Part shown: one piece after another, positions 1 to 64,000 of the stretch
Position numbering within the stretch: position 1 is the stretch's first letter
How the letters are laid out: the number at the start of each line of letters is the position of its first letter
Source of the DNA: Clostridia bacterium
GTDB taxonomy: Bacteria > Bacillota > Clostridia > Oscillospirales > CAG-272
DNA length: 64,000 nucleotides
Assembly (NCBI GenBank): GCA_017398145.1
Contig: JAFQHD010000108.1
Coordinates: 4,456 to 68,455, forward strand
Direction: 5' to 3'
The notes under the pieces: generated by a model
Seen by the model: the letters and a program-made list of their open reading frames with translations, nothing else
The model's database searches: none
What the model was told of the DNA's origin: nothing
Translations under genes and position numbers: made by a program

Positions 1-79
1 AGATGCTTTTTTGTGTGCAAAGGAAACGAAAATAAATAATACACTACCCATTATTTATTTTAAGGAGATCAAAAAGCAA

Positions 80-1180
80 ATGAGTAATTCCAAAAACAAA
101 ATCATTGAATTAAAAAACGTTTCAATGACCTTCCGTGACAGCGATACCCCCGTTCTTAACAACATATCGCTGGACATCCACGACAACGAGTTCGTTACCC
201 TGCTGGGTCCCTCGGGCTGCGGTAAGACTACCACCCTTCGTATCATCGGCGGCTTTGCTACTCCCGATACGGGCGACCTTCTCTTTAACGGTAAGCGTAT
301 CAACGATGTTCCTCCCTACAAGAGACAGGTAAATACCGTATTCCAGAAGTACGCCCTTTTCCCTCATCTCAATGTTTACGACAACGTTGCCTTCGGACTT
401 CGTATCTCAAAGGTACCCGAAAAGGAGATAAAGCAGAGGGTCATGGAGATGCTGGAGATCGTGGATCTGGCCGGCTTTGAAAAGAGAACCATAGATCAGA
501 TGTCGGGCGGTCAGCAGCAGCGTATCGCTATTGCCCGCGCACTTGTAAACAATCCCAAGATACTGCTTCTTGACGAGCCTCTGGGTGCTCTTGACTTAAA
601 GCTCCGTAAGGAGATGCAGATAGAGCTCAAGAAGATACAGCAGCGTATGTCCATCACCTTCGTGTATGTTACCCACGATCAGGAGGAGGCTCTTACAATG
701 AGCGATACCGTGGTCGTTATGAACAAGGGTGAGATACAGCAGATAGGTACGCCTCAGGATATCTATAACGAGCCTGTCAACGCCTTTGTTGCCAACTTTA
801 TCGGTGAGAGTAACATTCTTCCCGGTATCATGCACCGCGATTATCTGGTCGAGTTTGCGGGCAATAACTTTGACTGTGTTGACGGCGGCTTTGAGGAGAT
901 GGAGCCTGTTGACGTCGTCATCCGTCCCGAGGATATCACCATCGTACCCGCTTCCGACGAGGTGCTTAACGGTGTCGTTGAGACGGTTACCTTTAAGGGT
1001 GTTCACTATGAGATCGTAGTAAACGCTTACTCGGATTACTGGATAGTTCATTCCACCAAGTCTGCAAATGTAGGCGAGGTAGTAGGTCTGTCCTTTACCC
1101 CCGAGGATATCCATATCATGAAGAAGAGCGAAATGCCTAAAATTACCCGCTACACCGTAGGTCGCAGTGAGGAGGCATAA
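80..1180 (+). CDS. potA: Spermidine/putrescine ABC importer ATP-binding subunit
   Basis: ORF 11..1180. Walker [10 protein letters not shown], signature LSGGQQQR, Walker B LLLDEP and a C-terminal TOBE-like domain. AAGGAG at 62-67 favours the ATG at 80. Confidence 0.9.
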
Positions 1181-1183
1181 GCG

Positions 1184-2095
1184 ATGAACAAAAACGCTAA
1201 ATGGGCGGCGGGTCCCTACCTTCTTTGGATGGTAGTGTTCGTTATCGTTCCCCTTATACTTATCGGCGTATTCGCCTTCACCACCGAGGCTCCCTTTGAC
1301 CTTGAGGGCAACCGTCTGACCGAGGAGGAGGCGGCATTGCTTATCGAGGAGCAGGGCGAGGATGCAGTGGAAAACAAAACTGTATTCACCTTGAATCACC
1401 TCTTTGAGGTCAGCGAATACCTTCCCGTTCTTTTAAAATCGGCTTGGCTTGCTCTCATAGCAACAGCCATCTGTCTTATTATCGGCTATCCCATGGCGTA
1501 TTTTATGTCACGCTTCCGCCGTGAATGGCAGCAGGTCATTCAGATGCTTATTATGCTCCCCATGTGGATGAACTTTTTGCTCCGTACCTATGCTTGGATG
1601 ACACTTTTAGAGAAAAACGGCTGGATAAACCGTTTTTTAGGGCTTTTTGACATAGGTCCCTTCAATATGATAAACACACAGGGTGCTGTGGTTTTAGGTA
1701 TGATATATAACTACCTGCCTTTTATGATACTGCCCCTCTATTCGGTAATGCTTAAGATAGAGAACACCACCATCGAGGCGGCGCAGGATCTTGGCGCAGG
1801 CTCTGTCCGTGTTTTCACAAAGGTTGTTATTCCCCTGAGTATGCCGGGTATCGCCTCGGGTATCACTATGGTATTCGTGCCTGCGGTATCCACATTTATC
1901 ATCTCCCGTATGCTGGGCGGCGGCACCAATATGCTTATCGGTGACCTCATCGACCTTCAGTTCCTTGGAAATGCCTATAACCCCAACCTGGGTGCAGCCA
2001 TATCCCTTGTGCTTATGGTATTCATCATTCTCTGTATGTCTATTACCAATCAGCTTGACAACGGAGATGAAGAAATGGAGGGCAAGATGCTGTGA
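1184..2095 (+). CDS. potB: Spermidine/putrescine ABC importer permease
   Basis: Six-TM binding-protein-dependent permease with an EAA-like loop (EAAQDLGAG). Sits directly after potA. Confidence 0.85.
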   Translation: MNKNAKWAAGPYLLWMVVFVIVPLILIGVFAFTTEAPFDLEGNRLTEEEAALLIEEQGEDAVENKTVFTLNHLFEVSEYLPVLLKSAWLALIATAICLIIGYPMAYFMSRFRREWQQVIQMLIMLPMWMNFLLRTYAWMTLLEKNGWINRFLGLFDIGPFNMINTQGAVVLGMIYNYLPFMILPLYSVMLKIENTTIEAAQDLGAGSVRVFTKVVIPLSMPGIASGITMVFVPAVSTFIISRMLGGGTNMLIGDLIDLQFLGNAYNPNLGAAISLVLMVFIILCMSITNQLDNGDEEMEGKML

Positions 2096-4110
2096 AAAAT
2101 ATCGGAAGAAGAATCTACATCGCTCTTGTATTTCTGTTCTTATATGCACCTATCGCGGTGCTTATAGTGAACTCCTTCAACGCTTCAAAGAGCCGTTCTG
2201 TATGGGGTGGGTTTACCTTTGACTGGTACCGAAAGCTGTTGATGGACGAGACCATTTTAAAATCCCTTGTTACCACTCTTGTGGTGGCACTTATCGCATC
2301 TGTTATTTCCACTATTCTCGGAACGGCTGCAGCTATAGGTATCTTCAATATGAAGAAGAACTGGCGTTCTGCTATTCTTAACATTTCTTATTTGCCTATT
2401 ATGAACCCCGAGATAGTAACCGGTGTATCCCTTATGCTTCTCTTCGTATCAATGAAGTTGAGCTTCGGATACCTGACCTTGATATTGGCTCACGTTTCTT
2501 TCTGTGTGCCTTACGTCATACTTAACGTCCTGCCGAAGCTGCGGCAGATGGACAAGCACCTTGTGGAGGCGGCGCTGGACCTTGGATGTGACCGCTGGCA
2601 GGCATTCTGGAAGGTGACGGTACCCGAGATAATGCCGGGTATAGTCACAGGCTTTCTTATGAGTATAACCTACTCGGTGGACGACTTTGTAATCAGCTAC
2701 TTTACCCACGGCTCAAAGGCACAGACTCTGTCTATCACCATCTATTCTATGACACGCCGCAAGGTCAGCCCCAAGGTAAATGCACTTTCTACTCTCATCT
2801 TTGTAGTAGTGCTTGTAGTCCTTATCATTGTAAATCTGGGCGATATCAGAAAGAACACTCCCAAAAAGCCCAAGAAAAAGGGAAGAGGCAAAAAAGCGGC
2901 GGCTATGGCTATGACCGTGCTTTGTCTTGTACCGTGCCTTGCCTTCGGCATATCCGCAGACTCCCCCTACTCCGACTCTGTTGACTGGAATAAGTTCCGT
3001 GATCAGGGTGTGGAGATAAATGTTTATAACTGGGGTGAATATATCTCGGTAGACGAGGGCGAGGAGGGTGACTTTGACACCATTGCCGAGTTTGAAAAGC
3101 TCACAGGCATCAATGTAAACTACACTACCTTTGCTTCAAACGAGGAGCTTTACGCCAAGCTTAAAAGCGGCGGCTTTACCTACGATGTTATCATCCCCTC
3201 CGACTATATGGCAGGCCGCCTTATAAACGAGGGAATGGTACAGAAGCTCAACTTTGAAAATATTCCCAATATACAGTGGATAGACGAAAGATTTTTAGGC
3301 TCTGCCTTTGATGTGAACAACGAGTATACCGTACCATATACATGGGGTTATGTAGGCATAATCTATAACAAGACTCTCGTTGATCCCGAGGATGACGTAA
3401 ACACATGGGATATCCTCTGGGACGAAAAGTATGCCAAGAACATACTCATGTTCAACAACTCCCGTGATGCCTTTGCCATAGCTCAGTTCAAGAACGGCTT
3501 TTCGGTAAACACGGCGGACGAGAGAGAGCTGGAGATCGCGGCAGATACTCTGCGCGAGCAGAAGCCCCTTGTACAGTCCTATGTCATGGACGAGATATTT
3601 GACAAGATGGGCGGCGGTGAGGCGGCTCTTGCGCCCTATTATGCAGGTGACGCGGTAACCATGATGGCGGACAACCCCGATCTTGCATTCGCTATCCCCC
3701 GTGAAGGCTATAACTACTTTATCGACTCTATGTGCATCCCCACTACCGCGACCCATAAGGAAGCGGCTGAGATGTTCATCAACTTTATGTGCGAAACAGA
3801 GGTTGCACTTCGCAATATAGAATATATCTGTTACTCCACCCCTCACACAGGAGCTCTTGAGCGCCTTGACGAAGAGGTAAGGAACAACCCCATATTCTAC
3901 CCCTCGGACGAGGATCTGGTGGTAGCCGAAGCATACAACGCTCTGCCCGAGGATGCTACCAAGACCATCGACTCCCTATGGACCGATATAATGAGTAACA
4001 CAGGCTCTATACCCTGGCTTACTCCCGTATTTCTCGTAGTATGTATCGGTGTTGCATCCTATATCAACATCCGCCGCATTCAGAAAAACAAGCGTAAAAA
4101 TGAAATCTGA
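2092..4110 (+). CDS. Fused PotC permease / PotD polyamine-binding protein with an extra C-terminal TM helix
   Basis: GTG start overlaps the potB TGA (GTGA). Residues 1-260 are permease-like (EAALDLGCD loop). A basic linker and hydrophobic segment follow, then a PotD-like periplasmic binding domain of about 330 aa, then a terminal hydrophobic helix (WLTPVFLVVCIGVASYI). Confidence 0.8.
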   Translation: MKNIGRRIYIALVFLFLYAPIAVLIVNSFNASKSRSVWGGFTFDWYRKLLMDETILKSLVTTLVVALIASVISTILGTAAAIGIFNMKKNWRSAILNISYLPIMNPEIVTGVSLMLLFVSMKLSFGYLTLILAHVSFCVPYVILNVLPKLRQMDKHLVEAALDLGCDRWQAFWKVTVPEIMPGIVTGFLMSITYSVDDFVISYFTHGSKAQTLSITIYSMTRRKVSPKVNALSTLIFVVVLVVLIIVNLGDIRKNTPKKPKKKGRGKKAAAMAMTVLCLVPCLAFGISADSPYSDSVDWNKFRDQGVEINVYNWGEYISVDEGEEGDFDTIAEFEKLTGINVNYTTFASNEELYAKLKSGGFTYDVIIPSDYMAGRLINEGMVQKLNFENIPNIQWIDERFLGSAFDVNNEYTVPYTWGYVGIIYNKTLVDPEDDVNTWDILWDEKYAKNILMFNNSRDAFAIAQFKNGFSVNTADERELEIAADTLREQKPLVQSYVMDEIFDKMGGGEAALAPYYAGDAVTMMADNPDLAFAIPREGYNYFIDSMCIPTTATHKEAAEMFINFMCETEVALRNIEYICYSTPHTGALERLDEEVRNNPIFYPSDEDLVVAEAYNALPEDATKTIDSLWTDIMSNTGSIPWLTPVFLVVCIGVASYINIRRIQKNKRKNEI

Positions 4111-4112
4111 CA

Positions 4113-4144
4113 AAAATCAGCCTTTAACCAAGGCTGATTTTTTG
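4113..4144 (+). terminator. Rho-independent terminator after the pot operon
   Basis: Stem AAAATCAGCCT / AGGCTGATTTT with a 7-nt loop, followed by a T-run. Confidence 0.85.
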
Positions 4145-4221
4145 TTATTTCCTATTGATTATAATATAATTTTGTGATACAATGTTATCTGTATGATTAT
4201 GTTTATTCAGGAGAAATGATA

Positions 4222-5943
4222 ATGAGTATTATCGATTTAAGGCTTAGTTTAGCGGCTTGTCTCAAGAAGGGAATTGACAGTATCAACCCCGATGCAGCAC
4301 TTACCGCCTCTGAAATTGCCGATATGTTCGAGTATCCCCCGGACGATAAGATGGGCGATCTGGCTCTGCCCTGCTTCAAGTTCGCAAAGACACTTCGCAA
4401 GGCTCCCCCTATGATAGCAAACGAGCTGTCCGCATCTCTCAAGGATGCAGAGGGCGTAGCCGAGGTACAGGTAGCAGGCGGCTATCTGAATATATTTATC
4501 GAGAGAGCTTCCTTTGCCCGTGACACCGTGGCAGAGGTAAACTCTAAGGGTGAAGCCTACGGCAGGCTGACTGTGGGTGAAGGCAAGACCGTAGTTCTTG
4601 ACTATTCTTCTCCCAATGTGGCAAAGCCCTTCCATATAGGACATTTAGGAACCACCGTTATCGGTCACTCCCTTAAGATGCTTCACGAGTTTGCAGGCTA
4701 TAAGTGCGTCGGTGTCAATCATTTAGGTGACTGGGGTACCCAGTTCGGTAAGCTTATCGTTGCATACCGCAAGTGGGGTAATAAAGAAGAGATCGAGGCA
4801 GGCGGCATTGATGCCCTCGTTGCCATCTACGTTAAGTTCCACGAGGAAGCAGAAAAGGACGAGACCCTTGAGGATCAGGCAAGAGCAGAGTTCACTGCTC
4901 TTGAGGCAGGGGATGAAGAAAATCTTAAGCTCTGGAAATGGTTTATCGAGATCTCTATCGAGGAATACAAGAAGACATATGCACAGCTCGGTATCGAGTT
5001 TGACAGCTATGCAGGCGAGAGCTTCTACTATGACAAGTGTGCTCCCGTTATCGAAAAGCTGAAGGATGCGGCTATTACAAAGGTAGACGACGGCGCTACC
5101 ATAGTTGATCTCTCCGAATACAATATGCCTCCCTGTCTTATACTTAAGCGTGACGGCTCCACCATCTACGCTACCCGTGATATTGCAGCGGCTCTCTACC
5201 GTAAGGAGACCTACGACTTTGACAAGTGTATATATGTAACAAGTGCAGGTCAAAGCCTCCACTTTGCACAGTGGTTCAAGGTGGTTGAGATGATGGGCTA
5301 TGACTGGGCAGACCGTCTTATCCATGTTCCCTCCGGTACAGTTAGCATCGACGATGCAAAGCTTGCTACCCGTACAGGTAAAGTTGTGCTGATAAAGGAT
5401 CTCTTCGCTCAGGCGACAGATAAGGTTCTTGGTATCATGAACGAAAAGAATCCCGATCTTGAGGGCAAGGAAGCTGTTGCCGAGGCGGTAGGCGTTGGTG
5501 CGATAGTATTCCACTATCTGTCCAACAACCGTATCAAGGATATCAACTTCAAGCTTGACGATGTTCTTAAGTTCGACGGCAACACAGGTCCTTACTGTCA
5601 GTACACCTACGCACGTTGTGCTTCTATCCTCAGCAAGGCAGGAAGCGTTGCGGACAACTGCGATTACACAGATATAACCGAAGAGGAATATCAGCTTGCA
5701 AAGACTCTTGCAAGGTTCCCCGAGGCGGTAGAATCTGCTCTTGAGTCAAGCGAGCCTATGATGATAACCCGTTACATCCTCGATGTTGCGACAGCATTCA
5801 ACCGTTTCTATCACGAGTGTCAGATACTGTCAGCCGAGGATGAAAAGATAAAAGAACGCCGTGTGGCGCTTACCAATGCAGCACATACAGTTTTAGGCTC
5901 AGCCTTTGGTCTTATCTGCATGAAGAAAACAGAAAAAATATAA
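4222..5943 (+). CDS. argS: Arginine--tRNA ligase
   Basis: ORF 4174..5943. HIGH-type motif (PFHIGHLG) and ArgS N-terminal and anticodon-binding regions. AGGAG at 4209-4213 favours the ATG at 4222. Confidence 0.92.
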   Translation: MSIIDLRLSLAACLKKGIDSINPDAALTASEIADMFEYPPDDKMGDLALPCFKFAKTLRKAPPMIANELSASLKDAEGVAEVQVAGGYLNIFIERASFARDTVAEVNSKGEAYGRLTVGEGKTVVLDYSSPNVAKPFHIGHLGTTVIGHSLKMLHEFAGYKCVGVNHLGDWGTQFGKLIVAYRKWGNKEEIEAGGIDALVAIYVKFHEEAEKDETLEDQARAEFTALEAGDEENLKLWKWFIEISIEEYKKTYAQLGIEFDSYAGESFYYDKCAPVIEKLKDAAITKVDDGATIVDLSEYNMPPCLILKRDGSTIYATRDIAAALYRKETYDFDKCIYVTSAGQSLHFAQWFKVVEMMGYDWADRLIHVPSGTVSIDDAKLATRTGKVVLIKDLFAQATDKVLGIMNEKNPDLEGKEAVAEAVGVGAIVFHYLSNNRIKDINFKLDDVLKFDGNTGPYCQYTYARCASILSKAGSVADNCDYTDITEEEYQLAKTLARFPEAVESALESSEPMMITRYILDVATAFNRFYHECQILSAEDEKIKERRVALTNAAHTVLGSAFGLICMKKTEKI

Positions 5944-6182
5944 TGAATTGACATCTTCGATATCATGAATTGCCGTTGGCATGAATTGTGCTACGCACAT
6001 GAATTGCACCTTTGGTGCATTAAGGAAACTTTTCGGCAAGCCGAAAACTGATTTAATTATAATTGATTTTTGCTATAGCAAAAATCTTCCTTAATGAAAG
6101 ACCTCGTCTTTCAATTCATGACGGTGTGCCGTCAATTCATGATGACAAAGTCATCAATTCATGCACCTACGGCGCAATTCAT
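5943..6182. repeat. Symmetric array: 4x CATGAATTG, central hairpins, 4x CAATTCATG, with eight palindromic variable spacers
   Basis: ATGAATTG at 5943, 5965, 5981 and 5999. CAATTCAT at 6112, 6133, 6155 and 6175. Every spacer is a 4-8 bp stem with a 3-4 nt loop. Central inverted repeat 6018-6027 / 6087-6096. Confidence 0.9.
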
Positions 6183-6219
6183 ACTAAAATAAATAATAAT
6201 TTTAAGGAGAATATAAATC

Positions 6220-6942
6220 ATGTCCGGACATTCCAAATGGAGTAACATTAAGCACAAGAAAGAAAAGAGTGACGCTGCCAAGGCGAAAATATTTACCAAG
6301 GTAGGTAAGGAGATCGCAGTTGCGGTTAAGGCAGGCGGTCCCGACCCCGTTTCCAACTCCAAGCTTAAGGAGCTTATCGCAAAGGCTAAGTCCTTAAACG
6401 TTCCCAATGACAATATCGACCGTATCATCAAGAAGTCCAGCGGTGCTGATGCCGTTGATTACGAAGAGGTAGTATACGAGGGCTACGGTCCCAGCGGCGT
6501 TGCAGTTATCGTTGAGGCTACCACCGATAACCGTAACCGTACAGGCGGTAATGTAAGACACTTCTTTGATAAGTACGGCGGAAACCTCGGTCAGAGCGGC
6601 TGCGTGTCCTTTATGTTCGAGGATAAGGGCGTTATCATCGTTGAGAGAGAAAGCGGTGCAGACGAGGACAAGCTGATGGAGGATTCTCTTGAGGCAGGTG
6701 CAGAGGACTTCGTTGCTGACGAAGAGGTATTTGAGATCTACACCGTTCCCGCTGACCTTATGGCAGTTAAGGAAGAGCTTGAGGCTAAGGGCTACGTTAT
6801 CGCGTCTGCCGAGAAGGACAAGATCCCCTCTAACTACGTTACCCTCACCGACGAAGAGGATATCAAGAAGATGAACCTTCTTATCGAGCATCTCGAAGAG
6901 GACGACGATATCTCCGAGATCTACCACAACTGGGAAGAATAA
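6220..6942 (+). CDS. yebC: YebC/PmpR family DNA-binding transcriptional regulator
   Basis: N-terminus MSGHSKWSNIKHKK is diagnostic of the family. AAGGAG RBS upstream. Confidence 0.92.
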   Translation: MSGHSKWSNIKHKKEKSDAAKAKIFTKVGKEIAVAVKAGGPDPVSNSKLKELIAKAKSLNVPNDNIDRIIKKSSGADAVDYEEVVYEGYGPSGVAVIVEATTDNRNRTGGNVRHFFDKYGGNLGQSGCVSFMFEDKGVIIVERESGADEDKLMEDSLEAGAEDFVADEEVFEIYTVPADLMAVKEELEAKGYVIASAEKDKIPSNYVTLTDEEDIKKMNLLIEHLEEDDDISEIYHNWEE

Positions 6943-6944
6943 TT

Positions 6945-6968
6945 TACAGGAGGCGAAAGCCTCCTGTA
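6945..6968 (+). terminator. Hairpin terminator after yebC
   Basis: TACAGGAGGC-gaaa-GCCTCCTGTA, a 10-bp stem. The downstream T-run is weak. Confidence 0.7.
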
Positions 6969-6972
6969 ATTA

Positions 6973-7057
6973 AATGCAGAATGCAAAATGCAAAATGCAG
7001 AATTGAGGAGATTTTTGTTGCATTAATGCAACAAAAATTTCATTACATTATGTAATG
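6973..7057 (+). repeat. Heptad array (AATGCAG/AATGCAA x4), then TTGAGGAG, a 11-bp hairpin and a second palindrome
   Basis: 7-nt tandem repeats at 6973-7002. Hairpin ATTTTTGTTGC-attaat-GCAACAAAAAT at 7011-7038. CATTACA-tta-TGTAATG at 7041-7057. Confidence 0.85.
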
Positions 7058-7082
7058 TATGTTCATAAGCGGGAAAGAAGAA

Positions 7083-8060
7083 ATGAAAAAAATCTTATTT
7101 ATAGGTACCGGCGGAACGATCAGTTCAAAGACCTCGTCTGCGGGGCTTGTTCCCGGTCTTGATACAGAAGCACTTATCACAGCTCTGCCGGATATACGTC
7201 AGCTTTGCGATCCTTATGCCCTGAGTCTCTATTCTATAGACAGCTCCGAGATGACCCCCGAGCATTGGTTGGGTATGGCAAAAGCAGTGCGTGACAACTA
7301 TGATAGCTACGACGCCTTTATAATCTGCCACGGTACAGACACCATGGCTTATTCGGCGGCGGCACTTAGTTATCTTGTACAGAACAGCCCCAAGCCCATA
7401 ATACTGACAGGCAGTCAGAAGCCTATTTCCTTTGACATCACCGATGCCAAGCGTAATCTCCGTGACAGTCTGCTCTGCGCTCTTCATCCCGACAGTGCAG
7501 GGGTAAATATAGTTTTTGACGGTAAGATAATTGCAGGCAGCCGTGCGGTGAAGGAAAAGACCTATTCCTTTGACGCTTTTACCAGCGTAAACTTCCCCTA
7601 TCTCGGATATATCAAGGGAGATCAGGTGGTCTACTATATCAAGCAGACCAAGGGTGAGGTGCGCTTCTACGATAAGATGGACGCAAGTATATTTGTGCTC
7701 AAGCCCACACCGGGTATGCCTCTTGATATCATAGATACGCTGGTACGTGACTACGACTGTCTTGTGGTAGAGTGCTACGGTATGGGAGGACTGCCAAAGG
7801 AAACTGCCGACCGTATGGCGTTTGCTCTTAAAAAGAACGACTGTCTTATAGTCATGACTACACAGGTTGCATACGAGGGAAGCAATACGGGCGTTTATGA
7901 GGTGGGCAGATATATTGGAGATAAGTTTGAATATCTCGAAGCTCACGATATGGCAAACGCCGCGCTCTATACCAAGCTGATGTGGATGCTGGGTAACTTT
8001 GAGAGAAGCGAATATAAGAAAATTTTCTATACGCCTGTAGGATTTGATATTTATGGGTAA
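7083..8060 (+). CDS. ansA: L-asparaginase, type I
   Basis: ORF 7059..8060. N-terminal active-site motif FIGTGGTISS and an HGTDTM motif. Confidence 0.88.
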   Translation: MKKILFIGTGGTISSKTSSAGLVPGLDTEALITALPDIRQLCDPYALSLYSIDSSEMTPEHWLGMAKAVRDNYDSYDAFIICHGTDTMAYSAAALSYLVQNSPKPIILTGSQKPISFDITDAKRNLRDSLLCALHPDSAGVNIVFDGKIIAGSRAVKEKTYSFDAFTSVNFPYLGYIKGDQVVYYIKQTKGEVRFYDKMDASIFVLKPTPGMPLDIIDTLVRDYDCLVVECYGMGGLPKETADRMAFALKKNDCLIVMTTQVAYEGSNTGVYEVGRYIGDKFEYLEAHDMANAALYTKLMWMLGNFERSEYKKIFYTPVGFDIYG

Positions 8061-8712
8061 CTGTTATATTATAGGTGCTTTCGGCTTCAATGAGGAAATT
8101 TATCCGAAGGCAGAGGATTTCGTCATAGCCGCCGACGGAGGCTATGAGGCGCTTACGAAAAAGGGAATAAGGGTGGACTGTGTAATGGGAGATTTTGATT
8201 CTCTCGGTTATACGCCCGAGCATAAAAATCTCGTGATACATCCTGCCGAAAAGGACGATACCGACACCCGTCTTGCCGTAGAATACGGCTATTCTTTAGG
8301 ATACCGTAAATTTCTCATTTTCGGCGGTATCGGAGGAAGGCTTGACCATACTCTTGCCAATATGCAGACCCTTCTCGGTCTTTGCCGAATGGGCGCACAA
8401 GCTTATCTTATCGGCGAAGGAAAAATAATAACCGTAGTGGAAAACGGCAGCTTTGAATTCAGCGGAAGCGAGCGCGGATATCTTTCACTTTTCCCCGCCG
8501 ACGGAGCTGTATCCGGAGTATATCTGAAGGGATTGAAATATACCCTTGACAATGCCGGATTGGTATCCGACAGAGCACTTGCGGTAAGTAATGAATTTAT
8601 AAATGAAAAAGCCCTTGTCAGAGTTGACAAAGGCGCACTTTATATAATGTGGTACGAGGACTATAAGGAAGGAGAGGGAAGAGCGTATGATAATAACAGG
8701 TGCAATATTTGA
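8053..8712 (+). CDS. thiN: Thiamine diphosphokinase
   Basis: ORF 8044..8712. GDFDS motif and a C-terminal TPK B1-binding-like domain. The start overlaps the end of ansA. Confidence 0.8.
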   Translation: MGNCYIIGAFGFNEEIYPKAEDFVIAADGGYEALTKKGIRVDCVMGDFDSLGYTPEHKNLVIHPAEKDDTDTRLAVEYGYSLGYRKFLIFGGIGGRLDHTLANMQTLLGLCRMGAQAYLIGEGKIITVVENGSFEFSGSERGYLSLFPADGAVSGVYLKGLKYTLDNAGLVSDRALAVSNEFINEKALVRVDKGALYIMWYEDYKEGEGRAYDNNRCNI

Positions 8713-9337
8713 CCTTGACGGAACTCTTATAGATTCCATGCCCATGTGGCATAATTTCGTTGGGGTTTATCTTGATAAATACGGTATGAAGCCTGACGAA
8801 TATCTTCTTAAAAACGCAAAGGATATGACCTTTGAGGAGTCTTCGGAATATATTCATAAGCATTACGATATAGGCAAGAGCCCTGAGGAAATAGTAAAGG
8901 ATATGACCGATACTGCGGCAGATGCTTACACCAATACCATACCGATAAAGCATGATGTAAAGCCCTTCCTCTTTGCCCTGCGCTGTAAAGGTGTAAGAAT
9001 GTGTATCGCTACAGCCAGTCCCCGCGAATGGGCAGAATCGGTGCTCCGTAGACTTAACATAGATCATTATTTTTCGGTGATACTCTCCTGCTATGACCTC
9101 AAGACCTCAAAGAGTGAACCTATGATATACGACCGTGCCTTTGATATATTGGGTACAGACAGAGAGACCACCTATGTCTTTGAGGATTCGGTAAACTGTA
9201 TCCGCACCGCAAAGGCGGCGGGATATAAGGTCATCGGAGTTAAGGACGAGATGTCCGCACCCGATGAGGAAGAGATAAAGAAGCTCTCTGATATCTACAT
9301 AAAGGATTTCGACGATTTCCGCGGAATGGTAAGATAA
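8687..9337 (+). CDS. HAD-superfamily hydrolase (beta-phosphoglucomutase-like subfamily IA)
   Basis: DxDGT motif (FDLDGTLIDS), with later ATAS and EDS motifs. Confidence 0.8.
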   Translation: MIITGAIFDLDGTLIDSMPMWHNFVGVYLDKYGMKPDEYLLKNAKDMTFEESSEYIHKHYDIGKSPEEIVKDMTDTAADAYTNTIPIKHDVKPFLFALRCKGVRMCIATASPREWAESVLRRLNIDHYFSVILSCYDLKTSKSEPMIYDRAFDILGTDRETTYVFEDSVNCIRTAKAAGYKVIGVKDEMSAPDEEEIKKLSDIYIKDFDDFRGMVR

Positions 9338-9361
9338 AAAGCCTGCGACGCAGGCTTTTTA
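9337..9361. terminator. Bidirectional hairpin terminator
   Basis: AAAAAGCCTGC-gac-GCAGGCTTTTT. Confidence 0.8.
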
Positions 9362-9400
9362 TAATGCGGAATTATGGATGAAAACAGTTGCCAACTGTTT

Positions 9401-9673
9401 TCATTTGTTCTTGATTATCTTATCCGGGAATACAGAGGCGTTTATCAGGTCGGCGGGGTCTATATCCAAAGCATCCGCGATATTGAAAAATATCTCAAGG
9501 GAAAAGCTGTTCGCCATACCGGGTGCTTCGATAACGCTTATAGTATTTCTGCTGGTACCTGCTTTCTCTGCCAACTCCTCCTGAGATAAGCCTCTGAACT
9601 TTCTTAAGGTGGCGATAGCTATGCCTATTTGAATAAATCTGTCCTTGTTCTTATGCGAAACTTCTGCTCTCAT
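9401..9673 (-). CDS. XRE-family helix-turn-helix transcriptional regulator (90 aa)
   Basis: HTH_3-like segment LRKFRGLSQEELAEKAGTSRNTISVIE. Confidence 0.8.
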   Translation of the reverse strand: MRAEVSHKNKDRFIQIGIAIATLRKFRGLSQEELAEKAGTSRNTISVIEAPGMANSFSLEIFFNIADALDIDPADLINASVFPDKIIKNK

Positions 9674-9751
9674 ATATATATATCCTTTAATAGTTTTTCA
9701 ACTATATTATAGGATATTTAACGGCAACTATCAGTAGAGTTAGCAAAGCAC

Positions 9752-9780
9752 TTGACAAATTAGACAAGCAAATATATAAT
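9752..9780 (+). promoter_or_regulatory. Consensus sigma-A promoter (TTGACA-17-TATAAT)
   Basis: TTGACA at 9752-9757 and TATAAT at 9775-9780, with exactly 17 nt between them. Confidence 0.75.
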
Positions 9781-9786
9781 ACATAT

Positions 9787-9916
9787 GGTATTTGCTGTTG
9801 TAGCAATACGGTTATCCGGTCGGACACCGTTCTCTCAATATTCAACTGCCGACGCTTATCGTTGTATTGATTCCGATTCGGATAACAGTAAAAGGACTTG
9901 CATCGCAAGTCCTTTT
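9787..9916 (+). ncRNA. Candidate orphan small RNA (about 130 nt) running from the consensus promoter to a terminator
   Basis: No RBS-preceded ORF. Predicted helices: 9788-9796/9802-9809; GTTATCCG 9811-9818 with CGGATAAC 9879-9886; GTCGG 9819-9823 with CCGAC 9849-9853. Terminator GGACTTGC-atc-GCAAGTCC plus TTTT at 9894-9916. The downstream gene is convergent. Confidence 0.5.
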
Positions 9917-10523
9917 ATAATACTTCTTTTACTTTATTAAATATTTCCTCAGCTATAATCTCAGGTTCTCTTGTTCCGTCAACAATAAGGATGTTTTCTT
10001 TGTTTTTTAATTTATCAAACAGATCAAAGAAATTCTTTCTTATCTGTTGCTGACGGTCTAACTTTTCAAATATCTCTGTCTCACCGCGGCTTGACACTCT
10101 GCTCATCGACTGTTCTGCCGGAACGTCAAGGAAGATATGCAGATCGGGTCTTGCTATATTCGCAGCCTCGCGGTTAAGTGCCATTATCCAGTCGAGGTCA
10201 CAGTCAACCGATTGGTATGCATAGGAGGACAGGTAGTATCTGTCGCAGAGAACTACGTTGCCCCTTGCTAAATTGTCAAGTATACCGTTCTCGGTCGTTA
10301 TATGATGAAGCCTGTCAGCGGCAAAAAGAGCAGCTATAGCTCGAAGATCGGTCTTTTCCTCTCCGCCCAGATATTTACGAAGCTGCTTCCCCATAGGGTC
10401 GTCGGTGGGTTCCTTGGTTATATGTACGGGGATATTCCTTTCGGCGAGGGCTTTGTGCAGCAGCTTTATCTGTGTGGTCTTTCCGCTTCCGTCTATACCC
10501 TCGAATACGATGAATTTTGACAT
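9915..10523 (-). CDS. tmk: dTMP (thymidylate) kinase
   Basis: P-loop FEGIDGSGKTTQ, a DRY motif and a typical length of 202 aa. Confidence 0.92.
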   Translation of the reverse strand: MSKFIVFEGIDGSGKTTQIKLLHKALAERNIPVHITKEPTDDPMGKQLRKYLGGEEKTDLRAIAALFAADRLHHITTENGILDNLARGNVVLCDRYYLSSYAYQSVDCDLDWIMALNREAANIARPDLHIFLDVPAEQSMSRVSSRGETEIFEKLDRQQQIRKNFFDLFDKLKNKENILIVDGTREPEIIAEEIFNKVKEVL

Positions 10524-10557
10524 GTCATTCTCCGAATTTCGTGTTAATGAAAATAAC

Positions 10558-10576
10558 GGGCGACCTAAGGTCGCCC
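10558..10576 (-). terminator. Hairpin terminator downstream of the small acidic protein gene
   Basis: GGGCGACC-taa-GGTCGCCC, followed on the minus strand by GTTATTTTCATT. Confidence 0.7.
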
Positions 10577-10580
10577 CTGT

Positions 10581-10832
10581 TTAAAATGCAAGCTCTTCGC
10601 CGTCGTCGGTACTCTCTGCAACGTCATCAGCCTCATCGAAGAATCCGTCTCCGTCATAGCAGCCTTCGCAGTCATCAAAGAAAAAGTCATCGTCAAAATC
10701 AAAAGGATCGGTATCCTTTACATGGCGCTTCTTGTTGTATTTTTTGTAGATAAGGGCAACAGCCACAAAGATAGCCGCAAGAGATCCGAGGATCACTAAA
10801 ACCTTAATTAAAGTATTATTCTTCTTTTCCAT
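10581..10832 (-). CDS. Small N-terminally anchored membrane protein with an extremely acidic D/F-rich tail (83 aa)
   Basis: One TM helix (LIKVLVILGSLAAIFVAVALIY), then KKYNKKRH and an Asp/Phe-rich tail containing CEGC. I recognise no family. Confidence 0.55.
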   Translation of the reverse strand: MEKKNNTLIKVLVILGSLAAIFVAVALIYKKYNKKRHVKDTDPFDFDDDFFFDDCEGCYDGDGFFDEADDVAESTDDGEELAF

Positions 10833-10966
10833 TCTTCTACACCCTTTCCAAATTTATTTGGTGATAGTATTATAACACAAATATTATCGGATGTAAACAT
10901 GTTTTTGATGCAAAAATTAAAAAAAATATCAATAATTATATTAAAAGTTGCATTTTTCATTTAAAT

Positions 10967-12022
10967 ATGTTATACTACTGTATTATGATGAAAGAAATAC
11001 TCTGTATGATGCCCTCGGAGCTTGAAGAATTGCTTCTGGCTTACGGTGAAAAGGCATATAAGGCTAAACAGATATTTGCGTGGTTACACAGAGGTGCCGC
11101 CTTTGATGAAATGACCGATATCTCAAAGAAAACAAGACAGCTTTTAGCTGAGAATACCACCCTTGTATATCCCGAGATAGCAGAAAAGCAGGTATCAAGG
11201 CTTGACGGTACTGTGAAGTATCTATTCTCCATGCATGACGGACAGCTTATCGAGAGCGTCGTTATGCGCTACAAGCACGGTAACTCTATCTGTATCTCCA
11301 GTCAGGCGGGATGCCGTATGGGCTGTAAGTTCTGCGCGTCCACTCTCGGAGGCAGGGCAAGAGATCTCTCGGCGGGTGAGATACTGTCTCAGATAATCGT
11401 GGCACAGAAGGATATCGGCGAACGCATCGACAATGTTGTTATGATGGGTATAGGCGAGCCCCTTGATAACTATGACAATGTCATCCGCTTCCTTGACCTT
11501 GTGGGAGCCAAGGGCGGACTGAATATCGGCTACAGACATATTTCTCTCTCTACCTGCGGACTGGTGGACAAGATATACCGTCTGGCAGAGGAGAGCTATC
11601 CCATAACTCTTTCTATCTCCCTTCACGCTACCAACGATACCGAGCGAAGCGAGATAATGCCGATAAACAAAAAATGGTGTATAGACGAGCTGCTTACAGC
11701 CTGCAGAGCATATTTTGACAAGACAGGAAGACGCATCTCCTTTGAGTATACCCTTATCCATGGCAAAAACGACAGCCCACAGCAGGCTAAGCGCTTAGCC
11801 GCCCTTTTGCTTAAATATTTTTCGGGCGTGCCCTTCCATGTGAACCTCATTCCCGTAAACACAGTTGCGGAAAGCGGCTTTTCGGCGGGAGACGAGCAGA
11901 GTATTAAGAGATTTATCGACATCCTTGAAAAATCGGGTGTCAACGCCACGAAGCGCCGCAAGTTAGGCTCTGACATAGACGCTTCCTGCGGACAGTTAAG
12001 ACATAAGAAAAATACTGATTAA
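10967..12022 (+). CDS. rlmN: 23S rRNA/tRNA (adenine-C2)-methyltransferase, radical SAM
   Basis: CxxxCxxC-type motif (GCRMGCKFCAS) and the conserved KAKQIFAWLH. The start is ambiguous among the Met codons at 10967-11010. Confidence 0.9.
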   Translation: MLYYCIMMKEILCMMPSELEELLLAYGEKAYKAKQIFAWLHRGAAFDEMTDISKKTRQLLAENTTLVYPEIAEKQVSRLDGTVKYLFSMHDGQLIESVVMRYKHGNSICISSQAGCRMGCKFCASTLGGRARDLSAGEILSQIIVAQKDIGERIDNVVMMGIGEPLDNYDNVIRFLDLVGAKGGLNIGYRHISLSTCGLVDKIYRLAEESYPITLSISLHATNDTERSEIMPINKKWCIDELLTACRAYFDKTGRRISFEYTLIHGKNDSPQQAKRLAALLLKYFSGVPFHVNLIPVNTVAESGFSAGDEQSIKRFIDILEKSGVNATKRRKLGSDIDASCGQLRHKKNTD

Positions 12023-12035
12023 CGGAGGTGAGACA

Positions 12036-12827
12036 GTGTATTTTCTCGGTAAAACAGACATAGGCAAGCAGAGACAGACCAATCAGGACAACTTTCTGAC
12101 TATGCGTGTATGTGATAACATTACCCTTTTCGTTCTTTGTGACGGAATGGGCGGCACCAACGGCGGAAATATAGCTTCAGGTCTTGCCATCCGTACCTTT
12201 GCGGATCATATAGAGCAGGCTCTTGAGCCGTATATTGATGCTGACGACCTTTGCAACACAGAGGCACTTAGCCTTCCCGCACTTATGAACAGCGCAGTAT
12301 CCGCCGCCAACAGCGCGGTATACCGCAGAGCCAGAGAGAACTCCGAGCTTACCAATATGGGTACTACAATAGTTGCTGCCCTTGCCACAGAGGACGAGAT
12401 CCATATTGCAAACGTAGGCGACAGCCGTATGTACCTCTTGGAGGGTAAGACCCTTACCCAGCTTACCCACGACCACTCCTATGTGCAGATGCTGGTGGAT
12501 ATGGGTCAGCTTACAAAGGAGGAGGCGGCGACTAATCCCAGACGGAACATCCTTACCCGTGCGGTAGGCACAGAGCCGACGGTGGATGCGGATGTTATCA
12601 CCGTGGATATGCCAAAGGAAGGCTCTTATCTGATGCTTTGCTCGGACGGACTTTATAATTTTATTTCAGAGAAGGAATTTATAAACATCGTCCGCAAAAA
12701 ATATAAGGATTATGACGACGACGATTATGACGCAGAACTGACCTTTAAAACAGAATTGCTCGTCGATACCGCAAACCAGAACGGCGGCGGTGACAACATT
12801 ACTATTATTCTTATCAAGAACGTATGA
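12036..12827 (+). CDS. prpC: PP2C-family Ser/Thr protein phosphatase
   Basis: GTG start with GGAGG 7 nt upstream. Motifs NQDNF, DGMGG, GDSR and SDGL. Confidence 0.9.
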   Translation: MYFLGKTDIGKQRQTNQDNFLTMRVCDNITLFVLCDGMGGTNGGNIASGLAIRTFADHIEQALEPYIDADDLCNTEALSLPALMNSAVSAANSAVYRRARENSELTNMGTTIVAALATEDEIHIANVGDSRMYLLEGKTLTQLTHDHSYVQMLVDMGQLTKEEAATNPRRNILTRAVGTEPTVDADVITVDMPKEGSYLMLCSDGLYNFISEKEFINIVRKKYKDYDDDDYDAELTFKTELLVDTANQNGGGDNITIILIKNV

Positions 12828-12834
12828 GGAAATA

Positions 12835-14532
12835 ATGATGAACGGATTTGAAAAATATGTAGGTCAGGTATTTGACGGCAGATATAAGATAACCAAGATA
12901 CTGGGCGTAGGCGGCATGGCTGTAGTGTTTGAGGCGTTTGACACCAAGCTCAACCGTATAGTAGCACTTAAGATGCTCAAGGACGAGATAGCCAACGACT
13001 CTCAGTCTGTAAAGCGCTTTATTAACGAGTCCAAGGCAGTTTCCATGCTCTCCCATCCCAACATCGTAAGCATTTACGACGTTTCGGTTAAGGATAACCT
13101 TAAATATATCGTTATGGAGCGTGTGGACGGAATTACGCTTAAGAGCTATATGACACAGAAGGGCGTACTCTCTCTCTCCGAGACCATAAGCTTTGCGGAG
13201 CAGATACTCCGCGCCCTTGAGCACGCACATTCCAAGGGTATCATCCACCGCGATATCAAGCCTCAGAATATTATGCTTCTCAAGAACGGCAGGATCAAGG
13301 TAACCGACTTCGGTATAGCTAAGCTTCCCAACGCCGAGACTGTTACAATGACCGACAAGGCTATCGGTACGGTATTCTATATCAGCCCCGAGCAGGCAAG
13401 CGGTAAGGCTATAGATCAGCGAAGCGACCTTTATTCGCTTGGTGTTCTTATGTATGAGATGACTACGGGCAAGCTTCCCTTTGATGCGGAGAGCCCCGTT
13501 TCGGTTGCGCTCATGCAGGTCAACGCCACCCCTAAGCCTCCACGTGAGATAATGCCCAATATTCCTTTGGGCATCGAGCAGATAATTATGTTGGCGATGG
13601 AGAAGCAGCCTGAGCGCCGTTTCCAGAACGCTCCCCAGATGCTCCGCCATCTGCTCCAGATAAAGAACAACCCCACGTATGTATTTAAGACCAAGAGCCG
13701 TGACGGAAGGCTCACTGTCGGTGATAACGACAGCTCCAAGGGAAGCTCCAAGGCTCAGAAAAAGCCTTCTGTCAAGGGAGGCAGATCTATGTTTCCGGTG
13801 ATATTGGGCGTTACTCTTGCATTCCTTCTTGTCGTTGGAATATCGGTGGGCGTTGTTATCGACCGCTTCAAGGATTCTCAGGAGATGACCGCATCCCAGA
13901 CGGTCAAGGTTCCGGATCTTATGGGACAGATCGTCACAGATGATCTTAACAAGGAGCTTGTAAAGCAGGGCTTCAAGATCACGGTCACCTATGACGACAG
14001 TCAGCCCGAGATCGAGGTAAATACCGTTCTTAAGCAGTCTCCCGTGGCAGGCACCGAGCGAAAGATCATTCCCGGTCAGCAGTACTGCGATATCAATCTT
14101 ACCCTCAGCCGAGGCAAGGATGCCAAGGTGCTTCCCGACTTAACGGTCAAGGATTACCGCGAGGTTGAGATCAAGCTCACCGAGATGGGTCTCAAGTTCG
14201 TAGAGGAATTTGAAGAAAACGACAATATTCCCGTTGGTTATGTTATCCGTACCATGCCTATGGCGGGTGAGAAGGTCAATGCAGGCGAGACGGTTACCCT
14301 CTATATCAGCAAGGGTACGGACGTCAAGTATATTCAGGTTCCTAACTTCGTAGGTCTTACCGAGGCGCAGGCTAAGGCGCAGCTTGTTCAGTACAATCTG
14401 GCGCTGGGCGAGATAACCTACGAGCAGTCCTCCAAGCCCAAGGGAACGGTCATAGAGCAGAGCCGCGAGGCATACGAAAGCGTACCCGAAAAGACGACTA
14501 AGATCGATCTGGTAATAAGCTCGGGACAGTGA
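12835..14532 (+). CDS. prkC: Ser/Thr protein kinase with C-terminal PASTA repeats
   Basis: ORF 12790..14532. Kinase motifs HRDIKPQN and DFG, one TM helix, then three PASTA-like repeats. The ATG at 12835 follows GAGGA. Confidence 0.92.
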   Translation: MMNGFEKYVGQVFDGRYKITKILGVGGMAVVFEAFDTKLNRIVALKMLKDEIANDSQSVKRFINESKAVSMLSHPNIVSIYDVSVKDNLKYIVMERVDGITLKSYMTQKGVLSLSETISFAEQILRALEHAHSKGIIHRDIKPQNIMLLKNGRIKVTDFGIAKLPNAETVTMTDKAIGTVFYISPEQASGKAIDQRSDLYSLGVLMYEMTTGKLPFDAESPVSVALMQVNATPKPPREIMPNIPLGIEQIIMLAMEKQPERRFQNAPQMLRHLLQIKNNPTYVFKTKSRDGRLTVGDNDSSKGSSKAQKKPSVKGGRSMFPVILGVTLAFLLVVGISVGVVIDRFKDSQEMTASQTVKVPDLMGQIVTDDLNKELVKQGFKITVTYDDSQPEIEVNTVLKQSPVAGTERKIIPGQQYCDINLTLSRGKDAKVLPDLTVKDYREVEIKLTEMGLKFVEEFEENDNIPVGYVIRTMPMAGEKVNAGETVTLYISKGTDVKYIQVPNFVGLTEAQAKAQLVQYNLALGEITYEQSSKPKGTVIEQSREAYESVPEKTTKIDLVISSGQ

Positions 14533-14535
14533 TAT

Positions 14536-14582
14536 AATTCGTAATTAAATGAAGAAAATAGTGTCCAAAGGACACTATTTTC
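14536..14582 (+). repeat. Short heptad array (AATTCGT AATTAAA) plus a terminator hairpin
   Basis: GAAAATAGTGTCC-aaa-GGACACTATTTTC at 14554-14582. TAATTAAATGA gives a stop codon in all three frames. Confidence 0.8.
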
Positions 14583-14676
14583 ATCTTTTATGTATTATTT
14601 TACCTTGAAGATTCTTGCCAGTATAGGGGCAAGGAAACGGGGTGATTTTACAACTACTATTTTCATAATATGCTCC

Positions 14677-14835
14677 TTATATGTTTGTAAAATAAACTAC
14701 GCCTGCGCTGATTATGATAAGCGATTCTATGACTACCAGCACAGAGCAGGGCAAAAAGTAGGTCAGCAGGATACCCGCACCAAAGGCAAGGGCAATATAT
14801 CCGGCTGAACGGCAAATACATCTTACTGCGCGCAT
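14677..14835 (-). CDS. Small hydrophobic protein (52 aa), hypothetical
   Basis: Internal ATG of ORF 14677..15006, preceded by GGAAGGGA. Two predicted TM segments. Lies downstream of rsgA on the same strand. Confidence 0.45.
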   Translation of the reverse strand: MRAVRCICRSAGYIALAFGAGILLTYFLPCSVLVVIESLIIISAGVVYFTNI

Positions 14836-14896
14836 AACAAAATCCCTTCCGACATTCTCTAATAACAGAGTATGACAGAAGAGATATTTTGTGATA

Positions 14897-15793
14897 TTAC
14901 TTTTTATCCCATGCATGAATGTTCTTAAGTATCCCGTGAAGCTCAAGGAAACTTTCGTGTCGGCTCTTCGGTATCTTACCCTCTGATAGAGCCTCAAGTA
15001 TGGCACAGCCCTCTTCCTTTGTATGAGTGCATTTTGTGTATTTACACTCGCCTAAATAAGGCCTGAACTCGCGGAAGGTATAGGGAAGCTCATCTACGGT
15101 GTAATCATCGTATATGGTGGGATCAAGCATAGAAAATCCGGGAGTGTCCGCTATAAAACCGTTATAGCTTTCGTCACCGAAAAGGTCGTTGAGGGAGTAC
15201 AGTTCAACATGACGGGTGGTATGCTTGCCGCGCTGTATCTTGCGGCTCACGTCTCCCGTAGCAAGTCCCAGAGCGGGGAAGAGAGCATTAAGAAGAGTGG
15301 ACTTGCCTACCCCTGAAGCTCCCGAGAACGCAGATATCCTGCCGCGGCATTTTTCCTTGAAGAATTCGAGCAGCTCCGCTTTGTCGGAATCGGGGTCTGT
15401 TACAAACACATCCACACCGATGGAGGAATATATTTCTTTCAGCTCATCTGCTCTTTTGGGGTCAAGGTCATTCTTGGTTACTATGACCACAGGCTCGATT
15501 CCCTTGTGGTCGGCGATAGATATCATCTTGTCAAGGGTTGCGGTGACGGGCATAGGCTTTTTTGCTGCCGCTACTATAAAGAGGATATCAAGATTTGCCA
15601 TAGGGGGACGGATAAGAGTGTTTCTTCGGTCGATGATATCAACGATACAGTCATCCTCTATCACAACTCTGTCACCTACGTAGGGAGTTATATTTTCGTG
15701 GCGGAAAACACCTCTTGCACGGCATTGAACAATATTACCGTCGCAGAGGATATCATAGAGACCGCCGAGACCTTTTATAATAATACCTTCCAT
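14897..15793 (-). CDS. rsgA: Ribosome small-subunit-dependent GTPase A
   Basis: N-terminal OB domain, circularly permuted GTPase (TKNDL ... GASGVGKST) and a C-terminal zinc knuckle (CKYTKCTHTKEEGC). Confidence 0.9.
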   Translation of the reverse strand: MEGIIIKGLGGLYDILCDGNIVQCRARGVFRHENITPYVGDRVVIEDDCIVDIIDRRNTLIRPPMANLDILFIVAAAKKPMPVTATLDKMISIADHKGIEPVVIVTKNDLDPKRADELKEIYSSIGVDVFVTDPDSDKAELLEFFKEKCRGRISAFSGASGVGKSTLLNALFPALGLATGDVSRKIQRGKHTTRHVELYSLNDLFGDESYNGFIADTPGFSMLDPTIYDDYTVDELPYTFREFRPYLGECKYTKCTHTKEEGCAILEALSEGKIPKSRHESFLELHGILKNIHAWDKK

Positions 15794-15798
15794 ATAAA

Positions 15799-15848
15799 AA
15801 TTCTCAATTCTTAATTCTCAATTTAAGGTTACTTTTGCCCTGCAAAAG
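15799..15848 (+). repeat. Heptad array (AATTCTC AATTCTT AATTCTC AATTTAA) plus a hairpin, immediately upstream of the rsgA start
   Basis: 7-nt repeats at 15799-15826. Hairpin CTTTTGC-cct-GCAAAAG at 15832-15848. Confidence 0.8.
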
Positions 15849-15901
15849 CTTCATATATATTATATTTATAACAAAAATATTTGTCAAGTAAAGGAAAAAA
15901 G

Positions 15902-17050
15902 ATGTTAGAGCTTTTTAAGTCTGTAATCGAAAAAGGAATACTGAAAAAGATAATTTTAAGTAAGCCTGCCGACAAAAAAATATTAAAGAGTGTTGCCACT
16001 CTTATAAAGATAAAAGAGGAGCTTTATCTTCAGATAGAGACTTTTACAACTGACGGCAAGGCTACTCACCGAAACATCAAGGCAACGGATGCCCCCGATG
16101 CTCTTGTGCTTATGATAGGTCACGACTATAAGCAGGTCAATATTCTCACCGGTGCAGGCGAGGCACAGATAAAGGTCTCGGGCAAGGGCAAGATAACCGT
16201 GCTTGACCGCATAAAGGACAAGGGTGAAAAGGTGGCGGTACAGGGTCACGACCGCCGTAAGCAGCATATCATTTCTTCAACCGAGCCCGTTGACTTTCTC
16301 TTTGAATTAGGCGTTAAGGATCGCGACGGCAGAGTTTTTGATAAAAAGCGTTCCAAGTTCAGACAGATCAACCGCTTCCTTGAGCTTTTGTCTGAGGCGT
16401 ATAAGTTCCCTCGCGACAGAGAGCTTTATATACTTGACCTCTGCTGCGGCAAGAGCTACTTAAGCTTTGCGGTGTATTATTATTTCACAGTTATCGAGGA
16501 AAGAGCTGTCCGTATGGACTGCGTTGACTTAAAAGAGGATGTTATAGAATACTGCAATTCCGTTGCGGAAAAATTAGGATATACCGGACTTCATTTTATC
16601 TCAGGGGATATAAACGACTTTGAGCCTGTGACCACTCCCGATCTTACGGTGTCTCTTCACGCTTGTGATATTGCAACAGATATCGTGCTTGCCAAGGCGG
16701 TGAAATCTGGCAGCCGTGTTATTATGTCCACACCCTGCTGTCACCACGAGATGATGCATCAGTTAAAGCCAAGCGGCTCCGACTGTGATTTTATGCTCAG
16801 CCATTCGATCCTTATGCAGAAGCTCTGCGATGCGGCAACAGACTCGCTTCGCTGTCTTATGCTTGAATCCTGCGGCTACGACGTTACCGCCCTTGAGCTT
16901 ATCGATCCCGAGGAAACTCCCAAGAACGTGCTTATCCGAGGCATACGCAATGACAGGATGACCGAAGAAAAGAAGGCAGAAAAGCGCCGTGAGTACGACC
17001 GAATCTGTCAAAAGCTCGGTATAGAACCATATCTTGCAAAATTGATCTAA
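15902..17050 (+). CDS. Class I SAM-dependent methyltransferase with an N-terminal uncharacterised domain
   Basis: ORF 15881..17050. SAM motif I-like ILDLCCGKSY. The ATG at 15902 follows AAGGA. Confidence 0.7.
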   Translation: MLELFKSVIEKGILKKIILSKPADKKILKSVATLIKIKEELYLQIETFTTDGKATHRNIKATDAPDALVLMIGHDYKQVNILTGAGEAQIKVSGKGKITVLDRIKDKGEKVAVQGHDRRKQHIISSTEPVDFLFELGVKDRDGRVFDKKRSKFRQINRFLELLSEAYKFPRDRELYILDLCCGKSYLSFAVYYYFTVIEERAVRMDCVDLKEDVIEYCNSVAEKLGYTGLHFISGDINDFEPVTTPDLTVSLHACDIATDIVLAKAVKSGSRVIMSTPCCHHEMMHQLKPSGSDCDFMLSHSILMQKLCDAATDSLRCLMLESCGYDVTALELIDPEETPKNVLIRGIRNDRMTEEKKAEKRREYDRICQKLGIEPYLAKLI

Positions 17051-17090
17051 ATAGTGTATAATAAGATATCACTTTATAAGGAATGATAAT

Positions 17091-18944
17091 ATGAAGATTA
17101 TAAGAAATATACTTTTCGGGGACAGGCATCCTCTGTTACGCAGTGCCTTGTCGGTGCTGATACACGTTCTTTGCCTTATGACCCTGGACGTATCCTTCAG
17201 GGTCATATATGAGAAGAACAACACCTCTCCCTTGCCGGACTTGGTCCCCTTTTACACCTCTCTTTTCTGGTGTATAATATTAGCGGGCTTTGCTCTTATA
17301 TTGCCACGGATACTCAGACGTATATACGTCATTGTGACAACTCTGTTCTTTGGCGTACTGGTTATAGTTCACGCCTGTCTTGACAGCTTTTTCGGACAGT
17401 ATATGTCCTTTTCTTCTGTCATGTTTGCGGATGACGGCGCGGCATTCTTTGACCTGTCCTATTTCAAGATACCTAAGAAGCTTATAGCGCTTATCTTGCT
17501 GAGTATAGTGCTGTCTGTTATTGCAGCTCTTATTCTTGCAAAAAGTAAGAAATATCTTATTTCTGCCCTTGCCGCAATCCTCTTGGTCGCCGTAGGTATT
17601 ACGGGAATAGCTCTGTACAGCAACAGCTATTTCAAGGGCGAGAGCGGTGGTATAACCTGGGAGAGCACCAAGAGCCCCGCAGATCATTACGACGATTTTT
17701 CGGATTATCATCTCTGCATGCATATGTGCGGACTATATCAGTATACCTTCCGTGATCTGTACGTAAGCACGGGTGCGGTGGATACCGTAGAAAAGCTTAT
17801 AAACAAGGGACGTATAGACGAGCTTGATGAATATTATTCCTCAAAGCCCATTGATCCCGATAACGAAATGACGGGTATCTTCAAGGACAAAAATCTCCTG
17901 CTTGTTCAGCTCGAATCGATAGATACCTGGATGGTCAACGAGGTGTCTATGCCCTCCCTTTATTCGGTAACGAACAAGGGTATCAATTTCACGAGCTTCT
18001 ATGCTCCGAAATATCTTTGGGCATCCACCTTCAATACCGAGAACGTGGTGAATACGGGGATGATATCTCCTATGAACTCCTCCAAGACCGGATATTTTAC
18101 CAAGACCGATTATCCCTATTCCATGCCCAATATGTTCAAGGCAGAGGGATATACCGTAAACAGCTTCCACCGAAGCGGCAGAGGGATCTATAACCGCGGT
18201 GACGTTCACGAGAACTGGGGATATACCAAGTATTACAGCGGGGCAGAGATGAAGCTCAGCGACCTTGATATGGATTCGGCTCTCATAGAGGCGTACGATA
18301 TGTATGCACCCGCAGAGAGGTTTATGTCCTTTATAATCACCTATACGGGACACGGTCCCTATAACGCCGAACACGAGGCGGTAAAGAAATACGAGGATAT
18401 AATAAGACCGAAGCTTCCCGAGGACGCAGAGGACGAGTATGTATGGGCTCTCTGTTACGCTTACGAGACTGACGTATTCATCGGCTCTCTTATCGAGAAG
18501 CTGGAGGCAGAGGACAGACTCAAGGATACGGTGCTTATCTTCTACACCGACCACTATGACCACTATGTGACGGATAATGCCATACTTACCAAGTATAAGG
18601 GGACCTCGGATACCAACCTGATGTGCAACGTGCCCTTCGTTATATATTCCGAGGAGCTTGAGCCCATGACGGTGGATAAGGTCACGGCTACATATGACAT
18701 CCTGCCTACGGTGGTAAACCTTTTCGGTATGGATAACGACGGCAGATACTATATTGGTAACGATGCCTTTTCGGATAACGGAGGATACGTAATCTTTGCA
18801 GACCGTTCTTGGTATGACGGAAGCGTATATTCCAAGAGCGATACAATGTCCTTTGATCTGATAGAACAGCGAAGCACCGAGATCGACGAAAGGCTTAACG
18901 CCTGCTGGGATTCGATTAAATTTGATTATTTTAAAGATAAATGA
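17091..18944 (+). CDS. LTA synthase / sulfatase-family membrane protein
   Basis: About 5 N-terminal TM helices, then an extracellular alkaline-phosphatase/sulfatase-like domain (LESID, YTGHGPY, FYTDHY). Confidence 0.75.
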   Translation: MKIIRNILFGDRHPLLRSALSVLIHVLCLMTLDVSFRVIYEKNNTSPLPDLVPFYTSLFWCIILAGFALILPRILRRIYVIVTTLFFGVLVIVHACLDSFFGQYMSFSSVMFADDGAAFFDLSYFKIPKKLIALILLSIVLSVIAALILAKSKKYLISALAAILLVAVGITGIALYSNSYFKGESGGITWESTKSPADHYDDFSDYHLCMHMCGLYQYTFRDLYVSTGAVDTVEKLINKGRIDELDEYYSSKPIDPDNEMTGIFKDKNLLLVQLESIDTWMVNEVSMPSLYSVTNKGINFTSFYAPKYLWASTFNTENVVNTGMISPMNSSKTGYFTKTDYPYSMPNMFKAEGYTVNSFHRSGRGIYNRGDVHENWGYTKYYSGAEMKLSDLDMDSALIEAYDMYAPAERFMSFIITYTGHGPYNAEHEAVKKYEDIIRPKLPEDAEDEYVWALCYAYETDVFIGSLIEKLEAEDRLKDTVLIFYTDHYDHYVTDNAILTKYKGTSDTNLMCNVPFVIYSEELEPMTVDKVTATYDILPTVVNLFGMDNDGRYYIGNDAFSDNGGYVIFADRSWYDGSVYSKSDTMSFDLIEQRSTEIDERLNACWDSIKFDYFKDK

Positions 18945-18955
18945 GGTATAAAATT

Positions 18956-19759
18956 ATGGGATTTTTAGAAGGAAAGACAGCTATAATCACAGGCGGCGGT
19001 AAGGCAGAGCCCTTAAAGGACGGCTCCGCAGGCTCTATCGGATACGGTATTGCCATCGCATATGCAAAGGAGGGGGCAAATCTTGTCCTCACGGGCAGAA
19101 ACGTAAAGAAGCTCACAGAGGCAAAGGAAGAGCTTGAGAGCCTCTATGGTATCAAGGTCCTTGCTTGTCAGGCAGATATAAGCCGCGCAAATGACAATGA
19201 AGCAACAGTAAAAAATGTTATCGACAATACGATAGCGGCATTCGGACGTATCGACGTTCTTATCAACAACGCTCAGGCGTCTGCGTCCGGTGTAACCTTG
19301 GCAGACCATACCACGGATCAGTTTGATCTTGCTATGTATTCGGGCCTTTATTCCGCTTTCTACTATATGAAGGCTTGCTATCCTTATCTTAAGGAAACAA
19401 AGGGCTCTGTTATCAACTTTGCTTCCGGTGCAGGTCTCTTCGGTAACTTCGGTCAGTCTGCTTATGCGGCAGCTAAAGAGGGTATCCGCGGACTTACCCG
19501 TGTTGCGGCAACCGAGTGGGGCAAGGACGGTATAAACGTAAACGTAGTATGTCCTCTTGCTTGGACCAGCCAGCTTGAGAAGTGGGCAGAGTATAACCCC
19601 GAGGCATTCAAGGCAAACGTTCATATGCCTCCCATGGGTCACTACGGCAACTCCGAGCTTGAAATAGGACGTGTTTGCGTTCAGCTTGCATCCCCCGACT
19701 TTAAGTATATGTCGGGCGAGACCCTTACTCTTGAGGGCGGAATGGGACTCAGACCTTAA
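18956..19759 (+). CDS. Short-chain dehydrogenase/reductase (SDR)
   Basis: ORF 18941..19759. TGGG cofactor motif (TAIITGGG), NNAQ and YxxxK (YAAAK). Confidence 0.85.
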   Translation: MGFLEGKTAIITGGGKAEPLKDGSAGSIGYGIAIAYAKEGANLVLTGRNVKKLTEAKEELESLYGIKVLACQADISRANDNEATVKNVIDNTIAAFGRIDVLINNAQASASGVTLADHTTDQFDLAMYSGLYSAFYYMKACYPYLKETKGSVINFASGAGLFGNFGQSAYAAAKEGIRGLTRVAATEWGKDGINVNVVCPLAWTSQLEKWAEYNPEAFKANVHMPPMGHYGNSELEIGRVCVQLASPDFKYMSGETLTLEGGMGLRP

Positions 19760-19760
19760 G

Positions 19761-19820
19761 AATTCTCAATTCTCAATTCGTAATTAAATGTGAAAAGTCG
19801 GTTCATTTGAACCGACTTTT
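19761..19820. repeat. Heptad array (AATTCTC x2, AATTCGT, AATTAAA) plus a bidirectional terminator hairpin
   Basis: 7-nt repeats at 19761-19788. Hairpin AAAAGTCGGTTCA-tt-TGAACCGACTTTT at 19793-19820. Confidence 0.85.
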
Positions 19821-20224
19821 CAATTTCTATCAAAATATTCATAGCACGCGAAGCGGATCACATCCTCGGTTACATTGAAATGCTCTGCCAATTCCCATAC
19901 CTCGGTGATGCCTTGGGTAAACGCCTTCTCTAAATTTCCCTTTGGCAAAATATGCTCGATCATCCACATATTTGCCTTATGTTCGCAGCGGCTTCTGGTC
20001 TCAAGGGGAGAGTAGGGTCGGTAGAAGGCTCCCGTCATACAGTGGCCGATCTCGTGAGCAAGATGAACCTTGCGCTCAGGCTCCGTCATATCTCCTTCAT
20101 CCATGATTATATATTTTTCTTTCCCGTCCTCGAAGGATACAGACTTATTAAGCGGCAGTCTGCAATAATCGAGGACTATTTCATTTTCATCACAAAACAC
20201 TGCACATTGTGTGCTTGTTCTCAT
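19820..20224 (-). CDS. ImmA/IrrE-family metallopeptidase
   Basis: HEXXH motif (HLAHEIGHCM). 134 aa, immediately downstream of an XRE repressor gene. Confidence 0.85.
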   Translation of the reverse strand: MRTSTQCAVFCDENEIVLDYCRLPLNKSVSFEDGKEKYIIMDEGDMTEPERKVHLAHEIGHCMTGAFYRPYSPLETRSRCEHKANMWMIEHILPKGNLEKAFTQGITEVWELAEHFNVTEDVIRFACYEYFDRN

Positions 20225-20231
20225 TTGATTA

Positions 20232-20564
20232 CTACTCCTCTTTACTGTGTCTTTTCTTTATCAGCTCTACGGCAAACATAGCTTCCTTCCACATTTCGTC
20301 GGTGACCTCTCCGTCCCCCCCGAATAGAGCAAGCTTGATATCGTTATCGGTGACAGTGCTCTTTGCTGCAGATTCCTTGCCCGTTGTCAGATAGTCGAGA
20401 GAAACACCGAAATGGTCGGCTATCTTTTTAAGCTTATCCTGCTTGGGGGTGGATTTTCCGTTCTTCCAATCGCTGATAGTGGCGGGGGCTATACCCGTGG
20501 CTTTACATACCTGATATGCGGTCATACCGTTCTTTTGTAACAATTCAACAAAAATCTCATACAT
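20232..20564 (-). CDS. XRE/ImmR-like HTH repressor (110 aa)
   Basis: HTH segment MTAYQVCKATGIAPATISDWKNG. Paired with the ImmA gene. Confidence 0.85.
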   Translation of the reverse strand: MYEIFVELLQKNGMTAYQVCKATGIAPATISDWKNGKSTPKQDKLKKIADHFGVSLDYLTTGKESAAKSTVTDNDIKLALFGGDGEVTDEMWKEAMFAVELIKKRHSKEE

Positions 20565-20598
20565 TTTTTGTACGCTCCTACAAAACCGAAAATTATTA

Positions 20599-20775
20599 AA
20601 GAAATCTTACATAAACCCATTGACATTTTCGGAAAACCGATATATAATTTGTTGTAGAGTTTAAGAAATCTTAACTAAACGGGGCTAAGATTTAATATTT
20701 CCGAAATCATTGTATCAGATTTCCGAAGTATTGTCAAGATAAATTTTAAGATTTCTTAAAATTACTTTTCGGTAT
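20599..20775. promoter_or_regulatory. Divergent control region: consensus promoter plus two families of repeated operator-like motifs
   Basis: TTGACA at 20620-20625 and TATAAT at 20643-20648 (17-nt spacer, plus strand). TAAGA-AA-TCTTA at 20599-20609 (partial), 20662-20673 and 20747-20758. TTTCCGAA/TTCGGAAA at 20626-20636, 20697-20707, 20719-20729 and 20765-20775. Confidence 0.7.
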
Positions 20776-20869
20776 AAGAACGAAACAAACCACTCATTTG
20801 CTTCGCTATAAATTTTAGTACAATACATGTCCAAAATATGGGACAGAAAGGAGGAAAAGCTTGGCATAC

Positions 20870-20950
20870 ATGTGTGTAAAAGGGCCATATGAATGTGACG
20901 CGTGCGGTTTCTGCACAAAGAACGAGGATAACGAAGAAAGTGAGGAGTAA
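20870..20950 (+). CDS. Possible Cys-rich micro-ORF (26 aa, or 29 aa from the TTG at 20861)
   Basis: MCVKGPYECDACGFCTKNEDNEESEE. AGGAGG at 20849-20854 sits 6 nt before the in-frame TTG. The ORF ends 2 nt before the next gene. It is below the ORF-track cutoff. Confidence 0.3.
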   Translation: MCVKGPYECDACGFCTKNEDNEESEE

Positions 20951-20952
20951 AA

Positions 20953-21261
20953 ATGAAAAATATTGATTTCAATAAAGTTATAATAACCGGCAAAGCCAAG
21001 GAGAATCCTGAGTTAAAACTGACTACAACAGGTATAGCTGTAACAAATTTCATCCTTGTAAGCGAGGGTGTCAAATCAAATGAATATATAGATGTTACCG
21101 TATGGGGAGAGCTTGCGGAAAAGGTGTATAAGGAAATAGACCCCGACCGACGGATAATGGTGGAGGGGAGGCTTCACCGTACTGCCTCGGAGGAGGGCTC
21201 CTACGGAAGACTTGAGATCACGGCAAACCGAATATTCGGAATAGGAGGAATGTATGATTAA
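20953..21261 (+). CDS. SSB-like OB-fold protein lacking the acidic C-terminal tip (102 aa)
   Basis: Pattern N(K/R)VxLxG ... ELR.T..G..V..F.LA ... W typical of the SSB core (NKVIITGKAKENPELKLTTTGIAVTNFIL ... VTVWGELAE ... VEGRL). GAGGAG RBS. Confidence 0.65.
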   Translation: MKNIDFNKVIITGKAKENPELKLTTTGIAVTNFILVSEGVKSNEYIDVTVWGELAEKVYKEIDPDRRIMVEGRLHRTASEEGSYGRLEITANRIFGIGGMYD

Positions 21262-21466
21262 GTACACAGAGGATATATATACTACCTGTCCCTTTTACCT
21301 CAAGGAGGCGAGCTCACGCCTCATCTGTGAGGGGATCCCTGAGGGAACAAGTAACGTAACCGTATTCACGAACAGCCTTCTCAAGGCAAGACATCAGAAC
21401 AGATATTGCCGTAATGATTACGGTGCCTGTGCTCTGTGTAAAGCTTTAATGAGTAAATATGACTAA
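21254..21466 (+). CDS. Hypothetical Cys-rich protein (70 aa)
   Basis: Overlaps the previous gene by 8 nt. Six Cys residues. I recognise no family. Confidence 0.5.
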   Translation: MIKYTEDIYTTCPFYLKEASSRLICEGIPEGTSNVTVFTNSLLKARHQNRYCRNDYGACALCKALMSKYD

Positions 21467-21500
21467 AGAGGTTTTGAGCCTTGTGCTCAAAACCTCTTTA
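21464..21500. terminator. Perfect 16-bp bidirectional terminator that includes both convergent stop codons
   Basis: TAAAGAGGTTTTGAGC-cttgt-GCTCAAAACCTCTTTA. Confidence 0.9.
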
Positions 21501-22175
21501 GTCATTTAAGCTGATCTCCAACCCATCATACGCAACCTCAATACCGTAGGGCTCAAGGTCACGGCAGATAATATCATGGTCGTCGTGAAGTCCGCAGGAC
21601 ATATGGCTTATGCAGAAACGCTTGATATGCTCCTTGAGAGTTTTTTTCATTTCAATGACCATATTGATATTGTTATGCTCAAAGATACGGTAGTCGCCGT
21701 CCTGATGGCCTACGGTGCAGTCAAGGACGATAAGATCAACGGGAGCGGTATCTATTATCATCTGCACCTCATCGTAGAGAAGCCATGCGGAGTCGAGAGC
21801 GTAATAGATCTTACTCTCTCCGTCGTCAAAGAGATAGTGCTTTGTGGGAACACGGTGATGACCCGTTGAGGCTTTGATCTTAACATCTTCAAGGATTATC
21901 TCATCATCAAATTCAATGAATCTTGCACCCTTTGATTCAAGAAAAGTAAGGGTATCCGAATTAAAATGATCCTTATGCTTATGGGTGTTGATGATATATT
22001 TTATACTTTCGGGAGCAATACCGAATTTTTCAAGAGCGTAGGGAACGGTAGGCCCGGGATCGATAAGGATAGTGTCGTTTATAAGAGCAGAAGCGTTGCC
22101 TCTGTATTCGTCGCCGTGGTCACGGCGCTCAGGCGACCAGTCGGCGGCACCTGTGCCTAAAAATCTGATTTTCAT
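21498..22175 (-). CDS. MBL-fold metallo-hydrolase (225 aa)
   Basis: HxHxDH motif (THKHKDH). Confidence 0.8.
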   Translation of the reverse strand: MKIRFLGTGAADWSPERRDHGDEYRGNASALINDTILIDPGPTVPYALEKFGIAPESIKYIINTHKHKDHFNSDTLTFLESKGARFIEFDDEIILEDVKIKASTGHHRVPTKHYLFDDGESKIYYALDSAWLLYDEVQMIIDTAPVDLIVLDCTVGHQDGDYRIFEHNNINMVIEMKKTLKEHIKRFCISHMSCGLHDDHDIICRDLEPYGIEVAYDGLEISLND

Positions 22176-22876
22176 AATATATAGTCCTCCCCGTCATTGG
22201 GGTAGAGAACTGTAAAAGCTGCTTTTTGTGCTTTGATGTTCTCATATTTTTCAGGCGGCATAACATGTACGAATGCCACCTTATCAACCTTTAACTTATT
22301 GCATTTTGAAACAACCGTTTCGGCATCAAAGTGGGCAGCTTCTATAATAAGCATATCAGCCTCAATATCCGGAAGATCGATTAGTGAAGGAGAAAGATCG
22401 CTTGTGATATAAACCCTCCTGCCTTCGGCTTCGATAAGAAAGCTGTAACAGGGAAGACCCTTCATATGATCGTTCTGATATGAAGTTACCTTAAGTATAC
22501 CGTCATCATAGAAAATTCCTTCCTTGATGAGCTTAAAATTAATTCGGGTGCTGTCCTTATTGCCTAATTGCATATAGGTATAGGTCTTAAATGCATCTAT
22601 ACCCCTTTCCTCCGAGAGATAAATATCACAGCGGATATTAAAGAATTCCGCTAAATTTATCATATCGTTAAGACCGTTCATATGGTCACCGTGGAGGTGG
22701 CTTATAAAGACGGTCTTTATCCGTGACATATCATATTGGGAAAAGGACAGAATGTCGGTTACAGGCGCACCTGCATCAAAGAGGTAGGCGTTTTCGCCTA
22801 CCTCTATAAGGATGCTTTGCTGATGTCGGTTTTTATAAGGGGCACCGAAGCCGGTGCCCAGAAATCTTATATTCAT
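22172..22876 (-). CDS. MBL-fold metallo-hydrolase (234 aa)
   Basis: HxHxDH motif (SHLHGDH). ATGA overlap with the downstream paralog and TAATG overlap with glnA. Confidence 0.8.
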   Translation of the reverse strand: MNIRFLGTGFGAPYKNRHQQSILIEVGENAYLFDAGAPVTDILSFSQYDMSRIKTVFISHLHGDHMNGLNDMINLAEFFNIRCDIYLSEERGIDAFKTYTYMQLGNKDSTRINFKLIKEGIFYDDGILKVTSYQNDHMKGLPCYSFLIEAEGRRVYITSDLSPSLIDLPDIEADMLIIEAAHFDAETVVSKCNKLKVDKVAFVHVMPPEKYENIKAQKAAFTVLYPNDGEDYIL

Positions 22877-24300
22877 TACAGGTTGTAATATTTGTCGAAC
22901 TCAGCAGGATTAGGAATCTTGGCAAGCTCTGCACATTCTGCACGCTTAGCTGCGATGAAGTTCTTTAAGAGCTCCTCGGGGAATACACCGCCCTCTGTGA
23001 GGTAATCGTGGTCAGCCTCAAGGCAGTTGAGGGCCTCGTCAAGAGAGGTGGGAAGATGGCTGAGCTTAGCCTTCTCCTCGTCGCTTAAGTGATAGAGGTT
23101 CATATCGTAAGGACCCCAGCCGTTGGCGTGAGGATCGATCTTGTTCTTAACACCGTCAAGACCTGCCATAAGGATAGCCGCATAGCAGAAATAGGGGTTA
23201 CAGGTAGCATCGGGGTTGCGGAGCTCAAAGCGGCGCTTGTCGGGAGACTTTGCATAAGCGGGAATACGGATAACTGCACTTCTGTTGGAGGTAGCGTAGC
23301 CAACGGTTACGGGAGCCTCAAAGCCGGGAACCAGTCTCTTGAAGGAGTTGGTACTGGGGTTGGTCAGAGCACAGAGAGAGCCGATATGCTTGAGAAGACC
23401 GCCCATAAAGTAGTGAGCTGTTTCGCTTAAGTTAGAATAACCGTTATCATCAGAGAATACGGGCTGTCCGTCCTTAAAGAGGATCATATGAACGTGCATA
23501 CCGCTGCCTGCCTCACCGTAGATGGGCTTGGGCATAAAGGTTGCGGACTTGCCGTACTTAAGAGCGGTGTTGTGGATGATATATTTGATCATCATTGTAG
23601 CATCTGCCATATGAACGACCTCACCCAGCTGAGGCTCTATCTCGAACTGACCGGAGGCAGCAACCTCGGGATGGTGATAGTTTATCTCGATACCCATATC
23701 CTTCATAAGCATACACATCTCGGAGCGGCACTCGTAGGAGATATCAAAGGGCTTTGCAATATGATAGTTCTTCTGCTTGGGAACTACAACGCCCTTACCC
23801 TCAACTGCGCTGTTCCAGTAGGACTGAACGGCGTCAACGGAAGCTGCGATCTGTCTGCCGCTTACCTCCCAGGCAACGTCGTCGAAGAGGTAGAACTCAA
23901 ACTCGGGAAGTATCTTCATTGTGTCTGCAACGCCGGATTTTTTCATATAGTCAACGGCAGCACGGATGATGTTACGGGGATACTGTGCCAGAGGCTTGTT
24001 TTCGGGGGAAGCGATAACCATCGCGTTACCTGTCATGGACAGGGTGGGGATAGAGCAGAAGGGGTCAATAACTGCGGTGTCGGGGTCGGGGATAAATACC
24101 ATATCGCTCTTCTCAACAACCGCATAGCCGTAGTTGGAGGCGTCAAAGCCGATACCCGACTTCATTGTGTCCTCAGAGAAGTTTTCTGCGGGGATGGTAA
24201 CGTGACGGTACTGACCGTTGATGTCAACCATCTTGAAGTCTACCATCTGGATGTCTTTTTCTTTGATAAAATTGAGTATGTCCTGAATGATCTTTGCCAT
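22876..24300 (-). CDS. glnA: Glutamine synthetase, type I
   Basis: 474 aa with GS beta-grasp and catalytic domains (GSGMHVHM, NPSTNSFKRL, RIPA...RFELRNPD). Confidence 0.92.
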   Translation of the reverse strand: MAKIIQDILNFIKEKDIQMVDFKMVDINGQYRHVTIPAENFSEDTMKSGIGFDASNYGYAVVEKSDMVFIPDPDTAVIDPFCSIPTLSMTGNAMVIASPENKPLAQYPRNIIRAAVDYMKKSGVADTMKILPEFEFYLFDDVAWEVSGRQIAASVDAVQSYWNSAVEGKGVVVPKQKNYHIAKPFDISYECRSEMCMLMKDMGIEINYHHPEVAASGQFEIEPQLGEVVHMADATMMIKYIIHNTALKYGKSATFMPKPIYGEAGSGMHVHMILFKDGQPVFSDDNGYSNLSETAHYFMGGLLKHIGSLCALTNPSTNSFKRLVPGFEAPVTVGYATSNRSAVIRIPAYAKSPDKRRFELRNPDATCNPYFCYAAILMAGLDGVKNKIDPHANGWGPYDMNLYHLSDEEKAKLSHLPTSLDEALNCLEADHDYLTEGGVFPEELLKNFIAAKRAECAELAKIPNPAEFDKYYNL

Positions 24301-24371
24301 AATCGTTCTCCTGATATTAATAAAGTTATAATTATTTTATCACTTTTTTTGTCTGTAGTCAACACCAAAAG

Positions 24372-24394
24372 AAAAAACCGTACAAAAGTACGGT
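24372..24394 (-). terminator. Terminator downstream of tRNA-Pro
   Basis: ACCGTAC-tttt-GTACGGT, followed by TTTTTTC on the minus strand. Confidence 0.8.
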
Positions 24395-24404
24395 CTTATT
24401 CTTT

Positions 24405-24480
24405 TGGTCGAAGTGTGGAGATTCGAACTCCAGGCCTCCAGTACCCGAAACTGGCGCGCTACCAACTGCGCTACACCTCG
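24405..24480 (-). tRNA. tRNA-Pro (anticodon CGG), CCA encoded
   Basis: Manual cloverleaf: acceptor CGAGGTG/CACTTCG, D stem GCGC/GCGC, anticodon stem CCAGT/ACTGG with loop TTCGGGT, T arm TGGAG-TTCGAAT-CTCCA. 76 nt. Confidence 0.9.
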
Positions 24481-24509
24481 ATTTTTTGTTATTTGGTTTG
24501 TGGTAGCCG

Positions 24510-24657
24510 CCGAAACCGGCGCGCTTCCTGTTGCAACATCAGCTCTGCTGTCGCAAGCGTTGTTTGCTCTGCAATCGCTGTGTTACTGCCACTCCTCACC
24601 CTCGCTGCATCCGACACTGTCGGCGCTCGGGATCGTCCCCAACTGCGCTACACCTCG
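24510..24657 (-). pseudogene. tRNA-Pro 5'-half copy (positions 1-19 and about 21-37) split by a 113-nt GC-rich insertion, with no T arm
   Basis: 24639-24657 matches the first 19 nt of the tRNA exactly. 24510-24525 matches AGCGCGCCAGTTTCGG at 15 of 16 positions. Nothing corresponds to the 3' half. Confidence 0.7.
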
Positions 24658-24671
24658 ATGTTGCGGATAAC

Positions 24672-24700
24672 ATTATATCATAATAAAAATACAATGTCAA
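24672..24700 (-). promoter_or_regulatory. Consensus promoter (TTGACA-17-TATAAT) driving the tRNA-like copy and tRNA-Pro
   Basis: Minus-strand TTGACA at 24695-24700 and TATAAT at 24672-24677. The predicted TSS is about 8 nt before the tRNA-like 5' end. Confidence 0.75.
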
Positions 24701-24808
24701 GTTTGAAAGGCTCGTAAATTTATTATTTCCTTTTCGGTAATAATCGGTTTACAAACCCCATCCGATTTGGTATAATAACGGTATAAAGATAAAAACGAGG
24801 AAACTAAA

Positions 24809-26014
24809 ATGACAGTAAGCGAAAGATTCTTAAAATACGTATCCTTTGGAACAAACTCGGACGAAAGCTCCGAAACTTGCCCCTCCACCCCCTCACAGCT
24901 TGAGCTCGGAAAATATCTTGCTGAAGAATTAAAGCAGATAGGCCTGACTGACGTAGAGCTTGACAAGGACGGCTACGTTTACGGCTTTATACCTGCCACC
25001 CCCGGAAGAGAAAATGATCCTTCTGTCGGTTTTATTGCCCATATGGATACAAGCAACGCCGTAAAGGGTGACGGAATAAATTCCAAAATCGTAAGCTATA
25101 ACGGCGGCGATATAGAGCTTGGTAACGGTATTAGCCTTGAGGCCAAGAATTTCCCCTATCTTGAAAAGTGGCAGGGAAGTGATATCATCACCACCGACGG
25201 AACGACTCTGCTCGGTGCGGATGACAAGGCTGGTATAGCCGAGATATTCACCGCCTGCGAGTATATCATCAATCACCCCGAGATAAGCCATGGCAGAATT
25301 GCGGTAGGCATTACTCCCGACGAGGAGATAGGCAGAGGTGCGGATCGCTTTGATATAAAGAAATTTGCCTGTGATTGGGCGTATACCGTAGACGGCGGAG
25401 AGTTAGGCGAGATAGAATATGAAAACTTTAACGGCGCATCTGCTAAAATTAAAGTTCACGGTATAAATATCCATCCCGGAAGTGCTAAGAACAAGATGAA
25501 GAACGCAAGCCTGCTTGCCGCCGAATTTATAAATATGATGCCCAAGGCAGAGACCCCCTCAAACACCGAAGGCTACGAGGGCTTCTATCATCTCTGTGAT
25601 ATGAAGGGTGACGAAACTCTGGCAGAGCTTTTCTATATCATCCGTGACCACGATATGGAGAAGTTTACCGAGCGTAAGATATTTGTACGCAATCTTGCAA
25701 ATTACCTCAACACGGTCTACGGCGATGGTACCTTTGAATGTGAGATCAAGGACAGCTATTTCAATATGAAGGAGAAGATCACTCCTCATATGCACATCAT
25801 TGACAATGCCGTAAATGCAATGAAGGCCTGCGGTGTTGAGCCTATGATAGTACCTATCCGCGGAGGTACCGACGGAGCGAGACTTTCCTTTGAAGGTCTG
25901 CCTTGCCCCAACCTTTCCACAGGCGGTGCAAACTTCCACGGCGTACAAGAGTTCGTTCCCGTACAGGCTATGGAAAGGATGGTCGAGGTCATCGTTACCT
26001 TGATGAAGAATTAA
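24809..26014 (+). CDS. pepT: Peptidase T (tripeptide aminopeptidase, M20B)
   Basis: The N-terminus ERFLKYVSFGTNSDE, HMDT and GADDKAG motifs are characteristic of PepT. Confidence 0.9.
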   Translation: MTVSERFLKYVSFGTNSDESSETCPSTPSQLELGKYLAEELKQIGLTDVELDKDGYVYGFIPATPGRENDPSVGFIAHMDTSNAVKGDGINSKIVSYNGGDIELGNGISLEAKNFPYLEKWQGSDIITTDGTTLLGADDKAGIAEIFTACEYIINHPEISHGRIAVGITPDEEIGRGADRFDIKKFACDWAYTVDGGELGEIEYENFNGASAKIKVHGINIHPGSAKNKMKNASLLAAEFINMMPKAETPSNTEGYEGFYHLCDMKGDETLAELFYIIRDHDMEKFTERKIFVRNLANYLNTVYGDGTFECEIKDSYFNMKEKITPHMHIIDNAVNAMKACGVEPMIVPIRGGTDGARLSFEGLPCPNLSTGGANFHGVQEFVPVQAMERMVEVIVTLMKN

Positions 26015-26059
26015 AAATTACGGATCTGAGCTTTTTGCTTGGATCCTTTAATTTTTATA

Positions 26060-26088
26060 TTGACAAATCATAGCATTAATGATAAAAT
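26060..26088 (+). promoter_or_regulatory. Promoter (TTGACA-17-TAAAAT) with an embedded ATCAT/ATGAT inverted repeat, a likely TetR operator
   Basis: TTGACA at 26060-26065 and TAAAAT at 26083-26088. Inverted repeat 26067-26071 / 26079-26083. Confidence 0.55.
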
Positions 26089-26116
26089 AACAAATGATAT
26101 ATAACAATAGATATAT

Positions 26117-26689
26117 ATGGAGATAGACATGCCGCCTAAGATTAAAATTACAAAAGAGGACATAATAAAAACAGCCGTCGGGCTTGTGCGTAAGAACGGA
26201 ACGGGTGCCGTCAACGCCCGTGCAATTGCCGCAGAATTGAACTGCTCCACTCAGCCCGTGTTTTCAAATTTCGCAACCATGGACGAGCTGCAGAAGGCTG
26301 TAATAAACGCCGCATACGATATTTATCTTGATTTCCTTAAAAACGAGGCCGAAAACGGAAAATATCCGCAGTACAAAGCCTTCGGAATGGCTTATATACG
26401 CTTTGCTGAGGAAGAAAAGGAGCTTTTCAAATTTCTGTTTATGAGGGACAGAAAGGGCAGGGAGCTTGTACCGTCCCCCGATTTTACCGCTTCTGTTGAG
26501 ATAATTATGAAAGCCAATTCAGTTACAAGAGAAAAAGCGGAGCTTATGCATCTTGAGATGTGGAGCTGTGTTCACGGTATCGGCACTATGCTTGCCACCT
26601 CGTTTTTATCACTTGATTCTGAGCTTATAAGCGAAATGCTAACCGATATATACCAAGGAATACGGGTAAGGCATTTGCCGAAGGAGTAA
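26117..26689 (+). CDS. TetR/AcrR-family transcriptional regulator
   Basis: N-terminal TetR HTH (IIKTAVGLVRKNGTGAVNARAIAAELNCSTQPVFSNF). Confidence 0.85.
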   Translation: MEIDMPPKIKITKEDIIKTAVGLVRKNGTGAVNARAIAAELNCSTQPVFSNFATMDELQKAVINAAYDIYLDFLKNEAENGKYPQYKAFGMAYIRFAEEEKELFKFLFMRDRKGRELVPSPDFTASVEIIMKANSVTREKAELMHLEMWSCVHGIGTMLATSFLSLDSELISEMLTDIYQGIRVRHLPKE

Positions 26690-26692
26690 AAA

Positions 26693-27421
26693 ATGAATGC
26701 AATTAAAATTGAAGCTCTTACTAAGAAATACCGTGATGTCACTGCCGTTGACGGACTTTCTCTTTGTATCGAAGAGGGCGAGCTTTTTTCTCTGCTCGGT
26801 GTAAACGGAGCGGGGAAGACCACCACGATAAAGATGCTTTCCTGTCTTACCAAGCCTACAGAGGGGGATGCTTATCTTTGCGGTAAGAGTATATGCCGTG
26901 AGGGTACAGAGGTCAAAAAACTTATTGCCGTTTCGCCTCAGGAAACGGCAGTTGCTCCGGGGCTTAACGTCAGAGAAAATCTTGAGCTTATCTGCGGTGC
27001 CCACGGCTTTTCAAAGGAAAAGCAGAATACAAAAATAAAAGAGCTGACAGAGCTTTTGGGACTTGATTCGGTAAGCCGCAAAAAAGCCGGAAAATTATCC
27101 GGAGGCTGGCAGAGAAGGCTGAGTATAGCCATGGCTCTTATAAGCGAACCTAAGATACTTTTCCTTGACGAGCCTACCCTCGGTCTTGACGTGCTTGCAC
27201 GCAGCGACCTCTGGGACATCATCCGTTCTCTCAAGGGTAAGGTTACCATAATTCTTACAACACATTATATGGAGGAGGCAGAGGAGCTGTCCGACCGTAT
27301 CGCAATCATGAAGGACGGTAAGCTCCTTGTCTGCGACACTGCCGAGGGTATAAAAGCGCAGGCAGGCACCGACAGCTTTGAAGAAGCCTTTATCCGCATA
27401 GTCAAGGGGGCGGCAAAATGA
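26693..27421 (+). CDS. ABC transporter ATP-binding protein (ABC-2/DrrA-like)
   Basis: Walker A GVNGAGKTT, signature LSGGWQRR and Walker B LFLDEP. Confidence 0.9.
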   Translation: MNAIKIEALTKKYRDVTAVDGLSLCIEEGELFSLLGVNGAGKTTTIKMLSCLTKPTEGDAYLCGKSICREGTEVKKLIAVSPQETAVAPGLNVRENLELICGAHGFSKEKQNTKIKELTELLGLDSVSRKKAGKLSGGWQRRLSIAMALISEPKILFLDEPTLGLDVLARSDLWDIIRSLKGKVTIILTTHYMEEAEELSDRIAIMKDGKLLVCDTAEGIKAQAGTDSFEEAFIRIVKGAAK

Positions 27422-28149
27422 GAATGCTTACACTTGCAAAAAGAAATACCAAGGAAATTCTCCGCGACCCGCTGAATTTAGCCTTCGGCTTAGGTTTTCC
27501 CCTTGTACTCATATTACTTCTCAGTGCCATACAGGCAAATATCCCCGTAGAGCTCTTTGAAATAGAGCGTCTTGCTCCCGGAGTAAGTGTGTTCGGACTT
27601 TCCTTTATGACGTTGTTTTCCGCAACTCTTATCTCGAAGGACAGAGGCAGCTCGCTTTTACAACGCTTATATACCACACCGTTGACTCCCACAGATTTTA
27701 TCCTCGGATATACACTGCCCATCATACCCATATCGGTTGCTCAATGTATAATTTGTTATATCGCCGCCATCATTCTCGGACTTGATATTACGGTAAATAT
27801 TCTGTATGCTACCCTGTTTATCATCCCTGTATCGGTATTATATATCGCCTTGGGGCTTCTCTGCGGAAGCGTACTCAACGATAAGCAGGTAGGGGGAATC
27901 TGCGGTGCGCTTCTCACTAACCTTTCTGCTTGGGTGTCGGGAATATGGTTCGACCTTGAGCTTGTGGGCGGTGTATTTAAGCGTATCGCCTATGCGCTTC
28001 CCTTTGTCCACGCGGTAGAGCTTGAGAGAGCAGCACTTTCGGGTAACTTCGGAGACATTCTGCTACATTTGTTATGGGTGCTTGGCTATGCCGCAGTTAT
28101 TTTGGTCTTGGCAGTATTGTTATTTTTAAGACAGATGAAAAGACAATGA
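27418..28149 (+). CDS. ABC-2 type transporter permease
   Basis: Six predicted TM helices. 4-nt overlap with the ATPase gene. Confidence 0.8.
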   Translation: MRMLTLAKRNTKEILRDPLNLAFGLGFPLVLILLLSAIQANIPVELFEIERLAPGVSVFGLSFMTLFSATLISKDRGSSLLQRLYTTPLTPTDFILGYTLPIIPISVAQCIICYIAAIILGLDITVNILYATLFIIPVSVLYIALGLLCGSVLNDKQVGGICGALLTNLSAWVSGIWFDLELVGGVFKRIAYALPFVHAVELERAALSGNFGDILLHLLWVLGYAAVILVLAVLLFLRQMKRQ

Positions 28150-28150
28150 C

Positions 28151-28179
28151 AAAAAGCAAGTCGATCGACTTGCTTTTTT
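28151..28179 (+). terminator. Rho-independent terminator
   Basis: AAAAAGCAAGTCGA/TCGACTTGCTTTTT palindrome followed by a T-run. Confidence 0.85.
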
Positions 28180-28229
28180 GGATAGAGCTATGGTATAATG
28201 AATATATCAAATATAAGCAGGTTGAAACA

Positions 28230-28880
28230 ATGAACGAAGAAGCAAAGATAAAAGATGGAATACTCTTCTTTCCGGGAGACCCCGAGTTAAAGGCAATTAA
28301 ATTAAGAACACATAAGCTTAATCTCGATTACAACCGACTTTATGAGGACGAAACAGAAAAAAGAAACGAGATAATAAACCAAATAGTCGGTGAGATAGGC
28401 GAGGAAACCTTTTTTCAGGGACCGGTTACCTTCCATTACGGCGTTCATACTAAAGTCGGACGAAAGTGCTTCTTTAATTTCAATATAACCATACAGGACG
28501 ATGCCGAGGTCACGATCGGTAACAACTGTGATTTCGGTCCCAACGTGACCATCGTTACCCCCATTCATCCAATGGTGGCAGAGGAGCGCAGGGAAATGCT
28601 CTGCGCCGACGGTGAAAAGAGAAGGCTCTGCTACGCCAAGCCCGTGTATATAGGCAACGACTGTTGGTTTGGTGCGGGTGCGATCATATGCTCCGGAGTA
28701 ACTATCGGTGACGGATGCGTTATCGGTGCGGGAAGTGTAGTGACCCGTGATATTCCGCCCCGCTCTTTTGCCGCAGGCGTACCCTGCAAGGTGGTACGTG
28801 AAATTACAGATGCCGACAGTATGAAGTATAAGCCGGATATTCTTGGAGATGCTTTGGTTATCGACTATACAGATAAATAA
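28230..28880 (+). CDS. Maltose/galactoside O-acetyltransferase-like hexapeptide-repeat acetyltransferase
   Basis: ORF 28074..28880. Mac-type N-terminus (MNEEAKIKDGILFFPGDPEL) and left-handed beta-helix repeats (IGNDCWFGAGAIICSGVTIGDGCVIGAGSVV). Confidence 0.85.
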   Translation: MNEEAKIKDGILFFPGDPELKAIKLRTHKLNLDYNRLYEDETEKRNEIINQIVGEIGEETFFQGPVTFHYGVHTKVGRKCFFNFNITIQDDAEVTIGNNCDFGPNVTIVTPIHPMVAEERREMLCADGEKRRLCYAKPVYIGNDCWFGAGAIICSGVTIGDGCVIGAGSVVTRDIPPRSFAAGVPCKVVREITDADSMKYKPDILGDALVIDYTDK

Positions 28881-28896
28881 TTTCAGGAGTAATAAT

Positions 28897-29667
28897 ATGA
28901 GTGAAAAATACAAGATAGTTTATTCCGCTGACAAGAATCTCTATACCGAGGGCTCACCCGTGATAGTCAGAGATTTTTCTCTGCTTCGGGATATCAGAGG
29001 CGGCGGTATGCTGTGTAAAATGCAGCTTATCAATATAAGCGACAAAACTATAAAAAGAGTAAAGGTATCTGCCATTACCGATACCGAGCGCGCTGAGGGG
29101 ATGGCAGACGGGCTATATATCGCCCGTGATATGGATACAGTCATAGATATCCCCTTAAACGGATTTGACCATAAGAATGCGTTCTTTTCTATAGACGAGA
29201 TAGTCTTTACCGACGGCACGAGTTTCTGCGCTGATGAAAAAACTCCTTGGCAGGAGTTAAGCTTCCCCGATACTCTTGAAGAGTATCTTTCGGACGATGA
29301 CCTTGTTCGTGAGTTCAGATCTCATTTTGAGGAGGGTGTATATTACCCGAAGGAAGAAACCGACCTTTGGTTCTGCACCTGCGGAGAACTTAATCATAGT
29401 TCTGAGGGTGCCTGTCACTCCTGTAACCGCACGCTCGTTTCCCTCAAAAAATACGGCGTTGTGGATCTGAAAAATGCAGTTGCCAAGCAGAAGAAACTTG
29501 ATGCCGTAAACAAGGACAAGTTTGAAGAAGTCTACAAACAGGTCATGGTCGAAAAGAAATCGAAGCGCGGAAGAACCTTTCTATATATTCTCATTGTTGC
29601 GGCTATAGCTACGATAATAGCATTGCTTATAGCTACGGACGGAACTCATTATACAACGGCAATATAA
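28897..29667 (+). CDS. Tail-anchored hypothetical protein with an internal zinc ribbon
   Basis: ORF 28843..29667; the ATG at 28897 follows AGGAG. CTCG...CHSC ribbon and a C-terminal TM helix (FLYILIVAAIATIIALLIA). Confidence 0.6.
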   Translation: MSEKYKIVYSADKNLYTEGSPVIVRDFSLLRDIRGGGMLCKMQLINISDKTIKRVKVSAITDTERAEGMADGLYIARDMDTVIDIPLNGFDHKNAFFSIDEIVFTDGTSFCADEKTPWQELSFPDTLEEYLSDDDLVREFRSHFEEGVYYPKEETDLWFCTCGELNHSSEGACHSCNRTLVSLKKYGVVDLKNAVAKQKKLDAVNKDKFEEVYKQVMVEKKSKRGRTFLYILIVAAIATIIALLIATDGTHYTTAI

Positions 29668-29695
29668 AAAAAGCTCTCCTTTGGAGAGCTTTTTC
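29667..29695. terminator. Bidirectional terminator
   Basis: AAAAAAGCTCTCC-ttt-GGAGAGCTTTTT. Confidence 0.85.
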
Positions 29696-29706
29696 AGCAT
29701 CATATT

Positions 29707-30345
29707 TTAGTCAAGTCCAAGTTCCTCGCGCAACGATGAATCCTCTGCCAGCTTGTCCTCGTATTCCTTGAGACCGTTTTTAGCCTGCTCCTCAGTAAAG
29801 CCTGCTTCGGTAAGCTCGGTGATTATCTCGTCATTGGTAAAGGAACCGTAGAGGTAGTATTTTTCTATATACTTATTAGCCATGGAATCCCAATCCACCT
29901 CTACCTGATCGGCACCGTACTGTGCCTCTTCGGGTGTAAACTCCATGTATTTGAGATGGTCGATAATTCCTTGGTATGAGAAGGGCATATAGTAGGTGTA
30001 GAATTCCGCTGTTCCTCTTGCCATCTCCATCCAATCGATGCCGAAGAGATCTACTGCAAATATTGCATCCTCCTCGCTGTGTCCTTCGTCTACAAGGGTC
30101 TTTATGAGAGTAGCTCTTGAAACACCTGCACCGTTGAGGTGCTCCTGAGCAGCCTCTGCTGCCTCCTTCTGGGTATCGTTCATTACGGCATCCTCCGGGA
30201 TCTTGAAGCGGGGCTCGGTCTCTGCAGGGGTAGGCGAGGTTATCTCGCCCGTTTCGTCGGGGTTGTCAACGGTGGTCTTATTTGAGCATCCCACAGAACA
30301 AAGCATTGCCAGAGTGAGAAGTATTATAAGTGATCTTTTAAACAT
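29707..30345 (-). CDS. Lipoprotein with repeated Ltp-like (host cell surface-exposed lipoprotein) domains
   Basis: Lipobox LCSVGC. Three repeats of the type ...S...A...L...GF(S/T)xEEAxxAVD...DW. Confidence 0.7.
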   Translation of the reverse strand: MFKRSLIILLTLAMLCSVGCSNKTTVDNPDETGEITSPTPAETEPRFKIPEDAVMNDTQKEAAEAAQEHLNGAGVSRATLIKTLVDEGHSEEDAIFAVDLFGIDWMEMARGTAEFYTYYMPFSYQGIIDHLKYMEFTPEEAQYGADQVEVDWDSMANKYIEKYYLYGSFTNDEIITELTEAGFTEEQAKNGLKEYEDKLAEDSSLREELGLD

Positions 30346-30403
30346 GTCGCTCTCCTGAATTTTATTTTATATAGTATAACAATTTATAAAACAAATGTCA
30401 ATA

Positions 30404-30433
30404 TTGACACAGACGAATTTGCCGTGATATAAT
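30404..30433 (+). promoter_or_regulatory. Promoter TTGACA-18-TATAAT ending 6 nt before the ATG of the GTPase gene
   Basis: TTGACA at 30404-30409, TATAAT at 30428-30433 and ATG at 30440. No Shine-Dalgarno sequence lies between them. Confidence 0.7.
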
Positions 30434-30439
30434 TTACGT

Positions 30440-32332
30440 ATGAAAAAGACTATAGGAATATTTGCCCACGTGGATGCAGGAAAAACAACTCTTTCCGAGG
30501 CTGTTTTGTATAATACGGGAGCTATCCGCCGAAGGGGCAGTATCGAAGAAAAGAACACGGTGATGGATACCGCATCCATCGAGCGGGAACGCGGCATAAC
30601 CTGTTTTTCGGGGGCTTGCGGCTTTAAATTTAATAATAACGATTATTATCTCATCGACACTCCCGGTCATACGGATTTCCTGCCGGACACACAGAGGTGT
30701 ATGGCTGCTCTTGACTGTGCCGTTATTGCGGTATCTGCCGTCGAGGGTATCGAGGGTAATACGGAGCTTTTGTGGGATATGCTTGCCGAGAGAGGTATAC
30801 CCACCATCTTTTTCATCAACAAGTGCGACCGTGACATTGCAGAGCCTAACAGAGTTTTTGCGGAGCTTAAGGAACGCTTCGGCAAGGCTGTGCTCTGGCA
30901 GGGCGAGGATTATCTTGAGGCTGTGGCGGCAAGTGACGAAGCCCTTATGGAGAAATATTTTAACGGTGTGCTTCCCTTAGATGAAGCAGAGAAAAATGCG
31001 GCAGAGCTTTTTATGCATAGAGAGCTTTGTCCCTGCATCTGCGGCTCTGCTGTGACAAACCAAGGCGCAGACGAGCTTTTAGAGTGTATAGATGCTCTCT
31101 GTAAAACAGATTACCGTATTCAAGGTGAGCTTGTCCTTCAGATATTCAAGGTCAGGCACGAAAAGGATAAGCGTATAATGCTTTGTCATATAAGCGGCGG
31201 TGAGATATCGGTGCGTGACACTCTGCCCAACGGTGAGAGAATTTCCGAGCTTCGTGTTTTTGACGGAACGAAGTCTGTTTCTGTACAAAAAGCATCCGCA
31301 GGAGACGTGGTCGAGATATACGGTATTACAGGCTATAGGGCTGGAGAATGTATAGGCATGTCAAGCGATGAGCCTTGCGTTCCCGGACTTTCTGCAAGGA
31401 TCATATATCCCGAAAGCATCACCTCAAAGGATATGCTGACTAAATTACAGCTTCTTGAGGACGAGGAGCCTATCCTTGCGGTTAGATACGAAAGCGCAAC
31501 GGGCGAGATATCCGTGTCTGTTATGGGTAGGATAGAGCTTGAGATATTACAGCAGCGAATTGCCGAGAGGTTTGATATTGACGTTAGATTCGGCGACTGC
31601 GATGTCGTATATAAGGAAACTCTCACCGAGCCGACGGTTGGTTACGGGCACTTTGAACCTCTAAGGCATTACAGTGAAGTGCATTTAAGGATAGAACCCA
31701 CCGAGCGTGGAAGCGGTATAATGTTTGAAAGCGAATGTTCGTTAAATACACTCACCTCAAACTATCAGAATCTCGTCCGTACCCATGTTTTTGAAAAGGA
31801 GCATAAAGGTGTCCTTGCAGGCTCGACGCTGACCGACGTTAAGATAGTGTTGCTTGCAGGAGCTGCTCACGAAAAGCATACCGAGGGAGGAGATTTCAGA
31901 GAAGCGACCTACAGAGCTATCCGTCACGGAGTTATGAGGGGAGCTTCACGACTCCTTGAGCCCTATTATAAATGCCGCTTTACGGTTGACACCTCCCATA
32001 TGGGCAGGGTGATATCTGATATCACAAGGCTCAGCGGTACTCTTATCTCAAGCGAAAACGAGGGACTGAAGACAGTTATAAACGCCCGTATCCCCATTTC
32101 CGAATTTACTCCCTATCAAACCGAGTTTATTTCATTTACCGGTGGTAAAGGAAGGGTAGTATTCAGCTATGACGGATATGACGTCTGCCACAATGAAGCC
32201 GAGGTCATAGAGCGTATCGGATACGACCCTGAAAGGGATACGGAAAACACCGCCGATTCGGTTTTCTGCGCCCACGGAGCCGGTTTTAATGTGCCTTGGC
32301 GAGAGGTGGAAAAATATATTCATCTCAAATGA
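30440..32332 (+). CDS. TetM/TetO-type ribosomal-protection-like / EF-G-like translational GTPase
   Basis: G1 AHVDAGKTT, G3 DTPGH, G4 NKCD. 630 aa with EF-G domain II-V-like architecture. A resistance function cannot be inferred from sequence alone. Confidence 0.8.
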   Translation: MKKTIGIFAHVDAGKTTLSEAVLYNTGAIRRRGSIEEKNTVMDTASIERERGITCFSGACGFKFNNNDYYLIDTPGHTDFLPDTQRCMAALDCAVIAVSAVEGIEGNTELLWDMLAERGIPTIFFINKCDRDIAEPNRVFAELKERFGKAVLWQGEDYLEAVAASDEALMEKYFNGVLPLDEAEKNAAELFMHRELCPCICGSAVTNQGADELLECIDALCKTDYRIQGELVLQIFKVRHEKDKRIMLCHISGGEISVRDTLPNGERISELRVFDGTKSVSVQKASAGDVVEIYGITGYRAGECIGMSSDEPCVPGLSARIIYPESITSKDMLTKLQLLEDEEPILAVRYESATGEISVSVMGRIELEILQQRIAERFDIDVRFGDCDVVYKETLTEPTVGYGHFEPLRHYSEVHLRIEPTERGSGIMFESECSLNTLTSNYQNLVRTHVFEKEHKGVLAGSTLTDVKIVLLAGAAHEKHTEGGDFREATYRAIRHGVMRGASRLLEPYYKCRFTVDTSHMGRVISDITRLSGTLISSENEGLKTVINARIPISEFTPYQTEFISFTGGKGRVVFSYDGYDVCHNEAEVIERIGYDPERDTENTADSVFCAHGAGFNVPWREVEKYIHLK

Positions 32333-32412
32333 TTAAAAAATACTTGCATTTTTATTTGCTATGTGCTATAATCCCCTTGTATAAAATTTATTCTATACGG
32401 AGGTACTATACA

Positions 32413-32583
32413 ATGGCATACGTTATTGGTGATGCATGCATTGCATGCGGCGCTTGCGCAGAGGGTTGTCCTGTTGACGCTATCTCTGACGGCGGCGACA
32501 AGTACGTTATTGATGCTGATACCTGCATCGATTGCGGCGCTTGTGCAGGTACTTGCCCTGTTGAAGCTATCGCAGAAGGCTAA
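32413..32583 (+). CDS. fdx: 2x[4Fe-4S] clostridial-type ferredoxin (56 aa)
   Basis: Two CxxCxxCxxxCP motifs. GGAGG 9 nt upstream of the ATG at 32413 (ORF track starts at 32296). Confidence 0.92.
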   Translation: MAYVIGDACIACGACAEGCPVDAISDGGDKYVIDADTCIDCGACAGTCPVEAIAEG

Positions 32584-32598
32584 TTACTTATAAGATAC

Positions 32599-32628
32599 AA
32601 GGGCAGGCTCAGAGCCTGCCTTTGTTGT
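32599..32628 (+). terminator. Rho-independent terminator after fdx
   Basis: GGCAGGC-tcaga-GCCTGCC followed by TTTGTTGTTT. Confidence 0.85.
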
Positions 32629-32640
32629 TTAAAGAAGATT

Positions 32641-33363
32641 ATGATATTATATGATGACGAAACATTGACACGCGTCAATGACAGTATAGAATTAATACAG
32701 AAAAAGGAAGGTCTTACCTTCGGTACGGATGCCTATCTGCTTTCCGCATATATGAGGGACGGCAAAAGCTCCGAGGCAGTGGATTTCGGCTGCGGTACGG
32801 GAATAATATCCCTGCTTTGCGCTGCAAGAGGTAAGTTCAAAAAAATATATGCCGTTGACGTGCAGGAGGCGTTTTGCGACGTGGCAAGACGTAACTGTGT
32901 GCATAACGGATTTGAAAATATTGAGGTCATGCACTCGGATGTGCGAGAGCTTAAGCTTGAAGCTGACGTTGTATTTACTAACCCGCCCTACATGAAGGTG
33001 ACCTCGGGCAGAGCAAACGAAAGCTCGGCTAAGAATATCGCCCGTCACGAGGTCTGCGGAGATATTGACGATTTTATGGCATCTGCCTGCCGTGTGCTTA
33101 AATTCGGCGGACTCTTTTATGCCGTATACCGCACGGACAGGCTTATAGATCTTTTGGATGCTATGAGAAGAAACAACATCGAACCCAAGCGTATGACCTA
33201 TGTACACGCTACAGCCAATCACCAGCCATCTATGGTCCTCGTTGAGGGCAAAAGAGGCGGTAAGGCGGGACTTAATATAACCAAGCCTCTCTTTATGGAC
33301 GGGGCTGATATAGACTATATTTACGAGAAGGGAGAGTTCCCGAGTGAGTTCACAATCAAATGA
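32641..33363 (+). CDS. tRNA (adenine-N6)-methyltransferase-like (YfiC/TrmN6 family) SAM methyltransferase
   Basis: NPPY motif (FTNPPYM) and the SAM-binding motif DFGCGTG. Confidence 0.75.
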   Translation: MILYDDETLTRVNDSIELIQKKEGLTFGTDAYLLSAYMRDGKSSEAVDFGCGTGIISLLCAARGKFKKIYAVDVQEAFCDVARRNCVHNGFENIEVMHSDVRELKLEADVVFTNPPYMKVTSGRANESSAKNIARHEVCGDIDDFMASACRVLKFGGLFYAVYRTDRLIDLLDAMRRNNIEPKRMTYVHATANHQPSMVLVEGKRGGKAGLNITKPLFMDGADIDYIYEKGEFPSEFTIK

Positions 33364-34204
33364 AAAGAACCGTATAGAGGGTGGCACTCTCTATCTTGTA
33401 GCCACACCTATAGGTAACCTCTCCGACCTTTCGGACAGAGCGTATAAGGTGTTAAGCGAGGTTGATTTTATCGCCGCAGAGGATACAAGAAACACAGGCA
33501 AGCTCTTATCCGCCATAGGTATATCTAAGTCTATGGTATCCTACTACGAGCATAACAAAAAGTCTAGCGGCGAGCATATCTTAAAAAGACTTCTTAAGAG
33601 ACAGAGCTGTGCTCTTGTGACCGATGCGGGAACTCCCGCCATCAGCGACCCGGGCGAGGATATCGTACGTGACTGCATAGAGGCAGGTATAAAGGTGACA
33701 AGCGTTCCCGGAGCTGCGGCAGTTATAGTTGCTCTTACTCTTTCGGGCATGAACACCCGCCGCTTTGTCTTTGAGGGATTTTTGCCTGTCAAGGGAAAAG
33801 AACGGAAGGAAATGCTGACCGAATTATCCACCGAAAAGCGTACTCTCGTTCTCTACGAAGCACCTCATAAATTAAAGAATACCTTAGACGATCTCCTTGA
33901 ATATTTCGGCTCCGACCGTCGAATAGCTCTCTGCCGTGAGCTTACAAAGCTCAATGAAGAGGTAATGCGCTGTACTTTATCCGATGCCGTGGAGTATTAC
34001 GGTCAAAACGACCCCAGAGGCGAGTATGTTCTCGTCATAGAAGGAGCAAAAGGGGAAAGCATTGGTGCGTTTTGGCAGGATATGGCTGTAGATACTCATA
34101 TCGAATACTATATCTCTCAGGGATTGAAGAAGATGGATGCCATAAAGCAGGTTGCTAAAGACCGAGGGGTTGCGAAGAACGAGATATATAAGCAGACAAT
34201 ATAA
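33344..34204 (+). CDS. rsmI: 16S rRNA (cytidine1402-2'-O)-methyltransferase
   Basis: Tetrapyrrole-methylase fold with the characteristic N-terminus LYLVATPIGNLSD and AEDTR. Confidence 0.9.
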   Translation: MSSQSNEKNRIEGGTLYLVATPIGNLSDLSDRAYKVLSEVDFIAAEDTRNTGKLLSAIGISKSMVSYYEHNKKSSGEHILKRLLKRQSCALVTDAGTPAISDPGEDIVRDCIEAGIKVTSVPGAAAVIVALTLSGMNTRRFVFEGFLPVKGKERKEMLTELSTEKRTLVLYEAPHKLKNTLDDLLEYFGSDRRIALCRELTKLNEEVMRCTLSDAVEYYGQNDPRGEYVLVIEGAKGESIGAFWQDMAVDTHIEYYISQGLKKMDAIKQVAKDRGVAKNEIYKQTI

Positions 34205-34270
34205 GTGCAAAGTGCAAAATGCAAAGTGCAAAGTTTAGGAGGATTTCCGTACTTTGGTACGGAAATCTCC
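34205..34270 (+). repeat. Heptad array (GTGCAAA x3 / ATGCAAA), then TTTAGGAGG and a 13-15 bp hairpin
   Basis: 7-nt repeats at 34205-34232. Hairpin 34238-34270 (GGAGGATTTCCGTAC-tttg-GTACGGAAATCTCC). It fills the rsmI/dapA convergent gap. Confidence 0.85.
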
Positions 34271-34271
34271 A

Positions 34272-35162
34272 TTAGATTATATTTAGTTTTTTTAATTCTT
34301 TTCTTAATTTTTCTTTTCCTGAAGGAGTCATTTCAACTAAAGGTAAACGTAAGGTTCTCGCTTTGAAGCCTAACATATTCATTGCGGCTTTGACGGGGAT
34401 TGGATTGACCTCGGAGAAGAGAAGTGAGTTTAATTCGCAAAGCTTCAAATGCATATCCAGTGCGCTGTCATAATCACGGTCAAACCACTTTTGGCATATG
34501 TCGTGTATGTATTTCGGCATTATATTTGAGGTAACCGATATTACTCCCGACCCTCCTACCGCAAGGGTGGAGATAAGATTGTCGTCGTTGCCTGTGTATA
34601 CGGAAAAATCGTCTCCCATCTCGTGACAGAGCCGAGCGAACTTTCCTATAGAACCGCTTGCTTCCTTTACACCTACAAGGTTAGGGTGTTTCGATAAGGC
34701 TCTGTAGACTTCTACGGGAATATCCACGGTGGTTCTGCCCGGAACGTTATAAATTATCATAGGTATATCCACAGAATCCGCGATCTTGAGATAACTTTTT
34801 ATAAGTCCCTCGTTTGTGGTCCTGTTATAATAGGGAGTGACCAAAAGAAGTGCGTCTGCGCCGTTTTCCTTGGCGCATTTTGACATCATGACCGCGTGGG
34901 CGGTGTCGTTGGAGCCTGTTCCGCATATGAGTGGAGCTCTCTTGTCTATGACCTTTGCGGCGTGAGCTATCATACGCTGATGCTCCACGTCGGTAAGCGT
35001 AGGAGCTTCTCCGGTAGTACCGCAGAGGACCAAGGCGTCTATACCCTCAAGTATCTGAAACTCAAGTATACGGGTAAGCTCGCCGTAATCCACCTCGCCC
35101 ATATCGTTGAAGGGTGTAATAACGGCAGTAGCCGCCCCCTTGAAAATAACCTTTTTATTCAT
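34272..35162 (-). CDS. dapA: 4-hydroxy-tetrahydrodipicolinate synthase
   Basis: GTTGE motif, the Schiff-base Lys region (GVKEASG) and a length of 296 aa. Confidence 0.92.
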   Translation of the reverse strand: MNKKVIFKGAATAVITPFNDMGEVDYGELTRILEFQILEGIDALVLCGTTGEAPTLTDVEHQRMIAHAAKVIDKRAPLICGTGSNDTAHAVMMSKCAKENGADALLLVTPYYNRTTNEGLIKSYLKIADSVDIPMIIYNVPGRTTVDIPVEVYRALSKHPNLVGVKEASGSIGKFARLCHEMGDDFSVYTGNDDNLISTLAVGGSGVISVTSNIMPKYIHDICQKWFDRDYDSALDMHLKLCELNSLLFSEVNPIPVKAAMNMLGFKARTLRLPLVEMTPSGKEKLRKELKKLNII

Positions 35163-35191
35163 AATAAAACCTCTTATTTTTGGAGATAAAA

Positions 35192-36241
35192 ATGATCAAA
35201 AATACTTTACCCGAGACCAATCTTACAAAGCAGGATTTTTACTACGACCTGCCTTCTGAGCGTATTGCCCAGACCCCCTTGGCTGTCCGTGATTCCTCCA
35301 AGCTTATGTGCGTTTCTAAGGAAACGGGAGCACTTGAGCACAAGATATTCCGCGATATAATCGACTATCTGGAGGATGGCGATGTGCTTGTTATCAACGA
35401 TTCCAAGGTCATCCCCGCAAGGCTCTACGGAGTGAAGGAGGACAGCGGTATCGATATGGAGGTGCTTTTGCTTCGCTCACGCGGTCTTGACACCTGGGAG
35501 GTGCTCTGCCGTCCCGGAAGAAGGGCAAAGCCGGGTACTGTCATTATATTCGCAAACGGTCTTCTTCGTGCAACCGTAACCGACGTTATCGAGGACGGAA
35601 ACCGTATAGTTAAATTTGAATATGAGGGGGATAACCTATATTCCGTCTTTGACGAGATAGGTCATATGCCCCTGCCTCCATATATAACCGAAAAGTTAGA
35701 GGACAAGGACAGATACCAGACCGTATACGCAAACGAGCGCGGCTCTGCCGCAGCCCCCACCGCAGGTCTGCATTTTACTCCTGAATTACTTGAAAAGATC
35801 AAAGCAAAGGGTGTGCAGATAGCTCCGGTTATGCTCCACGTAGGTCTTGGAACCTTCCGTCCCGTAAAGGAGGATGCATTAGCCGACCACATAATGCACA
35901 GCGAATATATCAGCGTTTCAAAGGAAAGCGCCGATATCATCAATAACCGCAAGGGAAGGCTTATCTGCGTAGGCACCACCTCCTGCCGTACAATAGAGAG
36001 CGTTGCCACCGATGACGGCAAAATACAGCCTATCTCCGGTGACACGGGAATATTCATCTATCCCGGATATAGGTTCAAAGCGGTGGACGCGCTTATCACA
36101 AACTTCCATCTCCCCGAAAGCACATTGCTTATGCTTGTTTCAGCGTTTTCATCAAGAGAAATTATGCTTAACGCTTACGAAGAAGCAATTAAAAACGAAT
36201 ACAGATTCTTCAGCTTCGGAGATGCAATGTTTATACACTGA
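35192..36241 (+). CDS. queA: S-adenosylmethionine:tRNA ribosyltransferase-isomerase
   Basis: ORF 35180..36241. The [14 protein letters not shown]-terminus and GTTS/FHLP motifs are characteristic. GGAG 6 nt before the ATG at 35192. Confidence 0.92.
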
Positions 36242-36276
36242 AAAGACTCCTCAGGCAACCGCCTGAGGAGTCTTTT
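36241..36276. terminator. Bidirectional 16-bp terminator
   Basis: AAAAGACTCCTCAGGC-aacc-GCCTGAGGAGTCTTTT. Confidence 0.9.
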
Positions 36277-36287
36277 GTTCGCTTGTT

Positions 36288-39200
36288 TTATTCTACCGTG
36301 AAATTAACACGGTCGTATGTTCCGTCAATATATCTTACGTAGAGCGTATATTCACCTGCAGGGAGAGCTGCGCCATAGGTGTAGATGTTGCTGTCACCTA
36401 ACTTTGCGCTCGTCATACCGTAGTAGAGGTTGTTCTTGACCTCTCTGTAGGTGGAGTGTATTCCCTTGCCTATGTAGAGATCCTTGATATTTTCAAGGTC
36501 GCAGATATACGTACGTTTACCGTCGGATACGATTGAAGGAGTATCTGCAAGGGTTACCTTCACGCTTGCCTTTCTGAAGCTGCCGTTGTAGCTGCCGATA
36601 GTCAGAGCCGCAAACTCAGCGCCTGTTCCTTCGTAAGTGATGTCGGTAATATTACAGCCGTCAAAGGTTCCCTGTGCTATCTCAGTTACGTCCTTTGTTA
36701 TCTTAACGCTTGTGACGTTGGTTCCTCTGAACGCCTTTGCGGCGTTGTCGGTAGCAAGAGTTACCTCGCCCGTGAGGTTTGTACAGCCGTCAAACGCCTG
36801 TGTCAGATCCTCGATGCCGATAAGCTCGGGAGCGGAGGTAAGAGCAGTACACTTATAGAAGGCACCCTTAAGTATCTTAACACTTTCGGGAAGCTCGGGA
36901 GTCTCTGTAAGAGAACTGCATCCCCAGAATGCGTAGGTCATATTCTCTACTCCTTCGGGTATCGCGGGAGCAGATGTGAGAGCCGTACAATTCTTAAAGG
37001 TATTGTAAAGCACCTTTACACCCTCGGGAATTGCGAGAGCCTCGGTCATATTGGTACAGCCTGCAAAGGTCTTATAGAGCTGTGTTACGGGAAGTCCGTT
37101 GACCTCTGCTTCTATTGCACCGTAGGAGCTCAGAGTCTTGTCGTTTACTACTGCGTTCCAACCCTCGGGTGCGCCTGTTGCGTGATTGCTGTAATAGGTG
37201 TAGGTGTAATCACCGATAACCACCTGCTGACCGTCGGTGGGCTGAGCCGCACCGCAGGCACATACGCCGTCAATATAGATATGTCCGGTCACAGGCTCCT
37301 TTTCGGTATTGGAATACTCGTATACGTAATTTTCTTCACAACAGCCGTTTATGATATTACGGTATACGATATCGCCCTCTGCGTTGAGAGTGGGATATTC
37401 GTCTGTACCTATAGTCTGCGTCCAAACGGTAGGGATCACGGTTCCTATATATTCCCAGGTCTCCTCGTCGTAAACGTCCTCCTCGGGCTGAGCCGACTGG
37501 AGTAACCAGGTTATTTCACCGCTTGCTAACTGCTCTGCAGTTCTGCCGCCTTTGTCGTTGGCTTCAATCGCAAGATAATAGCTGTTGGTAAAGTCTTGTG
37601 CTATCTGGTTCTTCGTCGAGAAGTAGCCTGACTCAACGATACCGAGATTAAGACAGTTGGCTACGGGGTTGCCGTCACTGTTTCCTGCAATACCGCCCGT
37701 GTTGATAGTACCTGTAATATGTCCGGTATTGATACAGTTTACGATCTCACCGCTGTACATATTGCCGACGATACCGCCGGTGGAGCTGCCGGAATGATAG
37801 AAGCTTACGTCACCTGTATTGCTTGACTTGTAGATACCGCCGCCTATAAGGTAACCCACGAGACCGCCCATATCTCCCGATCCCACTACGGTCAGATCCG
37901 AGTGACAGTTGGTGATCACACTTTCGGCATTGGCAATAAGCGAGCCGACTTCACCGTCTGCTCTTAAATAACCGTTGGTGAGCTTGATGTTGGAAATGGG
38001 GTAATTATACATTGTGTTACCGAAAAGACCTGCCATATCCGCCTCGGGATCGTTCATATAAAGACCGCTTACCGTATGGTTGCGACCGTCAAAGGAACCG
38101 GTATAATAAGCATAGCCTTTACCGATGGGAGTCCAACTGCGAAGCTCGACTGCAGTGTCCTCTGCAGAGTAGCTTCCGTCCTGAGCAAATGTATAGCCGG
38201 GGTTAAGGTCGATGTCGGCTGTAAGCACTGCGTCACCGGTCACGGTGTTCCAGGTGTTAACGCTTCTTGCAAACCAGAAGAGATGTCCCGCCTTGGAAAT
38301 TTCGTAACGGTAGTTTTCTTCATCGAGATAAGCAGGCTCGTAGCCGCCGCATATTACGCAGAAGCCTTCTGCATCAAAGCTGTGGGCTTCGGTAGTGCTG
38401 TCGCACGCACCGCATACGCATACAAGCCAATGCTCGGTGTCGTTAAAATCATATTCAGCAAAATCGTGAGGCTCGGTGATTATCTCGCTGTCACAGCATA
38501 CGTGATATAAAGTATGAGTTCCCGTTTCCTCGTCGTAGAGGTAATAGGTCTCCTCGCTTGTATGGTTGTTCATATCGTAATCACCGAAGGAGTTGCCGCA
38601 GGTGGTACAATATTGTCTGTTCTGACAATCTGCCTCGTGTCCTGAGCAGGGCTGAGTTTCGGTGACGTTATACATCTCACATACCTCGCGTGTACAAACG
38701 TATCTGATATGATAAGCTTCACCCTCTACCGCCGTCCACTCAGAGGGAACGTGATAGCTGTCCTCTTCACTTAAAAGAGGAGTGTTGGAGTAATACATAT
38801 TCGTATTACCGCAGTCGTAGCCTGCGTAAACGGTTGCACCGCCAAGCACGGGGTAAGGATCGGTTCCGATGCTCTGTCCCCAGCTTTCGCCCAGAAGGTA
38901 AGCAACCTCTCCCGACTCAAACTGTTCAGAGGTCTTTGCACCGTTATCGTTTTCGGTATCTGCAAGATAATAGCTGCCCTCGGGACATATGCCGCTTGTG
39001 ATACCGCCGATCTCGCCGCTGTCGGTTACGGCGTTTGCCATACTGAAGCAGTTGTTTATCGAAGCCGAGCTGTCATTCATATTGGTACGCGCACCGACGA
39101 TACCGCCGACACCGCTGACGCCGCTGACATCGGTATTAATAACGAAGCAGTTTGTGATCTCGGATGCAGAGATACCTGCAATACCGCCTACCGAGTTTTC

Positions 39201-41948
39201 ACCGTTGATATAGGAATTGATTATACCGAGGTCTTTTATGATACCGCCCTCGCCCAGTACTCCGATAAAGCCGGTATAATATTCGTCGCGGTCAATATAG
39301 AGACCGGATACGGTGTGGCCGTTACCGTCAAAGGTACCGCCGTATCTGAAATTGTAAAAGTCATAGCCGATGGGAGTCCACTCTTCAAAGGTAACTCCCT
39401 CGGTATCAAAGGGTATGTCGTTTATAACGATATCAGCCATAAGTCTGCCGTTGACTCTTGCAACGCCGTCGTCGTAAACGTAACGGTTTATAAAGTCGGC
39501 AAACCAGTAGAGCTGACCCTTGTTGTATATCTCGTAATATCCGTCTTCTGCTAAGTGTGCAGGCTGTAAGCCGCATATCTCGCAGTAGCCGTCTTCGCTG
39601 TAGTGTTCCTCGGTGTTATACGCTTTTTCGTTGGTGTAGCCTATAGCTTCACCTGTTGAACAGAGCTTACCGTAATATACGGTATCTCCTTCAAATACGG
39701 GATATGCATCCTCACCTAAGGTCTGCTTCCAGCTTCCGTTATGGCTTTCACCGTTAAGGATCCAGGTCATCTCACCCGAAGTAAACTGCTCTGCAGTTCT
39801 GCCGCCTTCCGCCGTTTCGGTATCCGAGAGGTAGTAGCAGTTATCGACCGTAGGACTGTTATATCTGTAAGCTGCTATCTGCGCAACGTTATGATATCCT
39901 TCAACACTTCCGATGTTATAGCAGTTTTGCACGCCGGACTTGTTGTGATAACCTACGATGCCGCCTGCATCTGATTCATAATTCGCGGTCGTTCCCACAA
40001 CACTGCCGCTGTTATAGCAATCAGCGATCTCAGTACGGTAGTTGCTGCCTGCAATACCGCCTAAGTGGTACCATCCGGTCACCAGCCCCGTGTTATAGCA
40101 GCGGTATATCTTTGCTGTTGCCTGATAACCCGTGATACCGCCCGCACCTCCGCCTATGCCGGAGACAACGGTTGAGTTGCTGTGACAGTTATATACGGTG
40201 CTTGAGCTCTGTCCCGCTATAGCTCCTACGCTTTGGTTACCGCAAAAGTAAGAATCGGTAACGCCGAGATTGCGGATAACGCTTCCCGAGTGGGTATATT
40301 TGAACAGACCTATCTTATTATGGTTTGGATCATTATAGTATAATCCCTTGATATCATAGCCCCGTCCGTCAAAGATGCCTCTGAACTCATCAATGGGTGT
40401 CCATTCAAAGAGATTCGAGCCGTCTCCGATAAGCTCGCCGTTTTCATCTATTACCTTGCTGTTTACGGTAACGTCGTTGGTGAGAACGGCGTTTGCCCTT
40501 GGATTTTTCAATTCGTTGGGGAGAGTACCGTTTACGAGTGCCGCAAACCAATAGAGCTGACCTTCGTCACTTATCTCATATACGGAATCCTTTGCTCCGT
40601 CGTCGTTGACGTCGTATTTATCGGTAGTCAGCTCAGCGGGCCAAAATGTGATACCGTAATCGCCTATCTCGGTACCGATAAGATCGCTTGTGTTTCCTTT
40701 GATAAGACCGTAGTTTATGATCCTTCCGTTGTTGACGATATTGCCTTGAACGTCAAGGGTAACACCCTCTTCGATAAAGAGAATCTGATCTGCACCTATT
40801 GTCAGGGTATTGTCCTTGTTGACCGTCAGATCCTCGTAAAGGAAATATTTGTCCCGGTAAAGCGCGCCGTTCCCGTTCTGAAATACTATACCTCCGGTGA
40901 TAGAGGTCGTTACCGCAGAGCCATTTCCACTCTTGCCGATAGGTTCAGCGTCGGCTCCCGAGGTTGCAACAACGATTCCGCCCGTAATATTAACGTTACC
41001 CGGCGCCGTGTCTGATTTGGCAGGGCCGCTGCCGATAGCTGCACTGGCCCATAACGATGTAGCGCCCGACGCATTTACCCTGCCGCCGGATATGGTTATA
41101 TTACCGCAGGAACCCATGTAACCTCCGCCTATTGCGGCTCCCGCCCAACTAAACGTAGCCGTAGCAGTTACGTTGCCTCCGGTTACGGTTATGGTTCCGC
41201 CGGATCCTTCCTTACCGCCGCCGATGCCTGCGCCTGAGCCGTCGGACCGTGCAGTTATATTACCGCCGTTTATGGTGATGCTCTCACCGTTGCCCCCGTC
41301 GCCTCCGCCGCCGATAGCAGAGCCGTATAAAGAAATCGTTGCAACGACCGTACCGCCGTTTATGGTTATGGTACCGCTGTTGCCTCGCCAGCCTCCGCCG
41401 ATAGCAGCAGCGTGACTATTACCGTTAGATGTAACGGTACCTCCGTTTATGGTAATGGTTCCGCCGTTGCCGTCTTTACCACCGCCGATGCCTGCACCTG
41501 TACTGCTGGCCTGTACGGTTATGTTGCCACCGTTTATTGTGATGACCCCCGCACCGTTTTGGTTGTTGCCGCCGATAGCCGCCTGGTCATCGCCGGCACC
41601 GGCAACGATCTTTCCTTGCTTACTCGGATCTGCCGAAACGGCATAGATCGTAAGGCTGTTTCCCGAGTTTACTGCAATACCTGCGTTCGCCGTAAGAACG
41701 GCGTTATCTGCAAGGATGATATTACAGCTGCCGCTTACCGATATACGGGTGTCTGTAGTGAGGCTTCCCCTCACCAGCCACCACCCCTCGGAAAGGGTAG
41801 CTTCGCCTGCATAGACCTTATAGTCGGTGCAGGTCTGCTGATTTCCGTCTGCATCGATATACGTAATACCGTCTGCCGCAAAAGCGTAAAAGGGTATCAT
41901 ACCGATGAGCATTACTGCCGCAAGTAAAATACTGATAAGCTTTTTCAT
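36288..41948 (-). CDS. Giant secreted surface protein (1886 aa): beta-solenoid repeats, GLUG-motif modules, Cys-cluster linkers, C-terminal BspA-type LRRs
   Basis: Signal peptide MKKLISILLAAVMLIGMIPFYAFA. About 29-aa Gly-rich repeats (ITINGGxxT...GGG). Four modules with (Q)LYWFAxxVN followed by repeated GGIAG/GGIVG (GLUG-like). C-terminal LRR_5-like repeats (FxxCTxLTSAPxIPEGV). No LPXTG or SLH anchor seen. Confidence 0.85.
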   Translation of the reverse strand: MKKLISILLAAVMLIGMIPFYAFAADGITYIDADGNQQTCTDYKVYAGEATLSEGWWLVRGSLTTDTRISVSGSCNIILADNAVLTANAGIAVNSGNSLTIYAVSADPSKQGKIVAGAGDDQAAIGGNNQNGAGVITINGGNITVQASSTGAGIGGGKDGNGGTITINGGTVTSNGNSHAAAIGGGWRGNSGTITINGGTVVATISLYGSAIGGGGDGGNGESITINGGNITARSDGSGAGIGGGKEGSGGTITVTGGNVTATATFSWAGAAIGGGYMGSCGNITISGGRVNASGATSLWASAAIGSGPAKSDTAPGNVNITGGIVVATSGADAEPIGKSGNGSAVTTSITGGIVFQNGNGALYRDKYFLYEDLTVNKDNTLTIGADQILFIEEGVTLDVQGNIVNNGRIINYGLIKGNTSDLIGTEIGDYGITFWPAELTTDKYDVNDDGAKDSVYEISDEGQLYWFAALVNGTLPNELKNPRANAVLTNDVTVNSKVIDENGELIGDGSNLFEWTPIDEFRGIFDGRGYDIKGLYYNDPNHNKIGLFKYTHSGSVIRNLGVTDSYFCGNQSVGAIAGQSSSTVYNCHSNSTVVSGIGGGAGGITGYQATAKIYRCYNTGLVTGWYHLGGIAGSNYRTEIADCYNSGSVVGTTANYESDAGGIVGYHNKSGVQNCYNIGSVEGYHNVAQIAAYRYNSPTVDNCYYLSDTETAEGGRTAEQFTSGEMTWILNGESHNGSWKQTLGEDAYPVFEGDTVYYGKLCSTGEAIGYTNEKAYNTEEHYSEDGYCEICGLQPAHLAEDGYYEIYNKGQLYWFADFINRYVYDDGVARVNGRLMADIVINDIPFDTEGVTFEEWTPIGYDFYNFRYGGTFDGNGHTVSGLYIDRDEYYTGFIGVLGEGGIIKDLGIINSYINGENSVGGIAGISASEITNCFVINTDVSGVSGVGGIVGARTNMNDSSASINNCFSMANAVTDSGEIGGITSGICPEGSYYLADTENDNGAKTSEQFESGEVAYLLGESWGQSIGTDPYPVLGGATVYAGYDCGNTNMYYSNTPLLSEEDSYHVPSEWTAVEGEAYHIRYVCTREVCEMYNVTETQPCSGHEADCQNRQYCTTCGNSFGDYDMNNHTSEETYYLYDEETGTHTLYHVCCDSEIITEPHDFAEYDFNDTEHWLVCVCGACDSTTEAHSFDAEGFCVICGGYEPAYLDEENYRYEISKAGHLFWFARSVNTWNTVTGDAVLTADIDLNPGYTFAQDGSYSAEDTAVELRSWTPIGKGYAYYTGSFDGRNHTVSGLYMNDPEADMAGLFGNTMYNYPISNIKLTNGYLRADGEVGSLIANAESVITNCHSDLTVVGSGDMGGLVGYLIGGGIYKSSNTGDVSFYHSGSSTGGIVGNMYSGEIVNCINTGHITGTINTGGIAGNSDGNPVANCLNLGIVESGYFSTKNQIAQDFTNSYYLAIEANDKGGRTAEQLASGEITWLLQSAQPEEDVYDEETWEYIGTVIPTVWTQTIGTDEYPTLNAEGDIVYRNIINGCCEENYVYEYSNTEKEPVTGHIYIDGVCACGAAQPTDGQQVVIGDYTYTYYSNHATGAPEGWNAVVNDKTLSSYGAIEAEVNGLPVTQLYKTFAGCTNMTEALAIPEGVKVLYNTFKNCTALTSAPAIPEGVENMTYAFWGCSSLTETPELPESVKILKGAFYKCTALTSAPELIGIEDLTQAFDGCTNLTGEVTLATDNAAKAFRGTNVTSVKITKDVTEIAQGTFDGCNITDITYEGTGAEFAALTIGSYNGSFRKASVKVTLADTPSIVSDGKRTYICDLENIKDLYIGKGIHSTYREVKNNLYYGMTSAKLGDSNIYTYGAALPAGEYTLYVRYIDGTYDRVNFTVE

Positions 41949-41975
41949 ATATTTTTCCTCCTGAGAGTTTGTTTT

Positions 41976-42644
41976 TTAGGTTTGTGACTCGAGATATGCA
42001 AGCATATTTGAAATGACGTTTTGTGCTATAGTCGGATAATCGAACTTTGATACGAACTCTATTGCTTCGCTTATCTTTTCGTCCGGAACACGGTAGACCA
42101 AAAACGTGGTCTCAAGGAAACGTGCTACCTTTCTCTCCATTGTGAAATACATATCGCAGGGTACCGTCATAAAGTTACGCATAATTCCTGCCGATGCTAT
42201 TTCGTATTCGTAGAAATCCTTTGTTTCAAGGTCGGGAAGATGCTCCTTAAAAATATTTTCGAGCTTATGCGTGATCGCGTGATATATTATCGAAGAGGTT
42301 TTAGGCAAGGAATAGGACACCGAATACATCTCTCTGATATGCTCACTTGACTCTGCCATATAAAGCTGCAGAGTAGTCTCTGCCGCATAAAACAGTATCT
42401 TGTCGTCCGTAATGCCGCAAAGCATTTGTTCGATGGATTTGAACTGTCCCTCAAGCACGTAGGCAACAAGCTCACAGAGTATGTCCTCCTTTGAGCCGCA
42501 GGCTCGTATCATTGCACTTAAGTTGATACCTGCCTCGTCGGCAATATCCCTTACCGTGGATTCGGTATAGCCCTTTGCCAAAAAGAGCTTTGCCGCCGCG
42601 TTCAGACATTTGCTTTTATTGGCTTGTGTTTTACTTGTTGCCAT
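41976..42644 (-). CDS. TetR-family transcriptional regulator
   Basis: ORF 41976..42734; the ATG at 42644 follows GGAAGAGAG. TetR HTH (CLNAAAKLFLAKGYTESTVRDIADEAGINLSAM). It ends 27 nt before the giant-protein start. Confidence 0.8.
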   Translation of the reverse strand: MATSKTQANKSKCLNAAAKLFLAKGYTESTVRDIADEAGINLSAMIRACGSKEDILCELVAYVLEGQFKSIEQMLCGITDDKILFYAAETTLQLYMAESSEHIREMYSVSYSLPKTSSIIYHAITHKLENIFKEHLPDLETKDFYEYEIASAGIMRNFMTVPCDMYFTMERKVARFLETTFLVYRVPDEKISEAIEFVSKFDYPTIAQNVISNMLAYLESQT

Positions 42645-42668
42645 ATATTTACTCTCTTCCCAAATAAC

Positions 42669-42692
42669 AACGCGTTCCGAAACGCGTTTCGG
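42669..42692. promoter_or_regulatory. Perfect palindromes upstream of the TetR gene, a likely operator
   Basis: AACGCGTT (42669-42676) and CCGAAACGCGTTTCGG (42677-42692, 16-bp perfect palindrome). Confidence 0.6.
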
Positions 42693-42821
42693 TTTGTGTA
42701 TTGGAATTATAACACAGGACTCCGAGTTTGTCAATATTCGGTTTACATTTTGTTTAAAAATCAGCGAAAATTATCTTTGGTTTTCTTGTGAGAACGAAAA
42801 AGATCATATACAATTTCCGTT

Positions 42822-42850
42822 TTGACAAACGGGTGTAAATATGATATAAT
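42822..42850 (+). promoter_or_regulatory. Consensus promoter TTGACA-17-TATAAT upstream of the miaA leader
   Basis: TTGACA at 42822-42827 and TATAAT at 42845-42850. Confidence 0.75.
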
Positions 42851-42856
42851 TAAAAA

Positions 42857-43055
42857 CGTATGAAAGGAAGCTGATACAGTATGTCAGATAAAATAAAAAA
42901 ATCCCCCAAAAGCTGACGCTTTCGGGGGAACCCCCGATTAGACCCGTACGCTCGCGCCGCACTCACCGTGCGCGGGTCTGCAAGGTGTAAAAACCGTGGC
43001 ACATGTCCCCGGTTTTTACGGATTTTAATTGTATCGTTTACTGAAGGTGTTGAAT
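42857..43055 (+). promoter_or_regulatory. Structured about 200-nt miaA leader with an 11-codon uORF that duplicates the miaA start
   Basis: uORF 42881-42916 (MSDKIKKSPKS). Mutually exclusive pairings TCCCCC 42902-07 / GGGGGA 42924-29 versus TCGGGGG 42922-28 / CCCCCGA 42931-37. Long hairpin 42940-42979. Terminator-like GTAAAAACCG 42987-96 / CGGTTTTTAC 43010-19. Confidence 0.5.
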
Positions 43056-43970
43056 ATGTCGGATAAAATAAAAATAGCCGCCGTTGTAGGGCCTACCGCA
43101 GGAGGAAAGACCTCTCTTGCCGTAGAGCTTGCAAAAAGAGCAAACGGTGAGATAATCTGCTGCGATTCAATGCAGATATACGAACAAATGAAGATAGGCT
43201 CGGCTGCGCCTACCGAAGAGGAAAAGCAGGGAATACCACATCATCTTTTTGATTTCGTTCCCGTGGACGTGAACTTTTCCGCTGCCGAATATGTTCCTCT
43301 TGCAAGAAAGGCTATAGAGAATATTGCGGGCAGAGGTAAGCTTCCCATACTCTGCGGAGGTACGGGACTTTATCTTGAGAGCCTTATGTACCAGAGCGAT
43401 TACAGCCCTTCGGTAGATCCTTCTATAAGAGTTGAATTACAGACTAAGGACGATGATACTCTCTATAATATGCTTTCAGAGTATGATCCCGAATCTGCAA
43501 ATACTATACACAAAAATAACCGTAAGAGAGTCATCCGCGCTCTTGAAATATATTTAGGTACGGGAAAGACCAAGACCGAGTGGGACGCTCTTTCGAGAAC
43601 TAAGGAAAGCATCTACGATGCTCGTGTTTTTGTCCTCTCATACCGTGACCGCGAGACACTCTACGAGCGCATCAACCGCCGTGTGGATATTATGTTTGAT
43701 ATGGGTCTTGTGGATGAGGTGAAGTCTATAGATTTTCCCGAAGGCTCGACTGCGGGAGATGCCATAGGCTATAAGGAATTAAGAGAATATTTCAAGGGTA
43801 ATATCACTCTTGAAGAAGCAAAAGAAAACATAAAGCAGGCGACCCGCCGATATGCCAAGCGGCAGATAACTTGGTTCAAGAGAGAAAAAAGCGCGGTATC
43901 TCTCTATGCCGACGATCATAACAGCCTTGACGATATTGTAAACATTGTATTAAACCACTTAACAAAATAG
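43056..43970 (+). CDS. miaA: tRNA dimethylallyltransferase
   Basis: ORF 43029..43970. P-loop GPTAGGKT and the motif DSMQIY. GAAGG 8 nt before the ATG at 43056. Confidence 0.92.
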   Translation: MSDKIKIAAVVGPTAGGKTSLAVELAKRANGEIICCDSMQIYEQMKIGSAAPTEEEKQGIPHHLFDFVPVDVNFSAAEYVPLARKAIENIAGRGKLPILCGGTGLYLESLMYQSDYSPSVDPSIRVELQTKDDDTLYNMLSEYDPESANTIHKNNRKRVIRALEIYLGTGKTKTEWDALSRTKESIYDARVFVLSYRDRETLYERINRRVDIMFDMGLVDEVKSIDFPEGSTAGDAIGYKELREYFKGNITLEEAKENIKQATRRYAKRQITWFKREKSAVSLYADDHNSLDDIVNIVLNHLTK

Positions 43971-44015
43971 TATTTTTGTGATATAATTATTTAATTAACA
44001 GAAGGGAGAAAGCGT

Positions 44016-45263
44016 ATGGATAAAAGATATCTTAAAAATGTAGGTATATATCTGCTTTCTGCCGTTCTGTCCGTGTTGCTTATAGCATACATAATCTACC
44101 ACCTGGTCAACAGCTTTTCGCAGGACGTAGAAACTATGGCGGCAGACATAGTCACCGTCAGCGAGACCTTCAGCACCGATGCGTATATCTTCCGTGACGA
44201 GAAGGTACTGACTGCAGGTAATGCAGGTACCGTAAACCTTATGTATGACGACGGAACCATGGTGCGCCGAGGTGCGGCGGTGGCAAGTATTTTTTCGGGC
44301 GGCAATACCGACGAGATAAGAGCGCAGGTGCTTGATCTTGAGAGGCAGATATCCATACTTGAGAATTCAAGCATAGCCAAGGATGTTACCCTGTCCGACT
44401 CCACCGTTATCGACAGCCGCATCTCCTCTCTTTACTATACCATGGAATCTAAGCTCAATTCCGGTGACCTTGATTACGTATTCAGACGAAAGGACGAGCT
44501 CCTTACCTTGCTTAACAAGAGACAGCTTCTTCTTAAGGCTGTAGACAGCTTCAATCCTCAGATGGCGGAGCTGCGTAGCCAAAAGGCATCTCTTACCACC
44601 TCTCTGGGCGGTGCATCCGAGACGGTATATACCGATATATCGGGTTATCTCTATTCCGATGTTGACGGATATGAGAGCATATTTACCCTTGAGGCGGGGG
44701 ATACCTTCACCTTGAACGATTTTCACCAAATGACCGAAAAGGAGCCTGCAAGCACCACGGGTGCCGTGGCAAAGATAGTCGCCGACTACAGATGGTATAT
44801 AGCCTGCGAGGTACCCTCGGTACAGCAGCAGTATTACACCGTAGGCAATATGTATACGGTCAGATTCCCCTACAGCGGAGACGAGGAGCTTCCCATGGAG
44901 CTTCACCGTATCGTTACCTCGGGGGAGGAGGACGGTATAGTTCTTGTTTTCTCTACGGGCAGTGTTCCCGAGGGCTTCAACTTCCTTCGTAAGCAGACGG
45001 TGGAGATAGTCCAGCAGTCCTATACGGGCTACCGCGTTCCGGTATCCGCCGTGCGTATAATCGACGAAAAACAGGGCGTTTTCGTTAAGAAGGGCAACCT
45101 TGCGGTGTTCAAACGCATAGAGCCTTTGGTTGAGATAGACGGTTACTTTATCGTTGCCGAGCAGGACAGGCAGGAGGACGAAAACTATGCCGACAAGCTC
45201 GGTATGTACGATCTTATAATCACGAAGGGAAAGAATCTCTATGAAAACAAAATTATCCAGTGA
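44016..45263 (+). CDS. Membrane-anchored HlyD/barrel-sandwich-like protein (415 aa)
   Basis: One N-terminal TM helix, a coiled-coil-like middle and beta-rich ends. Sits at the head of the ylmE-sepF cluster. Confidence 0.55.
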   Translation: MDKRYLKNVGIYLLSAVLSVLLIAYIIYHLVNSFSQDVETMAADIVTVSETFSTDAYIFRDEKVLTAGNAGTVNLMYDDGTMVRRGAAVASIFSGGNTDEIRAQVLDLERQISILENSSIAKDVTLSDSTVIDSRISSLYYTMESKLNSGDLDYVFRRKDELLTLLNKRQLLLKAVDSFNPQMAELRSQKASLTTSLGGASETVYTDISGYLYSDVDGYESIFTLEAGDTFTLNDFHQMTEKEPASTTGAVAKIVADYRWYIACEVPSVQQQYYTVGNMYTVRFPYSGDEELPMELHRIVTSGEEDGIVLVFSTGSVPEGFNFLRKQTVEIVQQSYTGYRVPVSAVRIIDEKQGVFVKKGNLAVFKRIEPLVEIDGYFIVAEQDRQEDENYADKLGMYDLIITKGKNLYENKIIQ

Positions 45264-45957
45264 GTATAAGGCGGCGATAGCCGAGAGCTTAAGCGATATC
45301 AGAAAGCGTATGCGTGATGCAAACGGCAAGGGTCAGGAGGTAACACTTCTCTGTGCTACCAAAACGGTGCCCGTGGAGGTCATAAACTACGCAACACAGG
45401 AGTTAGGTATAACCGACATCGGTGAAAACCGAGTTCAGGAGCTTCTGTCAAAATATGACGAGCTTGAGAAGGAGAATGTCAACGTCCACTTTATCGGCTC
45501 ATTACAGACCAACAAGGTAAAATATATAATCGACAAGGTCTGTATGATACACTCGGTAGATTCTCTTAAGCTTGCCGCCGAGATAGACAGACAAGCCAAG
45601 AAGCATAATAAGGTAATGGATATCCTTGTTGAGATAAACATCGGCGAGGAGGAAAATAAGGGTGGTATCGCTCCCTCGGAGCTTGAAGGATTCCTTGAAA
45701 AACTGACTGCTTTTGAGAATATAAGAGTCCGCGGACTTATGACCATAGCCCCTTTTTGGTGTGAAAAATCCGATTATCAAAAATATTTTACAAAAACATA
45801 TCAATTTTTTATTGACATTTTGCCCAAAAAAATACATAATATATATAAGCCTGTCCTTTCGATGGGTATGAGCGACAGCTTTGAGACGGCTATTGAATGC
45901 GGCTCAACTCTGGTAAGGCTCGGAACTGTGGTCTTCGGCCGCAGAGAATACAAGTAA
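45241..45957 (+). CDS. yggS: YggS/YlmE-family pyridoxal-phosphate homeostasis protein
   Basis: Alanine-racemase N-terminal fold motifs (LLCATKTV, HFIGSLQTNK, SMGMSDSFE). Confidence 0.88.
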   Translation: MKTKLSSEYKAAIAESLSDIRKRMRDANGKGQEVTLLCATKTVPVEVINYATQELGITDIGENRVQELLSKYDELEKENVNVHFIGSLQTNKVKYIIDKVCMIHSVDSLKLAAEIDRQAKKHNKVMDILVEINIGEEENKGGIAPSELEGFLEKLTAFENIRVRGLMTIAPFWCEKSDYQKYFTKTYQFFIDILPKKIHNIYKPVLSMGMSDSFETAIECGSTLVRLGTVVFGRREYK

Positions 45958-46003
45958 GCAATTTCAAAAAAATAAAGTTAAAAGTACATGGAGGTATATT
46001 ACA

Positions 46004-46426
46004 ATGGGATTCATGGATAAGTTCAAGGATATGGTAAATCCTGAAAGAGATTATGAAGAAAACGACGATTACGGCTACGAAGGCGATGATTATGTAACTG
46101 ACGATCAGCCCGCAGCTAACCAGACCTACGGTTCTGCAACAGGCTCCGCACTTGAGCTCAAGGTAGTTCGTCCCGAGCGCTTTGAGGCAGTTACTCAGAT
46201 CGCAGACCATCTTATCAACAACCGCACGGTCGTTCTCAATCTTGAGGCTACCAACAAGGAGACCGCAAGAAGAATGATCGACTTCCTTTCCGGTGTTGCA
46301 TATTCTATCGAGGGTCAGCTCAAGAAGGTTGCCAACAACACCTTCGTTATCACTCCCGGCAATGTTGCAGTTTCCGGCGAGCAGCAGGCTCAGCCCTTTG
46401 CACAGGCAGCTCAGACTGAGTTTTAA
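46004..46426 (+). CDS. sepF: Cell division protein SepF
   Basis: Conserved C-terminal core (VVLNLE...A.R.IDFLSG..Y...G...KV..N.F...P). Confidence 0.88.
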   Translation: MGFMDKFKDMVNPERDYEENDDYGYEGDDYVTDDQPAANQTYGSATGSALELKVVRPERFEAVTQIADHLINNRTVVLNLEATNKETARRMIDFLSGVAYSIEGQLKKVANNTFVITPGNVAVSGEQQAQPFAQAAQTEF

Positions 46427-46514
46427 TCGGCTTTAGTATACTTATATTGGGAGACTGATATTATCAGTCTCCCATAAAGTGTTTTTTAGAGAATATAATA
46501 AAGGGCGTGAAAAG

Positions 46515-46790
46515 ATGTATATTATGGGTTATATCGTCGGTTCTTTGCTTGGAACGGTCATAGATATTCTGCTTGTTATTATGCTTATTTCCGCAGTTAT
46601 GTCATGGATAGCCCCTATGATGGATCATCCTGTGATGAACTTTATAAACGGCATTACGGATGTACTGGTACGTCCTATGAGAAAGCTGCTTATGCGCTTT
46701 GAATTTGTGCGCAGCTTTCCGCTTGATATTTCCTTCTACCTGACCAGCGTGATCCTGGTTCTTCTGCGCTCTCTTTTCAGGTCTTTATGA
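46515..46790 (+). CDS. yggT: YggT/YlmG-family membrane protein
   Basis: ORF 46479..46790. Two TM helices and conserved synteny after sepF. Confidence 0.75.
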   Translation: MYIMGYIVGSLLGTVIDILLVIMLISAVMSWIAPMMDHPVMNFINGITDVLVRPMRKLLMRFEFVRSFPLDISFYLTSVILVLLRSLFRSL

Positions 46791-47542
46791 TAGACAAGCT
46801 TCTTTGTTCACGAATCGACGATATGCTTTTCCGAGCCGAGCGAGGTGAGGCGGCGTACGGCTCATTTCTCAATGAGACCGAGAGAGCCGAGGCAGAGCTT
46901 TATCTCAGAGGCAGAGCACGTGATCTTGCCTTCAGATTTTTCGGCGGATACGAGGATGCCGAGAGAACAAGACTTTTCATCTATCCCGATTACTACGAGT
47001 TCGGGGATATCTGCGACTGCATAAGGGCGGTCGAGATCAGAGGAAGCGGATACGAATCCCTTCGCCATTCATCATTTTTAGGAGCTCTCACCTCCCTCGG
47101 TATCGACAGAGCCAGGATGGGAGATATCGTGATAAGAGAGCATTCGGCGATACTTTTTGCCGACGAGAAGATAGCGGAATTCTTACTTTCCGAGCCTGCG
47201 CCCCTTACGAGGGTAGGCAGAGATACCGTAAGGATATACGAATATGAGGTGCCCGAGGATTTCGGCAATCACAGAGAATACAAGGACGTTTTTGATACCG
47301 TAGCTTCACCCCGTCTTGACTGCGTTGTGTCGGCTCTCATTAATCTGGGCCGTGAGAAGGCGAAGTCGCTTATTATATCGGGACAGGTCATGGTAAACCA
47401 TATCACCGAGGAAAAGACGGATACCGCCGTAGATGTCGGAGATGTGGTAACGGTGCGCTCGTACGGAAAGTTCCGTATAGAGTCGCTTTTTGACAAAACT
47501 AAAAAAGACAGATACAAGCTTATAGCGAAGAAATATATTTAG
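46787..47542 (+). CDS. ylmH: YlmH-like RNA-binding (S4 domain) protein
   Basis: C-terminal S4-like segment (RLDCVVSALINLGREKAKSLIISGQVMVN). Synteny supports the call. Confidence 0.8.
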   Translation: MIDKLLCSRIDDMLFRAERGEAAYGSFLNETERAEAELYLRGRARDLAFRFFGGYEDAERTRLFIYPDYYEFGDICDCIRAVEIRGSGYESLRHSSFLGALTSLGIDRARMGDIVIREHSAILFADEKIAEFLLSEPAPLTRVGRDTVRIYEYEVPEDFGNHREYKDVFDTVASPRLDCVVSALINLGREKAKSLIISGQVMVNHITEEKTDTAVDVGDVVTVRSYGKFRIESLFDKTKKDRYKLIAKKYI

Positions 47543-47564
47543 CGATTATTGAAAGGAGAATGGT

Positions 47565-48302
47565 ATGATACCTCCCCATGAGTTAAAGTCAGTGGAGTTC
47601 ACCCGCGGTATCCGCGGATACAACACACAGGAAGTTGACGATCAGATAGAATATCTGCTGAAGAGCTATACAGAGCTGTACAGACATACAGCCGAGATGG
47701 AAAAGGCGTATACCGAGCTGTACCGCAAGTACAAGGAAGCCACAGCCGACCGCGAAGCGGTGAAGAGCGACCTTATAGATGCCCGTATCGCAGGAGATAA
47801 GATAATCGAAGCCGCCGAGGAAAAGGCTGAGATGATAATACGCGCTACCAAGACTAACTGCGATTATATAATAAACGATTACAGACGCACGGTATCCGAG
47901 GAGCGTGAAAAGCTCTTAAAGATACAGGCGCAGATACAGGTATTCCGTGAAAAGATGATAGAGGAATGCCACGATTACATAGACCGTATCGAGGAGATGA
48001 CAGAGATCTCGGATACCACTCTCTATTATTCCACCGATGACGAGCTGACCGCAAGGGCTCTTGACGAGATCAAGACCGACGTCAGATACGCCATGGTAGG
48101 CAAGGAGCAGCTTGATACCATAAGTGACGAGGATGCAAAGGTGGACCTTGATTGCTTTACCGAGGAGAAGCCTGACGAGCCCGTGCCCGAGGCCACACGC
48201 ACCGATGTGTTCAAGGGATCAAAGGTAGATCTTTCCGAGACAATACAGATGCCGGATAACTATTCGGATCTTTTAAATAAACTTGATGAAAATAGGGGTT
48301 AG
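47565..48302 (+). CDS. divIVA: DivIVA-domain protein
   Basis: N-terminal DivIVA motif (L...EF....RGY...EVD..I) followed by coiled coil. Confidence 0.85.
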   Translation: MIPPHELKSVEFTRGIRGYNTQEVDDQIEYLLKSYTELYRHTAEMEKAYTELYRKYKEATADREAVKSDLIDARIAGDKIIEAAEEKAEMIIRATKTNCDYIINDYRRTVSEEREKLLKIQAQIQVFREKMIEECHDYIDRIEEMTEISDTTLYYSTDDELTARALDEIKTDVRYAMVGKEQLDTISDEDAKVDLDCFTEEKPDEPVPEATRTDVFKGSKVDLSETIQMPDNYSDLLNKLDENRG

Positions 48303-48423
48303 AACCCCTGCCAAACTGCGGCGGCAAGTTGCCGCACCCAAACTATGCTCTGTGATGCAGCAGTATCTGTTGTTTATCACACGGAATAGTATAAATTGAA
48401 AATAACTAAGGAGTAATATAAAA

Positions 48424-51198
48424 ATGGCAATGGATTACACCGAAACATTAAATCTGCCCAAGACCGAGTTTTCGATGAGGGCAAACCTTCCTACCCGTGA
48501 GCCTGATATGCTCTCAGCTATGTATGAGAAGGATCTTTATCACGCAATGCTTAAGAGAAACGAGGGTAAGGAGTCCTTTATCCTTCACGACGGTCCTCCC
48601 TTCTCCAACGGCAATATTCATATGGGTACTGCGCTCAACAAGGTGCTTAAGGACTTTATCGTAAAGTATAAGTCCATGCAGGGCTACTATGCTCCCTATA
48701 TCCCCGGCTGGGACAACCACGGTATGCCTATCGAGAGTGCCATCATCAAGCAGAGTAAGCTTGACAGAAAGAAGATGTCGGTTTCCGACTTCCGCCGTGC
48801 CTGCCACGAGTTTGCAATGAAGTTCGTAGGCATCCAGATGGATTCCTTCAAGCGTCTCGGCGTTCTTGGCGAGTGGGACGATCCCTATCTTACTATGGAT
48901 CCCAAGTTCGAGGCAAGAGAAGTAAGGGTATTCGGCGAGATGTTCAAAAAAGGCTACATCTACAAGGGTCTTAAGCCCGTTTACTGGTGCCCCAACGACG
49001 AGACGGCTCTGGCTGAGGCTGAGATCGAGTACAAGGATGCTCCCTGTACTTCTATCTTCGTCAAGTTCAACGTAACCGACGATAACGGCAAGCTTGCAGG
49101 CATCTGCGACCTTGCAAACACATATTTCATTATCTGGACAACTACTACCTGGACTCTGCCCGGTAACCTTGCTATCGCAGTACATCCCAGAGATACTTAT
49201 GCAGTAGTTAAGGCAGAGAACGGTGAGTGCTACATCGTTGCGGATATGCTTGCTGACAGAACAATGAAGCAGGGCGGTATCGAAAATTACGAGATCATCG
49301 CTACCTTCAAGGGCTCTGAGCTTGAGTATATGCAGACAAAGCACCCCTTCCTTGACAGAAACAGCGTTGTAGTAAACGCTGACTACGTTACTATGGACAG
49401 CGGTACCGGTTGTGTTCATACAGCTCCCGGCTTTGGTGCAGAGGACTATATTACGGGTATGAAGTACAAGATGGATATCATCGTTCCCGTAGACGATCGC
49501 GGTTATCAGACCAAGGATGCAGGTAAGTTTGCAGGTATGCACTACGAAGAATCAAACGTAGCTATCCTTGCCGACCTTAAGGAAACAGGTGCGCTCTTTG
49601 CAAGTGAGGGTGTTGTTCACTCCTATCCTCACTGCTGGAGATGTAAGAAGCCTATCATTTTCCGTGCTACTCCCCAGTGGTTCTGCTCCGTTGATGCCTT
49701 CAAGGATCAGGCTATCAAGGCGGCAGACGACGTACAGTGGATGCCTAAGTGGGGCGAGGACAGAATGAAGTCTATGATCCGTGAGCGTGCAGACTGGTGT
49801 ATCTCCCGTCAGCGTCACTGGGGTCTTCCTATTCCCGTGGTTTACTGTGAAAAGTGCGGTAAGCCCGTATGTACAGACGAAACAATAAATAAGATCGCAG
49901 ATACATTTGCAGCCGAGGGTTCAAACGCATGGTTTGATAAGGAAGCAAGTGAGCTTCTTCCCGAAGGCTTCGTATGTCCCTTCTGCGGTGATAACCACTT
50001 TACCAAGGAGACCGATACCCTTGACGGTTGGTTCGACTCCGGTTCCACACATTTCAGCGTTCTTGAGAACAACGAGGATCACAGATGGCCCTCCGACCTC
50101 TATCTTGAGGGTGCTGACCAGTACAGAGGCTGGTTCCAGTCCTCCCTTCTTACCGCAGTAGGTGCTAAGGGCGAGGGTGCTCCCTACAAGGCAGTTCTCA
50201 CCCACGGCTGGGTTGTTGACGGCGAGGGTAAGGCAATGCATAAGTCCCTCGGTAACGGTGTTGACCCTGCCGACGTTATCAAGAAGTACGGCGCAGACCT
50301 CCTCAGACTCTGGGCAGCTTCCGCTGACTATACCGTTGATGTAAGATGCTCCGACAACATCTTCAAGCAGCTCTCAGAGATCTACCGTAAGATCAGAAAT
50401 ACCGCAAGAATGTTTATGGCTAACATCGGTACTCCCGAGACCGACTTTGATCCCAACAAGGATATGGTCGACGTAAACGAACTTCTTGATATAGACAAGT
50501 GGGCACTTGCCCGTATGAACAAGCTTGTTGCTAATGTAAACAAGGCTTATAATAACTATGAGTTCCATATTCTTTCCCACGATGTTGCAAACTTCTGCAC
50601 CATCGATATGTCCAAGCTTTATATCGATATCGTCAAGGACAGACTCTATGTAGAGCGCAAGGACTCCAAGGAAAGAAGAAGTGCTCAGACCGCTATGTAT
50701 CTTATCCTTAACGCACTTACCCGTATGATCGCTCCTATCCTCTCCTTTACAGCTGATGAGATCTGGGGCTCTATGGCACACGCCGAGGGTGACGACGTAA
50801 GAAGCGCACTTTTAAACGATATGCCCGTATACGAAGAAAAGTACGCGTTTGCCGATATCGAGGCACATTGGAACAAGCTCTTTGATATGCGTGACGACGT
50901 AATGAAGGCGCTTGAGGAAGCAAGAGCAGCTAAGCTTATCGGTAAGTCTCTTGAGGCTAAGATCAAGATCAGTGCTAACGCTGACAAGCTTGCAGTTCTT
51001 CGTAGCTTTGGTGACGAGCTTAAGACCGTATTCATCGTTTCTCAGGTTGAGCTTTGCGAGCATGATGCCGACGAGCTCAAGGTAGAGGTAGCTGTAGCAG
51101 ACGGCGAAAAGTGTGACCGTTGCTGGATGCACTCCACAGACGGTGTTAAGACCGAGGACGGTTATCTGTGCAAGAGATGCGCGGCAATTCTTGGTTAA
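48424..51198 (+). CDS. ileS: Isoleucine--tRNA ligase
   Basis: HIGH-type (PFSNGNIHMGT) and KMSKS-type (KMHKSLGN) motifs, plus a C-terminal zinc-binding CxxC pair. Confidence 0.95.
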   Translation: MAMDYTETLNLPKTEFSMRANLPTREPDMLSAMYEKDLYHAMLKRNEGKESFILHDGPPFSNGNIHMGTALNKVLKDFIVKYKSMQGYYAPYIPGWDNHGMPIESAIIKQSKLDRKKMSVSDFRRACHEFAMKFVGIQMDSFKRLGVLGEWDDPYLTMDPKFEAREVRVFGEMFKKGYIYKGLKPVYWCPNDETALAEAEIEYKDAPCTSIFVKFNVTDDNGKLAGICDLANTYFIIWTTTTWTLPGNLAIAVHPRDTYAVVKAENGECYIVADMLADRTMKQGGIENYEIIATFKGSELEYMQTKHPFLDRNSVVVNADYVTMDSGTGCVHTAPGFGAEDYITGMKYKMDIIVPVDDRGYQTKDAGKFAGMHYEESNVAILADLKETGALFASEGVVHSYPHCWRCKKPIIFRATPQWFCSVDAFKDQAIKAADDVQWMPKWGEDRMKSMIRERADWCISRQRHWGLPIPVVYCEKCGKPVCTDETINKIADTFAAEGSNAWFDKEASELLPEGFVCPFCGDNHFTKETDTLDGWFDSGSTHFSVLENNEDHRWPSDLYLEGADQYRGWFQSSLLTAVGAKGEGAPYKAVLTHGWVVDGEGKAMHKSLGNGVDPADVIKKYGADLLRLWAASADYTVDVRCSDNIFKQLSEIYRKIRNTARMFMANIGTPETDFDPNKDMVDVNELLDIDKWALARMNKLVANVNKAYNNYEFHILSHDVANFCTIDMSKLYIDIVKDRLYVERKDSKERRSAQTAMYLILNALTRMIAPILSFTADEIWGSMAHAEGDDVRSALLNDMPVYEEKYAFADIEAHWNKLFDMRDDVMKALEEARAAKLIGKSLEAKIKISANADKLAVLRSFGDELKTVFIVSQVELCEHDADELKVEVAVADGEKCDRCWMHSTDGVKTEDGYLCKRCAAILG

Positions 51199-51692
51199 AG
51201 GTAGTCTGGCTGGCAGTAATATCGATAGTATGCGTAGTACTTGACCAGCTTACAAAGCTTCTTTGTGTAAAGAATATCGCACTTGGGGATAGCATTACCG
51301 TTATCCCCGGAGTGCTTGATCTCACCTATATACAGAACCGCGGAGCTGCCTTTGGCAGTTTGACGGGCGCCAGATGGGTGTTTATGATAGCGTCTGTTGT
51401 TATGATAGCGCTTATTACCTGTTACGTTATTTCTAACAGAAAGACTATGAGCTATCCCATGGTCATAACTCTCTCGCTTATAGTAGGCGGCGGTATCGGT
51501 AATATGATAGACCGTATAGCCTTAGGCTACGTTATTGACTTTGTGGACGTAAAATTCCTTCCCTTCTGGAAGTGGATATTCAACGTAGCCGACAGCTTTG
51601 TATGTGTAGGTGCATTTCTTCTGGTGATAATCTTTATCGCAGAAGAATATAAAAATAAGAGGAAAAACAACGATGTCACAACTGACCTTTAA
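51177..51692 (+). CDS. lspA: Lipoprotein signal peptidase II
   Basis: ORF 51168..51692. Four TM helices and the motifs NRGAAFG and FNVADS. The start (GTG 51168 or ATG 51177) is uncertain. Confidence 0.88.
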   Translation: MRGNSWLKVVWLAVISIVCVVLDQLTKLLCVKNIALGDSITVIPGVLDLTYIQNRGAAFGSLTGARWVFMIASVVMIALITCYVISNRKTMSYPMVITLSLIVGGGIGNMIDRIALGYVIDFVDVKFLPFWKWIFNVADSFVCVGAFLLVIIFIAEEYKNKRKNNDVTTDL

Positions 51693-52608
51693 GGCTGAAC
51701 AAGCTGATATCGGTAAGCGTATAGACGTATTTGTGGCGGAACGGGCAGGACTTACCCGTTCCGCTTCTCAAAAGGTTCTGGCGGACGGCGGTATAACCGT
51801 CAACCAGCGACCTATAAAGAAAAACTATAAAATTGCAGAAAATGATATTGTAGAGGTGGAGCTGCCCGAGCCTACCGAGCTTGACTGTATCCCAGAGGAT
51901 ATTCCGGTAGATATCGTATACGAGGACGAGCATTTAGCCGTAGTCAACAAGCCCAAGGGAATGGTGGTTCATCCCGCACCGGGAAATCACACGGGAACTC
52001 TGGTAAACGCTCTGCTTTATCATATGAAGGGCAGACTTTCCTCTATCAACGGTGTTATCCGACCCGGTATCGTCCACCGTATCGACAAGAACACAAGCGG
52101 ACTTCTTATGATAGCAAAGACCAACGAAGCTCATCTCGGTCTTGCCGAGCAGATAAAGGAGCATAGCTTTGAGCGAGTCTACGAGGCGATACTCGTGGGC
52201 AACCTCAAGGATGACGAGGGGACTATAGATGCTCCCATAGGACGTCATCCCGAGGATAGAAAAAAGATGGCTATAGTCAAGGACGGACGCGATGCCGTGA
52301 CCCATTATAGAGTACTTGAGCGTTTTTCCGGCTTCTGCCATGTAGAGTTAAAGCTCGAGACAGGCAGAACACATCAGATAAGAGTTCACTCCAAAAGTGT
52401 GGGACACCCTGTTTTAGGCGATACTCTCTACGGAGCAGGCAAGACCAAATTTGAATTACAAAATAAGAGTATAGTTGAGGAGCAGACCCTTCATGCAAGG
52501 ACGGTTGGCTTTGTTCACCCCATCACGGGTGAGAGCCTTTCCTTCACAAGCGATCTGCCCGAATATTTTGATACATTACTGACAAAATTAAGAAAAATGG
52601 AGGGTTAA
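51673..52608 (+). CDS. rluD: RluA-family 23S rRNA pseudouridine synthase (RluD-like)
   Basis: N-terminal S4 domain, catalytic HRIDKNTSGLL and the RTHQIRVH motif. Confidence 0.9.
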   Translation: MSQLTFKAEQADIGKRIDVFVAERAGLTRSASQKVLADGGITVNQRPIKKNYKIAENDIVEVELPEPTELDCIPEDIPVDIVYEDEHLAVVNKPKGMVVHPAPGNHTGTLVNALLYHMKGRLSSINGVIRPGIVHRIDKNTSGLLMIAKTNEAHLGLAEQIKEHSFERVYEAILVGNLKDDEGTIDAPIGRHPEDRKKMAIVKDGRDAVTHYRVLERFSGFCHVELKLETGRTHQIRVHSKSVGHPVLGDTLYGAGKTKFELQNKSIVEEQTLHARTVGFVHPITGESLSFTSDLPEYFDTLLTKLRKMEG

Positions 52609-52611
52609 ATA

Positions 52612-54525
52612 ATGGAAAAAGAAAAGTTTTATATAACCACCGCCATAGCTTACGCATCCCGTAAGCCCCACATCGGTAATACCTACGAGGTAATAATGAC
52701 CGATGCTATTGCAAGATACAAGAGAATGATGGGATATGACGTATTCTTCCTTACAGGTACAGACGAACACGGCCAGAAGATCGAGGATCTGGCAAAGGAA
52801 GCAGGAATTGAGCCTCAGGCGTACGTTGACGGCGTTGCCGCTACCATCAAGGATATCTGGGATATGGTGGGTGCAAGCTACGACCACTTTATCCGTACCA
52901 CCGACGATTATCACGAAAAGGTAGTACAGAATATCTTTAAGAAGCTCTATGATCAGGGCGATATCTATAAGAGCGAATACGAGGGCTGGTACTGTGTACC
53001 CTGTGAGTCCTTCTTTACCGATACACAGATAGTAGACGGCAAGTGTCCCGACTGCGGAAGACCTGTAGAGCGTACCAAGGAGGAGGCTTACTTCTTCAAG
53101 ATGAGTGCTTATCAGGACAGACTTATGAAGCACATTGAGGAAAACCCCGGCTTCATCGAGCCCGAATCCCGCAAGAAGGAAATGGTAAATAACTTCCTCA
53201 AGGCAGGCCTTCAGGACCTCTGTGTTTCCAGAACCAGCTTCAAGTGGGGAGTTCCCGTTACCTTTGACGATAAGCACGTTATCTACGTTTGGATAGATGC
53301 GCTTTCAAACTATATCACCGCCCTTGGCTATGACGTGGACGAAAAAGGCGAGCTTTATTCCAAGTATTGGCCTGCCGACGTTCATATCATCGGTAAGGAT
53401 ATTCTCCGCTTCCATACCATATACTGGCCTATTATCCTTATGGCTCTGGGTGAACCTCTGCCCAAAAAGGTATTCGGCCATCCCTGGCTGCTCTTCGGTA
53501 CAGACAAGATGAGTAAGAGTAAGGGTAATACTATCTACGCAGATGATCTTGTAAAGCGCTTCGGTGTTGACGGTACACGTCACTACGTGCTTTCCGAGAT
53601 GCCCTATAACTCTGACGGTTCCATCACCTACGAGAACCTTATCGCACGATATAACAGCGACCTTGCAAACAACCTCGGCAACCTTGTCAACCGTACTATT
53701 GCCATGACCAAGAAGTACTTTGACGGTATCGTACCTGCAAGAGGCGAGGTAACCGATCTTGACCGCGAGCTTATCGCCGCAGTTGAAGAAGGCAAAGCGC
53801 AGATGTGCAAGAATATGGATGAATACCGTATTGCAGATGCGGTTGACGCAGTGTTTACCGCACTTCGCCGTGCCAATAAATATATCGACGAGACCACACC
53901 CTGGATACTTGCAAAGAACGAATCTGACAAGCCCAGACTTGGCTCAGTAATGTATAATCTCCTTGAGTCTATCCGTGTGTGCGCTAACCTCCTTTATCCC
54001 TTCCTTCCCGAGACCAGTGAGAAGATACTTTGTCAGCTCAATACCGAGTGCAAGTCCCTTGAGTACGGCAATCTCGAAGAGGGCAAGGCTGTAGGCGAAG
54101 CACAGATGCTCTTTGCAAGAATAGACGAGGCAAAGATGCTTGCTGAGATCGAAGAAGAGCTTAAGGCAAACGAGCCTGTAGCTGTAGAAAAGCCCGAGGG
54201 TCTTGCCATCATCGGTTTTGATGACTTCCAGAAGGTAGAGCTTCGTACTGCTCAGGTAGTAGAAGCCGAGCCCATTCCCAAGGCAAAGAAATTATTAAAG
54301 CTTCAGCTTGATCTCGGTTACGAAAAGAGACAGGTGGTTTCAGGTATTGCCAAGTTCTACAAGCCCGAGGACATTATCGGTAAGAAGGTGGTTATGGTTG
54401 CCAACCTTAAGCCCGCCAAGCTCTGCGGAGTAGAATCTAACGGTATGATCCTTGCAAGCGGCGAGGAGACCATCCGCGTGGTATTCCTTGATCCAGAGAC
54501 CCCCAACGGAGAAAGAGTTTGCTAA
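52612..54525 (+). CDS. metG: Methionine--tRNA ligase with a C-terminal tRNA-binding (EMAP/Trbp111-like) domain
   Basis: HIGN (class I HIGH variant), KMSKSKGN and a CPxC...CPDC zinc knuckle. Confidence 0.95.
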   Translation: MEKEKFYITTAIAYASRKPHIGNTYEVIMTDAIARYKRMMGYDVFFLTGTDEHGQKIEDLAKEAGIEPQAYVDGVAATIKDIWDMVGASYDHFIRTTDDYHEKVVQNIFKKLYDQGDIYKSEYEGWYCVPCESFFTDTQIVDGKCPDCGRPVERTKEEAYFFKMSAYQDRLMKHIEENPGFIEPESRKKEMVNNFLKAGLQDLCVSRTSFKWGVPVTFDDKHVIYVWIDALSNYITALGYDVDEKGELYSKYWPADVHIIGKDILRFHTIYWPIILMALGEPLPKKVFGHPWLLFGTDKMSKSKGNTIYADDLVKRFGVDGTRHYVLSEMPYNSDGSITYENLIARYNSDLANNLGNLVNRTIAMTKKYFDGIVPARGEVTDLDRELIAAVEEGKAQMCKNMDEYRIADAVDAVFTALRRANKYIDETTPWILAKNESDKPRLGSVMYNLLESIRVCANLLYPFLPETSEKILCQLNTECKSLEYGNLEEGKAVGEAQMLFARIDEAKMLAEIEEELKANEPVAVEKPEGLAIIGFDDFQKVELRTAQVVEAEPIPKAKKLLKLQLDLGYEKRQVVSGIAKFYKPEDIIGKKVVMVANLKPAKLCGVESNGMILASGEETIRVVFLDPETPNGERVC

Positions 54526-55299
54526 ATGGAAATTATCGATACCCACGCTCATTACGATGACAGCAGGTTCGATGGTAATAGAGATGAGCTTATAGCCGAT
54601 GTTTTAAACATCGGCTATATCCGAAATATCATCAACTCATCCTATTCTATCGATTCCGCAAAGGTAGCAAGAGAGCTTTCAAGAAAATATCCGCAGTTCT
54701 ATTTTACCGCAGGCATACACCCCCACGACAGCGGAAAGGCAGGGGATAGGGATCGAGCACTTTTTGAGCTTGAGGGACTGCTGCGTGACCCTAAATGTGT
54801 TGCGCTCGGCGAGATAGGTCTTGACTATCATTACGATTTTTCAGACCGTGACACACAGAAAAAATGGTTTGAGTGGCAGATGCAGTTAGCTGACCGTCTG
54901 GGCGTTCCCGTTGCCATACACGACCGTGAGGCTCACGGCGACTGTATGGATATGGTAAGAAAATATCCCGAGGTCATAGGCGAGTTTCATTCCTTCTCAG
55001 GTTCGGCAGAGATGGCAAAGGAGCTGGTCAAGAGAGGGTGGTATATCTCCTTTTCCGGAGTAATAACCTTCAAGAACGCTTCAAAGATTCTTGAAGCGGT
55101 AAAGGCAGTACCCCTTGACCGCATAATGATAGAAACAGACGCTCCCTACCTTGCTCCCGTACCCAAGAGAGGTAAGGACAACAACTCCGCCTATATGAAG
55201 TACACAGCAGAGGCGGCAGCCAACGTGCTGGGTATGGACGTAGAGGAATTCTGTGCGGCAACCACCGAGAATGCCAAGAGACTTTTCGGCATTAAGTGA
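54526..55299 (+). CDS. tatD: TatD-family metal-dependent hydrolase
   Basis: DTHAH N-terminal motif, plus later HDRE and ETDAPY motifs. Confidence 0.9.
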   Translation: MEIIDTHAHYDDSRFDGNRDELIADVLNIGYIRNIINSSYSIDSAKVARELSRKYPQFYFTAGIHPHDSGKAGDRDRALFELEGLLRDPKCVALGEIGLDYHYDFSDRDTQKKWFEWQMQLADRLGVPVAIHDREAHGDCMDMVRKYPEVIGEFHSFSGSAEMAKELVKRGWYISFSGVITFKNASKILEAVKAVPLDRIMIETDAPYLAPVPKRGKDNNSAYMKYTAEAAANVLGMDVEEFCAATTENAKRLFGIK

Positions 55300-55331
55300 A
55301 TAGAGAATAGTGAATAGAGAATAGTGAATAA
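55297..55331 (+). repeat. Heptad array TGAATAG/AGAATAG x5 bridging the tatD stop and the next start
   Basis: TGAATAGAGAATAGTGAATAGAGAATAGTGAATAA. The tatD TGA is the first repeat unit. Confidence 0.9.
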
Positions 55332-55335
55332 CAAA

Positions 55336-55932
55336 ATGACAATAACTTACGAAGACGGTACAGGATTATATATCAATTCCACCAACCGCTGTACCAATAA
55401 TTGCGACTTTTGTGTCCGTACTACTGAGGACGGATATTACGGCAACCTGTGGCTGGAGCGTGAGCCAACTGTTGAAGAAATGATTGCAGATATAGACAAG
55501 AGAGATCTCGCCAAATACACCGAGGTAGTGTTCTGCGGCTACGGTGAGCCTACCATGAGACTTGACGATATTCTTGAGGTAGCAAAGCATATTAAAGAGG
55601 TATGTGACCTGCCTGTACGTATCAATACCAACGGTTTAGCCAACCTTTATTATGAGGACGATATCACTGAAAAATTTGAGGGCCTTATAGATGCAATTTC
55701 TGTCAGCCTTAATGCCGCAAACTCGGACGAATACGTCCGTGTCTGTCATCCCGTATTTGGGGATAAGGCATTCGAGGGAATACTTGACTTTACCGCCAAG
55801 GCTACAAAGTACGTACCCAAGGTCTATATGTCGGTGGTAGAGGGCTTTTTGAGCGAAGAGGACATCAACATCTGCCGTGCCCTTGCATCCTTTGTGGGTG
55901 CAGAGCTAAGAGTCCGCGAGTTTATAGGATGA
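55336..55932 (+). CDS. TatD-associated radical SAM protein
   Basis: CxxxCxxC (CTNNCDFC) near the N-terminus, about 200 aa, adjacent to tatD. The ATG at 55336 has no recognisable SD. Confidence 0.75.
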   Translation: MTITYEDGTGLYINSTNRCTNNCDFCVRTTEDGYYGNLWLEREPTVEEMIADIDKRDLAKYTEVVFCGYGEPTMRLDDILEVAKHIKEVCDLPVRINTNGLANLYYEDDITEKFEGLIDAISVSLNAANSDEYVRVCHPVFGDKAFEGILDFTAKATKYVPKVYMSVVEGFLSEEDINICRALASFVGAELRVREFIG

Positions 55933-56666
55933 AAAGAATAGTTGTATTTTTACTTGCAGTCTGCCTCTGCTTTCCCTTTATTTCCTGTACAAAAGAGGAA
56001 AAGGAAAACAAGGTCATATCCGACATTCTGTTTTTAGGGGACGACCTGATGGAGACAAGCAAGGTATATGAATACTTTGAGGAGCTCTGCCGTATCAACG
56101 GTAAGACCTCGGTCAGCATAACTCATTATGCTCTTGAGGATGCCCGTATGTATACTTACGCCGATATGTGTAAGGAGGACAAGGAGTTTCGCTCCCTTGT
56201 AAAGAATGCCGACGTTATCCTCTTTCAGGAGGGAAGTGCTGAGACTGCCACCACGTTAGAGTCGGTTACCAAGCTATTGGAATATGCTGACGATCCCTTG
56301 GTAGTTTGTATCTCCTACTACGGATATCCCCGCTGGATGCACCGCAACATTTTTCTCAATTCCCATCCCGATTTTAGATATGCAGACTCCAACACCGTTA
56401 TCGGCGGCATACTTACCCCCGAGGATGCGCCCGTAGGCTACGAGCATCTTTACGAGGATGATTACAGGCATCCAAATGAGCTTAACGGCTTTATAGTTTC
56501 TTTGATCTGCTATTCCAAGGTCTATGACGTTAAGCCTGCAAATATCAAATGGCAGGGAATAGAGGAAAAGCAAGGACTTATGGTCGGTACTCCCTGTACT
56601 ACTGCAGCGGAGCTTGCCGAATTGCTTTCCGAACTACATAAAGGCGTAATTAAGCATATAAATTGA
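55929..56666 (+). CDS. Putative lipoprotein, hypothetical (SGNH-like?)
   Basis: Lipobox-like PFISC after a signal peptide. 4-nt overlap with the upstream gene. Confidence 0.55.
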   Translation: MKRIVVFLLAVCLCFPFISCTKEEKENKVISDILFLGDDLMETSKVYEYFEELCRINGKTSVSITHYALEDARMYTYADMCKEDKEFRSLVKNADVILFQEGSAETATTLESVTKLLEYADDPLVVCISYYGYPRWMHRNIFLNSHPDFRYADSNTVIGGILTPEDAPVGYEHLYEDDYRHPNELNGFIVSLICYSKVYDVKPANIKWQGIEEKQGLMVGTPCTTAAELAELLSELHKGVIKHIN

Positions 56667-56691
56667 CCGCACTCTTTTGAGTGCGGTTTTG
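56666..56691 (+). terminator. Rho-independent terminator
   Basis: ACCGCACTC-tttt-GAGTGCGGT followed by TTTT. Confidence 0.85.
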
Positions 56692-56732
56692 TCGATATGT
56701 TTCGCCTATGGCGAAACGAGAAGAGTAAAAAG

Positions 56733-56755
56733 AAAAAGGTGCGAAAGCACCTTTT
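56733..56755 (-). terminator. Terminator of the minus-strand sugar-acid operon
   Basis: AAAGGTGC-tttc-GCACCTTT followed by TTTTCTTTTT on the minus strand. Confidence 0.75.
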
Positions 56756-56852
56756 ATCTTTTTAACGTATAGGAAATTGCGTTGTGACGTGTGACAGACA
56801 AAAGCCAATATCTAAGTTTCAGAGCGCAGTATGCCCGCGGGGGCTTCCCCGC

Positions 56853-57929
56853 TTATCTTTTAACTCTTGCGTTACCGCCCCAGATGGACCAGACCTGATC
56901 CTCATCCATGGGCTGTGCGTAGTCGGTTAAGAATGTGGTCGCCATAGCACCTGTAGCCCAACCGAACTGTATCCACTTCTCGGATTCCCAACCCTTGAGA
57001 ATGGAGTAGAGAAGACCGCCTACAAAGCCGTCACCGCCGCCGATACGGTCAAGTACGGTGATATCTCTGGGTTCAACCACGTGCCAATCGTCGCCTGCGA
57101 GGAGAATTGCTCCCCAGAGGTGATGATTTACGCTGATGACCTGACGAAGGGTGGTAGCAAATACCTTTGCGTTGGGGAACGCTTTTCTTACGTTCTCGAT
57201 CATACCCTTGAAACCGTCGATCTTAGCGGCAATATCCTTGCCGCCTGCCTCGGGACCCTGAATGCCTAAACAAAGCTGGAAGTCCTCCTCGTTACCGATA
57301 AGGATATCGGAAACGGAAGCGATCTCGGTGAAGATATCGTGGAGCTCCTGCTCTCTGCCTTCCCAGAAGGAAGCGCGGTGGTTTAAGTCAAAGGAAATAA
57401 GTGTGCCGTACTTCTTTGCCGCTCTTGCAAGCTCAAGACAGAACTGGCTTGTCTCGTGAGAAAGAGCGCCGATAAGACCGGAGAGATGGAGGATACCAAC
57501 ACCCTCCTCGCCGAAGATACGGTCAAGGTCAAAGTCGTTTATATTAAGTGTACGTCCTACCTCGCCTGCACGGTCGTTGCATACACGGGGACCACGTGCG
57601 CCGTAGCCGCTGTCAGCAATGTTGAACTGATGACGGTAACCCCAGGGGCCGCCCTGAGGAACCTCAGGACCTTCAAAATCCATGCCTCTGGAACGAAGAT
57701 CGCGCTTGATAAACTCTGCTATGGGGCTGTCCTTAACGAAGGTGGTAAGCACCTTTGTGGGTAAGCCCAGGTAAGCGGAGATAGATGCAACGTTGGTTTC
57801 CGCTGAGGTAGCCTGCATCATAAACATATTGCTTGATGCAACAGGCTGACCGTTAGGAGGGCAGATACGAACGCCCATACTGGTGGGAACGACAAGGCTG
57901 TATTTACAATTATCTTTAATCTTTAACAT
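56853..57929 (-). CDS. PfkB-family sugar(-acid) kinase (KdgK-like)
   Basis: Ribokinase-like fold with the C-terminal motif DRIGGGDGFVGGLLY. 358 aa. Confidence 0.8.
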   Translation of the reverse strand: MLKIKDNCKYSLVVPTSMGVRICPPNGQPVASSNMFMMQATSAETNVASISAYLGLPTKVLTTFVKDSPIAEFIKRDLRSRGMDFEGPEVPQGGPWGYRHQFNIADSGYGARGPRVCNDRAGEVGRTLNINDFDLDRIFGEEGVGILHLSGLIGALSHETSQFCLELARAAKKYGTLISFDLNHRASFWEGREQELHDIFTEIASVSDILIGNEEDFQLCLGIQGPEAGGKDIAAKIDGFKGMIENVRKAFPNAKVFATTLRQVISVNHHLWGAILLAGDDWHVVEPRDITVLDRIGGGDGFVGGLLYSILKGWESEKWIQFGWATGAMATTFLTDYAQPMDEDQVWSIWGGNARVKR

Positions 57930-57944
57930 TTTACTTTCTCCAAT

Positions 57945-58110
57945 CGTTATTCACTATTCGTTATTCTCTATTCACTATTCACTCTTAAAAAGCATCAGTG
58001 AATAATGAATAGTGAATAGTGAATAGATAATAGTGATGGTTGAAAACTGTTGCTTTAATGCAACAGTTTTCTTCCTTAATTTTGCATTTTTTATTTTGCA
58101 TTTTGCATTT
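57945..58110. repeat. Composite element B: inverted heptad arms, TGGTT, 12-bp hairpin, TTCCTTAAT, (TTTGCAT)n
   Basis: CTATT-type arm 57945-57983 and GAATAG-type arm 57997-58036. Hairpin GAAAACTGTTGC-tttaat-GCAACAGTTTTC at 58042-58071. TTTGCAT repeats at 58081-58110. Confidence 0.9.
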
Positions 58111-58120
58111 TTACAATGCT

Positions 58121-59572
58121 TTACGCATTGTAAATGGTTGCCGCAGTATCGCCGCCCATGCCGGTCCAGTTGGTGTGGAAGAACTCGCCTCTGGGGCAGT
58201 CAACTCTCTCGTAGGTGTGAGCACCGAAGTAGTCTCACTGAGCCTGGAGCAGGTTTGCGGGAAGTCTGTCACAGCGGTAGCCGTCATAGTAGGTGAGAGC
58301 TGTAGCCATAGCGGGAGCGGGAATACCGTTGGTAAGAGCTGCCGCACATACACGTCTCCAGCCTGCCTGAGCCTCGTCGATGATACCCTTGAAGTAGGGG
58401 TCAAGAAGGAGGTTGGTAAGCTCGGGATTAGCGTCAAATGCTTCCTTGATCTTACCGAGGAACACGCTTCTGATGATACAGCCGCCGCGCCACATAAGAG
58501 CTATGCCGCCGTAGTTGAGGTTCCAGCCGTAGGTCTTAGCTGCGGTTCTCATAAGAGCGTAGCCCTGAGCGTAGGAGATGATCTTGGATGCAAAGAGAGC
58601 GGACTTGATATCCTTGATAAATGCTTCCTTGTCACCCTCGAACTTAGGCTCGGGACCGGTTAAGATCTTGCTTGCCGCAACTCTCTCTTCTTTGATAGCA
58701 GACAGACATCTGGAGTAAACAGCCTCACCGATAAGAGTCAGCGGAACACCCTCGTCAAGAGATGCGATAGCAGTCCACTTACCTGTACCCTTCTGTCCTG
58801 CGGTGTCAAGGATTTTTTCTACTATGGGCTCACCGTCTTCATCTTTATAAGCTAAAATATCACGGGTGATCTCGATAAGGTAACTGTCAAGCTCCTCCTC
58901 GTTCCACTTAGCAAATACCTCGTGCATTTCGTCGCAGGACATACCGAGGTAATTCTTCATTATCTGATAAGCTTCGCAGATAAGCTCCATATCACCGTAC
59001 TCGATACCGTTGTGTACCATCTTAACGAAGTGACCTGCGCCGCCTTCGCCAACCCAGTCACAGCAAGGAGAGCCGTCCTCTACCTTTGCACAGATAGCCT
59101 GGAAGATAGGCTTAACAAAGGGCCATGCTGCGGGAGAGCCGCCGGGCATCATGCTGGGGCCGTTAAGTGCGCCCTCTTCACCGCCGGAAACACCGGTACC
59201 GATGTAGAGAAGACCCTTAGACTCAACGTACTGCGTTCTTCTGATAGTGTCGGGAAAGTGGGAGTTACCGCCGTCGATAATGATATCGCCTTCTTCAAGG
59301 AGGGGGATAAGGGTCTCGATCATAGCATCAACAGCAGAGCCCGCCTTGATCATCATCATAACCTTACGGGGCTTTTCGAGAGAAGCAACAAGCTCCTCAA
59401 GGCTGTATGTGCCGACTATATTTTTGCCGGCAGCACGACCTTCAACGAAGTTCTTTACCTTTTCTGTAGTTCTGTTGTATACGGATACGGTAAAGCCCTT
59501 GCTTTCCATATTCATAACAAGATTTTCGCCCATTACGGCGAGGCCGATAAGACCGATGTCTGACTTTTTCAT
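58121..59572 (-). pseudogene. gnd: 6-phosphogluconate dehydrogenase (decarboxylating) interrupted by one in-frame TGA (58235-58237)
   Basis: 445 codons (GLIGLAVMGENL ... LPANLLQAQ), then TGA, then 37 more in-frame codons ([37 protein letters not shown]) that continue the conserved Gnd C-terminus. Confidence 0.85.
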
Positions 59573-59600
59573 GATTGTCTCCTATATAATTAATTATTTT

Positions 59601-59749
59601 TTATTCGGTTATTAACTATTCACTATTCGTTATTCACTATTCACTAACTATCGGTTTTATATAACAAGTGAATAGTGAATAGAGAATAGATAATAGTGAA
59701 TAGTGATGGTTGAAAACCGCCAAAGCGGTTTTCTTCCTTAATTTTGCAT
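59601..59749. repeat. Composite element C, with the same architecture as element B
   Basis: Arms at 59601-59646 and 59668-59706. Conserved GTGATGGTTGAAAAC. Hairpin GAAAACCGC-caaa-GCGGTTTTC at 59712-59733 (stem differs from B, pairing kept). TTCCTTAATTTTGCAT at 59734-59749 overlaps the PHP stop codon. Confidence 0.9.
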
Positions 59750-60586
59750 TCCCTCTAATACCGAATAGGGAATTGTCATATTTCCTAATCCTTTTCCGAT
59801 GGAAATATGAGGCTTGAACGCACCGTGGAAATCGGTGCCGCCTGAAATTGCAAGACCAAGCTCTGCTGCCATTGCTTGATACTCCTCTTGCATCTCGGGA
59901 GTGTAGTCTGTGTAGTAGCCCTCAACACCATAAAGACCCTTCGCCTTTAATCGGGTGAGGAAAGCCTTGAGTTCATCGTGAGGCTTGCGGGTAAGATGCA
60001 GATGAGCTACAAACGCCTTACCCCCTGCCTGATTTATAAGCTCTACACATTCTTCATCTGTCAGAGCCTGTCTGCCAGAATAAGCGGGTCTGCCGTTGGC
60101 AAGATACTTGTCAAAGGCTTCTCTTACCGACTCGCAGTAGCCCTTCTTTACCATTATTTTTGCAAAGTGGGCGCGACAGAGCACATCTGTCTCGGCTATT
60201 TCCTCAACCTCGTGCATTGTAACGTCAAAACCAAGTCCACGGAGCTTTTCGCATATCTCTTCTTCTCGCTCGATACGCACCTGACGCACATATTTGAGCT
60301 TTTCGAGAAGAACCTCGTTATTAATGTCTATAAAATATCCGAGGATATGGGTTTCGGTATCAGATTCTGCCGAAAGCTCTATTGCAGGGATGACCTCAAT
60401 ACCGATACGCTCGCCTTCAGCCACCGCCTCGGCAACACCCGAAAGGCTGTCATGGTCGGAAAGTGCAATAGCGGAGATACCCTCCGCCTTTGCGTGGCAT
60501 ACCAGCTCTGTAGGAGTCATAGAGCCGTCCGAATATATCGAATGTGTGTGTAAGTCTATTATTTTTTCCATAATCATAAGGTCCAA
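59738..60586 (-). CDS. PHP-domain metal-dependent phosphoesterase
   Basis: DLHTHSxxSDG N-terminal motif and the later motifs SDHD and GGTDFHG. Confidence 0.85.
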   Translation of the reverse strand: MDLMIMEKIIDLHTHSIYSDGSMTPTELVCHAKAEGISAIALSDHDSLSGVAEAVAEGERIGIEVIPAIELSAESDTETHILGYFIDINNEVLLEKLKYVRQVRIEREEEICEKLRGLGFDVTMHEVEEIAETDVLCRAHFAKIMVKKGYCESVREAFDKYLANGRPAYSGRQALTDEECVELINQAGGKAFVAHLHLTRKPHDELKAFLTRLKAKGLYGVEGYYTDYTPEMQEEYQAMAAELGLAISGGTDFHGAFKPHISIGKGLGNMTIPYSVLEGMQN

Positions 60587-61815
60587 AGTCCGAGAGCGGG
60601 ATTGCTGATATAGAATATCTCCTCACCGTCAATAGTATGGAAGCCGTCTGTCAGCACCTTGGGGTCATACTTCTTTGTGATCTCGTCGTAGGGAATATAC
60701 TTAAAGTTGACTCCCTCAACCTCTTCCTTGCCTATCTCCTTTGTACAGTAGGTGATAGAGAAGCGGTCATCGCTTGAACCGTGGATAAGATGAGCCGCAA
60801 CAGAGAGGTTCTGCTTGAGATCGTCATGCTCTTTTACAAGCTCAAGAACCTTTTCTCTGCCGACATAGCCGTACTTACGGATAAGACGGTCGTTTTCATC
60901 GTCCTCACCGAACTTCTTTACAGCAGGCGCAAGGATGATAAGCTCGCCCTCATCGGCGATAGCCATACGGGTACGGTAAACCGCCTTGTTGCCAAGCCAT
61001 GTGCTCTTGAACTCACGGGGATCGAGGTAAACAACTACCTTCTTAAGAGGCTTGTCCATCTTGTTGAGGTTGGTGCCCTGGCTGTTCTTTACCGCCATCT
61101 CAAAGAGCTCACGCTTTCTGCCTATATACAGACCGTGGATGAAGGTATCGTCCCCCTTGTTTGTGGTAACGGTAAGAACGTACATAAGCGGAACGTCTTT
61201 CAAAAAGTTTTCCTCAGCGTAGTCAAACACCTTACGTACAGGGGAGAAATCCTTGCCCATAATACGCTCCATACCGTAGAAGGCACCCAGCATATGGGAA
61301 GAGTTTATCATAGAGGAGCCGCCGCAACCAACGAAGATGTTCTTGGAGTAGTTAGCCATACCCACTACCTCGTGGGGAACTACCTGACCTGCGGAAATGA
61401 TAAGGTCGTACTTTTTGTCCATAATACGGCGGTTGACCTCAACATCGATCTTATCGGTAACAAGACCCTCGGAAACCTCTGAAACAAATTCACCGGGAAC
61501 CTCGCCTAACTTTATAACATCGGTCTTCCAGTTGTGTACAAGTATCTTTTCGAAGGGAACGTCTGCACCGAAGAACGCCTTGCATTCAGCCTCGGTCATG
61601 GGTTCGTGAGTGCCGAGGGCAGGCATAATGTCAACCTCGCACTTGTCCTTTAAAAGATCGTAATAAATTTCGGTTATCTTGCCTGCGCCCGAATACATAC
61701 GGGTGTAGTCGGGAGGCAGAATTAGAACCTTTTTCAGATCCTTGCCCTCAAGGGATTTTGCAAGAGCCTCGCGGAGCTCGGTATCATTTAAGCCTTCTTT
61801 GCTTTCGTAAAACAT
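60574..61815 (-). CDS. LarA-like (lactate racemase domain, DUF2088) protein
   Basis: GTH motif, then PH-x9-K-x15-H (PHEVVGMANYSKNIFVGCGGSSMINSSH). As I recall it, this spacing matches LarA His174/Lys184/His200. Confidence 0.7.
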   Translation of the reverse strand: MFYESKEGLNDTELREALAKSLEGKDLKKVLILPPDYTRMYSGAGKITEIYYDLLKDKCEVDIMPALGTHEPMTEAECKAFFGADVPFEKILVHNWKTDVIKLGEVPGEFVSEVSEGLVTDKIDVEVNRRIMDKKYDLIISAGQVVPHEVVGMANYSKNIFVGCGGSSMINSSHMLGAFYGMERIMGKDFSPVRKVFDYAEENFLKDVPLMYVLTVTTNKGDDTFIHGLYIGRKRELFEMAVKNSQGTNLNKMDKPLKKVVVYLDPREFKSTWLGNKAVYRTRMAIADEGELIILAPAVKKFGEDDENDRLIRKYGYVGREKVLELVKEHDDLKQNLSVAAHLIHGSSDDRFSITYCTKEIGKEEVEGVNFKYIPYDEITKKYDPKVLTDGFHTIDGEEIFYISNPALGLWTL

Positions 61816-61917
61816 AATTCTTTCCTTTTATATAAATAAAATCACAAGTATTCTAGCACAAGGGTATCCTAAAGTCAATAATGAAGTCCAATATATTATT
61901 GCCCATTCTTTGTAAAT

Positions 61918-62889
61918 TTACATTTTTTCGTTTTCTGTGAGTATTCTGTCGAGAATTGATACGACCTCGTCGGCAGATTCGGAATGGTTGATGTCAACCC
62001 TTGCCGTTGCGGCAGAGCGCATACCCTTCAGATACCACGCAAGATGCTTTCTTGCCTCGCGGATACCCGTATACTCACCCTTGTCCGCAATAAGCATCGA
62101 AAGATGCTCCTTGGCTACGGCAATACGCTCGGCAACAGACGGAGAATTATATTCCTTGCCCTCAAGGGCACAGCCTATTTCCTTGAATATCCAAGGGTTG
62201 CCGTAAGCACCTCTTGCCACCATTACACCGTCACAGCCGGTATACTCTAACATATGCACAGCATCGGCGGCGGTATATATGTCGCCGTTACCGAGTACGG
62301 GAACGGACAGAGCAGATTTTACATCTTTTATTATATCAAGGTCGATGCCGGGATTATACATTTGGGATTTTGTGCGTCCGTGTACAGTTATCATATCTGC
62401 TCCGGCCTTTTCCATACGGAGAGCAAAATATACGGCGTTTTTGCTGTTCTCGTCCCATCCTGCTCTTATCTTGACGGACAGAGGAGCTTTGATGGCGGAG
62501 GACACCGTTTTCACTATCTCCTCAGCAAGGACGGAATCCTTCATTAGAGCAGAGCCCTCACCGTTTGAAACTATTTTTTTAACGGGACAGCCCATATTAA
62601 CGTCTATCATATGAGGCTGAAAACGCTTTTCCAGCATTGCCGCCGCCTCTGCCATAATATCAGGCTCGTGACCGAATATCTGTATAGAGCAGGGAGAGGT
62701 GAGAGCGTCAAATTTTGCCAGATCCTCTGTTTTTTCGTCTCCGTAGTGCAGAGCCTTTGCTGATAACATTTCGGTCACCGACATTTCCGCACCCATACGG
62801 TGGCAGAGTACGCGCATGGAATAATCGGTGACCCCTGCCATAGGCGCGAGGAAAATACCTTTGTCGAATTTTAAATTTTTTATCTGCAT
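61918..62889 (-). CDS. dusB: tRNA-dihydrouridine synthase
   Basis: ORF 61918..62970. LAPMAGVTD N-terminal motif and an FMN-binding TIM barrel (GCPVKKI, HGRT). The ATG at 62889 is favoured. Confidence 0.9.
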   Translation of the reverse strand: MQIKNLKFDKGIFLAPMAGVTDYSMRVLCHRMGAEMSVTEMLSAKALHYGDEKTEDLAKFDALTSPCSIQIFGHEPDIMAEAAAMLEKRFQPHMIDVNMGCPVKKIVSNGEGSALMKDSVLAEEIVKTVSSAIKAPLSVKIRAGWDENSKNAVYFALRMEKAGADMITVHGRTKSQMYNPGIDLDIIKDVKSALSVPVLGNGDIYTAADAVHMLEYTGCDGVMVARGAYGNPWIFKEIGCALEGKEYNSPSVAERIAVAKEHLSMLIADKGEYTGIREARKHLAWYLKGMRSAATARVDINHSESADEVVSILDRILTENEKM

Positions 62890-62998
62890 ATTTACTCCAA
62901 ACTGTATATTATTAATAGTATATAATAATAAAAAAGCTTTTTCAACCCTCTGTATTATAGAAATGTTCAATAAATATTAATAAATTTGTGAATTTTTA

Positions 62999-63027
62999 TT
63001 GACAAATAAATTTTTGTGTGGTATAAT
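62999..63027 (+). promoter_or_regulatory. Consensus promoter TTGACA-17-(TGg)TATAAT
   Basis: TTGACA at 62999-63004, an extended -10 TG at 63019-63020 and TATAAT at 63022-63027. Confidence 0.75.
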
Positions 63028-63073
63028 TCAGCATATTTATTTTTTATTACATAATTTCAGGAGGATTTCAATT

Positions 63074-64000
63074 ATGTCCAAGAAGATTATTGCTCTTGTT
63101 CTCGCAATGCTCATGGTAGTATCCATCTTCGCAGCATGCGGCAGCAAGGACCCCGCAACAGATGGTGAAGGCACTATCAAGATCGGTCTTTCCGGTCCTC
63201 TCACAGGAGCTGCAGCAGTTTACGGTGTTGCAGTTAAGAACGCAGCAGAGATGGCTGCAGAAGAGATCAACGCCGACGGCGGTATGAACGGTATCAACAT
63301 CGAGATTCTTGCTACCGACGACGCTCACGACCCCGCAAAGGTTTCCACCAACTACTACAATATGGTTGGCGAAGGCATGCAGGTTTCTCTCGGTTGTGTA
63401 ACATCCAACCCCTGTCTCGAGTTCTGCAAGCTTTCTGCTGAGGATAACGTATTCTTCCTCACACCTTCCGCTTCCAACGATGACGTTCCCGCAGCAGACA
63501 ACGCATACCAGATGTGCTTCGCTGACGGTAACCAGGGTGGTGTTGCAGCTAACACAGTAAACAACCTCGGTCTTACCAAGATCGGTATCTTCTACAAGTC
63601 CGACGACTCCTACTCCAACGGTATCTACGAGCAGTTCAAGGCTAACCTCAACGAGGGTATCGAGACCGTAGAGGCAGTATTCACAAGTGCTAACGAGACT
63701 GACTTCTCCACACAGATCAGCTCTCTCAAGGATTGTGAGTTCATCTTCATGCCCATCTACTACACTCCCGCTTCTCTCTTTATGACTCAGGCTAAGGATA
63801 CAATGGCTGCAAACACCGTATACTTCGGTTGCGACGGCTTTGACGGTATCGAGTCTGCAGAGGGCTTTGACATTACCACCATTCCTCAGAAGGTTACAAT
63901 GCTTTCTCACTTTAACTCCAAGGCTACCGAGGGTATGGCGGCTGACTTCATCGCTAAGTACACCGACAAGTACGGCGCTGACACTCTCAACCAGTTCGGT
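63074..64000 (+). CDS. ABC transporter substrate-binding lipoprotein (LivJ/branched-chain amino-acid-binding type), 3'-truncated by the window edge
   Basis: Missing from the ORF track because it has no stop in the window. AGGAGG at 63059-63064. MSKKIIALVLAMLMVVSIFAACGS lipobox, then IKIGLSGPLTGAAAVYG typical of type I periplasmic binding proteins. The antisense ORF 63068..63910 is a shadow. Confidence 0.8.
   Translation, partial: MSKKIIALVLAMLMVVSIFAACGSKDPATDGEGTIKIGLSGPLTGAAAVYGVAVKNAAEMAAEEINADGGMNGINIEILATDDAHDPAKVSTNYYNMVGEGMQVSLGCVTSNPCLEFCKLSAEDNVFFLTPSASNDDVPAADNAYQMCFADGNQGGVAANTVNNLGLTKIGIFYKSDDSYSNGIYEQFKANLNEGIETVEAVFTSANETDFSTQISSLKDCEFIFMPIYYTPASLFMTQAKDTMAANTVYFGCDGFDGIESAEGFDITTIPQKVTMLSHFNSKATEGMAADFIAKYTDKYGADTLNQFG

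Follow-up and report, generated by a model that had tools for sequence, protein, structure and literature searches.

Heptanucleotide simple-sequence repeats (SSRs) form the most abundant class of long SSR in many prokaryotic genomes, and slippage linked to the footprint of the polymerase has been proposed as their origin (Mrazek, Guo & Shah 2007, as relayed in PMC4679880 and PMC4692102). The GGGAATC repeats of Xanthomonas and the GGGGA(T/C)T repeats of Nostoc recur at corresponding intergenic sites of related species, where they vary extensively in length and sequence and occur as inverted pairs (Rehm et al. 2015, PMC4692102). Direct repeats of TAACTGA are known from marine Beggiatoaceae, cyanobacteria and Bacteroidetes; they lie just upstream of starts without ribosome-binding sites, S1, Csp and CsrA have been suggested as the proteins that bind them, and their exclusion from genes is attributed to the stop codons within the unit (MacGregor 2015, PMC4679880). 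Why such units should be seven bases long, and whether the arrays act at all, has been asked since the STRR and LSSR papers. Here we characterise arrays of tandem 7-nt units in a 64-kb stretch of DNA (the window, by which we mean the whole stretch analysed) from an uncultured member of the Clostridia, together with the corresponding loci of its relatives. Two other kinds of element are also relevant to the comparison. REP/BIME and MITE-type elements are intergenic mosaics of hairpins and short linkers, variable among relatives and often located at the 3' ends of genes, and the omega repressor of inc18 plasmids recognises runs of WATCACW heptads, direct or inverted, that are confined to a few promoters of the plasmid.

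The heptad arrays of the window represent a real, non-random observation. They are probably lineage-specific heptanucleotide microsatellites, made and homogenised by slippage in the unconstrained spacers beside hairpins and occasionally copied from one locus to another. An interpretation of the arrays as stop-codon pads fused to transcription terminators, put forward in a first-pass annotation of this DNA, is not supported.

Tandem 7-nt arrays in the window

Apart from its multiples 14 and 21, which pick up the same arrays again, period 7 is the only enriched tandem period in the window: a lag-p scan returned 10 arrays against 0.25 in dinucleotide shuffles, periods 4-6, 8-13 and 15-20 remained at the shuffle baseline, and TRF gave the same arrays as the scan. 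Over approximately 4.1 kb of intergenic DNA, self-identity was 0.320 at lag 7 versus 0.282 at lag 6 and 0.284 at lag 8, with echoes at lags 14 and 21, and coding DNA carried a period-3 signal only. The first-pass annotation had counted about ten intergenic heptad loci, regarded them as unusually dense and specific to a 7-nt period, and proposed the autocorrelation at lag 7 against lags 6 and 8 that was run here on the intergenic DNA of the window; both the count and the specificity are borne out.

The period-7 excess was defined over the window and about 86 kb from five congeneric species (L001-L005), 150 kb in total. All 25 arrays in this set lie between ORFs, some sharing 1-2 nt with a stop codon and many beginning 0-2 nt from one, and for 19 of the 25 a hairpin whose stem has 8 bp or more lies no further than 12 nt away. 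Their lengths range from 2.7 to 5.7 units, with none longer and almost no excess of arrays of 2-3 units. Lag-7 run scores over the 150 kb are likewise bimodal, with a background at 6-8 as at other periods and the 25 arrays at 9-21. Both orientations are used relative to genes, hairpins and the replication strand (as judged by GC skew), and no consistent rule emerged. The arrays are identical in five to six independent assemblies of the same species obtained from different samples (99.8-100% identity), and an assembly artefact was therefore dropped as an explanation. A search of the arrays with the covariance models of Rfam 15 gave no match at the gathering threshold or at E <= 1, and a CRISPR-like reading was considered and rejected.

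Three sites carry AATTCTC-type units, at the positions given for them in the first-pass annotation. After the stop codon (TAA, 19757-19759) of an SDR gene and a single G, which leaves a gap of 1 nt, the array AATTCTC AATTCTC AATTCGT AATTAAA (19761-19788, plus strand; found by both TRF and the lag scan) is followed by TG and by a bidirectional terminator-like hairpin with a 14-bp stem (19791-19822; -23 kcal/mol, z about -7), which the terminator scan detected on both strands. The SDR gene (267 aa; a 272-aa reading had the wrong start codon) is convergent with an M78-peptidase gene, whose stop codon overlaps the right arm of this hairpin. Downstream of prkC, whose TGA stop codon is at 14530-14532, three nucleotides (TAT) lead into the two-unit array AATTCGT AATTAAA (14536-14549, plus strand; 5/7 bases in common), and beyond it lies a terminator hairpin with a 13-bp stem (14554-14582; -21.6 kcal/mol, z about -6), again present on both strands in the terminator scan. 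The third array, AATTCTC AATTCTT AATTCTC AATTTAA (15799-15826, plus strand; TRF and lag scan), is located between the minus-strand rsgA gene, which starts at 15793, and a methyltransferase gene; it reads as (GAGAATT)n on the minus strand and ends 5 nt from the rsgA ATG (complement of 15791-15793). Near it is a weak 7-bp hairpin, CTTTTGC CCT GCAAAAG (15832-15848; -8.5 kcal/mol; z = -2.4 and -1.4 on the plus and minus strands, respectively), which is missing from the terminator-scan list. A sigma-70-type promoter for rsgA (15859-15887, minus strand; TTGACA-17-TATAAT, 12/12 to consensus), whose -10 region is conserved in relatives, places both this array and this hairpin inside the rsgA 5' UTR. 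Pfam matches around the three sites comprise Pkinase+PASTA, RsgA_GTPase, Methyltransf_32, Sulfatase, adh_short, Peptidase_M78 and HTH_3. In a test for three or more copies, the array at 19761 has four units, degenerate ones counted, and that at 15799 also has four, with two at 14536 (three in L002).

These layouts allow the proposed pairing of each array with a hairpin to be assessed. The hairpins at 19791-19822 and 14554-14582 have the G+C-rich stem-loop, the T-run and the position after a gene end that define an intrinsic terminator, so that the pairing of array and strong terminator-like hairpin stands at two sites; it does not extend to the rsgA leader, where the 15832-15848 hairpin lacks a T-tract, has a stem of only 7 bp and is not terminator-like (the z of -2.4 given above). 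The heptads themselves fall outside the terminator stems and form no part of the terminator consensus.

Other unit families are distributed along the remainder of the window. Downstream of yebC, an array of AATGCAR x 4.4 (6973-7003, plus strand) is flanked by two hairpins and preceded by the recurrent TAATTAAATG junction. An array of AAGTGCA x 4.6 (34203-34234, plus strand) overlaps the stop codon of a TP_methylase-family gene and abuts a hairpin, and GAATAGW x 4.7 (55298-55330, plus strand) spans the interval from the tatD stop to the start of a radical-SAM gene, with no SD and no hairpin. Inverted arrangements also occur: the composite at 57948-58111 consists of (TATTCAC)5, a loop, (GTGAATA)5, a terminator hairpin, TTCCTTA and (ATTTTGC)4.7, and a second inverted (TATTCAC)n / (GTGAATA)n module at 59610-59706 is followed by a hairpin. 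The genes flanking the arrays are unrelated housekeeping genes. Separately, an array of ATGAATTG / CAATTCAT at 5944-6190 resembles the AATTCTC family in a shared AATT(C/G) core only.

Turnover of the arrays among relatives

Scanning GTDB species genomes for RsgA returned only MAGs of uncultured Clostridia, Eubacteriales and Oscillospiraceae, mostly from the ruminant gut. The five congeneric species (L001-L005) share 89-94% identity in RsgA and about 78-87% in DNA; three more, L006-L008, are at 76-81%, and the remaining matches are near 50% or lower. Heptad arrays number one to five per 11-21 kb in L001-L005, a single weak match occurs in L006, and none was found in the L007-L017 loci. Among more distant Oscillospiraceae loci a minority carry such arrays (most clearly L025, L029, L063 and L072), and the tandem repeats at periods 6, 9, 12 and 15 in other distant loci are coding repeats. 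The heptad excess is lineage-specific, which fits the sporadic distribution reported for repeats of this kind (PMC4679880). SDR homologues sharing 84-89% identity proved to have unrelated genes around them, leaving just two informative loci (L481 and L482). Read-through of longer SDR homologues (P0001, P0004, P0056 and P0088) into arrays was dismissed, as these proteins contain internal duplications or N-terminal extensions.

The SDR site provides a natural series in which a single orthologous site bears four successive units beside one conserved hairpin. It reads TAA-G AATTCTC AATTCTC AATTCGT AATTAAATG in the window, TAA-G AATTCGG AATTTGG AATGCGG AATTAATG in L004, TAA-G AATGCAA AATGCAG AATGCAG AATGCAG AATTAATG in L003 and TAA-A AGTGCAA AGTGCAA AATGCAA AGTGCAA AGTTAATG in L001. 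In all four the array is followed by the same AAAAAGTCGGTTC...GAACCGACTTTT hairpin, that is, the 19791-19822 hairpin of the window is kept in L001, L003 and L004; L002 and L481 have no array, and their hairpin differs. Across the four species the unit passes through AATTCTC, AATTCGG/AATGCGG, AATGCAG and AAGTGCA in one-base steps (consensus ARTKCNN), and the arrays are internally homogenised species by species. Units separated by one-base steps beside one hairpin indicate that the array is homologous and that its unit has drifted. This chain joins the AATTCTC family to the ARTGCAA/AAGTGCA family, in agreement with an earlier suggestion that the heptad families of the window are related.

At prkC, all six genomes retain the hairpin, in which compensatory changes have occurred, and the array varies from three units (L002) through two (window), about two (L005) and about one (L003) to none (L004 and L001). 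Conservation of the arrays alongside their hairpins, which the first-pass annotation had proposed as a check, is thus contradicted here by the very pattern, hairpins persisting where arrays are absent, that it had named as counting against its view.

Upstream of rsgA, the array is present in the window species only. All five relatives lack both it and a hairpin of the 15832 type; their leader reads ...AATCAGGAGCAGT-ATG and includes a canonical AGGAG. Where these species have 12 nt that include the SD, the window has 55 nt of hairpin and array in exchange, and the ATG and the N-terminus are conserved. Comparison of the AGGAG of the relatives with the array of the window indicates that rsgA has lost its SD in this species, upholding the earlier statement that no canonical SD precedes the gene and that the array approaches to within 5 nt of its start; GAGAA is present at -12 to -8. 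A strong SD precedes most of the well-defined starts of the window, and rsgA, the gene of an important ribosome-assembly GTPase, has an array in place of one.

The AATGCAR array that follows yebC has an identical counterpart in L005 and an inverted one in L004, and L001 has AGAGAAA units in its place. The argS-yebC spacer is an empty 20 nt in L004, contains a hairpin and a simple array in L001 and L005, and is a mosaic of 276 nt in the window. Selection on the array shared by the window and L005 was considered and set aside, as it lies within a block of 93-99% identity, which is the local background there, in an alignment that is otherwise 75-90% identical; its preservation is therefore not evidence of special constraint.

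Copies at unrelated loci and competing explanations

Identical complex arrays also recur at loci that are not orthologous. The 32-mer AAGTGCA AAGTGCA AAATGCA AAGTGCA AAGT is found at 34203 in the window and at two non-orthologous positions in L001 (5298 and 19233), 25 nt of the rsgA array (window 15799), including its AATTCTT variant, equal a non-orthologous array in L004 (16491-16515), and a module consisting of an array and a GGAGGATTTCCG...CGGAAATCTCC hairpin is shared by window 34203, L001 19233 and L005 10316. Conversion or copying is needed besides slippage to account for such identities. Further afield, an exact search for AATTCTCAATTCTCAATTC in JGI metagenomes matched at least 120 contigs. 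Among the matches listed, 80 (AATTCTC)n loci range from 24 to 71% GC, often form inverted pairs of the type (GAGAATT)n-hairpin-(AATTCTC)n and usually have additional heptad arrays alongside, in which 76 other types of unit are represented. In IMG/VR, AATTCTC gave 74 loci against 16, 11, 16 and 26 for four composition-matched control heptads, an excess of about 4x; GAATAGT, TTAGGAG and AATGCAA gave 49, 45 and 36, respectively. In one group of phage contigs, of 53-59% GC, (AATTCTC)3-5 immediately precedes ATG start codons that lack an SD, in as many as seven genes on a single contig. Both orientations are common among 181 distinct metagenome and virus arrays (ORF starts within 40 nt downstream, 54 vs 37); the use of both orientations relative to genes, here as in the window, argues against a strand-specific RNA signal.

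The first-pass annotation had read the arrays as devoted to stopping translation in all three frames, or to frameshift capture in conjunction with a terminator, their terminal units giving TAA, TAA and TGA in the three plus-strand frames and (GAGAATT)n stopping every frame of the minus strand. The prkC site is the one of the three that conforms on the plus strand: it reads TAATTAAATGA, and none of the three frames remains open beyond 16 nt from the stop codon, the tightest closure among 61 genes. At the SDR site, which reads TAATTAAATGTGA, the TGA is in frame with the second TAA and one plus-strand frame stays open for 119 nt. The minus-strand statement is correct for the rsgA site, where at least three units of (GAGAATT)n close all frames, and incorrect for the SDR site, whose two GAGAATT units leave one frame without a stop. 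Read in the direction of the upstream gene, AATTCTC is free of stop codons, and those present come from degenerate last units; AATGCAA units contain none on either strand, and relatives do without arrays at orthologous sites. Moreover, three copies of any stop-containing heptad close all three frames, since 7 mod 3 = 1, an arithmetical property that has already been discussed for TAACTGA repeats (PMC4679880). Frame analysis of the three sites thus largely refutes a role in supplying stop codons, which we regard as highly improbable, and in annotation the arrays should not be called stop-codon pads or terminator parts. A programmed -1 frameshift site was likewise rejected: AATTCTC does not have the form X XXY YYZ, the arrays come after the stop codon, and there is no downstream -1 ORF. 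The recurrence of arrays at unrelated loci bears on a different proposal, namely that they travel in small non-autonomous cassettes of hairpin and heptads, similar to REP/BIME or MITE elements, which insert between genes and bring a terminator with them. The identical 32-nt and 25-nt arrays at non-orthologous loci of different species and the shared GGAGGATTTCCG...CGGAAATCTCC module are consistent with such transfer, as are the argS-yebC spacer (20 nt in L004 vs 130-276 nt elsewhere, possibly with a duplicated TTAA), the inverted TTAGGAG arrays that bracket ~180 nt of inserted DNA beyond the 3' end of rsgA in L004, and the 55 nt that take the place of 12 nt in the rsgA leader of the window. 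However, within the 150 kb there is no conserved full-length element and no consistent target duplication, no terminal inverted repeats exist other than the arrays themselves, and no transposase is associated. At the SDR site it is the hairpin that is constant and the array alone that varies, and BLAST of three array-plus-hairpin segments recovered arrays or orthologous hairpins only, with no whole paralogous cassettes. We consider mobile cassettes unlikely.

A functional alternative, unlikely in our judgement though with several observations in its favour, is that the arrays are selected cis-elements read in 7-nt register by an abundant nucleic-acid-binding protein with a footprint of ~7 nt, of which four to five monomers bound beside a hairpin or start codon would tune terminator read-through or SD-independent initiation. 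On RNA the reader might be S1 or a protein with a cold-shock domain; on DNA it might be a ribbon-helix-helix protein of the plasmid omega kind. Selection of this kind might account for the bounded length of ~3-6 units with its bimodal scores, the retention of the SDR-site array in four of six species despite the change of unit, and the recurrence of units across phyla, over 24-71% GC and in phages at about 4x controls. It would also agree with the placement of (AATTCTC)3-5 directly before SD-less ATG codons at many genes of the 53-59% GC phage contigs and with the purine-rich heptads found where an SD is expected in rsgA and the radical-SAM gene of the window; for TAACTGA repeats upstream of starts, S1, Csp or CsrA was proposed in a similar role (MacGregor, PMC4679880). 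Yet a protein reading a register has to be reconciled with arrays in both orientations relative to genes and hairpins, with units that share no invariant motif beyond the loose ARTKCNN of one site, and with close relatives that lack arrays at orthologous sites and show no disruption of the flanking genes. Nor is conservation higher than the local background, as seen in the yebC array of L005 and its 93-99% block, and this analysis yielded no candidate protein. Extending the proposal to a pan-bacterial and phage class of cis-elements, cooperatively bound in 7-nt register by a Csp-domain protein or S1 and held at ~4-5 units, makes it distinctly unlikely. If that extension were true, the arrays would modulate the formation of terminator hairpins and replace the SD at some starts (rsgA and the phage leaders), and the identity of the unit would be free to drift, so that the SDR array persists and its sequence does not.

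Heptanucleotide microsatellites remain the explanation that we favour, and we infer slippage, conversion and near-neutrality from the periodicity, intergenic location, hairpin adjacency, between-species turnover and within-species stability described above. The arrays have the character of SSRs in their head-to-tail 7-nt units, their period-7 excess, their non-coding location and their variation in copy number and unit between genomes. Strain-level copy-number polymorphism was absent among the five to six assemblies at 99.8-100% identity, a comparison of low power because these assemblies differ by just 0.03-0.17% and the arrays are short. Slipped-strand mispairing would first yield a tandem duplication of 7 nt, probably in the short, AT-rich stretch that separates a stop or start codon from a terminator hairpin, which would be the sole unconstrained DNA at such a place. 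Further slippage could then expand, contract and homogenise the array, with steps of two or three units giving the 14- and 21-nt super-periods, which themselves point to multi-unit slippage. Point mutations would spread within the array, and because new mutations spread in this way the unit of a site would drift, as in the series AATTCTC <-> AATTCGG <-> AATGCGG <-> AATGCAG <-> AAGTGCA at the SDR site. Template switching at quasi-palindromes might give inverted arrays, and such switching at the adjacent palindromes, or ectopic conversion, may occasionally copy arrays between loci or between hairpin arms. The arrays would be transcribed as unstructured A/U-rich spacer, and the stop codons, the seeming attachment to terminators and the disappearance of the SD of rsgA would be by-products and not design. 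Simple slippage leaves two features unexplained, the bounding of length at ~3-6 units and the identical arrays at unrelated loci. Against it stand the bimodal lag-7 scores, which have no decaying length tail, and the presence of AATTCTC in distant taxa and phages above composition-matched controls, on contigs of up to 71% GC. Bounded length, identity between unrelated loci and the recurrence of AATTCTC over 24-71% GC and in phage leaders together make the choice between function and slippage testable.

Relation to described repeats

No account of (AATTCTC)n arrays, or of comparable repeats in Clostridia, emerged from a literature search, in which literal array strings returned irrelevant primer matches only. 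Among systems outside the SSRs, the omega operators also consist of contiguous 7-bp units in direct and inverted arrangement, the closest counterparts being the (TATTCAC)n / (GTGAATA)n pairs of the window; the arrays described here differ in the sequence of the unit and in occupying dozens of chromosomal gene ends. REP/BIME and MITE-type elements share the intergenic mosaic of hairpin and linker, the variable presence and the preference for gene 3' ends, whereas here there is no conserved palindromic unit and there are no defined ends or target duplications, the 7-nt period being conserved instead. For the cyanobacterial STRR heptamers, we know of no association with hairpins. As represented in PMC4692102, these form several families per genome, are intergenic, lie near gene ends and have no assigned function, all as in the window, but their arrays are typically longer and their taxa and units differ.

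The TAACTGA repeats are alike in forming heptamer arrays of 2-6 copies and in the occurrence of a unit in unrelated phyla, and their position upstream of starts (PMC4679880) resembles that of the phage (AATTCTC)n leaders and of the arrays before rsgA and the radical-SAM gene. Membership in the TAACTGA family was rejected, the units here being AATTCTC, AATTCGT and AATTAAA; in addition, several families are present, and most arrays follow stop codons beside terminators in contrast to the location of TAACTGA before starts. The Xanthomonas and Nostoc repeats (Rehm et al. 2015, PMC4692102) correspond in being intergenic heptamers that are shared by site, variable and found as inverted pairs, and their unit resembles GAGAATT (G-R-G-A-A-T-N); however, those units are G-rich, were studied as formers of G-quadruplexes and reach far higher copy numbers, and the units here are AT-rich, so that no G4 is possible.

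With prokaryotic heptanucleotide SSRs in general, as far as these are covered in PMC4679880 and PMC4692102, the arrays share tandem intergenic 7-nt units, many loci per genome and a sporadic phylogeny, and differ in belonging to a gut Oscillospiraceae/Clostridia genus, in being short and bounded (3-6 units), in the coexistence of several unit families and in the location of 19 of 25 arrays beside hairpins. By these comparisons the arrays are probably an instance of the known, though little understood, heptamer-microsatellite phenomenon, now in an uncultured ruminant-gut genus of the Clostridia/Oscillospiraceae.

Heptad arrays at shared and non-orthologous sites

Exact matches between unrelated sites were found among the heptad arrays, the tandem runs of 7-nt units that occupy intergenic spacers and often lie beside a hairpin. 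The 32-mer AAGTGCAAAGTGCAAAATGCAAAGTGCAAAGT recurs unchanged in two species, at three loci that are not orthologous to one another, with even its internal variant unit matching; one copy lies in the window (34203-34234) and the other two on L001, a locus from a congeneric species (5298-5330 and 19233-19264).

The spacer between argS and yebC (5944-6190) is a mosaic of 250 nt, in which four copies of the motif ATGAATTG, each followed by a different mini-hairpin, are succeeded by two terminator-like hairpins (6030-6047 and 6065-6086) and finally by four mini-hairpins with CAATTCAT, the mirror image, after each one. Three assemblies of the same species show no difference across this mosaic. Among congeneric species the site is empty in L004 (20 nt) and holds a simple module of hairpin and heptads in L001 and L005.

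Arrays were also seen at other positions in related genomes. Downstream of rsgA in L004 (10898-11134), (TTAGGAG)3.4 directly follows the rsgA stop codon and is paired, approximately 180 nt further on, with (AACTCCT)4.6, forming an inverted array pair around an insert that carries two hairpins and is missing from the window. TTAGGAG and AGTTAGG arrays also occur in two more distant genomes (L063 and L072), in both cases 3' of a conserved ccttaaggcaaaggg(g/a)aactttatta motif. At 9338-9400 the window holds just AATGCGG AATTATG between two back-to-back hairpins, and the same place in L004 (16484-16515) is occupied by an AATTGAG array of 4.6 units. A distant Clostridia MAG (L025, 20024-20243) carries a compound array in which about 30 heptads run from TCTGTTC / TCTGTAC through TTTCCGT to CTTTGCT and onward; this array by far exceeds the length of any in the genus of the window.

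Genomic surroundings of the arrays

Identity between the window and L005 across 4800-16400 is itself mosaic, with blocks of 93-99% at about 6400-7900 and 9200-9800 set within surroundings of 75-90%, a pattern of sequence identity that suggests recent recombination between the two species. Within 19820-21267, an M78 peptidase (ImmA/IrrE-like) and an XRE-type HTH gene form a pair, 3' of which lie a small SSB-like gene and then two metallo-beta-lactamase-fold (Apyc1-like) genes, an arrangement resembling a mobile-element or defence-related remnant. M78 adjoins the SDR gene in L001-L004 as well, and both M78 and HTH genes accompany the SDR homologue of a further locus, L481. The sole Rfam match in the window is a tRNA on the minus strand (24408-24480).

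Arrays abutting start codons

Between tatD and a radical-SAM gene, an array of GAATAGW x 4.7 (55298-55335) occupies the entire gap from stop to start, the latter being either GTG 55324 or ATG 55336. The array has a perfect 14-nt super-period and presents a recurrent UAG, one per 7 nt; both a hairpin and a Shine-Dalgarno sequence are absent here. In five IMG/VR phage contigs of 53-59% GC (L240, L209, L222, L229 and L256), ATG start codons lacking a Shine-Dalgarno sequence are immediately preceded by (AATTCTC)3-5. As many as seven genes in a 32-kb contig have such an array, and a second repeat, AATCCGCG / AATCTGCG, comes after some of the arrays.

Inverted heptad modules

At about 56.7-58 kb, genes change over from plus-strand to minus-strand orientation at the place where the cumulative GC skew reaches its maximum, which would fit a replication-terminus-like region or merely a local strand switch. 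The genes for the pfkB-kinase and 6-phosphogluconate dehydrogenase have two copies of a composite module upstream of them (57944-58111 and 59602-59735). In both, (TATTCAC)5, a loop and (GTGAATA)5 make up a long palindrome; beyond it come TGATGG and a terminator hairpin, then TTCCTTAAT and heptads of the ATTTTGC type. Plasmid omega repressors bind operators built of direct or inverted heptads, and the composite modules resemble these in form.

Follow-up and report, generated by a model that had tools for sequence, protein, structure and literature searches.

The region upstream of miaA would most likely be a recombination joint in a hypervariable queA-miaA interval, and no purpose-built attenuator; based on the comparison of related loci, this reading is assigned a probability of about 0.7. 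In the window, which is the whole analyzed stretch of 64,000 nucleotides, two halves meet in front of miaA. The left half, consisting of the promoter, the RBS, and ATGTCAGATAAAATAAAAA, matches relatives in which a divergent tetR is present and a consensus promoter and RBS are located directly before miaA (configuration B); these relatives have no hairpins. The right half, consisting of a structured element named E, a remnant of the queA tail, a second RBS, and the miaA start, matches relatives with the order queA, stop codon, E of approximately 130 nt, queA-tail remnant, RBS, and miaA (configuration A'), which are devoid of a uORF. The arrangement is probably not a self-regulating switch. A preceding sequence-only reading had described a duplicated miaA start forming a short uORF, a consensus promoter, and GC-rich hairpins. 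All of these features are present and are beyond chance, and its second interpretation, an insertion scar with a duplication, would be essentially right, if more precisely worded as the joint of two upstream configurations.

The proposed joint in front of miaA

The gene miaA is located on the plus strand at 43056 to 43970 and encodes a tRNA dimethylallyltransferase of 304 amino acids with matches to PF01745 and PF01715 (Pfam IPT/IPPT); the homologues P0009 and P0010 carry the NCBI name MiaA. Upstream, at 42822 to 42850 of the same strand, a consensus sigma-70-type promoter is found, which is composed of TTGACA (42822-42827), a 17-nt spacer, and TATAAT (42845-42850), includes an extended -10 TG (42842-42843), and receives a score of 12/12 in the promoter scan. 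It aligns with the promoter that precedes miaA in L092, and an equivalent promoter is also present in L104-106. Judged from this alignment, the window promoter is the one driving miaA directly in those relatives that possess the tetR-linked arrangement.

The promoter is followed by a presumably vestigial miaA translation start (42862 to 42916, plus strand) with the RBS GAAAGGAAG at 42862-42870 and an ATG at 42881. The resulting uORF ends with TGA at 42914-42916 and has 11 codons (MSDKIKKSPKS); it is composed of the first six miaA codons fused to E, its peptide being residues 1-6 of MiaA with subsequent read-through into hairpin H1 of E, in the loop of which the stop codon is located. The uORF lies 25-30 nt from the promoter, and its RBS is the one that drives miaA in L092. 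The direct repeat of the miaA start shows 18/19 matches and extends to 24/28, with the copies at 42880-42907 and 43055-43082 (spacing 175), and neither value was attained when 42600-43300 was shuffled 300 times with its dinucleotides preserved. As indicated by the loci of the relatives, the uORF is the orphaned original miaA start, that is, a copy left over from the joining of two upstream arrangements. Its RBS is still a working one, and ribosomes on the uORF must melt H1, which may have some effect on miaA expression.

The position of the proposed joint is indicated by the alignments. In L092, the region between tetR and miaA aligns with window positions 42700-42900 up to and including 'ATGTCAGAxAAxATAAAAA', corresponding to miaA codon 6-7, where similarity stops, and positions 42900-43110 of the window align with the queA-E-miaA loci L011 and L010, queA-tail remnant included. 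This remnant (TATCG..TTTACTGA) and the second RBS (GAAGGTG) occupy 43032 to 43049 on the plus strand, according to the alignment with L011, L006, and L008. The window's own queA likewise ends with TTTATACACTGA, and copies of the queA end are found at 36216-36241 and at 43032-43044. On these alignments, remnant and second RBS are inherited from the queA-E-miaA arrangement. The individual components occur separately in relatives, namely, as empty sites with queA, 12-15 nt, and miaA (L006-L008), as E devoid of uORF, duplicated start, or promoter (L011, L010, L100), and as promoter, RBS, and start fused to miaA with no hairpins (L092, L104-106). The sole other lineage with a uORF is L004/L005, where the TGA is lost and the frame proceeds for 61 codons through the whole of E (P0122).

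In the window, queA (35180-36241) lies 6.6 kb upstream, directly before a block inserted between queA and E at 36242 to 42900; in relatives that do not carry the block, queA is only 12-15 nt away from miaA. The block comprises a minus-strand gene for a repetitive surface protein of 1886 amino acids, tetR (41976-42644, minus strand), a shared terminator hairpin, divergent promoters, and the orphaned miaA start. Together with approximately 600 nt of miaA, it is 95-99% identical to L004, whereas the downstream genes reach 70-82%. Because the block is common to both by recent exchange, the agreement of L004 is uninformative with regard to selection on the uORF.

In the proposed course of events, configuration B would have supplied its left side, up to miaA codon 6-7, which was fused to configuration A' at the left edge of E. 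The miaA start would be duplicated because both parents contributed one; the upstream copy, keeping promoter and RBS, would now read into E and thereby give the 11-codon ORF that stops in the H1 loop. The recombination was likely anchored by miaA homology, and the event at the left edge of E would have been illegitimate or have used a secondary site. Since then, the block has been exchanged between species, with a breakpoint inside miaA. Transcription of miaA would, in the present arrangement, start from the consensus promoter and proceed through the translated vestigial ORF and E. No Pfam match to an integrase or transposase was obtained among the called genes of any locus (3-10 kb flank).

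Structure and distribution of element E

Element E is a structured module of approximately 130 nt at 42901 to 43030, with a covariance-model match of 160.6 bits; it is provisionally placed on the minus strand, which is favored. Its surroundings stand out by composition, with 60% GC in 42900-43020 versus 46.6% in the window and approximately 31% in the flanks. In plus-strand coordinates, E comprises the hairpin H1 (42902-42929), the helix P1' (42932-42936 with 42981-42985), the three-way H2 (42940-42979), which includes a covarying arm (42959-42962/42968-42971), and the hairpin H3 (42987-43019). The mini-hairpin of H2 exhibits a GNRA (GCGA) tetraloop on the minus strand only. Two-sided, compensatory changes are found at five base pairs; they represent few events, in a sample that comprises six distinct sequences of E and a single narrow clade. 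The observed covariation and pairing scores are matched by 0-1 of 500 shuffles, and pairing falls to approximately 50% in slid controls. Loops and bulges of E are conserved. The competing pairings with one G-run that had been pointed out previously are possible on paper, but no covariation in support of such alternative (terminator/antiterminator) pairings is found among the six distinct E sequences.

Copies of E are present in L004, L010, L011, L100 (3.5 copies), and L102 (partial), and the 64-kb window contains a single one. E begins 0-1 nt after a stop codon, natively directly after that of queA, and its orientation relative to queA and miaA is always the same. Its identity to the window copy is 96.7% in L011, 87.6% in L010, and 91-94% in L100; for comparison, the identity at fourfold sites of miaA is 53% (L011) and 45% (L010), and that of queA in L100 is 77%. 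E is, consequently, more conserved than the flanking coding DNA and far more than synonymous sites. In L100, it forms a head-to-tail tandem array of 3.5 units of 183 nt, each unit including a 26-nt copy of the queA end, and behind the array lies a convergent gene instead of miaA. The close relatives L006-L008 do not possess E; among close relatives, its presence or absence concerns exactly one site. Judged by covariation and conservation, E is a distinct, selectively maintained folded element, which is separate from the uORF.

Across approximately 640 kb of related loci, E was not found outside the queA-miaA interval; the covariance model R1 detected no diverged copies in the window and 93 loci, and no match was obtained in plasmid, phage, and viral-contig collections. 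Dispersed copies in either orientation, as would be typical of an interspersed repeat or MITE, did not occur in the window and the approximately 640 kb of related loci. Rfam 15 gave no match in the region at gathering thresholds; the best permissive match was NsiR1 with 21.5 bits versus a gathering score of 39, and it covered the terminator hairpin only. ARAGORN predicted no tRNA or tmRNA in the region. An exact-pattern scan with the conserved internal loop and H3 of E returned six high-GC chance matches and then none from viral contigs, and only six high-GC chance matches from metagenome contigs, a collection that evidently does not contain these organisms. Translated in the minus frame, E gave no match as a protein query; translated in the plus frame and compared with 1.84 billion representatives, it retrieved P0121, P0122, and P0123, of which P0121 led to the L100 array and, used as a new query, returned only itself.

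Several candidates were discarded. P0124 is an unrelated repeat protein sharing only the word 'TCPRF', and L101 was left out as a possible assembly chimera (coverage 1, 1.3 kb, E joined to unrelated sequence directly after the miaA ATG). Protein coding by E is contradicted by compensatory stem changes that lead to non-conservative residues and by an in-frame stop in the window and L011. By inspection, E contains neither the R''/R' core sites of an integron attC, nor a GTAG-type REP signature, nor a U33-G34-U35 or A36-A37-A38 loop in register, as would be expected of a mimic of the tRNA anticodon arm for QueA, TGT, or MiaA.

Rival readings of the uORF and of element E

According to the sequence-only reading, the uORF would act as a leader peptide, the translation rate of which, depending on i6A37-containing tRNAs at UCA/UCC and on an A7 run, would select between hairpins, set termination at H3, and thereby exert feedback on miaA. 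In other operons, leader-peptide attenuation is known to be affected by miaA mutations. The RBS of the uORF is good, a consensus promoter is close by, and ribosomes terminating in the H1 loop would have to open H1; moreover, H3 displays an A-tract/U-tract architecture on the plus strand, with a conserved U-rich tail. Yet uORF and hairpins are not conserved together in the miaA leaders of relatives, where E exists in the absence of any uORF (L010, L011, L100) and promoter, RBS, and start exist in the absence of E (L092, L104). In L004/L005, the stop codon of the uORF is lost, and the two uORF lineages have the frame in common through recent exchange. There is no covariation for an antiterminator, the GC core of H3 amounts to only -5.6 kcal/mol and was not called as a plus-strand terminator by the scan, and the fold is better supported on the opposite strand. 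UNN (Ser) codons number only two of 11, with no enrichment in codons reporting the regulated function. Feedback attenuation driven by the uORF is, thus, considered highly improbable.

For E itself, paired cells amount to 93.9% on the minus versus 86.6% on the plus strand, the RNAalifold consensus for the same alignment is -58.1 versus -48.4 kcal/mol, and the MFE is -64.5 versus -54.0; the strand call hinges on a few positions that are G.U on one strand and A x C on the other. On the minus strand, pairing in P1' reaches 100%, including two G.U pairs, and one change in this helix is compensatory; H1 has an internal G.U. At these positions, the plus strand exhibits conserved mismatches, three in number, of the type A x C or C x A. 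In the partial copy of L102, the H1 position is mismatched as A x A. At 42890 to 42929 of the minus strand, an intrinsic-terminator-like site is located, in which H1' (12 bp with one G.U; 42929 to 42902) is followed by TTTTTTTATT (U7AU4); in the scan it is the strongest terminator-like site of the region. That a good antisense terminator is present had been noted correctly, though the U-tract exists only through the fusion of the A-rich duplicated miaA start to H1. It is specific to the window arrangement because it is the complement of the A-run of that start, and it is found behind H1' only in the window, L004, and L005; behind this hairpin, L010, L011, L100, and L102 have CTTAGTGTAT or a similar sequence and no T-run.

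The mechanism that is preferred, albeit tentatively, would have E as an RNA from the strand opposite miaA, namely, a putative antisense small RNA that ends at H1' and has a length of approximately 125 nt. By pairing with the sense transcript in the stretch from queA, or the promoter, to miaA, this RNA would modulate read-through, processing, or stability. A TACAAT-like hexamer lies on the minus strand 8 nt before H3' in most E copies, but the promoters upstream of E on this strand are weak and vary between copies, with -35 regions that are poor (9/12 in L011 and in one L100 unit; none in the window), and H1' natively has no U-tract. The plus strand, in turn, is certainly transcribed, either as part of the operon or from the consensus promoter, while a minus-strand transcript is putative.

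The certain transcription of the plus strand would suit a role of E in the sense transcript, as a module in the queA 3' UTR and miaA 5' UTR that would stabilize, insulate, or act as a partial terminator, determining the share of transcripts that enter miaA from queA or, in the window, from the consensus promoter; release of a small RNA from the 3' UTR might be an additional outcome. It is consistent with the constant orientation of E to queA and miaA, its start immediately after a stop codon, and the U-rich tail conserved behind H3 on the plus strand. Moreover, L010 and L011 have no evident promoter downstream of E and before miaA, and transcription of miaA must there pass through E. The three plus-strand mismatches and a consensus energy worse by 10 kcal/mol argue against this role, as do the L100 array, which does not precede miaA, and the close relatives L006-L008, which do without E; a sense-strand role is regarded as slightly less probable than the antisense one. 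Distinctly unlikely is a function at the DNA level, where the minus strand of E, folded as single-stranded DNA, would be a recombination site, namely, an attachment or arm region of small integrating cassettes accreting at the 3' end of queA; tandem units would stem from repeated integration, and effects on RNA would be incidental. Such a function would account for insertions accumulating in the queA-miaA interval with 35-nt direct repeats around the islets of L103 and L102, for the queA-end copy in each L100 unit, for the presence or absence of E at exactly one site, and for the strong conservation of the stem sequences. However, no integrase or transposase gene is found in any locus examined, the direct repeats vary by event, which is unexpected for one site-specific recombinase, integron-type core sites are missing by inspection, and the other loci searched, plasmids, and phages contain no copies.

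Relation to known systems

The window resembles attenuators of the trpL/hisL/pheL type in that a short translated ORF near a strong promoter is followed by GC-rich hairpins before the structural gene and in that ribosomes on the ORF overlap the first hairpin. Unlike in these systems, the ORF duplicates, in truncated form, the start of the gene that it precedes; its conservation does not parallel that of the hairpins, and there is neither a regulatory codon run nor a terminator/antiterminator pair backed by covariation. SXT/R391 elements provide prfC with a new promoter and 5' end, and homology-facilitated illegitimate recombination is comparable. As in such joints, a promoter and the initial codons of the target gene arrive with the insert, the joint contains a gene end for the second time, and target direct repeats flank the inserted stretch. 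In the window, by contrast, it is the incoming copy that is orphaned, and the gene keeps its resident copy; there is no associated recombinase gene, and the repeats vary between events.

Tandemly amplified small-RNA genes are exemplified by the NsiR1 array of Nostocales and by LhrC1-4 of Listeria. Element E has in common with them structured units of approximately 125 nt with a GC-rich terminal hairpin, arranged head-to-tail with a short spacer (183-nt period in L100), but its native terminal hairpin is devoid of a U-tract, the repeat unit includes the tail of the neighboring gene, and a promoter per unit is only putative. Like REP/BIME, ERIC, BOX, and MIRU sequences, E is a GC-rich hairpin element in an operon spacer with variable presence and tandem copy number, and, as in MIRUs, the length of its unit (183 nt) is divisible by three; unlike these repeats, the known E copies reside at one locus in one orientation, with none dispersed. 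Since its stems covary and its loops are invariant, E would have a specific function instead of being a generic repeat.

A short ORF beside hairpins mimics an attenuator when it duplicates the beginning of the gene that follows; here, it would be the footprint of gene-flank shuffling, and it is presence and absence in relatives that tells the two apart. What emerges as a lead is a conserved, covarying element of approximately 130 nt at the queA-miaA junction, which has no Rfam family and is tandem in one genome. E would merit description if it served as a recombination site or, as an RNA, regulated tRNA-modification genes. That E, so far confined to a few metagenome-assembled genomes, represents an undescribed class of antisense structured RNA controlling queA/miaA by pairing in uncultured ruminant-gut Clostridia, or a new folded-DNA recombination site seeding cassettes near queA in Firmicutes, is deemed unlikely.

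The queA-miaA spacer is an insertion hotspot, in which toxin-antitoxin islets as well as the surface-protein island are found. The islets are flanked by 35-nt direct repeats, derived from a local target in L103 and from H1 plus linker in L102. Target direct repeats, thus, flank inserted DNA in the window, L103, and L102, and 26-nt copies of the queA end do so in L100, the flanking repeats differing from event to event.

Chimeric origin of the miaA leader

The features that the sequence-only reading had described in front of miaA were all found in place. The gene (plus strand, start at 43056) encodes a 304-amino acid IPT/IPPT protein, homologues of which are named MiaA by their sources. It is preceded on the same strand by a promoter matching the consensus at 12 of 12 positions (TTGACA, 42822-42827; 17 nt; TATAAT, 42845-42850; TG precedes the -10 hexamer), by an 11-codon upstream ORF (uORF) reading MSDKIKKSPKS (ATG at 42881, TGA at 42914-42916), and by the hairpins H1 (42902-42929), H2 (42940-42979), and H3 (42987-43019); the G+C content of 42900-43020 is 60%, versus 46.6% window-wide. 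The uORF start repeats that of miaA at a spacing of 175 with 18 of 19 positions identical, or 24 of 28 when extended, a likeness that 300 dinucleotide-preserving shuffles of 42600-43300 never reached. The proposed antisense terminator was likewise recovered, minus-strand H1 followed by T7AT4 being the best terminator-like site nearby.

Orthologous loci were gathered from a genome-collection scan and from contigs encoding MiaA, its homologues, or proteins called across the translated hairpin block (E, 42901-43030). Proteins identical to the window's MiaA come solely from metagenome contigs, and the leader is identical there as well. Within a single clade of uncultured ruminant/hindgut Clostridia, the DNA preceding miaA is arranged in many different ways. 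The queA stop codon may be followed by 12-15 nt and miaA (L006-L008), or by the hairpin block and miaA, with neither promoter, uORF nor duplicated start (L011 and L010, the latter with an additional H1 fragment). A third arrangement consists of a divergent tetR, the consensus promoter, an RBS, and miaA, without hairpins (L092, L104-106); a fourth is that of the window (L004, L005). Elsewhere, small toxin-antitoxin islets separate queA from miaA (L102, L103, L091), or other genes, with a promoter of their own, lie upstream (L009, L090, L107-109).

The window leader combines two of these arrangements. Its left part, 42700-42900, aligns to the tetR-miaA spacer of L092, including promoter, RBS, and ATGTCAGAxAAxATAAAAA, and the similarity stops at miaA codon 6-7. 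Its right part, 42900-43110, aligns to the queA-E-miaA loci, including TATCG..TTTACTGA, in which the final queA codons are repeated in degenerate form; queA of the window genome likewise ends in TTTATACACTGA. The upstream copy of the miaA start is therefore the start driven by the tetR-linked promoter in the hairpin-free loci; in the window it is separated from its gene and joined to the hairpin block instead. The uORF and the duplicated start are thus a recombination vestige, and the alternative already considered from the sequence, an insertion scar carrying a duplication, was correct in substance. Immediately after queA (35180-36241), the window genome has a terminator hairpin, a gene for an 1886-amino acid surface protein, and tetR, all of which are an insertion relative to the loci with the 12-15 nt spacer. 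The recombination would probably have been anchored by miaA homology, with the left edge of the block joined illegitimately or at a secondary site. Some resemblance exists between the queA tail (ATGTTCATACACTAAGCC) and the miaA start (ATGTCAGATAAAATAAAAATAGCC). As stated, the finding is one of ordinary genome mosaicism. In the window, a consensus promoter, a vestigial ORF that is probably translated, and E all precede miaA.

The uORF as a regulator

It had been proposed that translation of the uORF senses MiaA activity and attenuates miaA. This is highly improbable, because the uORF is missing wherever the hairpin block occupies its native context (L010 and L011 carry E without it), and its stop codon is lost in L004 and L005. 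In these two loci the H1 loop no longer contains the TGA and the frame continues for 61 codons through the block, ending 8-10 nt beyond the miaA ATG, and is called as protein P0122. Identity between window and L004 is 95-99% from 40456 to ~43650, a stretch that takes in the 5' part of the surface-protein gene, tetR, the spacer, E, and ~600 nt at the start of miaA, versus only 70-82% downstream. This indicates that the block was recently exchanged between both lineages, with a breakpoint inside miaA, and the agreement of their uORFs is, therefore, no evidence of selection. In a literature search, MiaA was seen to affect leader-peptide attenuation of other operons, and no example of miaA attenuating itself was found. 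Judging from its functional-looking RBS, the uORF is probably translated, and ribosomes on it would open H1; nothing indicates use for control. The joint also created an A AAA AAA heptamer (42893-42901) within the uORF, a classic -1 slippery sequence; a -1 shift would extend translation as far as a TAA where H3 begins. Its presence is probably incidental.

Constraint, copies, and possible function of the hairpin block

The hairpins form a conserved, structured element that existed before the joint arose. Identity of E to the window copy is 96.7% in L011 (miaA fourfold sites 53%, miaA coding sequence 79-91%), 87.6% in L010 (45% and 70-79%, resp.), and 91-94% in L100 (queA 77%). Substitutions are located in the H1 loop, one linker, and the stems, where both partners have changed in five pairs; the inner arm of H2 accounts for three of these, and H1 and helix P1' (42932-42936 with 42981-42985) for one each. 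An internal loop (GUACGCUCGCGCC, plus strand) and the whole of H3 are invariant. The observed pairing and covariation scores were matched by at most 1 of 500 shuffles, and pairing drops to ~50% in slid controls.

Comparison of the translated block with 1.84 billion protein representatives yielded P0121, a 170-amino acid "protein" of three in-frame copies. On its contig, L100, queA is followed by 3.5 tandem 183-nt units (9844-10481, 89% matches), in each of which E stands between a 26-nt copy of the queA 3' end and a ~35-nt spacer; since this period keeps one frame open, an ORF was called across the array. The final unit is truncated within H2, with other DNA from there, and the array is followed by the window's surface-protein gene in convergent orientation. 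In L102, a 0.9-kb islet has a copy of H1 and linker at each border, together with an E copy devoid of H2-H3. In all native copies H1 starts 0-1 nt past a stop codon and the orientation of E is constant. A covariance model built on seven E copies found no further ones in ~640 kb of related loci, Rfam gave no match, and plasmids, phages, viral contigs, and metagenomes gave none or chance matches only. E is a modest new candidate structured element of a narrow uncultured clade. L101, a 1.3-kb contig of coverage 1, has E with a different H1 5' arm, then the sequence to the right of E in the window as far as the miaA ATG (145-300), and beyond it unrelated coding sequence. Either the miaA start has been rearranged once more here or the contig is a chimera of the assembly.

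With identical alignment and pairs, the minus strand folds better than the plus strand. Standard pairs are formed by 93.9% versus 86.6% of the cells; P1' (CCUUG/CGGGG) is 100% paired on the minus strand, with two G.U pairs and one G-C to A-U compensation, versus two C x A mismatches on the plus strand, and an internal H1 position is G.U versus A x C. RNAalifold consensus energies are -58.1 versus -48.4 kcal/mol, single-sequence minima -64.5 versus -54.0 kcal/mol, and z-scores -4.9 (176 nt) versus -2.9 (219 nt); a GCGA (GNRA) mini-hairpin exists on the minus strand only. The favoured reading, given a probability of about one in three, is that E acts as RNA, most likely from the minus strand, as a small antisense RNA that would influence read-through of the sense transcript, its processing, or its stability. 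However, minus-strand promoters are weak and inconsistent, the sample comprises six distinct sequences, and a U-tract at the terminal hairpin is present only in the window-type arrangement, where it is the complement of the A-run in the duplicated miaA start. A role as a sense-strand untranslated-region or partial-terminator module is nearly as probable. That E is a folded DNA recombination site tied to the build-up of cassettes behind the 3' end of queA is rather unlikely.

Insertions between queA and miaA

The queA-miaA spacer is an insertion hotspot. L103 (1507-2524) contains a 983-bp ParE/HTH islet between 35-nt direct repeats of queA end and spacer, L102 (7014-7959) a 911-bp DUF4160/DUF2442 islet between 35-nt repeats of H1 and linker, and L091 (~2340-2500) a RelB/YafQ islet with a queA-end remnant adjoining miaA; no recombinase gene was seen for these three islets. 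The 1886-amino acid repetitive protein of the window (36288-41948, minus strand) has an N-terminus resembling a signal peptide, gives weak or faint Pfam matches to beta-helix and LRR_5, and is probably a cell-surface protein; its gene (84% identity to the L100 copy) and tetR move together as an inserted block. The gene tetR is served by a minus-strand promoter that is again a perfect consensus match (TTGACA at 42734, 17 nt, TATAAT at 42706). Beyond it, a repeated palindrome, AACGCGTTCCGAAACGCGTT (42669-42692), is a likely TetR operator, and a similar motif is kept in L092 and L104. Between the convergent queA and 1886-amino acid protein genes, a GC-rich hairpin with flanking A- and T-tracts (36243-36275; AAAAGACTCCTCAGGC..GCCTGAGGAGTCTTTT) is likely a bidirectional terminator, and L100 has two homologous copies of it, either side of an extra ~370 nt.

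Follow-up and report, generated by a model that had tools for sequence, protein, structure and literature searches.

The window, as we call the whole 64,000-nt stretch of DNA analysed here, carries a LarA_N-PHP-gnd-PfkB operon on its minus strand, and two related non-coding inserts of ~150-190 bp, called B and C, lie one on each side of gnd. On the operon strand each copy can be read as a 3'-end module (module 1, a 5' motif followed by a short hairpin, H1) joined to a foldback module (module 2, the long hairpin H2). The spacers around gnd are 165 and 191 nt long. The features of this region are the following:

57944..57983, minus strand: B, H2 arm adjoining the kinase RBS, (GTGAATA/GAGAATA/ACGAATA)n on the operon strand, with UAG or UAA each 7 nt
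57984..57996, minus strand: B, H2 apical loop of 13 nt, unrelated to the C loop
57997..58036, minus strand: B, H2 arm on the gnd side, (CACTATT)n on the operon strand
58038..58075, minus strand: B, short hairpin H1
58071..58111, minus strand: B, 5' motif AATGCAAAATTAAGGAAG, after an (AAATGCA)n heptad array
58110..58134, minus strand: 10-bp palindrome TTTACAATGC-GTAAA-GCATTGTAAA across the gnd stop codon (58121-58123)
58121..59572, minus strand: gnd (6-phosphogluconate dehydrogenase), between C and B
59602..59646, minus strand: C, H2 arm adjoining the gnd RBS, GAATAG type on the operon strand
59647..59666, minus strand: C, H2 apical loop of 20 nt (7 nt more than the B loop)
59667..59706, minus strand: C, H2 arm on the PHP side, CTATTC type on the operon strand
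59708..59737, minus strand: C, short hairpin H1, GAAAACCGC-UUUG-GCGGUUUUC with outer GG/CC
59733..59750, minus strand: C, 5' motif AATGCAAAATTAAGGAAG with the PHP stop codon (59738-59740) inside

There is also an in-frame TGA in the window gnd at 58235-58237.

Aligned on the operon strand, B and C proved to be colinear paralogues that share exact blocks of 15, 19 and 23 nt, so the single architecture and common orientation claimed in the original prediction were confirmed. The 23-mer GTTTTCTTCCTTAATTTTGCATT is identical in the two copies, the variant heptad order GAATAACGAATAGTGAATA is common to both, and the H1-H2 junction of the composite is GTTTTCAACCATCACTATT. The 15-mer GTGATGGTTGAAAAC was found at exactly two sites, 58033 and 59703, with no third exact copy in the 64 kb. 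Both elements contain inverted CTATTCA/TGAATAG heptad arrays, with arms at 57948-57983 and 57997-58036 in B and at 59610-59646 and 59667-59706 in C. B turned out to be longer than originally described, its (AAATGCA)n array reaching up to 58111. The PHP stop codon lies inside AATGCAAAATTAAGG, a block common to B and C, so the last codons of PHP do come from the element, as had been noticed. As direct repeats the elements are 1.66 kb apart, and gnd is also bracketed by inverted repeats, because the B arm of GAATAG type is 89% complementary to the C arm of CTATTC type. The same elements and gnd are present in both assemblies of the species (the window and L001; 3 SNPs over 17 kb), and an assembly artefact was ruled out because these two independent assemblies carry identical elements.

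The sense RNA of B was predicted to form two hairpins with a folding energy of -60.7 kcal/mol (z = -10.4), and that of C also two hairpins, with -50.5 kcal/mol (z = -7.1). H2 is a long AT-rich hairpin made from 5+5 inverted TGAATAG heptads, whose arms are 83-89% complementary in B and C, in agreement with the long imperfect hairpin first proposed; its predicted structure has 15-16 consecutive pairs and adjoining helices, 31-33 pairs in total. Such a hairpin is predicted to provide, within the transcript, the duplex of ~20 bp or more characteristic of RNase III-processed hairpins, and would be a candidate for cleavage. Stop codons are distributed over the three frames as 7/5/4 in B and 8/5/4 in C. 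Searches of Rfam at the gathering threshold gave no family at B or C, the sole match in the window being a tRNA elsewhere, and the E-value mode returned generic long-hairpin (miRNA precursor) matches only, with 17-34 bits against thresholds of 40-230.

In H1, the flanks GGTTGAAAAC and GTTTTCTTCC, which had been regarded as separate conserved blocks beside an internal hairpin, are mutually complementary and form its lower stem, and the lower stem of B (GG..GAAAAC/GUUUUC..CC) is also present in C. That the hairpin differs between the copies and stays paired is correct, but its top was replaced wholesale (CUGUUGC-loop-GCAACAG in B, CCGC-loop-GCGG in C), with no point compensatory mutations. In both H1 and H2 the apical part was replaced between B and C while the stems were retained. 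Selection on structure had been deduced from this difference, and for B versus C that claim is too strong, because a palindrome-templated replacement of the top also stays paired; double-sided changes were found in the wider H1 family instead. The B top, UGUUGC-AUUAAA-GCAACA, matches a hairpin at 7013-7030 (17/18 identical), and between H1 of B and the copy at 6994 the top six pairs are the same and the lower stem has four double-sided changes. This pair comparison was made by a ViennaRNA script; a MAFFT alignment of the six H1 modules misaligned the stems. The six H1-type hairpins contain 11-20 base pairs each, with energies of -15 to -21 kcal/mol. Neither the H1 of B nor that of C, which have a 9-12 bp stem with A-tract and U-tract shoulders (UUUUC), was called by a consensus terminator scan of both strands, because they contain only four U and 3-4 G-C pairs. 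On the operon strand no promoter-like site was found between H1 and the next start codon, and the downstream genes therefore need read-through. Apart from a weak hit (9/12) at the 3' end of gnd, the elements themselves contain no promoter on that strand.

Module 1 consists of the 5' motif AATGCRRAATTRWGGARG, often grown into an (AAATGCA)n array, and then H1. It was found at five sites in the window, a count that was reached in 0/100 shuffles, and every site follows closely on a gene end and points the same way with respect to the gene before it, whichever DNA strand is used. This same-facing arrangement at all five sites fits an effect at the RNA level. The sites apart from B and C are:

6972..7040, plus strand: related 3'-end module after a YebC-family gene, (AAATGCA)4.6, AATTGAGGAG and a hairpin
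9363..9405, plus strand: related 3'-end module, AATGCGGAATTATGGATG and a hairpin, between an HAD-family gene and a convergent HTH gene
34202..34270, plus strand: related 3'-end module, (AAGTGCA)4.6 over the stop codon, AGGAGG, and a hairpin common to the convergent DHDPS-family gene

Two of these copies, 9363 and 34225, lie where genes converge, a position in which they must act as 3' ends. The genes adjoining the modules and arrays are unrelated housekeeping genes. In 68 kb of this genome there are two full composites, which are adjacent, and three partial H1 modules; since the only two complete composites are neighbours, dispersal of the composite as a unit is at most conjectural. A scan of JGI metagenomes for AAGGAAGAAAAC-N6-30-GTTTTCAACC gave 16 stretches, 15 of which were chance or coding matches, and one was a true relative with the same H1 flanks (L132). 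Viral contigs contained no match to this H1 pattern or to the CTATTC...GAATAG hairpin pattern, and a single chance match (L144) to the 18-nt motif. None of the papers in the library searched contains the GAATAGNGAATAG strings.

Tandem arrays of 7-nt units are abundant in this DNA. TRF and our own scan detected 9-11 period-7 arrays in the 64 kb, against ~0.05 expected from Markov simulations, and no arrays with a period of 5, 6, 8, 10 or 11; in 146 kb from nine relatives' loci the number of period-7 arrays was 0. The units include GAATAGN, AAATGCA and AATTCTC. All the window arrays are intergenic, and three of them (34202, 55296 and 19761) abut a stop codon or run over it. One of them has a single sense orientation:

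55296..55331, plus strand: (GAATAGN)5 array, beginning at the TatD stop codon and ending 5 nt ahead of the radical-SAM ATG

This ATG has no Shine-Dalgarno, and the RNA of the array is predicted to be unstructured. The B and C elements belong to this species-specific burst of 7-nt tandem arrays. When a genome collection was scanned for GAATAGN x3, at least 120 stretches from many phyla were obtained, and this species was absent among the matches listed; GAATAG...CTATTC foldbacks occur in many phyla too. The fetched loci with GAATAGN arrays contained 286 period-7 arrays versus 1-21 for other periods. All 15 foldbacks from other genomes were ordered GAATAG...centre...CTATTC. The foldbacks of Mesorhizobium have homologous centres, and those of Methylococcales have a conserved centre and arrays that vary in length. 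An orientation statistic for 138 GAATAGN arrays (39 at a same-strand ORF stop, 8 at the antisense equivalent) was set aside as biased, because a forward array ends any ORF by construction.

To see B and C in context, the operon was compared with nine relatives' loci (L122-L127, L145-L147). All of them keep the LarA_N-PHP-gnd-PfkB order, with gnd in the identical position, and B and C are missing from every one, with both sites empty. Their spacers measure 0-57 nt, apart from one of 127 nt: PHP and gnd overlap or lie 2-57 nt apart, and gnd is followed by PfkB after 20-47 nt, or, in L122, after 127 nt of unrelated sequence. L123 retains only ...GAATAACGATTGGAGAAAG, the 3' edge of B, and unrelated small hairpins are present in the same spacers of some relatives (L122, L123). 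The last four gnd residues are IYNA in the window versus NYVV, NYTV or QYSV in the relatives, and the PHP and gnd tails show that a gene's final codons can be reshaped by heptad arrays. Sites are thus filled in one lineage and empty in others, as in MITE- or REP-like repeats; the closest empty sites belong to other species, with 80-85% nucleotide identity, which is too distant for a target-site duplication to be defined. From this distribution B and C appear to be recent repeat insertions, gained after the split from the sequenced relatives. Because nine of nine relatives' loci are without them, they are not a conserved operon regulator, which is the practical conclusion for the operon itself. 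The suggestion that the elements are intercistronic attenuators or processing sites is partly retained: they are structured, they stand between cistrons of one operon and their 3'-end module faces one way at five sites, but they are not conserved.

Taking together the paralogy, folding potential, family membership and absence from relatives described above, we propose, with a probability of roughly 0.55, that B and C are paralogous, species-specific, modular non-coding intergenic repeats, which were added to both gnd spacers after the species split and uncouple the cistrons through RNA hairpins. On the polycistronic mRNA the inserts would undo the close coupling that the cistrons have in relatives. 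H1 could act as a weak, probably bidirectional terminator or as a barrier to 3' exonucleases. H2, with ~5+5 inverted TGAATAG heptads and with stops in three frames on the arm before the next RBS, would present a duplex of >20 bp of the type that RNase III cleaves. As an outcome, the levels of the gnd and kinase segments may be altered relative to the upstream genes. We infer this uncoupling as the most likely effect. A natural comparison is available in the coupled cistrons of sister species versus the ~170-190 nt heptad hairpins at two junctions here.

A strong rival to cistron uncoupling, and one we consider possible, holds the elements to be a neutral or selfish by-product without a selected function, retained between genes because they cause little damage. 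On this view the heptad arrays arise by replication slippage, a process in which many bacteria would favour 7-nt units, and the inverted arms and palindromic hairpin tops by template switching or palindrome centre repair. The species-specific arrays, with none in the 146 kb of relatives, the unrelated housekeeping genes beside them and the excess of other heptads in genomes with GAATAGN arrays are all consistent with this, and the absence of B and C from all relatives fits a neutral or mildly harmful insertion equally well. Kept stems with replaced tops can also arise from DNA palindrome processing without RNA selection. Heptanucleotide repeats were reported to be the commonest long simple-sequence repeats, with slippage as the proposed cause (Mrazek 2007, as cited in PMC4679880). 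However, all five 3'-end modules point in one direction with respect to the gene before them, on either strand, the arrays end exactly at stop or start codons, the H1 family shows double-sided stem changes, and long near-perfect palindromes are usually unstable unless tolerated or useful, all of which speak against a purely neutral origin.

A broader and rather unlikely extension is that (GAATAGN)n-centre-(NCTATTC)n foldbacks form a coherent undescribed class (Clostridia, Alphaproteobacteria, Methylococcales, Acidobacteria, Bacteroidota, cyanobacteria), with a trans-acting heptad reader protein or heptad-making enzyme behind single-species bursts; B and C would be one instance of it, fused to a 3'-end hairpin module and setting operon stoichiometry. 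The same heptad and foldback design across phyla suggests a common mechanism or convergent selection for stop-N-stop heptads.

We regard it as unlikely that the heptad arrays are RNA sites for a protein with a 7-nt register (HutP-like, cold-shock or S1-type), whose binding would open H2 or recruit ribosomes and so control gnd and kinase translation. The UAG or UAA each 7 nt on the arm adjoining each RBS and the unstructured 55296-55331 array, 5 nt before an ATG without Shine-Dalgarno, would suit such a protein. The original prediction had likened the arrays to the HutP site of the Bacillus hut operon, and the UAG-N4 7-nt register is the one feature that agrees. Recognition by HutP requires a pair of XAG-rich sites, each made up of three motifs, on either side of a 12-17 nt linker and a G-C terminator stem (PMC2425495). 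Here only one arm is XAG-rich, with at most two UAG in a row before a UAA (UAG-UAG-UAA-UAG-UAA in B, UAG-UAG-UAA-UAG-UAG-UAA in C), and the other arm has no AG motifs; H2 is AU-rich without a U-tract after it, and H1 is upstream of the UAG arm and not between two sites. No terminator stands between or after the UAG runs. Six of seven heptad positions are conserved, practically the whole heptad and not just AG, which is beyond the needs of XAG recognition, and no HutP-like or cold-shock gene was present among the part of the window proteins scanned.

Action at the DNA level, through operator arrays for a cooperative DNA-binding protein or through recombination sites that excise or amplify gnd, is very doubtful. 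The omega repressor heptads of inc18 plasmids are operator arrays, to which contiguous 7-bp units in direct and inverted order can be likened. The order of the 15 foreign foldbacks is constant, B and C are direct repeats, and the inverted arms flanking gnd are highly complementary. The excision or amplification of gnd suggested earlier is formally possible, but the longest stretches identical between B and C reach just 19-30 nt, gnd keeps its position in every relative, and the two assemblies of the species both retain gnd with identical elements. On the operon strand, moreover, the arrays and their surroundings yielded no promoter-like site. That B and C form a conserved attenuator or riboregulator acting in cis and dedicated to the LarA-like/PHP/gnd/kinase operon is highly improbable, for in spite of the intercistronic position, the strong predicted structure and the unrelated small hairpins in the L122 and L123 spacers, it is contradicted by the nine of nine relatives' loci without B and C, the lack of an Rfam match above noise and the presence of the same modules next to unrelated genes.

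Integron cassettes, CRISPR, retrons and type III toxin-antitoxin repeats were excluded by architecture and conserved synteny; for an integron attC or gene cassette, no R''/R' core sites (RYYYAAC...GTTRRRY) were present, and gnd has the same operon position in relatives without the elements.

Among described systems, H1 resembles an intrinsic bidirectional terminator or stabiliser hairpin in its 9-12 bp stem with A-tract and U-tract, but its U-tract is limited to four U and its G-C core to 3-4 pairs, and the conserved 18-nt 5' motif is unlike ordinary terminators. B and C as a whole are similar to the Correia repeat-enclosed elements of Neisseria and to REP and BIME elements: they are ~100-150 bp class non-coding sequences with inverted-repeat ends, co-transcribed with their neighbours and variable in presence between lineages, and they have the potential for long RNA hairpins of the kind that are RNase III-cleavable or stabilise upstream mRNA (PMC2649163). 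When part of an mRNA, Correia elements are targets that RNase III both binds and cuts (PMC2649163). They differ in that the arms here are tandem heptads and not a unique terminal inverted repeat, that neither a target-site duplication nor an IHF site nor a transposase was found (no RAYT or IS transposase among the part of the window proteins scanned), and that there are only two full copies, adjacent to each other.

Heptanucleotide arrays in bacteria have been known for decades, as STRR (the cyanobacterial heptamer repeats), long simple-sequence repeats and TAACTGA. To our knowledge, no function has been proven experimentally for any class of heptad repeat. The window arrays share with heptanucleotide simple-sequence repeats the 7-nt excess, the intergenic position at stop or start codons and the sporadic distribution. 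TAACTGA repeats have been described in Beggiatoaceae, Cyanobacteria and Bacteroidetes (MacGregor 2015, PMC4679880). Like TAACTGA and STRR, the arrays here are short tandem runs of 7-nt units, nearly all intergenic, which overlap the upstream stop or end a few nt before a start without Shine-Dalgarno; they carry forward stops in three frames (TGA-A-TAG here, TAA-C-TGA there), and they are sporadic, differing between close species, with flanking genes that have no functional theme. The differences are the other heptads and an uncultured Clostridia host, and above all the pairing of the B and C arrays as inverted arms of a 33-36 bp foldback, fused to a hairpin module, whereas the BOGUAY genome has one inverted TAACTGA set only (PMC4679880). 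The closest described classes are thus heptanucleotide simple-sequence repeats (TAACTGA, cyanobacterial STRR) together with REP/Correia-type intergenic palindromes, and the B and C locus offers a test ground for their effects on termination, processing and translation.

Every gene between 56.8 and 62 kb of the window lies on the minus strand, and a good sigma-70-like site (61878-61850, TTGACT-17-TAGAAT with TG) was found upstream of the first gene of the gnd operon. The operon genes were as follows:
60574-61815, minus strand, LarA_N-like gene
59738-60586, minus strand, PHP gene
58121-59572, minus strand, gnd
56853-57929, minus strand, PfkB-family kinase gene

The 165-nt PHP-gnd spacer is filled by element C and the 191-nt gnd-kinase spacer by element B. 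The original prediction of two elements sharing one architecture around gnd was borne out: B and C aligned colinearly on the operon strand, shared an exact 15-mer (GTGATGGTTGAAAAC) and an exact 23-mer (GTTTTCTTCCTTAATTTTGCATT) that were absent elsewhere in the window, and both contained inverted TGAATAG-type heptad arrays. The order common to both on the operon strand was AATGCAAAATTAAGGAAG, a short hairpin (H1), AACCATCA, (CACTATT)5, loop and (GTGAATA)5, the inverted heptads forming a long AT-rich foldback (H2). Folding as RNA gave two hairpins in each element, with -60.7 kcal/mol (z = -10.4) for B and -50.5 kcal/mol (z = -7.1) for C. The flanks predicted to be conserved were indeed conserved, but they were not separate parts and turned out to be the lower stem of H1 (GG..GAAAAC / GUUUUC..CC), and the divergence between B and C is apical, in the H1 top and in the H2 loop (13 nt in B vs 20 nt in C). 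The unusual heptad order GAATAACGAATAGTGAATA was found in B as well as in C, so we attributed the two to common descent and not to independent slippage. B and C are both real and strongly structured, they are paralogues, and they have reshaped the ends of PHP and gnd. The PHP end is supplied by C, as predicted, with its stop codon inside the shared motif and a GMQN* tail. The gnd stop codon is in the loop of a perfect 10-bp palindrome (58110-58134, TTTACAATGC-GTAAA-GCATTGTAAA on the operon strand), and the gnd C-terminal residues are IYNA in the window vs NYVV, NYTV or QYSV in relatives.

An assembly artefact was excluded, because B and C are identical in L001, another assembly from this species that shows 3 differences over 17,148 nt; no polymorphism of B/C was found between these two assemblies. 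One difference is an in-frame TGA at codon 446 of the window gnd (58235-58237), where L001 has AGA (Arg) and QAQRDYFGAH is conserved across all relatives. The window product would be 38 C-terminal residues shorter, and this TGA is either a genuine loss-of-function allele or a sequencing error. The other differences over 17 kb were only a synonymous gnd change (58502) and R30C in PHP (60499).

The gnd search returned many relatives with 85-96% protein identity, and nine of their loci (L122-L127, L145-L147) were fetched and compared. All nine kept the LarA_N-PHP-gnd-PfkB order; PHP and gnd overlapped or were 2, 19 or 57 nt apart, and the gnd-PfkB spacer was 20-47 nt, except in L122, where it is 127 nt long and unrelated in sequence. 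B and C were missing from all nine loci, which means that the attenuator role suggested for them is not a conserved one in the gnd operon. The nearest relative, L122, had 80-85% nucleotide identity, which means that it is a different species; its gnd-PfkB spacer (11453-11579) is a nested hairpin with z = -3.8, unrelated to B/C. Another unrelated structure was a small PHP-gnd hairpin (GCCGTTA-loop-TAACGGC) varying only in the loop in L123 (9944-10000), L145 (604-660) and L146. In L145 (3-603) the PHP gene call ends at 440 and PHP homology runs on in another frame to a stop at 603, which is likely a frameshift or sequencing error in a low-coverage contig. L123 keeps ...AATAAGAATAACGATTGGAGAAAG, matching the 3' edge of B, which suggests that the arm nearest the kinase ribosome-binding site grew from a native two-unit seed.

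H1 belongs to a family. The window contains five copies of a module in which the 18-nt motif AATGCRRAATTRWGGARG precedes a hairpin whose sequence varies:
6994, plus strand
9363, plus strand
34225, plus strand
58088, minus strand
59750, minus strand

All five modules are directly downstream of a gene end, in one orientation relative to that gene and on both DNA strands, and five matches were reached in 0 of 100 shuffles. At 9363 and 34225 the hairpin is also adjacent to the stop codon of a gene running in the convergent direction; these hairpins thus behave like bidirectional 3' ends that two genes share. The A-rich heptads of the modules give a U-rich tail on the opposite strand. Hairpins of 11-20 bp were formed by 6/6 family members, the sixth being in L132, a JGI metagenome contig. 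The predicted compensatory change held within the family: the H1 top of B matches the hairpin at 7013-7030 in 17/18 positions and the two lower stems are separated by four double-sided changes, which shows covariation, but between B and C the entire hairpin top has been exchanged. A consensus terminator scan called H1 in neither B nor C, so it is a weak terminator at best. The higher-GC L132 (3150-3300, 6290-6400) has the hairpin AATTAAGGAAGAAAAC-GCCC-AAAA-GGGC-GTTTTCAACC with the same flanks as B/C, two GAAAAC...GTTTTC hairpins on either side of (ACTNTTC)n heptads, and the GC-rich repeat TTTTTTCCGCGGGGGACCCACGGAAAAAAC as an inverted pair.

The window contained 9-11 period-7 arrays at 8 loci, with about 0.05 expected from first-order Markov simulations, and no arrays of periods 5, 6, 8, 10 or 11. 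Such arrays characterise this genome: none was found in 146 kb of relatives, and in the window no repeat period but 7 was enriched. Five further intergenic arrays adjoin unrelated housekeeping genes, and several touch or overlap stop codons:
6972-7004, (AAATGCA)n array
15799-15823, (AATTCTC)n array
19761-19785, (AATTCTC)n array
34202-34234, (AAGTGCA)n array
55296-55331, (GAATAGN)5 array

The last one starts at the TatD stop codon, which it supplies, and stops 5 nt short of the radical-SAM ATG. This leader (55296-55340) has no Shine-Dalgarno sequence before the ATG, contains no C and is predicted to be fully unstructured (folding energy 0).

Among species-representative genomes, at least 120 stretches contained exact GAATAGN x3 arrays, with about 17 expected by chance according to our own estimate. 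Hosts among the matches listed included cyanobacteria, Bacteroidota, Acidobacteria, Mesorhizobium, Methylotuvimicrobium and several Clostridia, and GAATAGN loci among these matches, with many heptad kinds, had 286 period-7 arrays vs 1-21 for other periods. Among the same matches were 15 foldbacks of the type (GAATAGN)n-centre-(NCTATTC)n, in which the centre measured 24-166 nt and the arm order was the same in 15/15. Mesorhizobium L110 (4899-5010, 6186-6300) has two copies with homologous centre GGCAAGTCAATGGA and varying arrays, and in three Methylotuvimicrobium species the centre ..CTTGTCAAGCGCCGA.. is conserved between long flanking arrays that vary in length and in their heptads. Foldback loci in distant phyla also included:
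L039, 3657-3900
L048, 3817-4100
L111, 1639-1900

GAATAGN-type or similar foldbacks were also found in L086, L083, L044 and L038. Compared with these foldbacks, the arm order of B/C is reversed and the loop is short. gnd itself is enclosed in the common order, by the GAATAG arm of B and the CTATTC arm of C; we treated this as incidental because gnd is at the same position in all relatives. In Acutalibacteraceae MAGs, the long array (GTGAATA)6(GTGAAGA)8 directly adjoins a putative tRNA gene (L118, 3000-3110), and a GAATAG...CTATTC foldback follows the 3' end of a putative tRNA-/tmRNA-like gene and its terminator (L044, 190-300).

B and C are insertions that are recent and specific to this species, and they combine two modules that recur in its heptad-rich genome. 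Judging from anatomy and precedent, their most likely consequence would be uncoupling of the cistrons at the RNA level, in which a weak terminator or 3' barrier would be provided by H1 and a duplex of the RNase III type by H2. A strong rival is that B and C are a neutral by-product.

Among known systems, the suggested parallel with the HutP binding site did not hold, because HutP requires an XAG-rich site on either side of a 12-17 nt linker and a G-C stem (PMC2425495), and B/C have one interrupted XAG-type site and no G-C stem. B/C gave no match above noise in Rfam, and their repeat strings were absent from the papers searched. Correia elements provide the precedent for mRNA inserts with inverted repeats that are bound or cleaved by RNase III (PMC2649163). 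Heptanucleotides are the commonest long simple-sequence repeats according to Mrazek 2007, as cited in PMC4679880. The intergenic TAACTGA heptamer repeats of MacGregor end just upstream of start codons without a ribosome-binding site, overlap upstream stop codons, place stops in every frame when oriented forward and are phylogenetically sporadic (PMC4679880). The window arrays have these same habits, the 55296 leader resembles the TAACTGA-type leaders in its array before a start codon without a ribosome-binding site, and TGAATAG (TGA-A-TAG) and TAACTGA have the same stop-N-stop design.

Follow-up and report, generated by a model that had tools for sequence, protein, structure and literature searches.

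An in-frame TGA at the Arg446 codon of a clostridial 6-phosphogluconate dehydrogenase gene, probably a very young nonsense mutation

What does it mean when a stop codon stands in frame at an invariant position of a well-known enzyme gene, and everything after it is intact? The question arises in the 64,000-nucleotide stretch of DNA analysed here (the window), where the minus strand at 58121–59572 holds a 483-codon gene for 6-phosphogluconate dehydrogenase (gnd) that is interrupted by TGA at codon 446 (58235–58237). The stop could be a real mutation, a mistaken base, or a codon that is translated. Comparison with same-strain contigs and with more distant homologues, together with the behaviour of TGA elsewhere in the genome, allows these readings to be weighed against each other.

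The interrupted gene and its product

The coding strand around the stop reads CTG CTC CAG GCT CAG TGA GAC TAC TTC GGT GCT CAC. The gene starts with an ATG at 59572–59570 (minus strand), and beyond the TGA it continues through 37 unbroken tail codons (58234–58124) to its natural TAA (58123–58121). The list of open reading frames gives a 445-residue gnd product that terminates at the codon-446 TGA. An earlier note on this DNA had reported the in-frame TGA and the intact 37-codon tail, and its coordinates and sequence proved accurate on comparison with the sequence, the open-reading-frame list and the homologues. In the features that follow, L002 and L003 are same-strain contigs from two independent metagenome assemblies, L001 represents a separate species-level relative with 96% identity in Gnd, and P0133 is the closest public protein.

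58238..59572, minus strand: gnd codons 1–445, NADP-binding and helical domains; a listed open reading frame with residues 1–445 identical to P0133
58235..58237, minus strand: premature TGA at codon 446 in place of AGA (Arg446); L001, L002 and L003 have AGA
58237: variant base, A on the plus strand and T on the coding strand, read from the sequence
58124..58234, minus strand: 37 tail codons, now untranslated, including the equivalent of His452; 0 nucleotide differences from L002 and L003
58121..58123, minus strand: original TAA stop of gnd, read from the sequence

The interrupted gene is a genuine gene and not a chance reading frame, since its 37-residue tail matches P0133 completely, with 37/37 residues and every nucleotide the same. 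P0133 has Arg at position 446 and is identical to the conceptual window Gnd at the 482 other residues; its gene occurs on two contigs that come from different samples, ERZ27256761 k141_1235159 (135.7 kb) and ERZ28654157 scaffold_281 (95.2 kb). Against the profile for decarboxylating NADP+-dependent 6-phosphogluconate dehydrogenase (TIGR00873, cut-off 426.7 bits), the shortened product scores 716.7 bits, above the cut-off, with a match that reaches no farther than profile position 441 of 467, and the reconstructed full protein (P0133) scores 776.3 bits. The gnd homologues carry PF03446 and PF00393.

The stop falls at a position that does not vary. In alignments with solved 6-phosphogluconate dehydrogenase structures it coincides with Arg446 (sheep numbering), the Arg of QAQRDYFGAH, and an Arg within LLQAQRDYFGAH occupies this position in all 125 full-length (483-residue) homologues retrieved. 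The assignment of the stop to Arg446, made in the earlier note, is thus confirmed by both comparisons. [quoted passage not shown] The encoded 445-residue product is without the complete tail that carries these two substrate-binding residues.

Truncations of the yeast enzyme provide the nearest guide to the consequence. Yeast Gnd1 1–454, 1–450 and 1–436 are soluble and dimeric, with activity that is not detectable (He et al. 2007, PMC1919378); these three constructs, deltaC35, deltaC39 and deltaC53, have lost the tail that passes through the partner subunit. The window product, 1–445, lies between yeast 1–450 and 1–436 and, like 1–436, is without both Arg446 and His452. The yeast proteins were made in the laboratory from a eukaryotic enzyme, to which the window protein is nevertheless close (685.9 bits to 2p4q). 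Because the 1–445 product is without Arg446, His452 and the tail, it would be expected, by extrapolation from yeast, to form a soluble but inactive dimer.

Among solved structures the window Gnd is nearer to the animal enzymes, with human (709.8 bits) and sheep (702.4 bits) as best matches and yeast at 685.9 bits, and it scores lower against the bacterial structures from Geobacillus (626.7), Lactococcus (585.6) and E. coli (578.3 bits). It bears the long animal-type tail, ...HTNWTG.GG....YNA.

Origin of the stop codon

Codon 446 is AGA in L002, in L003 and in L001. Since both same-strain contigs and the more distant relative agree, AGA is the ancestral codon, and the stop arose by a transversion, A to T as the gene is read and T to A at 58237 on the plus strand. 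The earlier note had proposed a C-to-T transition from CGA to TGA and had suggested comparison with other metagenome-assembled genomes; that comparison, now made with the two same-strain contigs, gives AGA in both, and the proposed transition gives way to a transversion. Among the Arg codons of the genome AGA is the commonest, with 248 AGA versus 44 CGA.

The comparison with k141_1235159 extended over positions 7091–64000 of the window, from the flanks of gnd, of the gene for a 1,886-residue protein and of a sulfatase gene. Within these 56,910 nucleotides there are 10 substitutions and 0 indels (99.98% identity). Three of the substitutions are synonymous and lie within 16 nucleotides of the sulfatase gene (17819–17834), three are non-synonymous and lie within 42 nucleotides at the start and N-terminus of glnA (24249–24290), and one falls in a gene overlap. 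The three near gnd are the nonsense change itself, a synonymous ATC/ATA difference in gnd codon 357 and, in the PHP gene next to it, a replacement of Arg by Cys; gnd thus differs from its same-strain copies at 2 positions in 1,452 nucleotides. All three window differences in the stretch from 48 to 64 kb are private to the window. The two groups of clustered differences have the appearance of short recombination tracts or of consensus effects in a mixture of strains.

Given this divergence, the perfection of the tail carries little information. At 10 differences in 56,910 nucleotides, 0.02 substitutions would be expected in the 114-nucleotide tail whether it is translated or not, so that its conservation says nothing about function or read-through; the conserved tail, from which the earlier note drew its three options, is no evidence of retained function. 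What the intact tail does show is a recent date for the event, or for the error. Nor is a nonsense change surprising in itself. Of the possible single-base coding changes in the genome, 4.0% create a stop; ten coding substitutions drawn at random would include one or more nonsense changes with a probability of about 0.34, so that one among the 10 differences is unremarkable and needs no special mechanism. One such mechanism, template switching at a quasi-palindrome (CTCAGAGAG to CTCA-G-TGAG), was considered and rejected: the arms are just 4 bp long, show no extension and look like chance.

The stop was sought elsewhere with a degenerate nucleotide pattern encoding QAQ-TGA-DYFGAHT, and the same pattern with NGA served as control. 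The TGA pattern has 0 matches among 185,579 GTDB species representatives and 0 matches in a collection of metagenome contigs, where the control gives at least 120 hits; among the control matches listed, 61 have CGA and 60 have AGA, and there is nothing else. A 36-mer specific to the strain, in which any base was allowed at the variable position, has 0 matches among the GTDB species representatives. The exact 445-residue Gnd is not on record in the collections searched, which do not include the window's own assembly, and exact-product look-ups of the window-private PHP Arg-to-Cys and GlnA alleles found neither on record. The TGA allele is thus unique to this assembly.

Decoding of TGA and the competing explanations

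In this organism TGA serves as an ordinary stop codon, and the genetic code is standard. Among 59 complete genes in three sister-contig stretches, 36 end in TAA, 18 in TGA (31%) and 5 in TAG, and the genes that terminate in TGA end where their homologues end. An example is the TGA-terminated Lar_N gene, whose product has 413 residues both in the window species and in L001. Across the 59 genes called, in 57 kb, no second in-frame TGA is needed in a conserved gene. Folding of the 91 nucleotides that span and follow the UGA reveals no SECIS-like or read-through-stimulating hairpin (z = +1.32; 187 of 200 shuffled sequences fold at least as well). The 64-kb window contains no suppressor tRNA, tRNA-Sec or tRNA(UCA); its sole tRNA, tRNA-Pro(CGG), is also its only Rfam match at gathering thresholds. 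At the homologous position none of the 125 homologues has Cys, Sec, Trp or Gly; every one has Arg.

These observations bear on two ways in which the TGA might be read as sense. An altered code (codes 4 or 25) or a selenocysteine codon has the in-frame TGA alone in its favour and is effectively refuted: 18 of 59 genes terminate in TGA at the ends of their homologues, the other conserved genes in 57 kb have no in-frame TGA, the homologous residue is always Arg, the sister genomes carry AGA, and neither a SECIS-like hairpin nor the corresponding tRNAs are found in the window. Bacterial selenocysteine recoding and programmed UGA read-through share with this locus an in-frame UGA and, beyond it, an open and conserved frame. 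Unlike them, the window has no SECIS-like structure, Arg and not Cys as the homologous residue, a stop that is not conserved in relatives (GTDB representatives and metagenome contigs), and TGA as a frequent terminator. Neither recoding nor selenocysteine nor an altered genetic code finds support in this locus.

Leaky decoding is a different matter, although it too is very improbable. A near-cognate tRNA for Arg or Trp, or a suppressor, could produce some full-length and partly active Gnd, the frame past the UGA is open as far as the natural stop, and tRNA-Trp misreads UGA at a low level in Firmicutes. The open frame is uninformative, however, given the few changes to be expected in the tail, and insertion of Trp in place of Arg446 would not bring back phosphate binding. 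Against functional read-through, the last of three options raised in the earlier note, stand the Arg codon of the same strain and of all homologues, the common use of TGA as a stop, the failure of the stop to recur in two collections, in one of which the control gives at least 120 hits, and the want of either a stimulatory structure after the UGA or a suppressor tRNA in the window. Were leaky decoding to occur, the allele would be a hypomorph that is tolerated, as opposed to a null, and a natural instance in which leaky termination buffers a fresh nonsense mutation in a gut Clostridia species. Separate translation of the tail was also considered and rejected: after the TGA there is no start with a ribosome-binding site, and the sole ATG lies 9 codons before the natural stop.

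The other two options of the note, a recent nonsense mutation and a sequencing or assembly error, survive. The reading favoured here, at a probability of about 0.6, is a very young private nonsense mutation that has made gnd a nascent pseudogene. A single A-to-T transversion at 58237 (coding strand) would have turned AGA (Arg446) into TGA; translation would terminate after residue 445, TGA being an ordinary stop; and the product, lacking Arg446, His452 and the tail with which each subunit completes its partner's 6-phosphogluconate site, would be inactive. An intact orthologue is present in very close relatives, one base apart at the stop, as is usual for the nonsense pseudogenes that bacterial annotation labels "internal stop". 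Such genes likewise owe a premature standard stop in a conserved gene to a single base, have intact orthologues in near-identical genomes and are without recoding signals. By comparison with them the window gnd is unusually young, with no secondary decay and with one other, synonymous, difference.

An error at this one base of the consensus would leave exactly the same picture. If the organism truly has AGA, the T could be a miscall or a minority variant in the consensus of a metagenome-assembled genome, and sequencing, consensus or assembly error is accordingly a serious possibility, though a doubtful one. It would explain why the TGA allele was not met independently among GTDB representatives, metagenome contigs or in the 445-residue look-up, a point that counts against a real mutation; the two further same-strain assemblies concur on AGA, the differences at 48–64 kb are all private to the window, and the residue affected is an invariant catalytic one at which selection would normally purge a true mutation. 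At so low a divergence, on the other hand, selection has barely had time to remove real nonsense alleles, and the expected share of nonsense changes (4%) is similar for errors and for real mutations. The window assembly looks accurate, since it shows no indels and few substitutions against k141_1235159, six of them in two tight clusters as in real variation. Because the differences are clustered and indels are absent, genuine differences between strains, cleanly assembled, fit better than random error, and we infer that the base is probably real.

Repeats, neighbouring genes and the setting of gnd

The gene is bracketed by repeat elements, as the earlier note had observed, and paralogous copies are now recognized in both intergenic regions. 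A one-armed heptamer array lies farther downstream.

59594..59750, minus strand: upstream repeat element in the PHP–gnd spacer; folding energy -50.5 kcal/mol, z = -9.7
57935..58102, minus strand: downstream repeat element in the gnd–pfkB spacer, a paralogue of the upstream copy; -53.3 kcal/mol, z = -9.9
55295–55331: one-armed heptamer array between the TatD stop and the radical-SAM start, read from the sequence

Each element is about 130 nucleotides long and consists of AATGCAAAATTAAGGAAGAAAAC, then a short G+C stem-loop, then a long hairpin formed by the opposed heptamer arrays (CACTATT)n and (AATAGTG)n. In the short stem-loop the stem sequence varies among the copies and the pairing is kept. 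Rfam yields no match for the elements at gathering thresholds. Both are present, and identical, around the intact gnd of L002 and L003, and on that account they were rejected as the cause of the stop. Since they occur in the same-strain contigs and are absent from L001, they are a recent gain. They may be mobile elements of the MITE or REP type, terminators or operator arrays. The last codons and stop of the PHP gene (...GMQN*) are supplied by the upstream element (59738–59750), and a 23-nucleotide motif at the end of that gene recurs exactly after gnd, at 58066–58088. The L001 PHP protein ends otherwise (...NNMKIKHKEI*), just before the gnd start and with no element between.

Other parts of the window deserve brief comment. 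At 19800–22900 two tandem genes for MBL-fold hydrolases have precomputed Pfam hits to Anti-Pycsar_Apyc1, and this Apyc1-like pair adjoins small HTH, M78-peptidase (ImmA/IrrE-like) and SSB genes; these genes may be the remains of a prophage or form a counter-defence islet. The 1,886-residue protein encoded at 36288–41948 (minus strand) has faint Pfam hits to Beta_helix_3 and LRR_5 alone and is probably a large surface protein. It is identical in both sister assemblies. A third contig has PfkB and sulfatase proteins identical to those of the window but neither P0133 nor the 1,886-residue protein, and belongs to a more divergent strain.

Around the stop the genes follow one another as Dus, Lar_N, PHP, gnd, PfkB, an order that L001 shares. 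The Lar_N protein scores 650.6 bits against NF052594 (nickel-dependent putative hexonate epimerase; cut-off 500), and the PfkB protein resembles KDG-type sugar kinases, with scores below their cut-offs. The cluster at 56853–61815 therefore comprises a LarA-family nickel-pincer enzyme, a PHP-family phosphatase-like protein, gnd and a KDG-kinase-like PfkB. [quoted passage not shown] In such a setting gnd may be dispensable, so that its loss may be tolerated; in the case of a true nonsense mutation, the loss would probably be tolerated while hexonates are not in use.

The kind of event is an ordinary one, a very recent single-base nonsense change or a base-call error in the gene of a well-known enzyme. 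For annotation, gnd should be flagged as an internal-stop pseudogene in this assembly, or the base verified; the importance of the finding beyond that is small. If the mutation is real, the strain has just lost the step of its hexonate cluster that leads from 6-phosphogluconate to ribulose 5-phosphate, and could exemplify, on a small scale, how an accessory pathway is being lost in a population.
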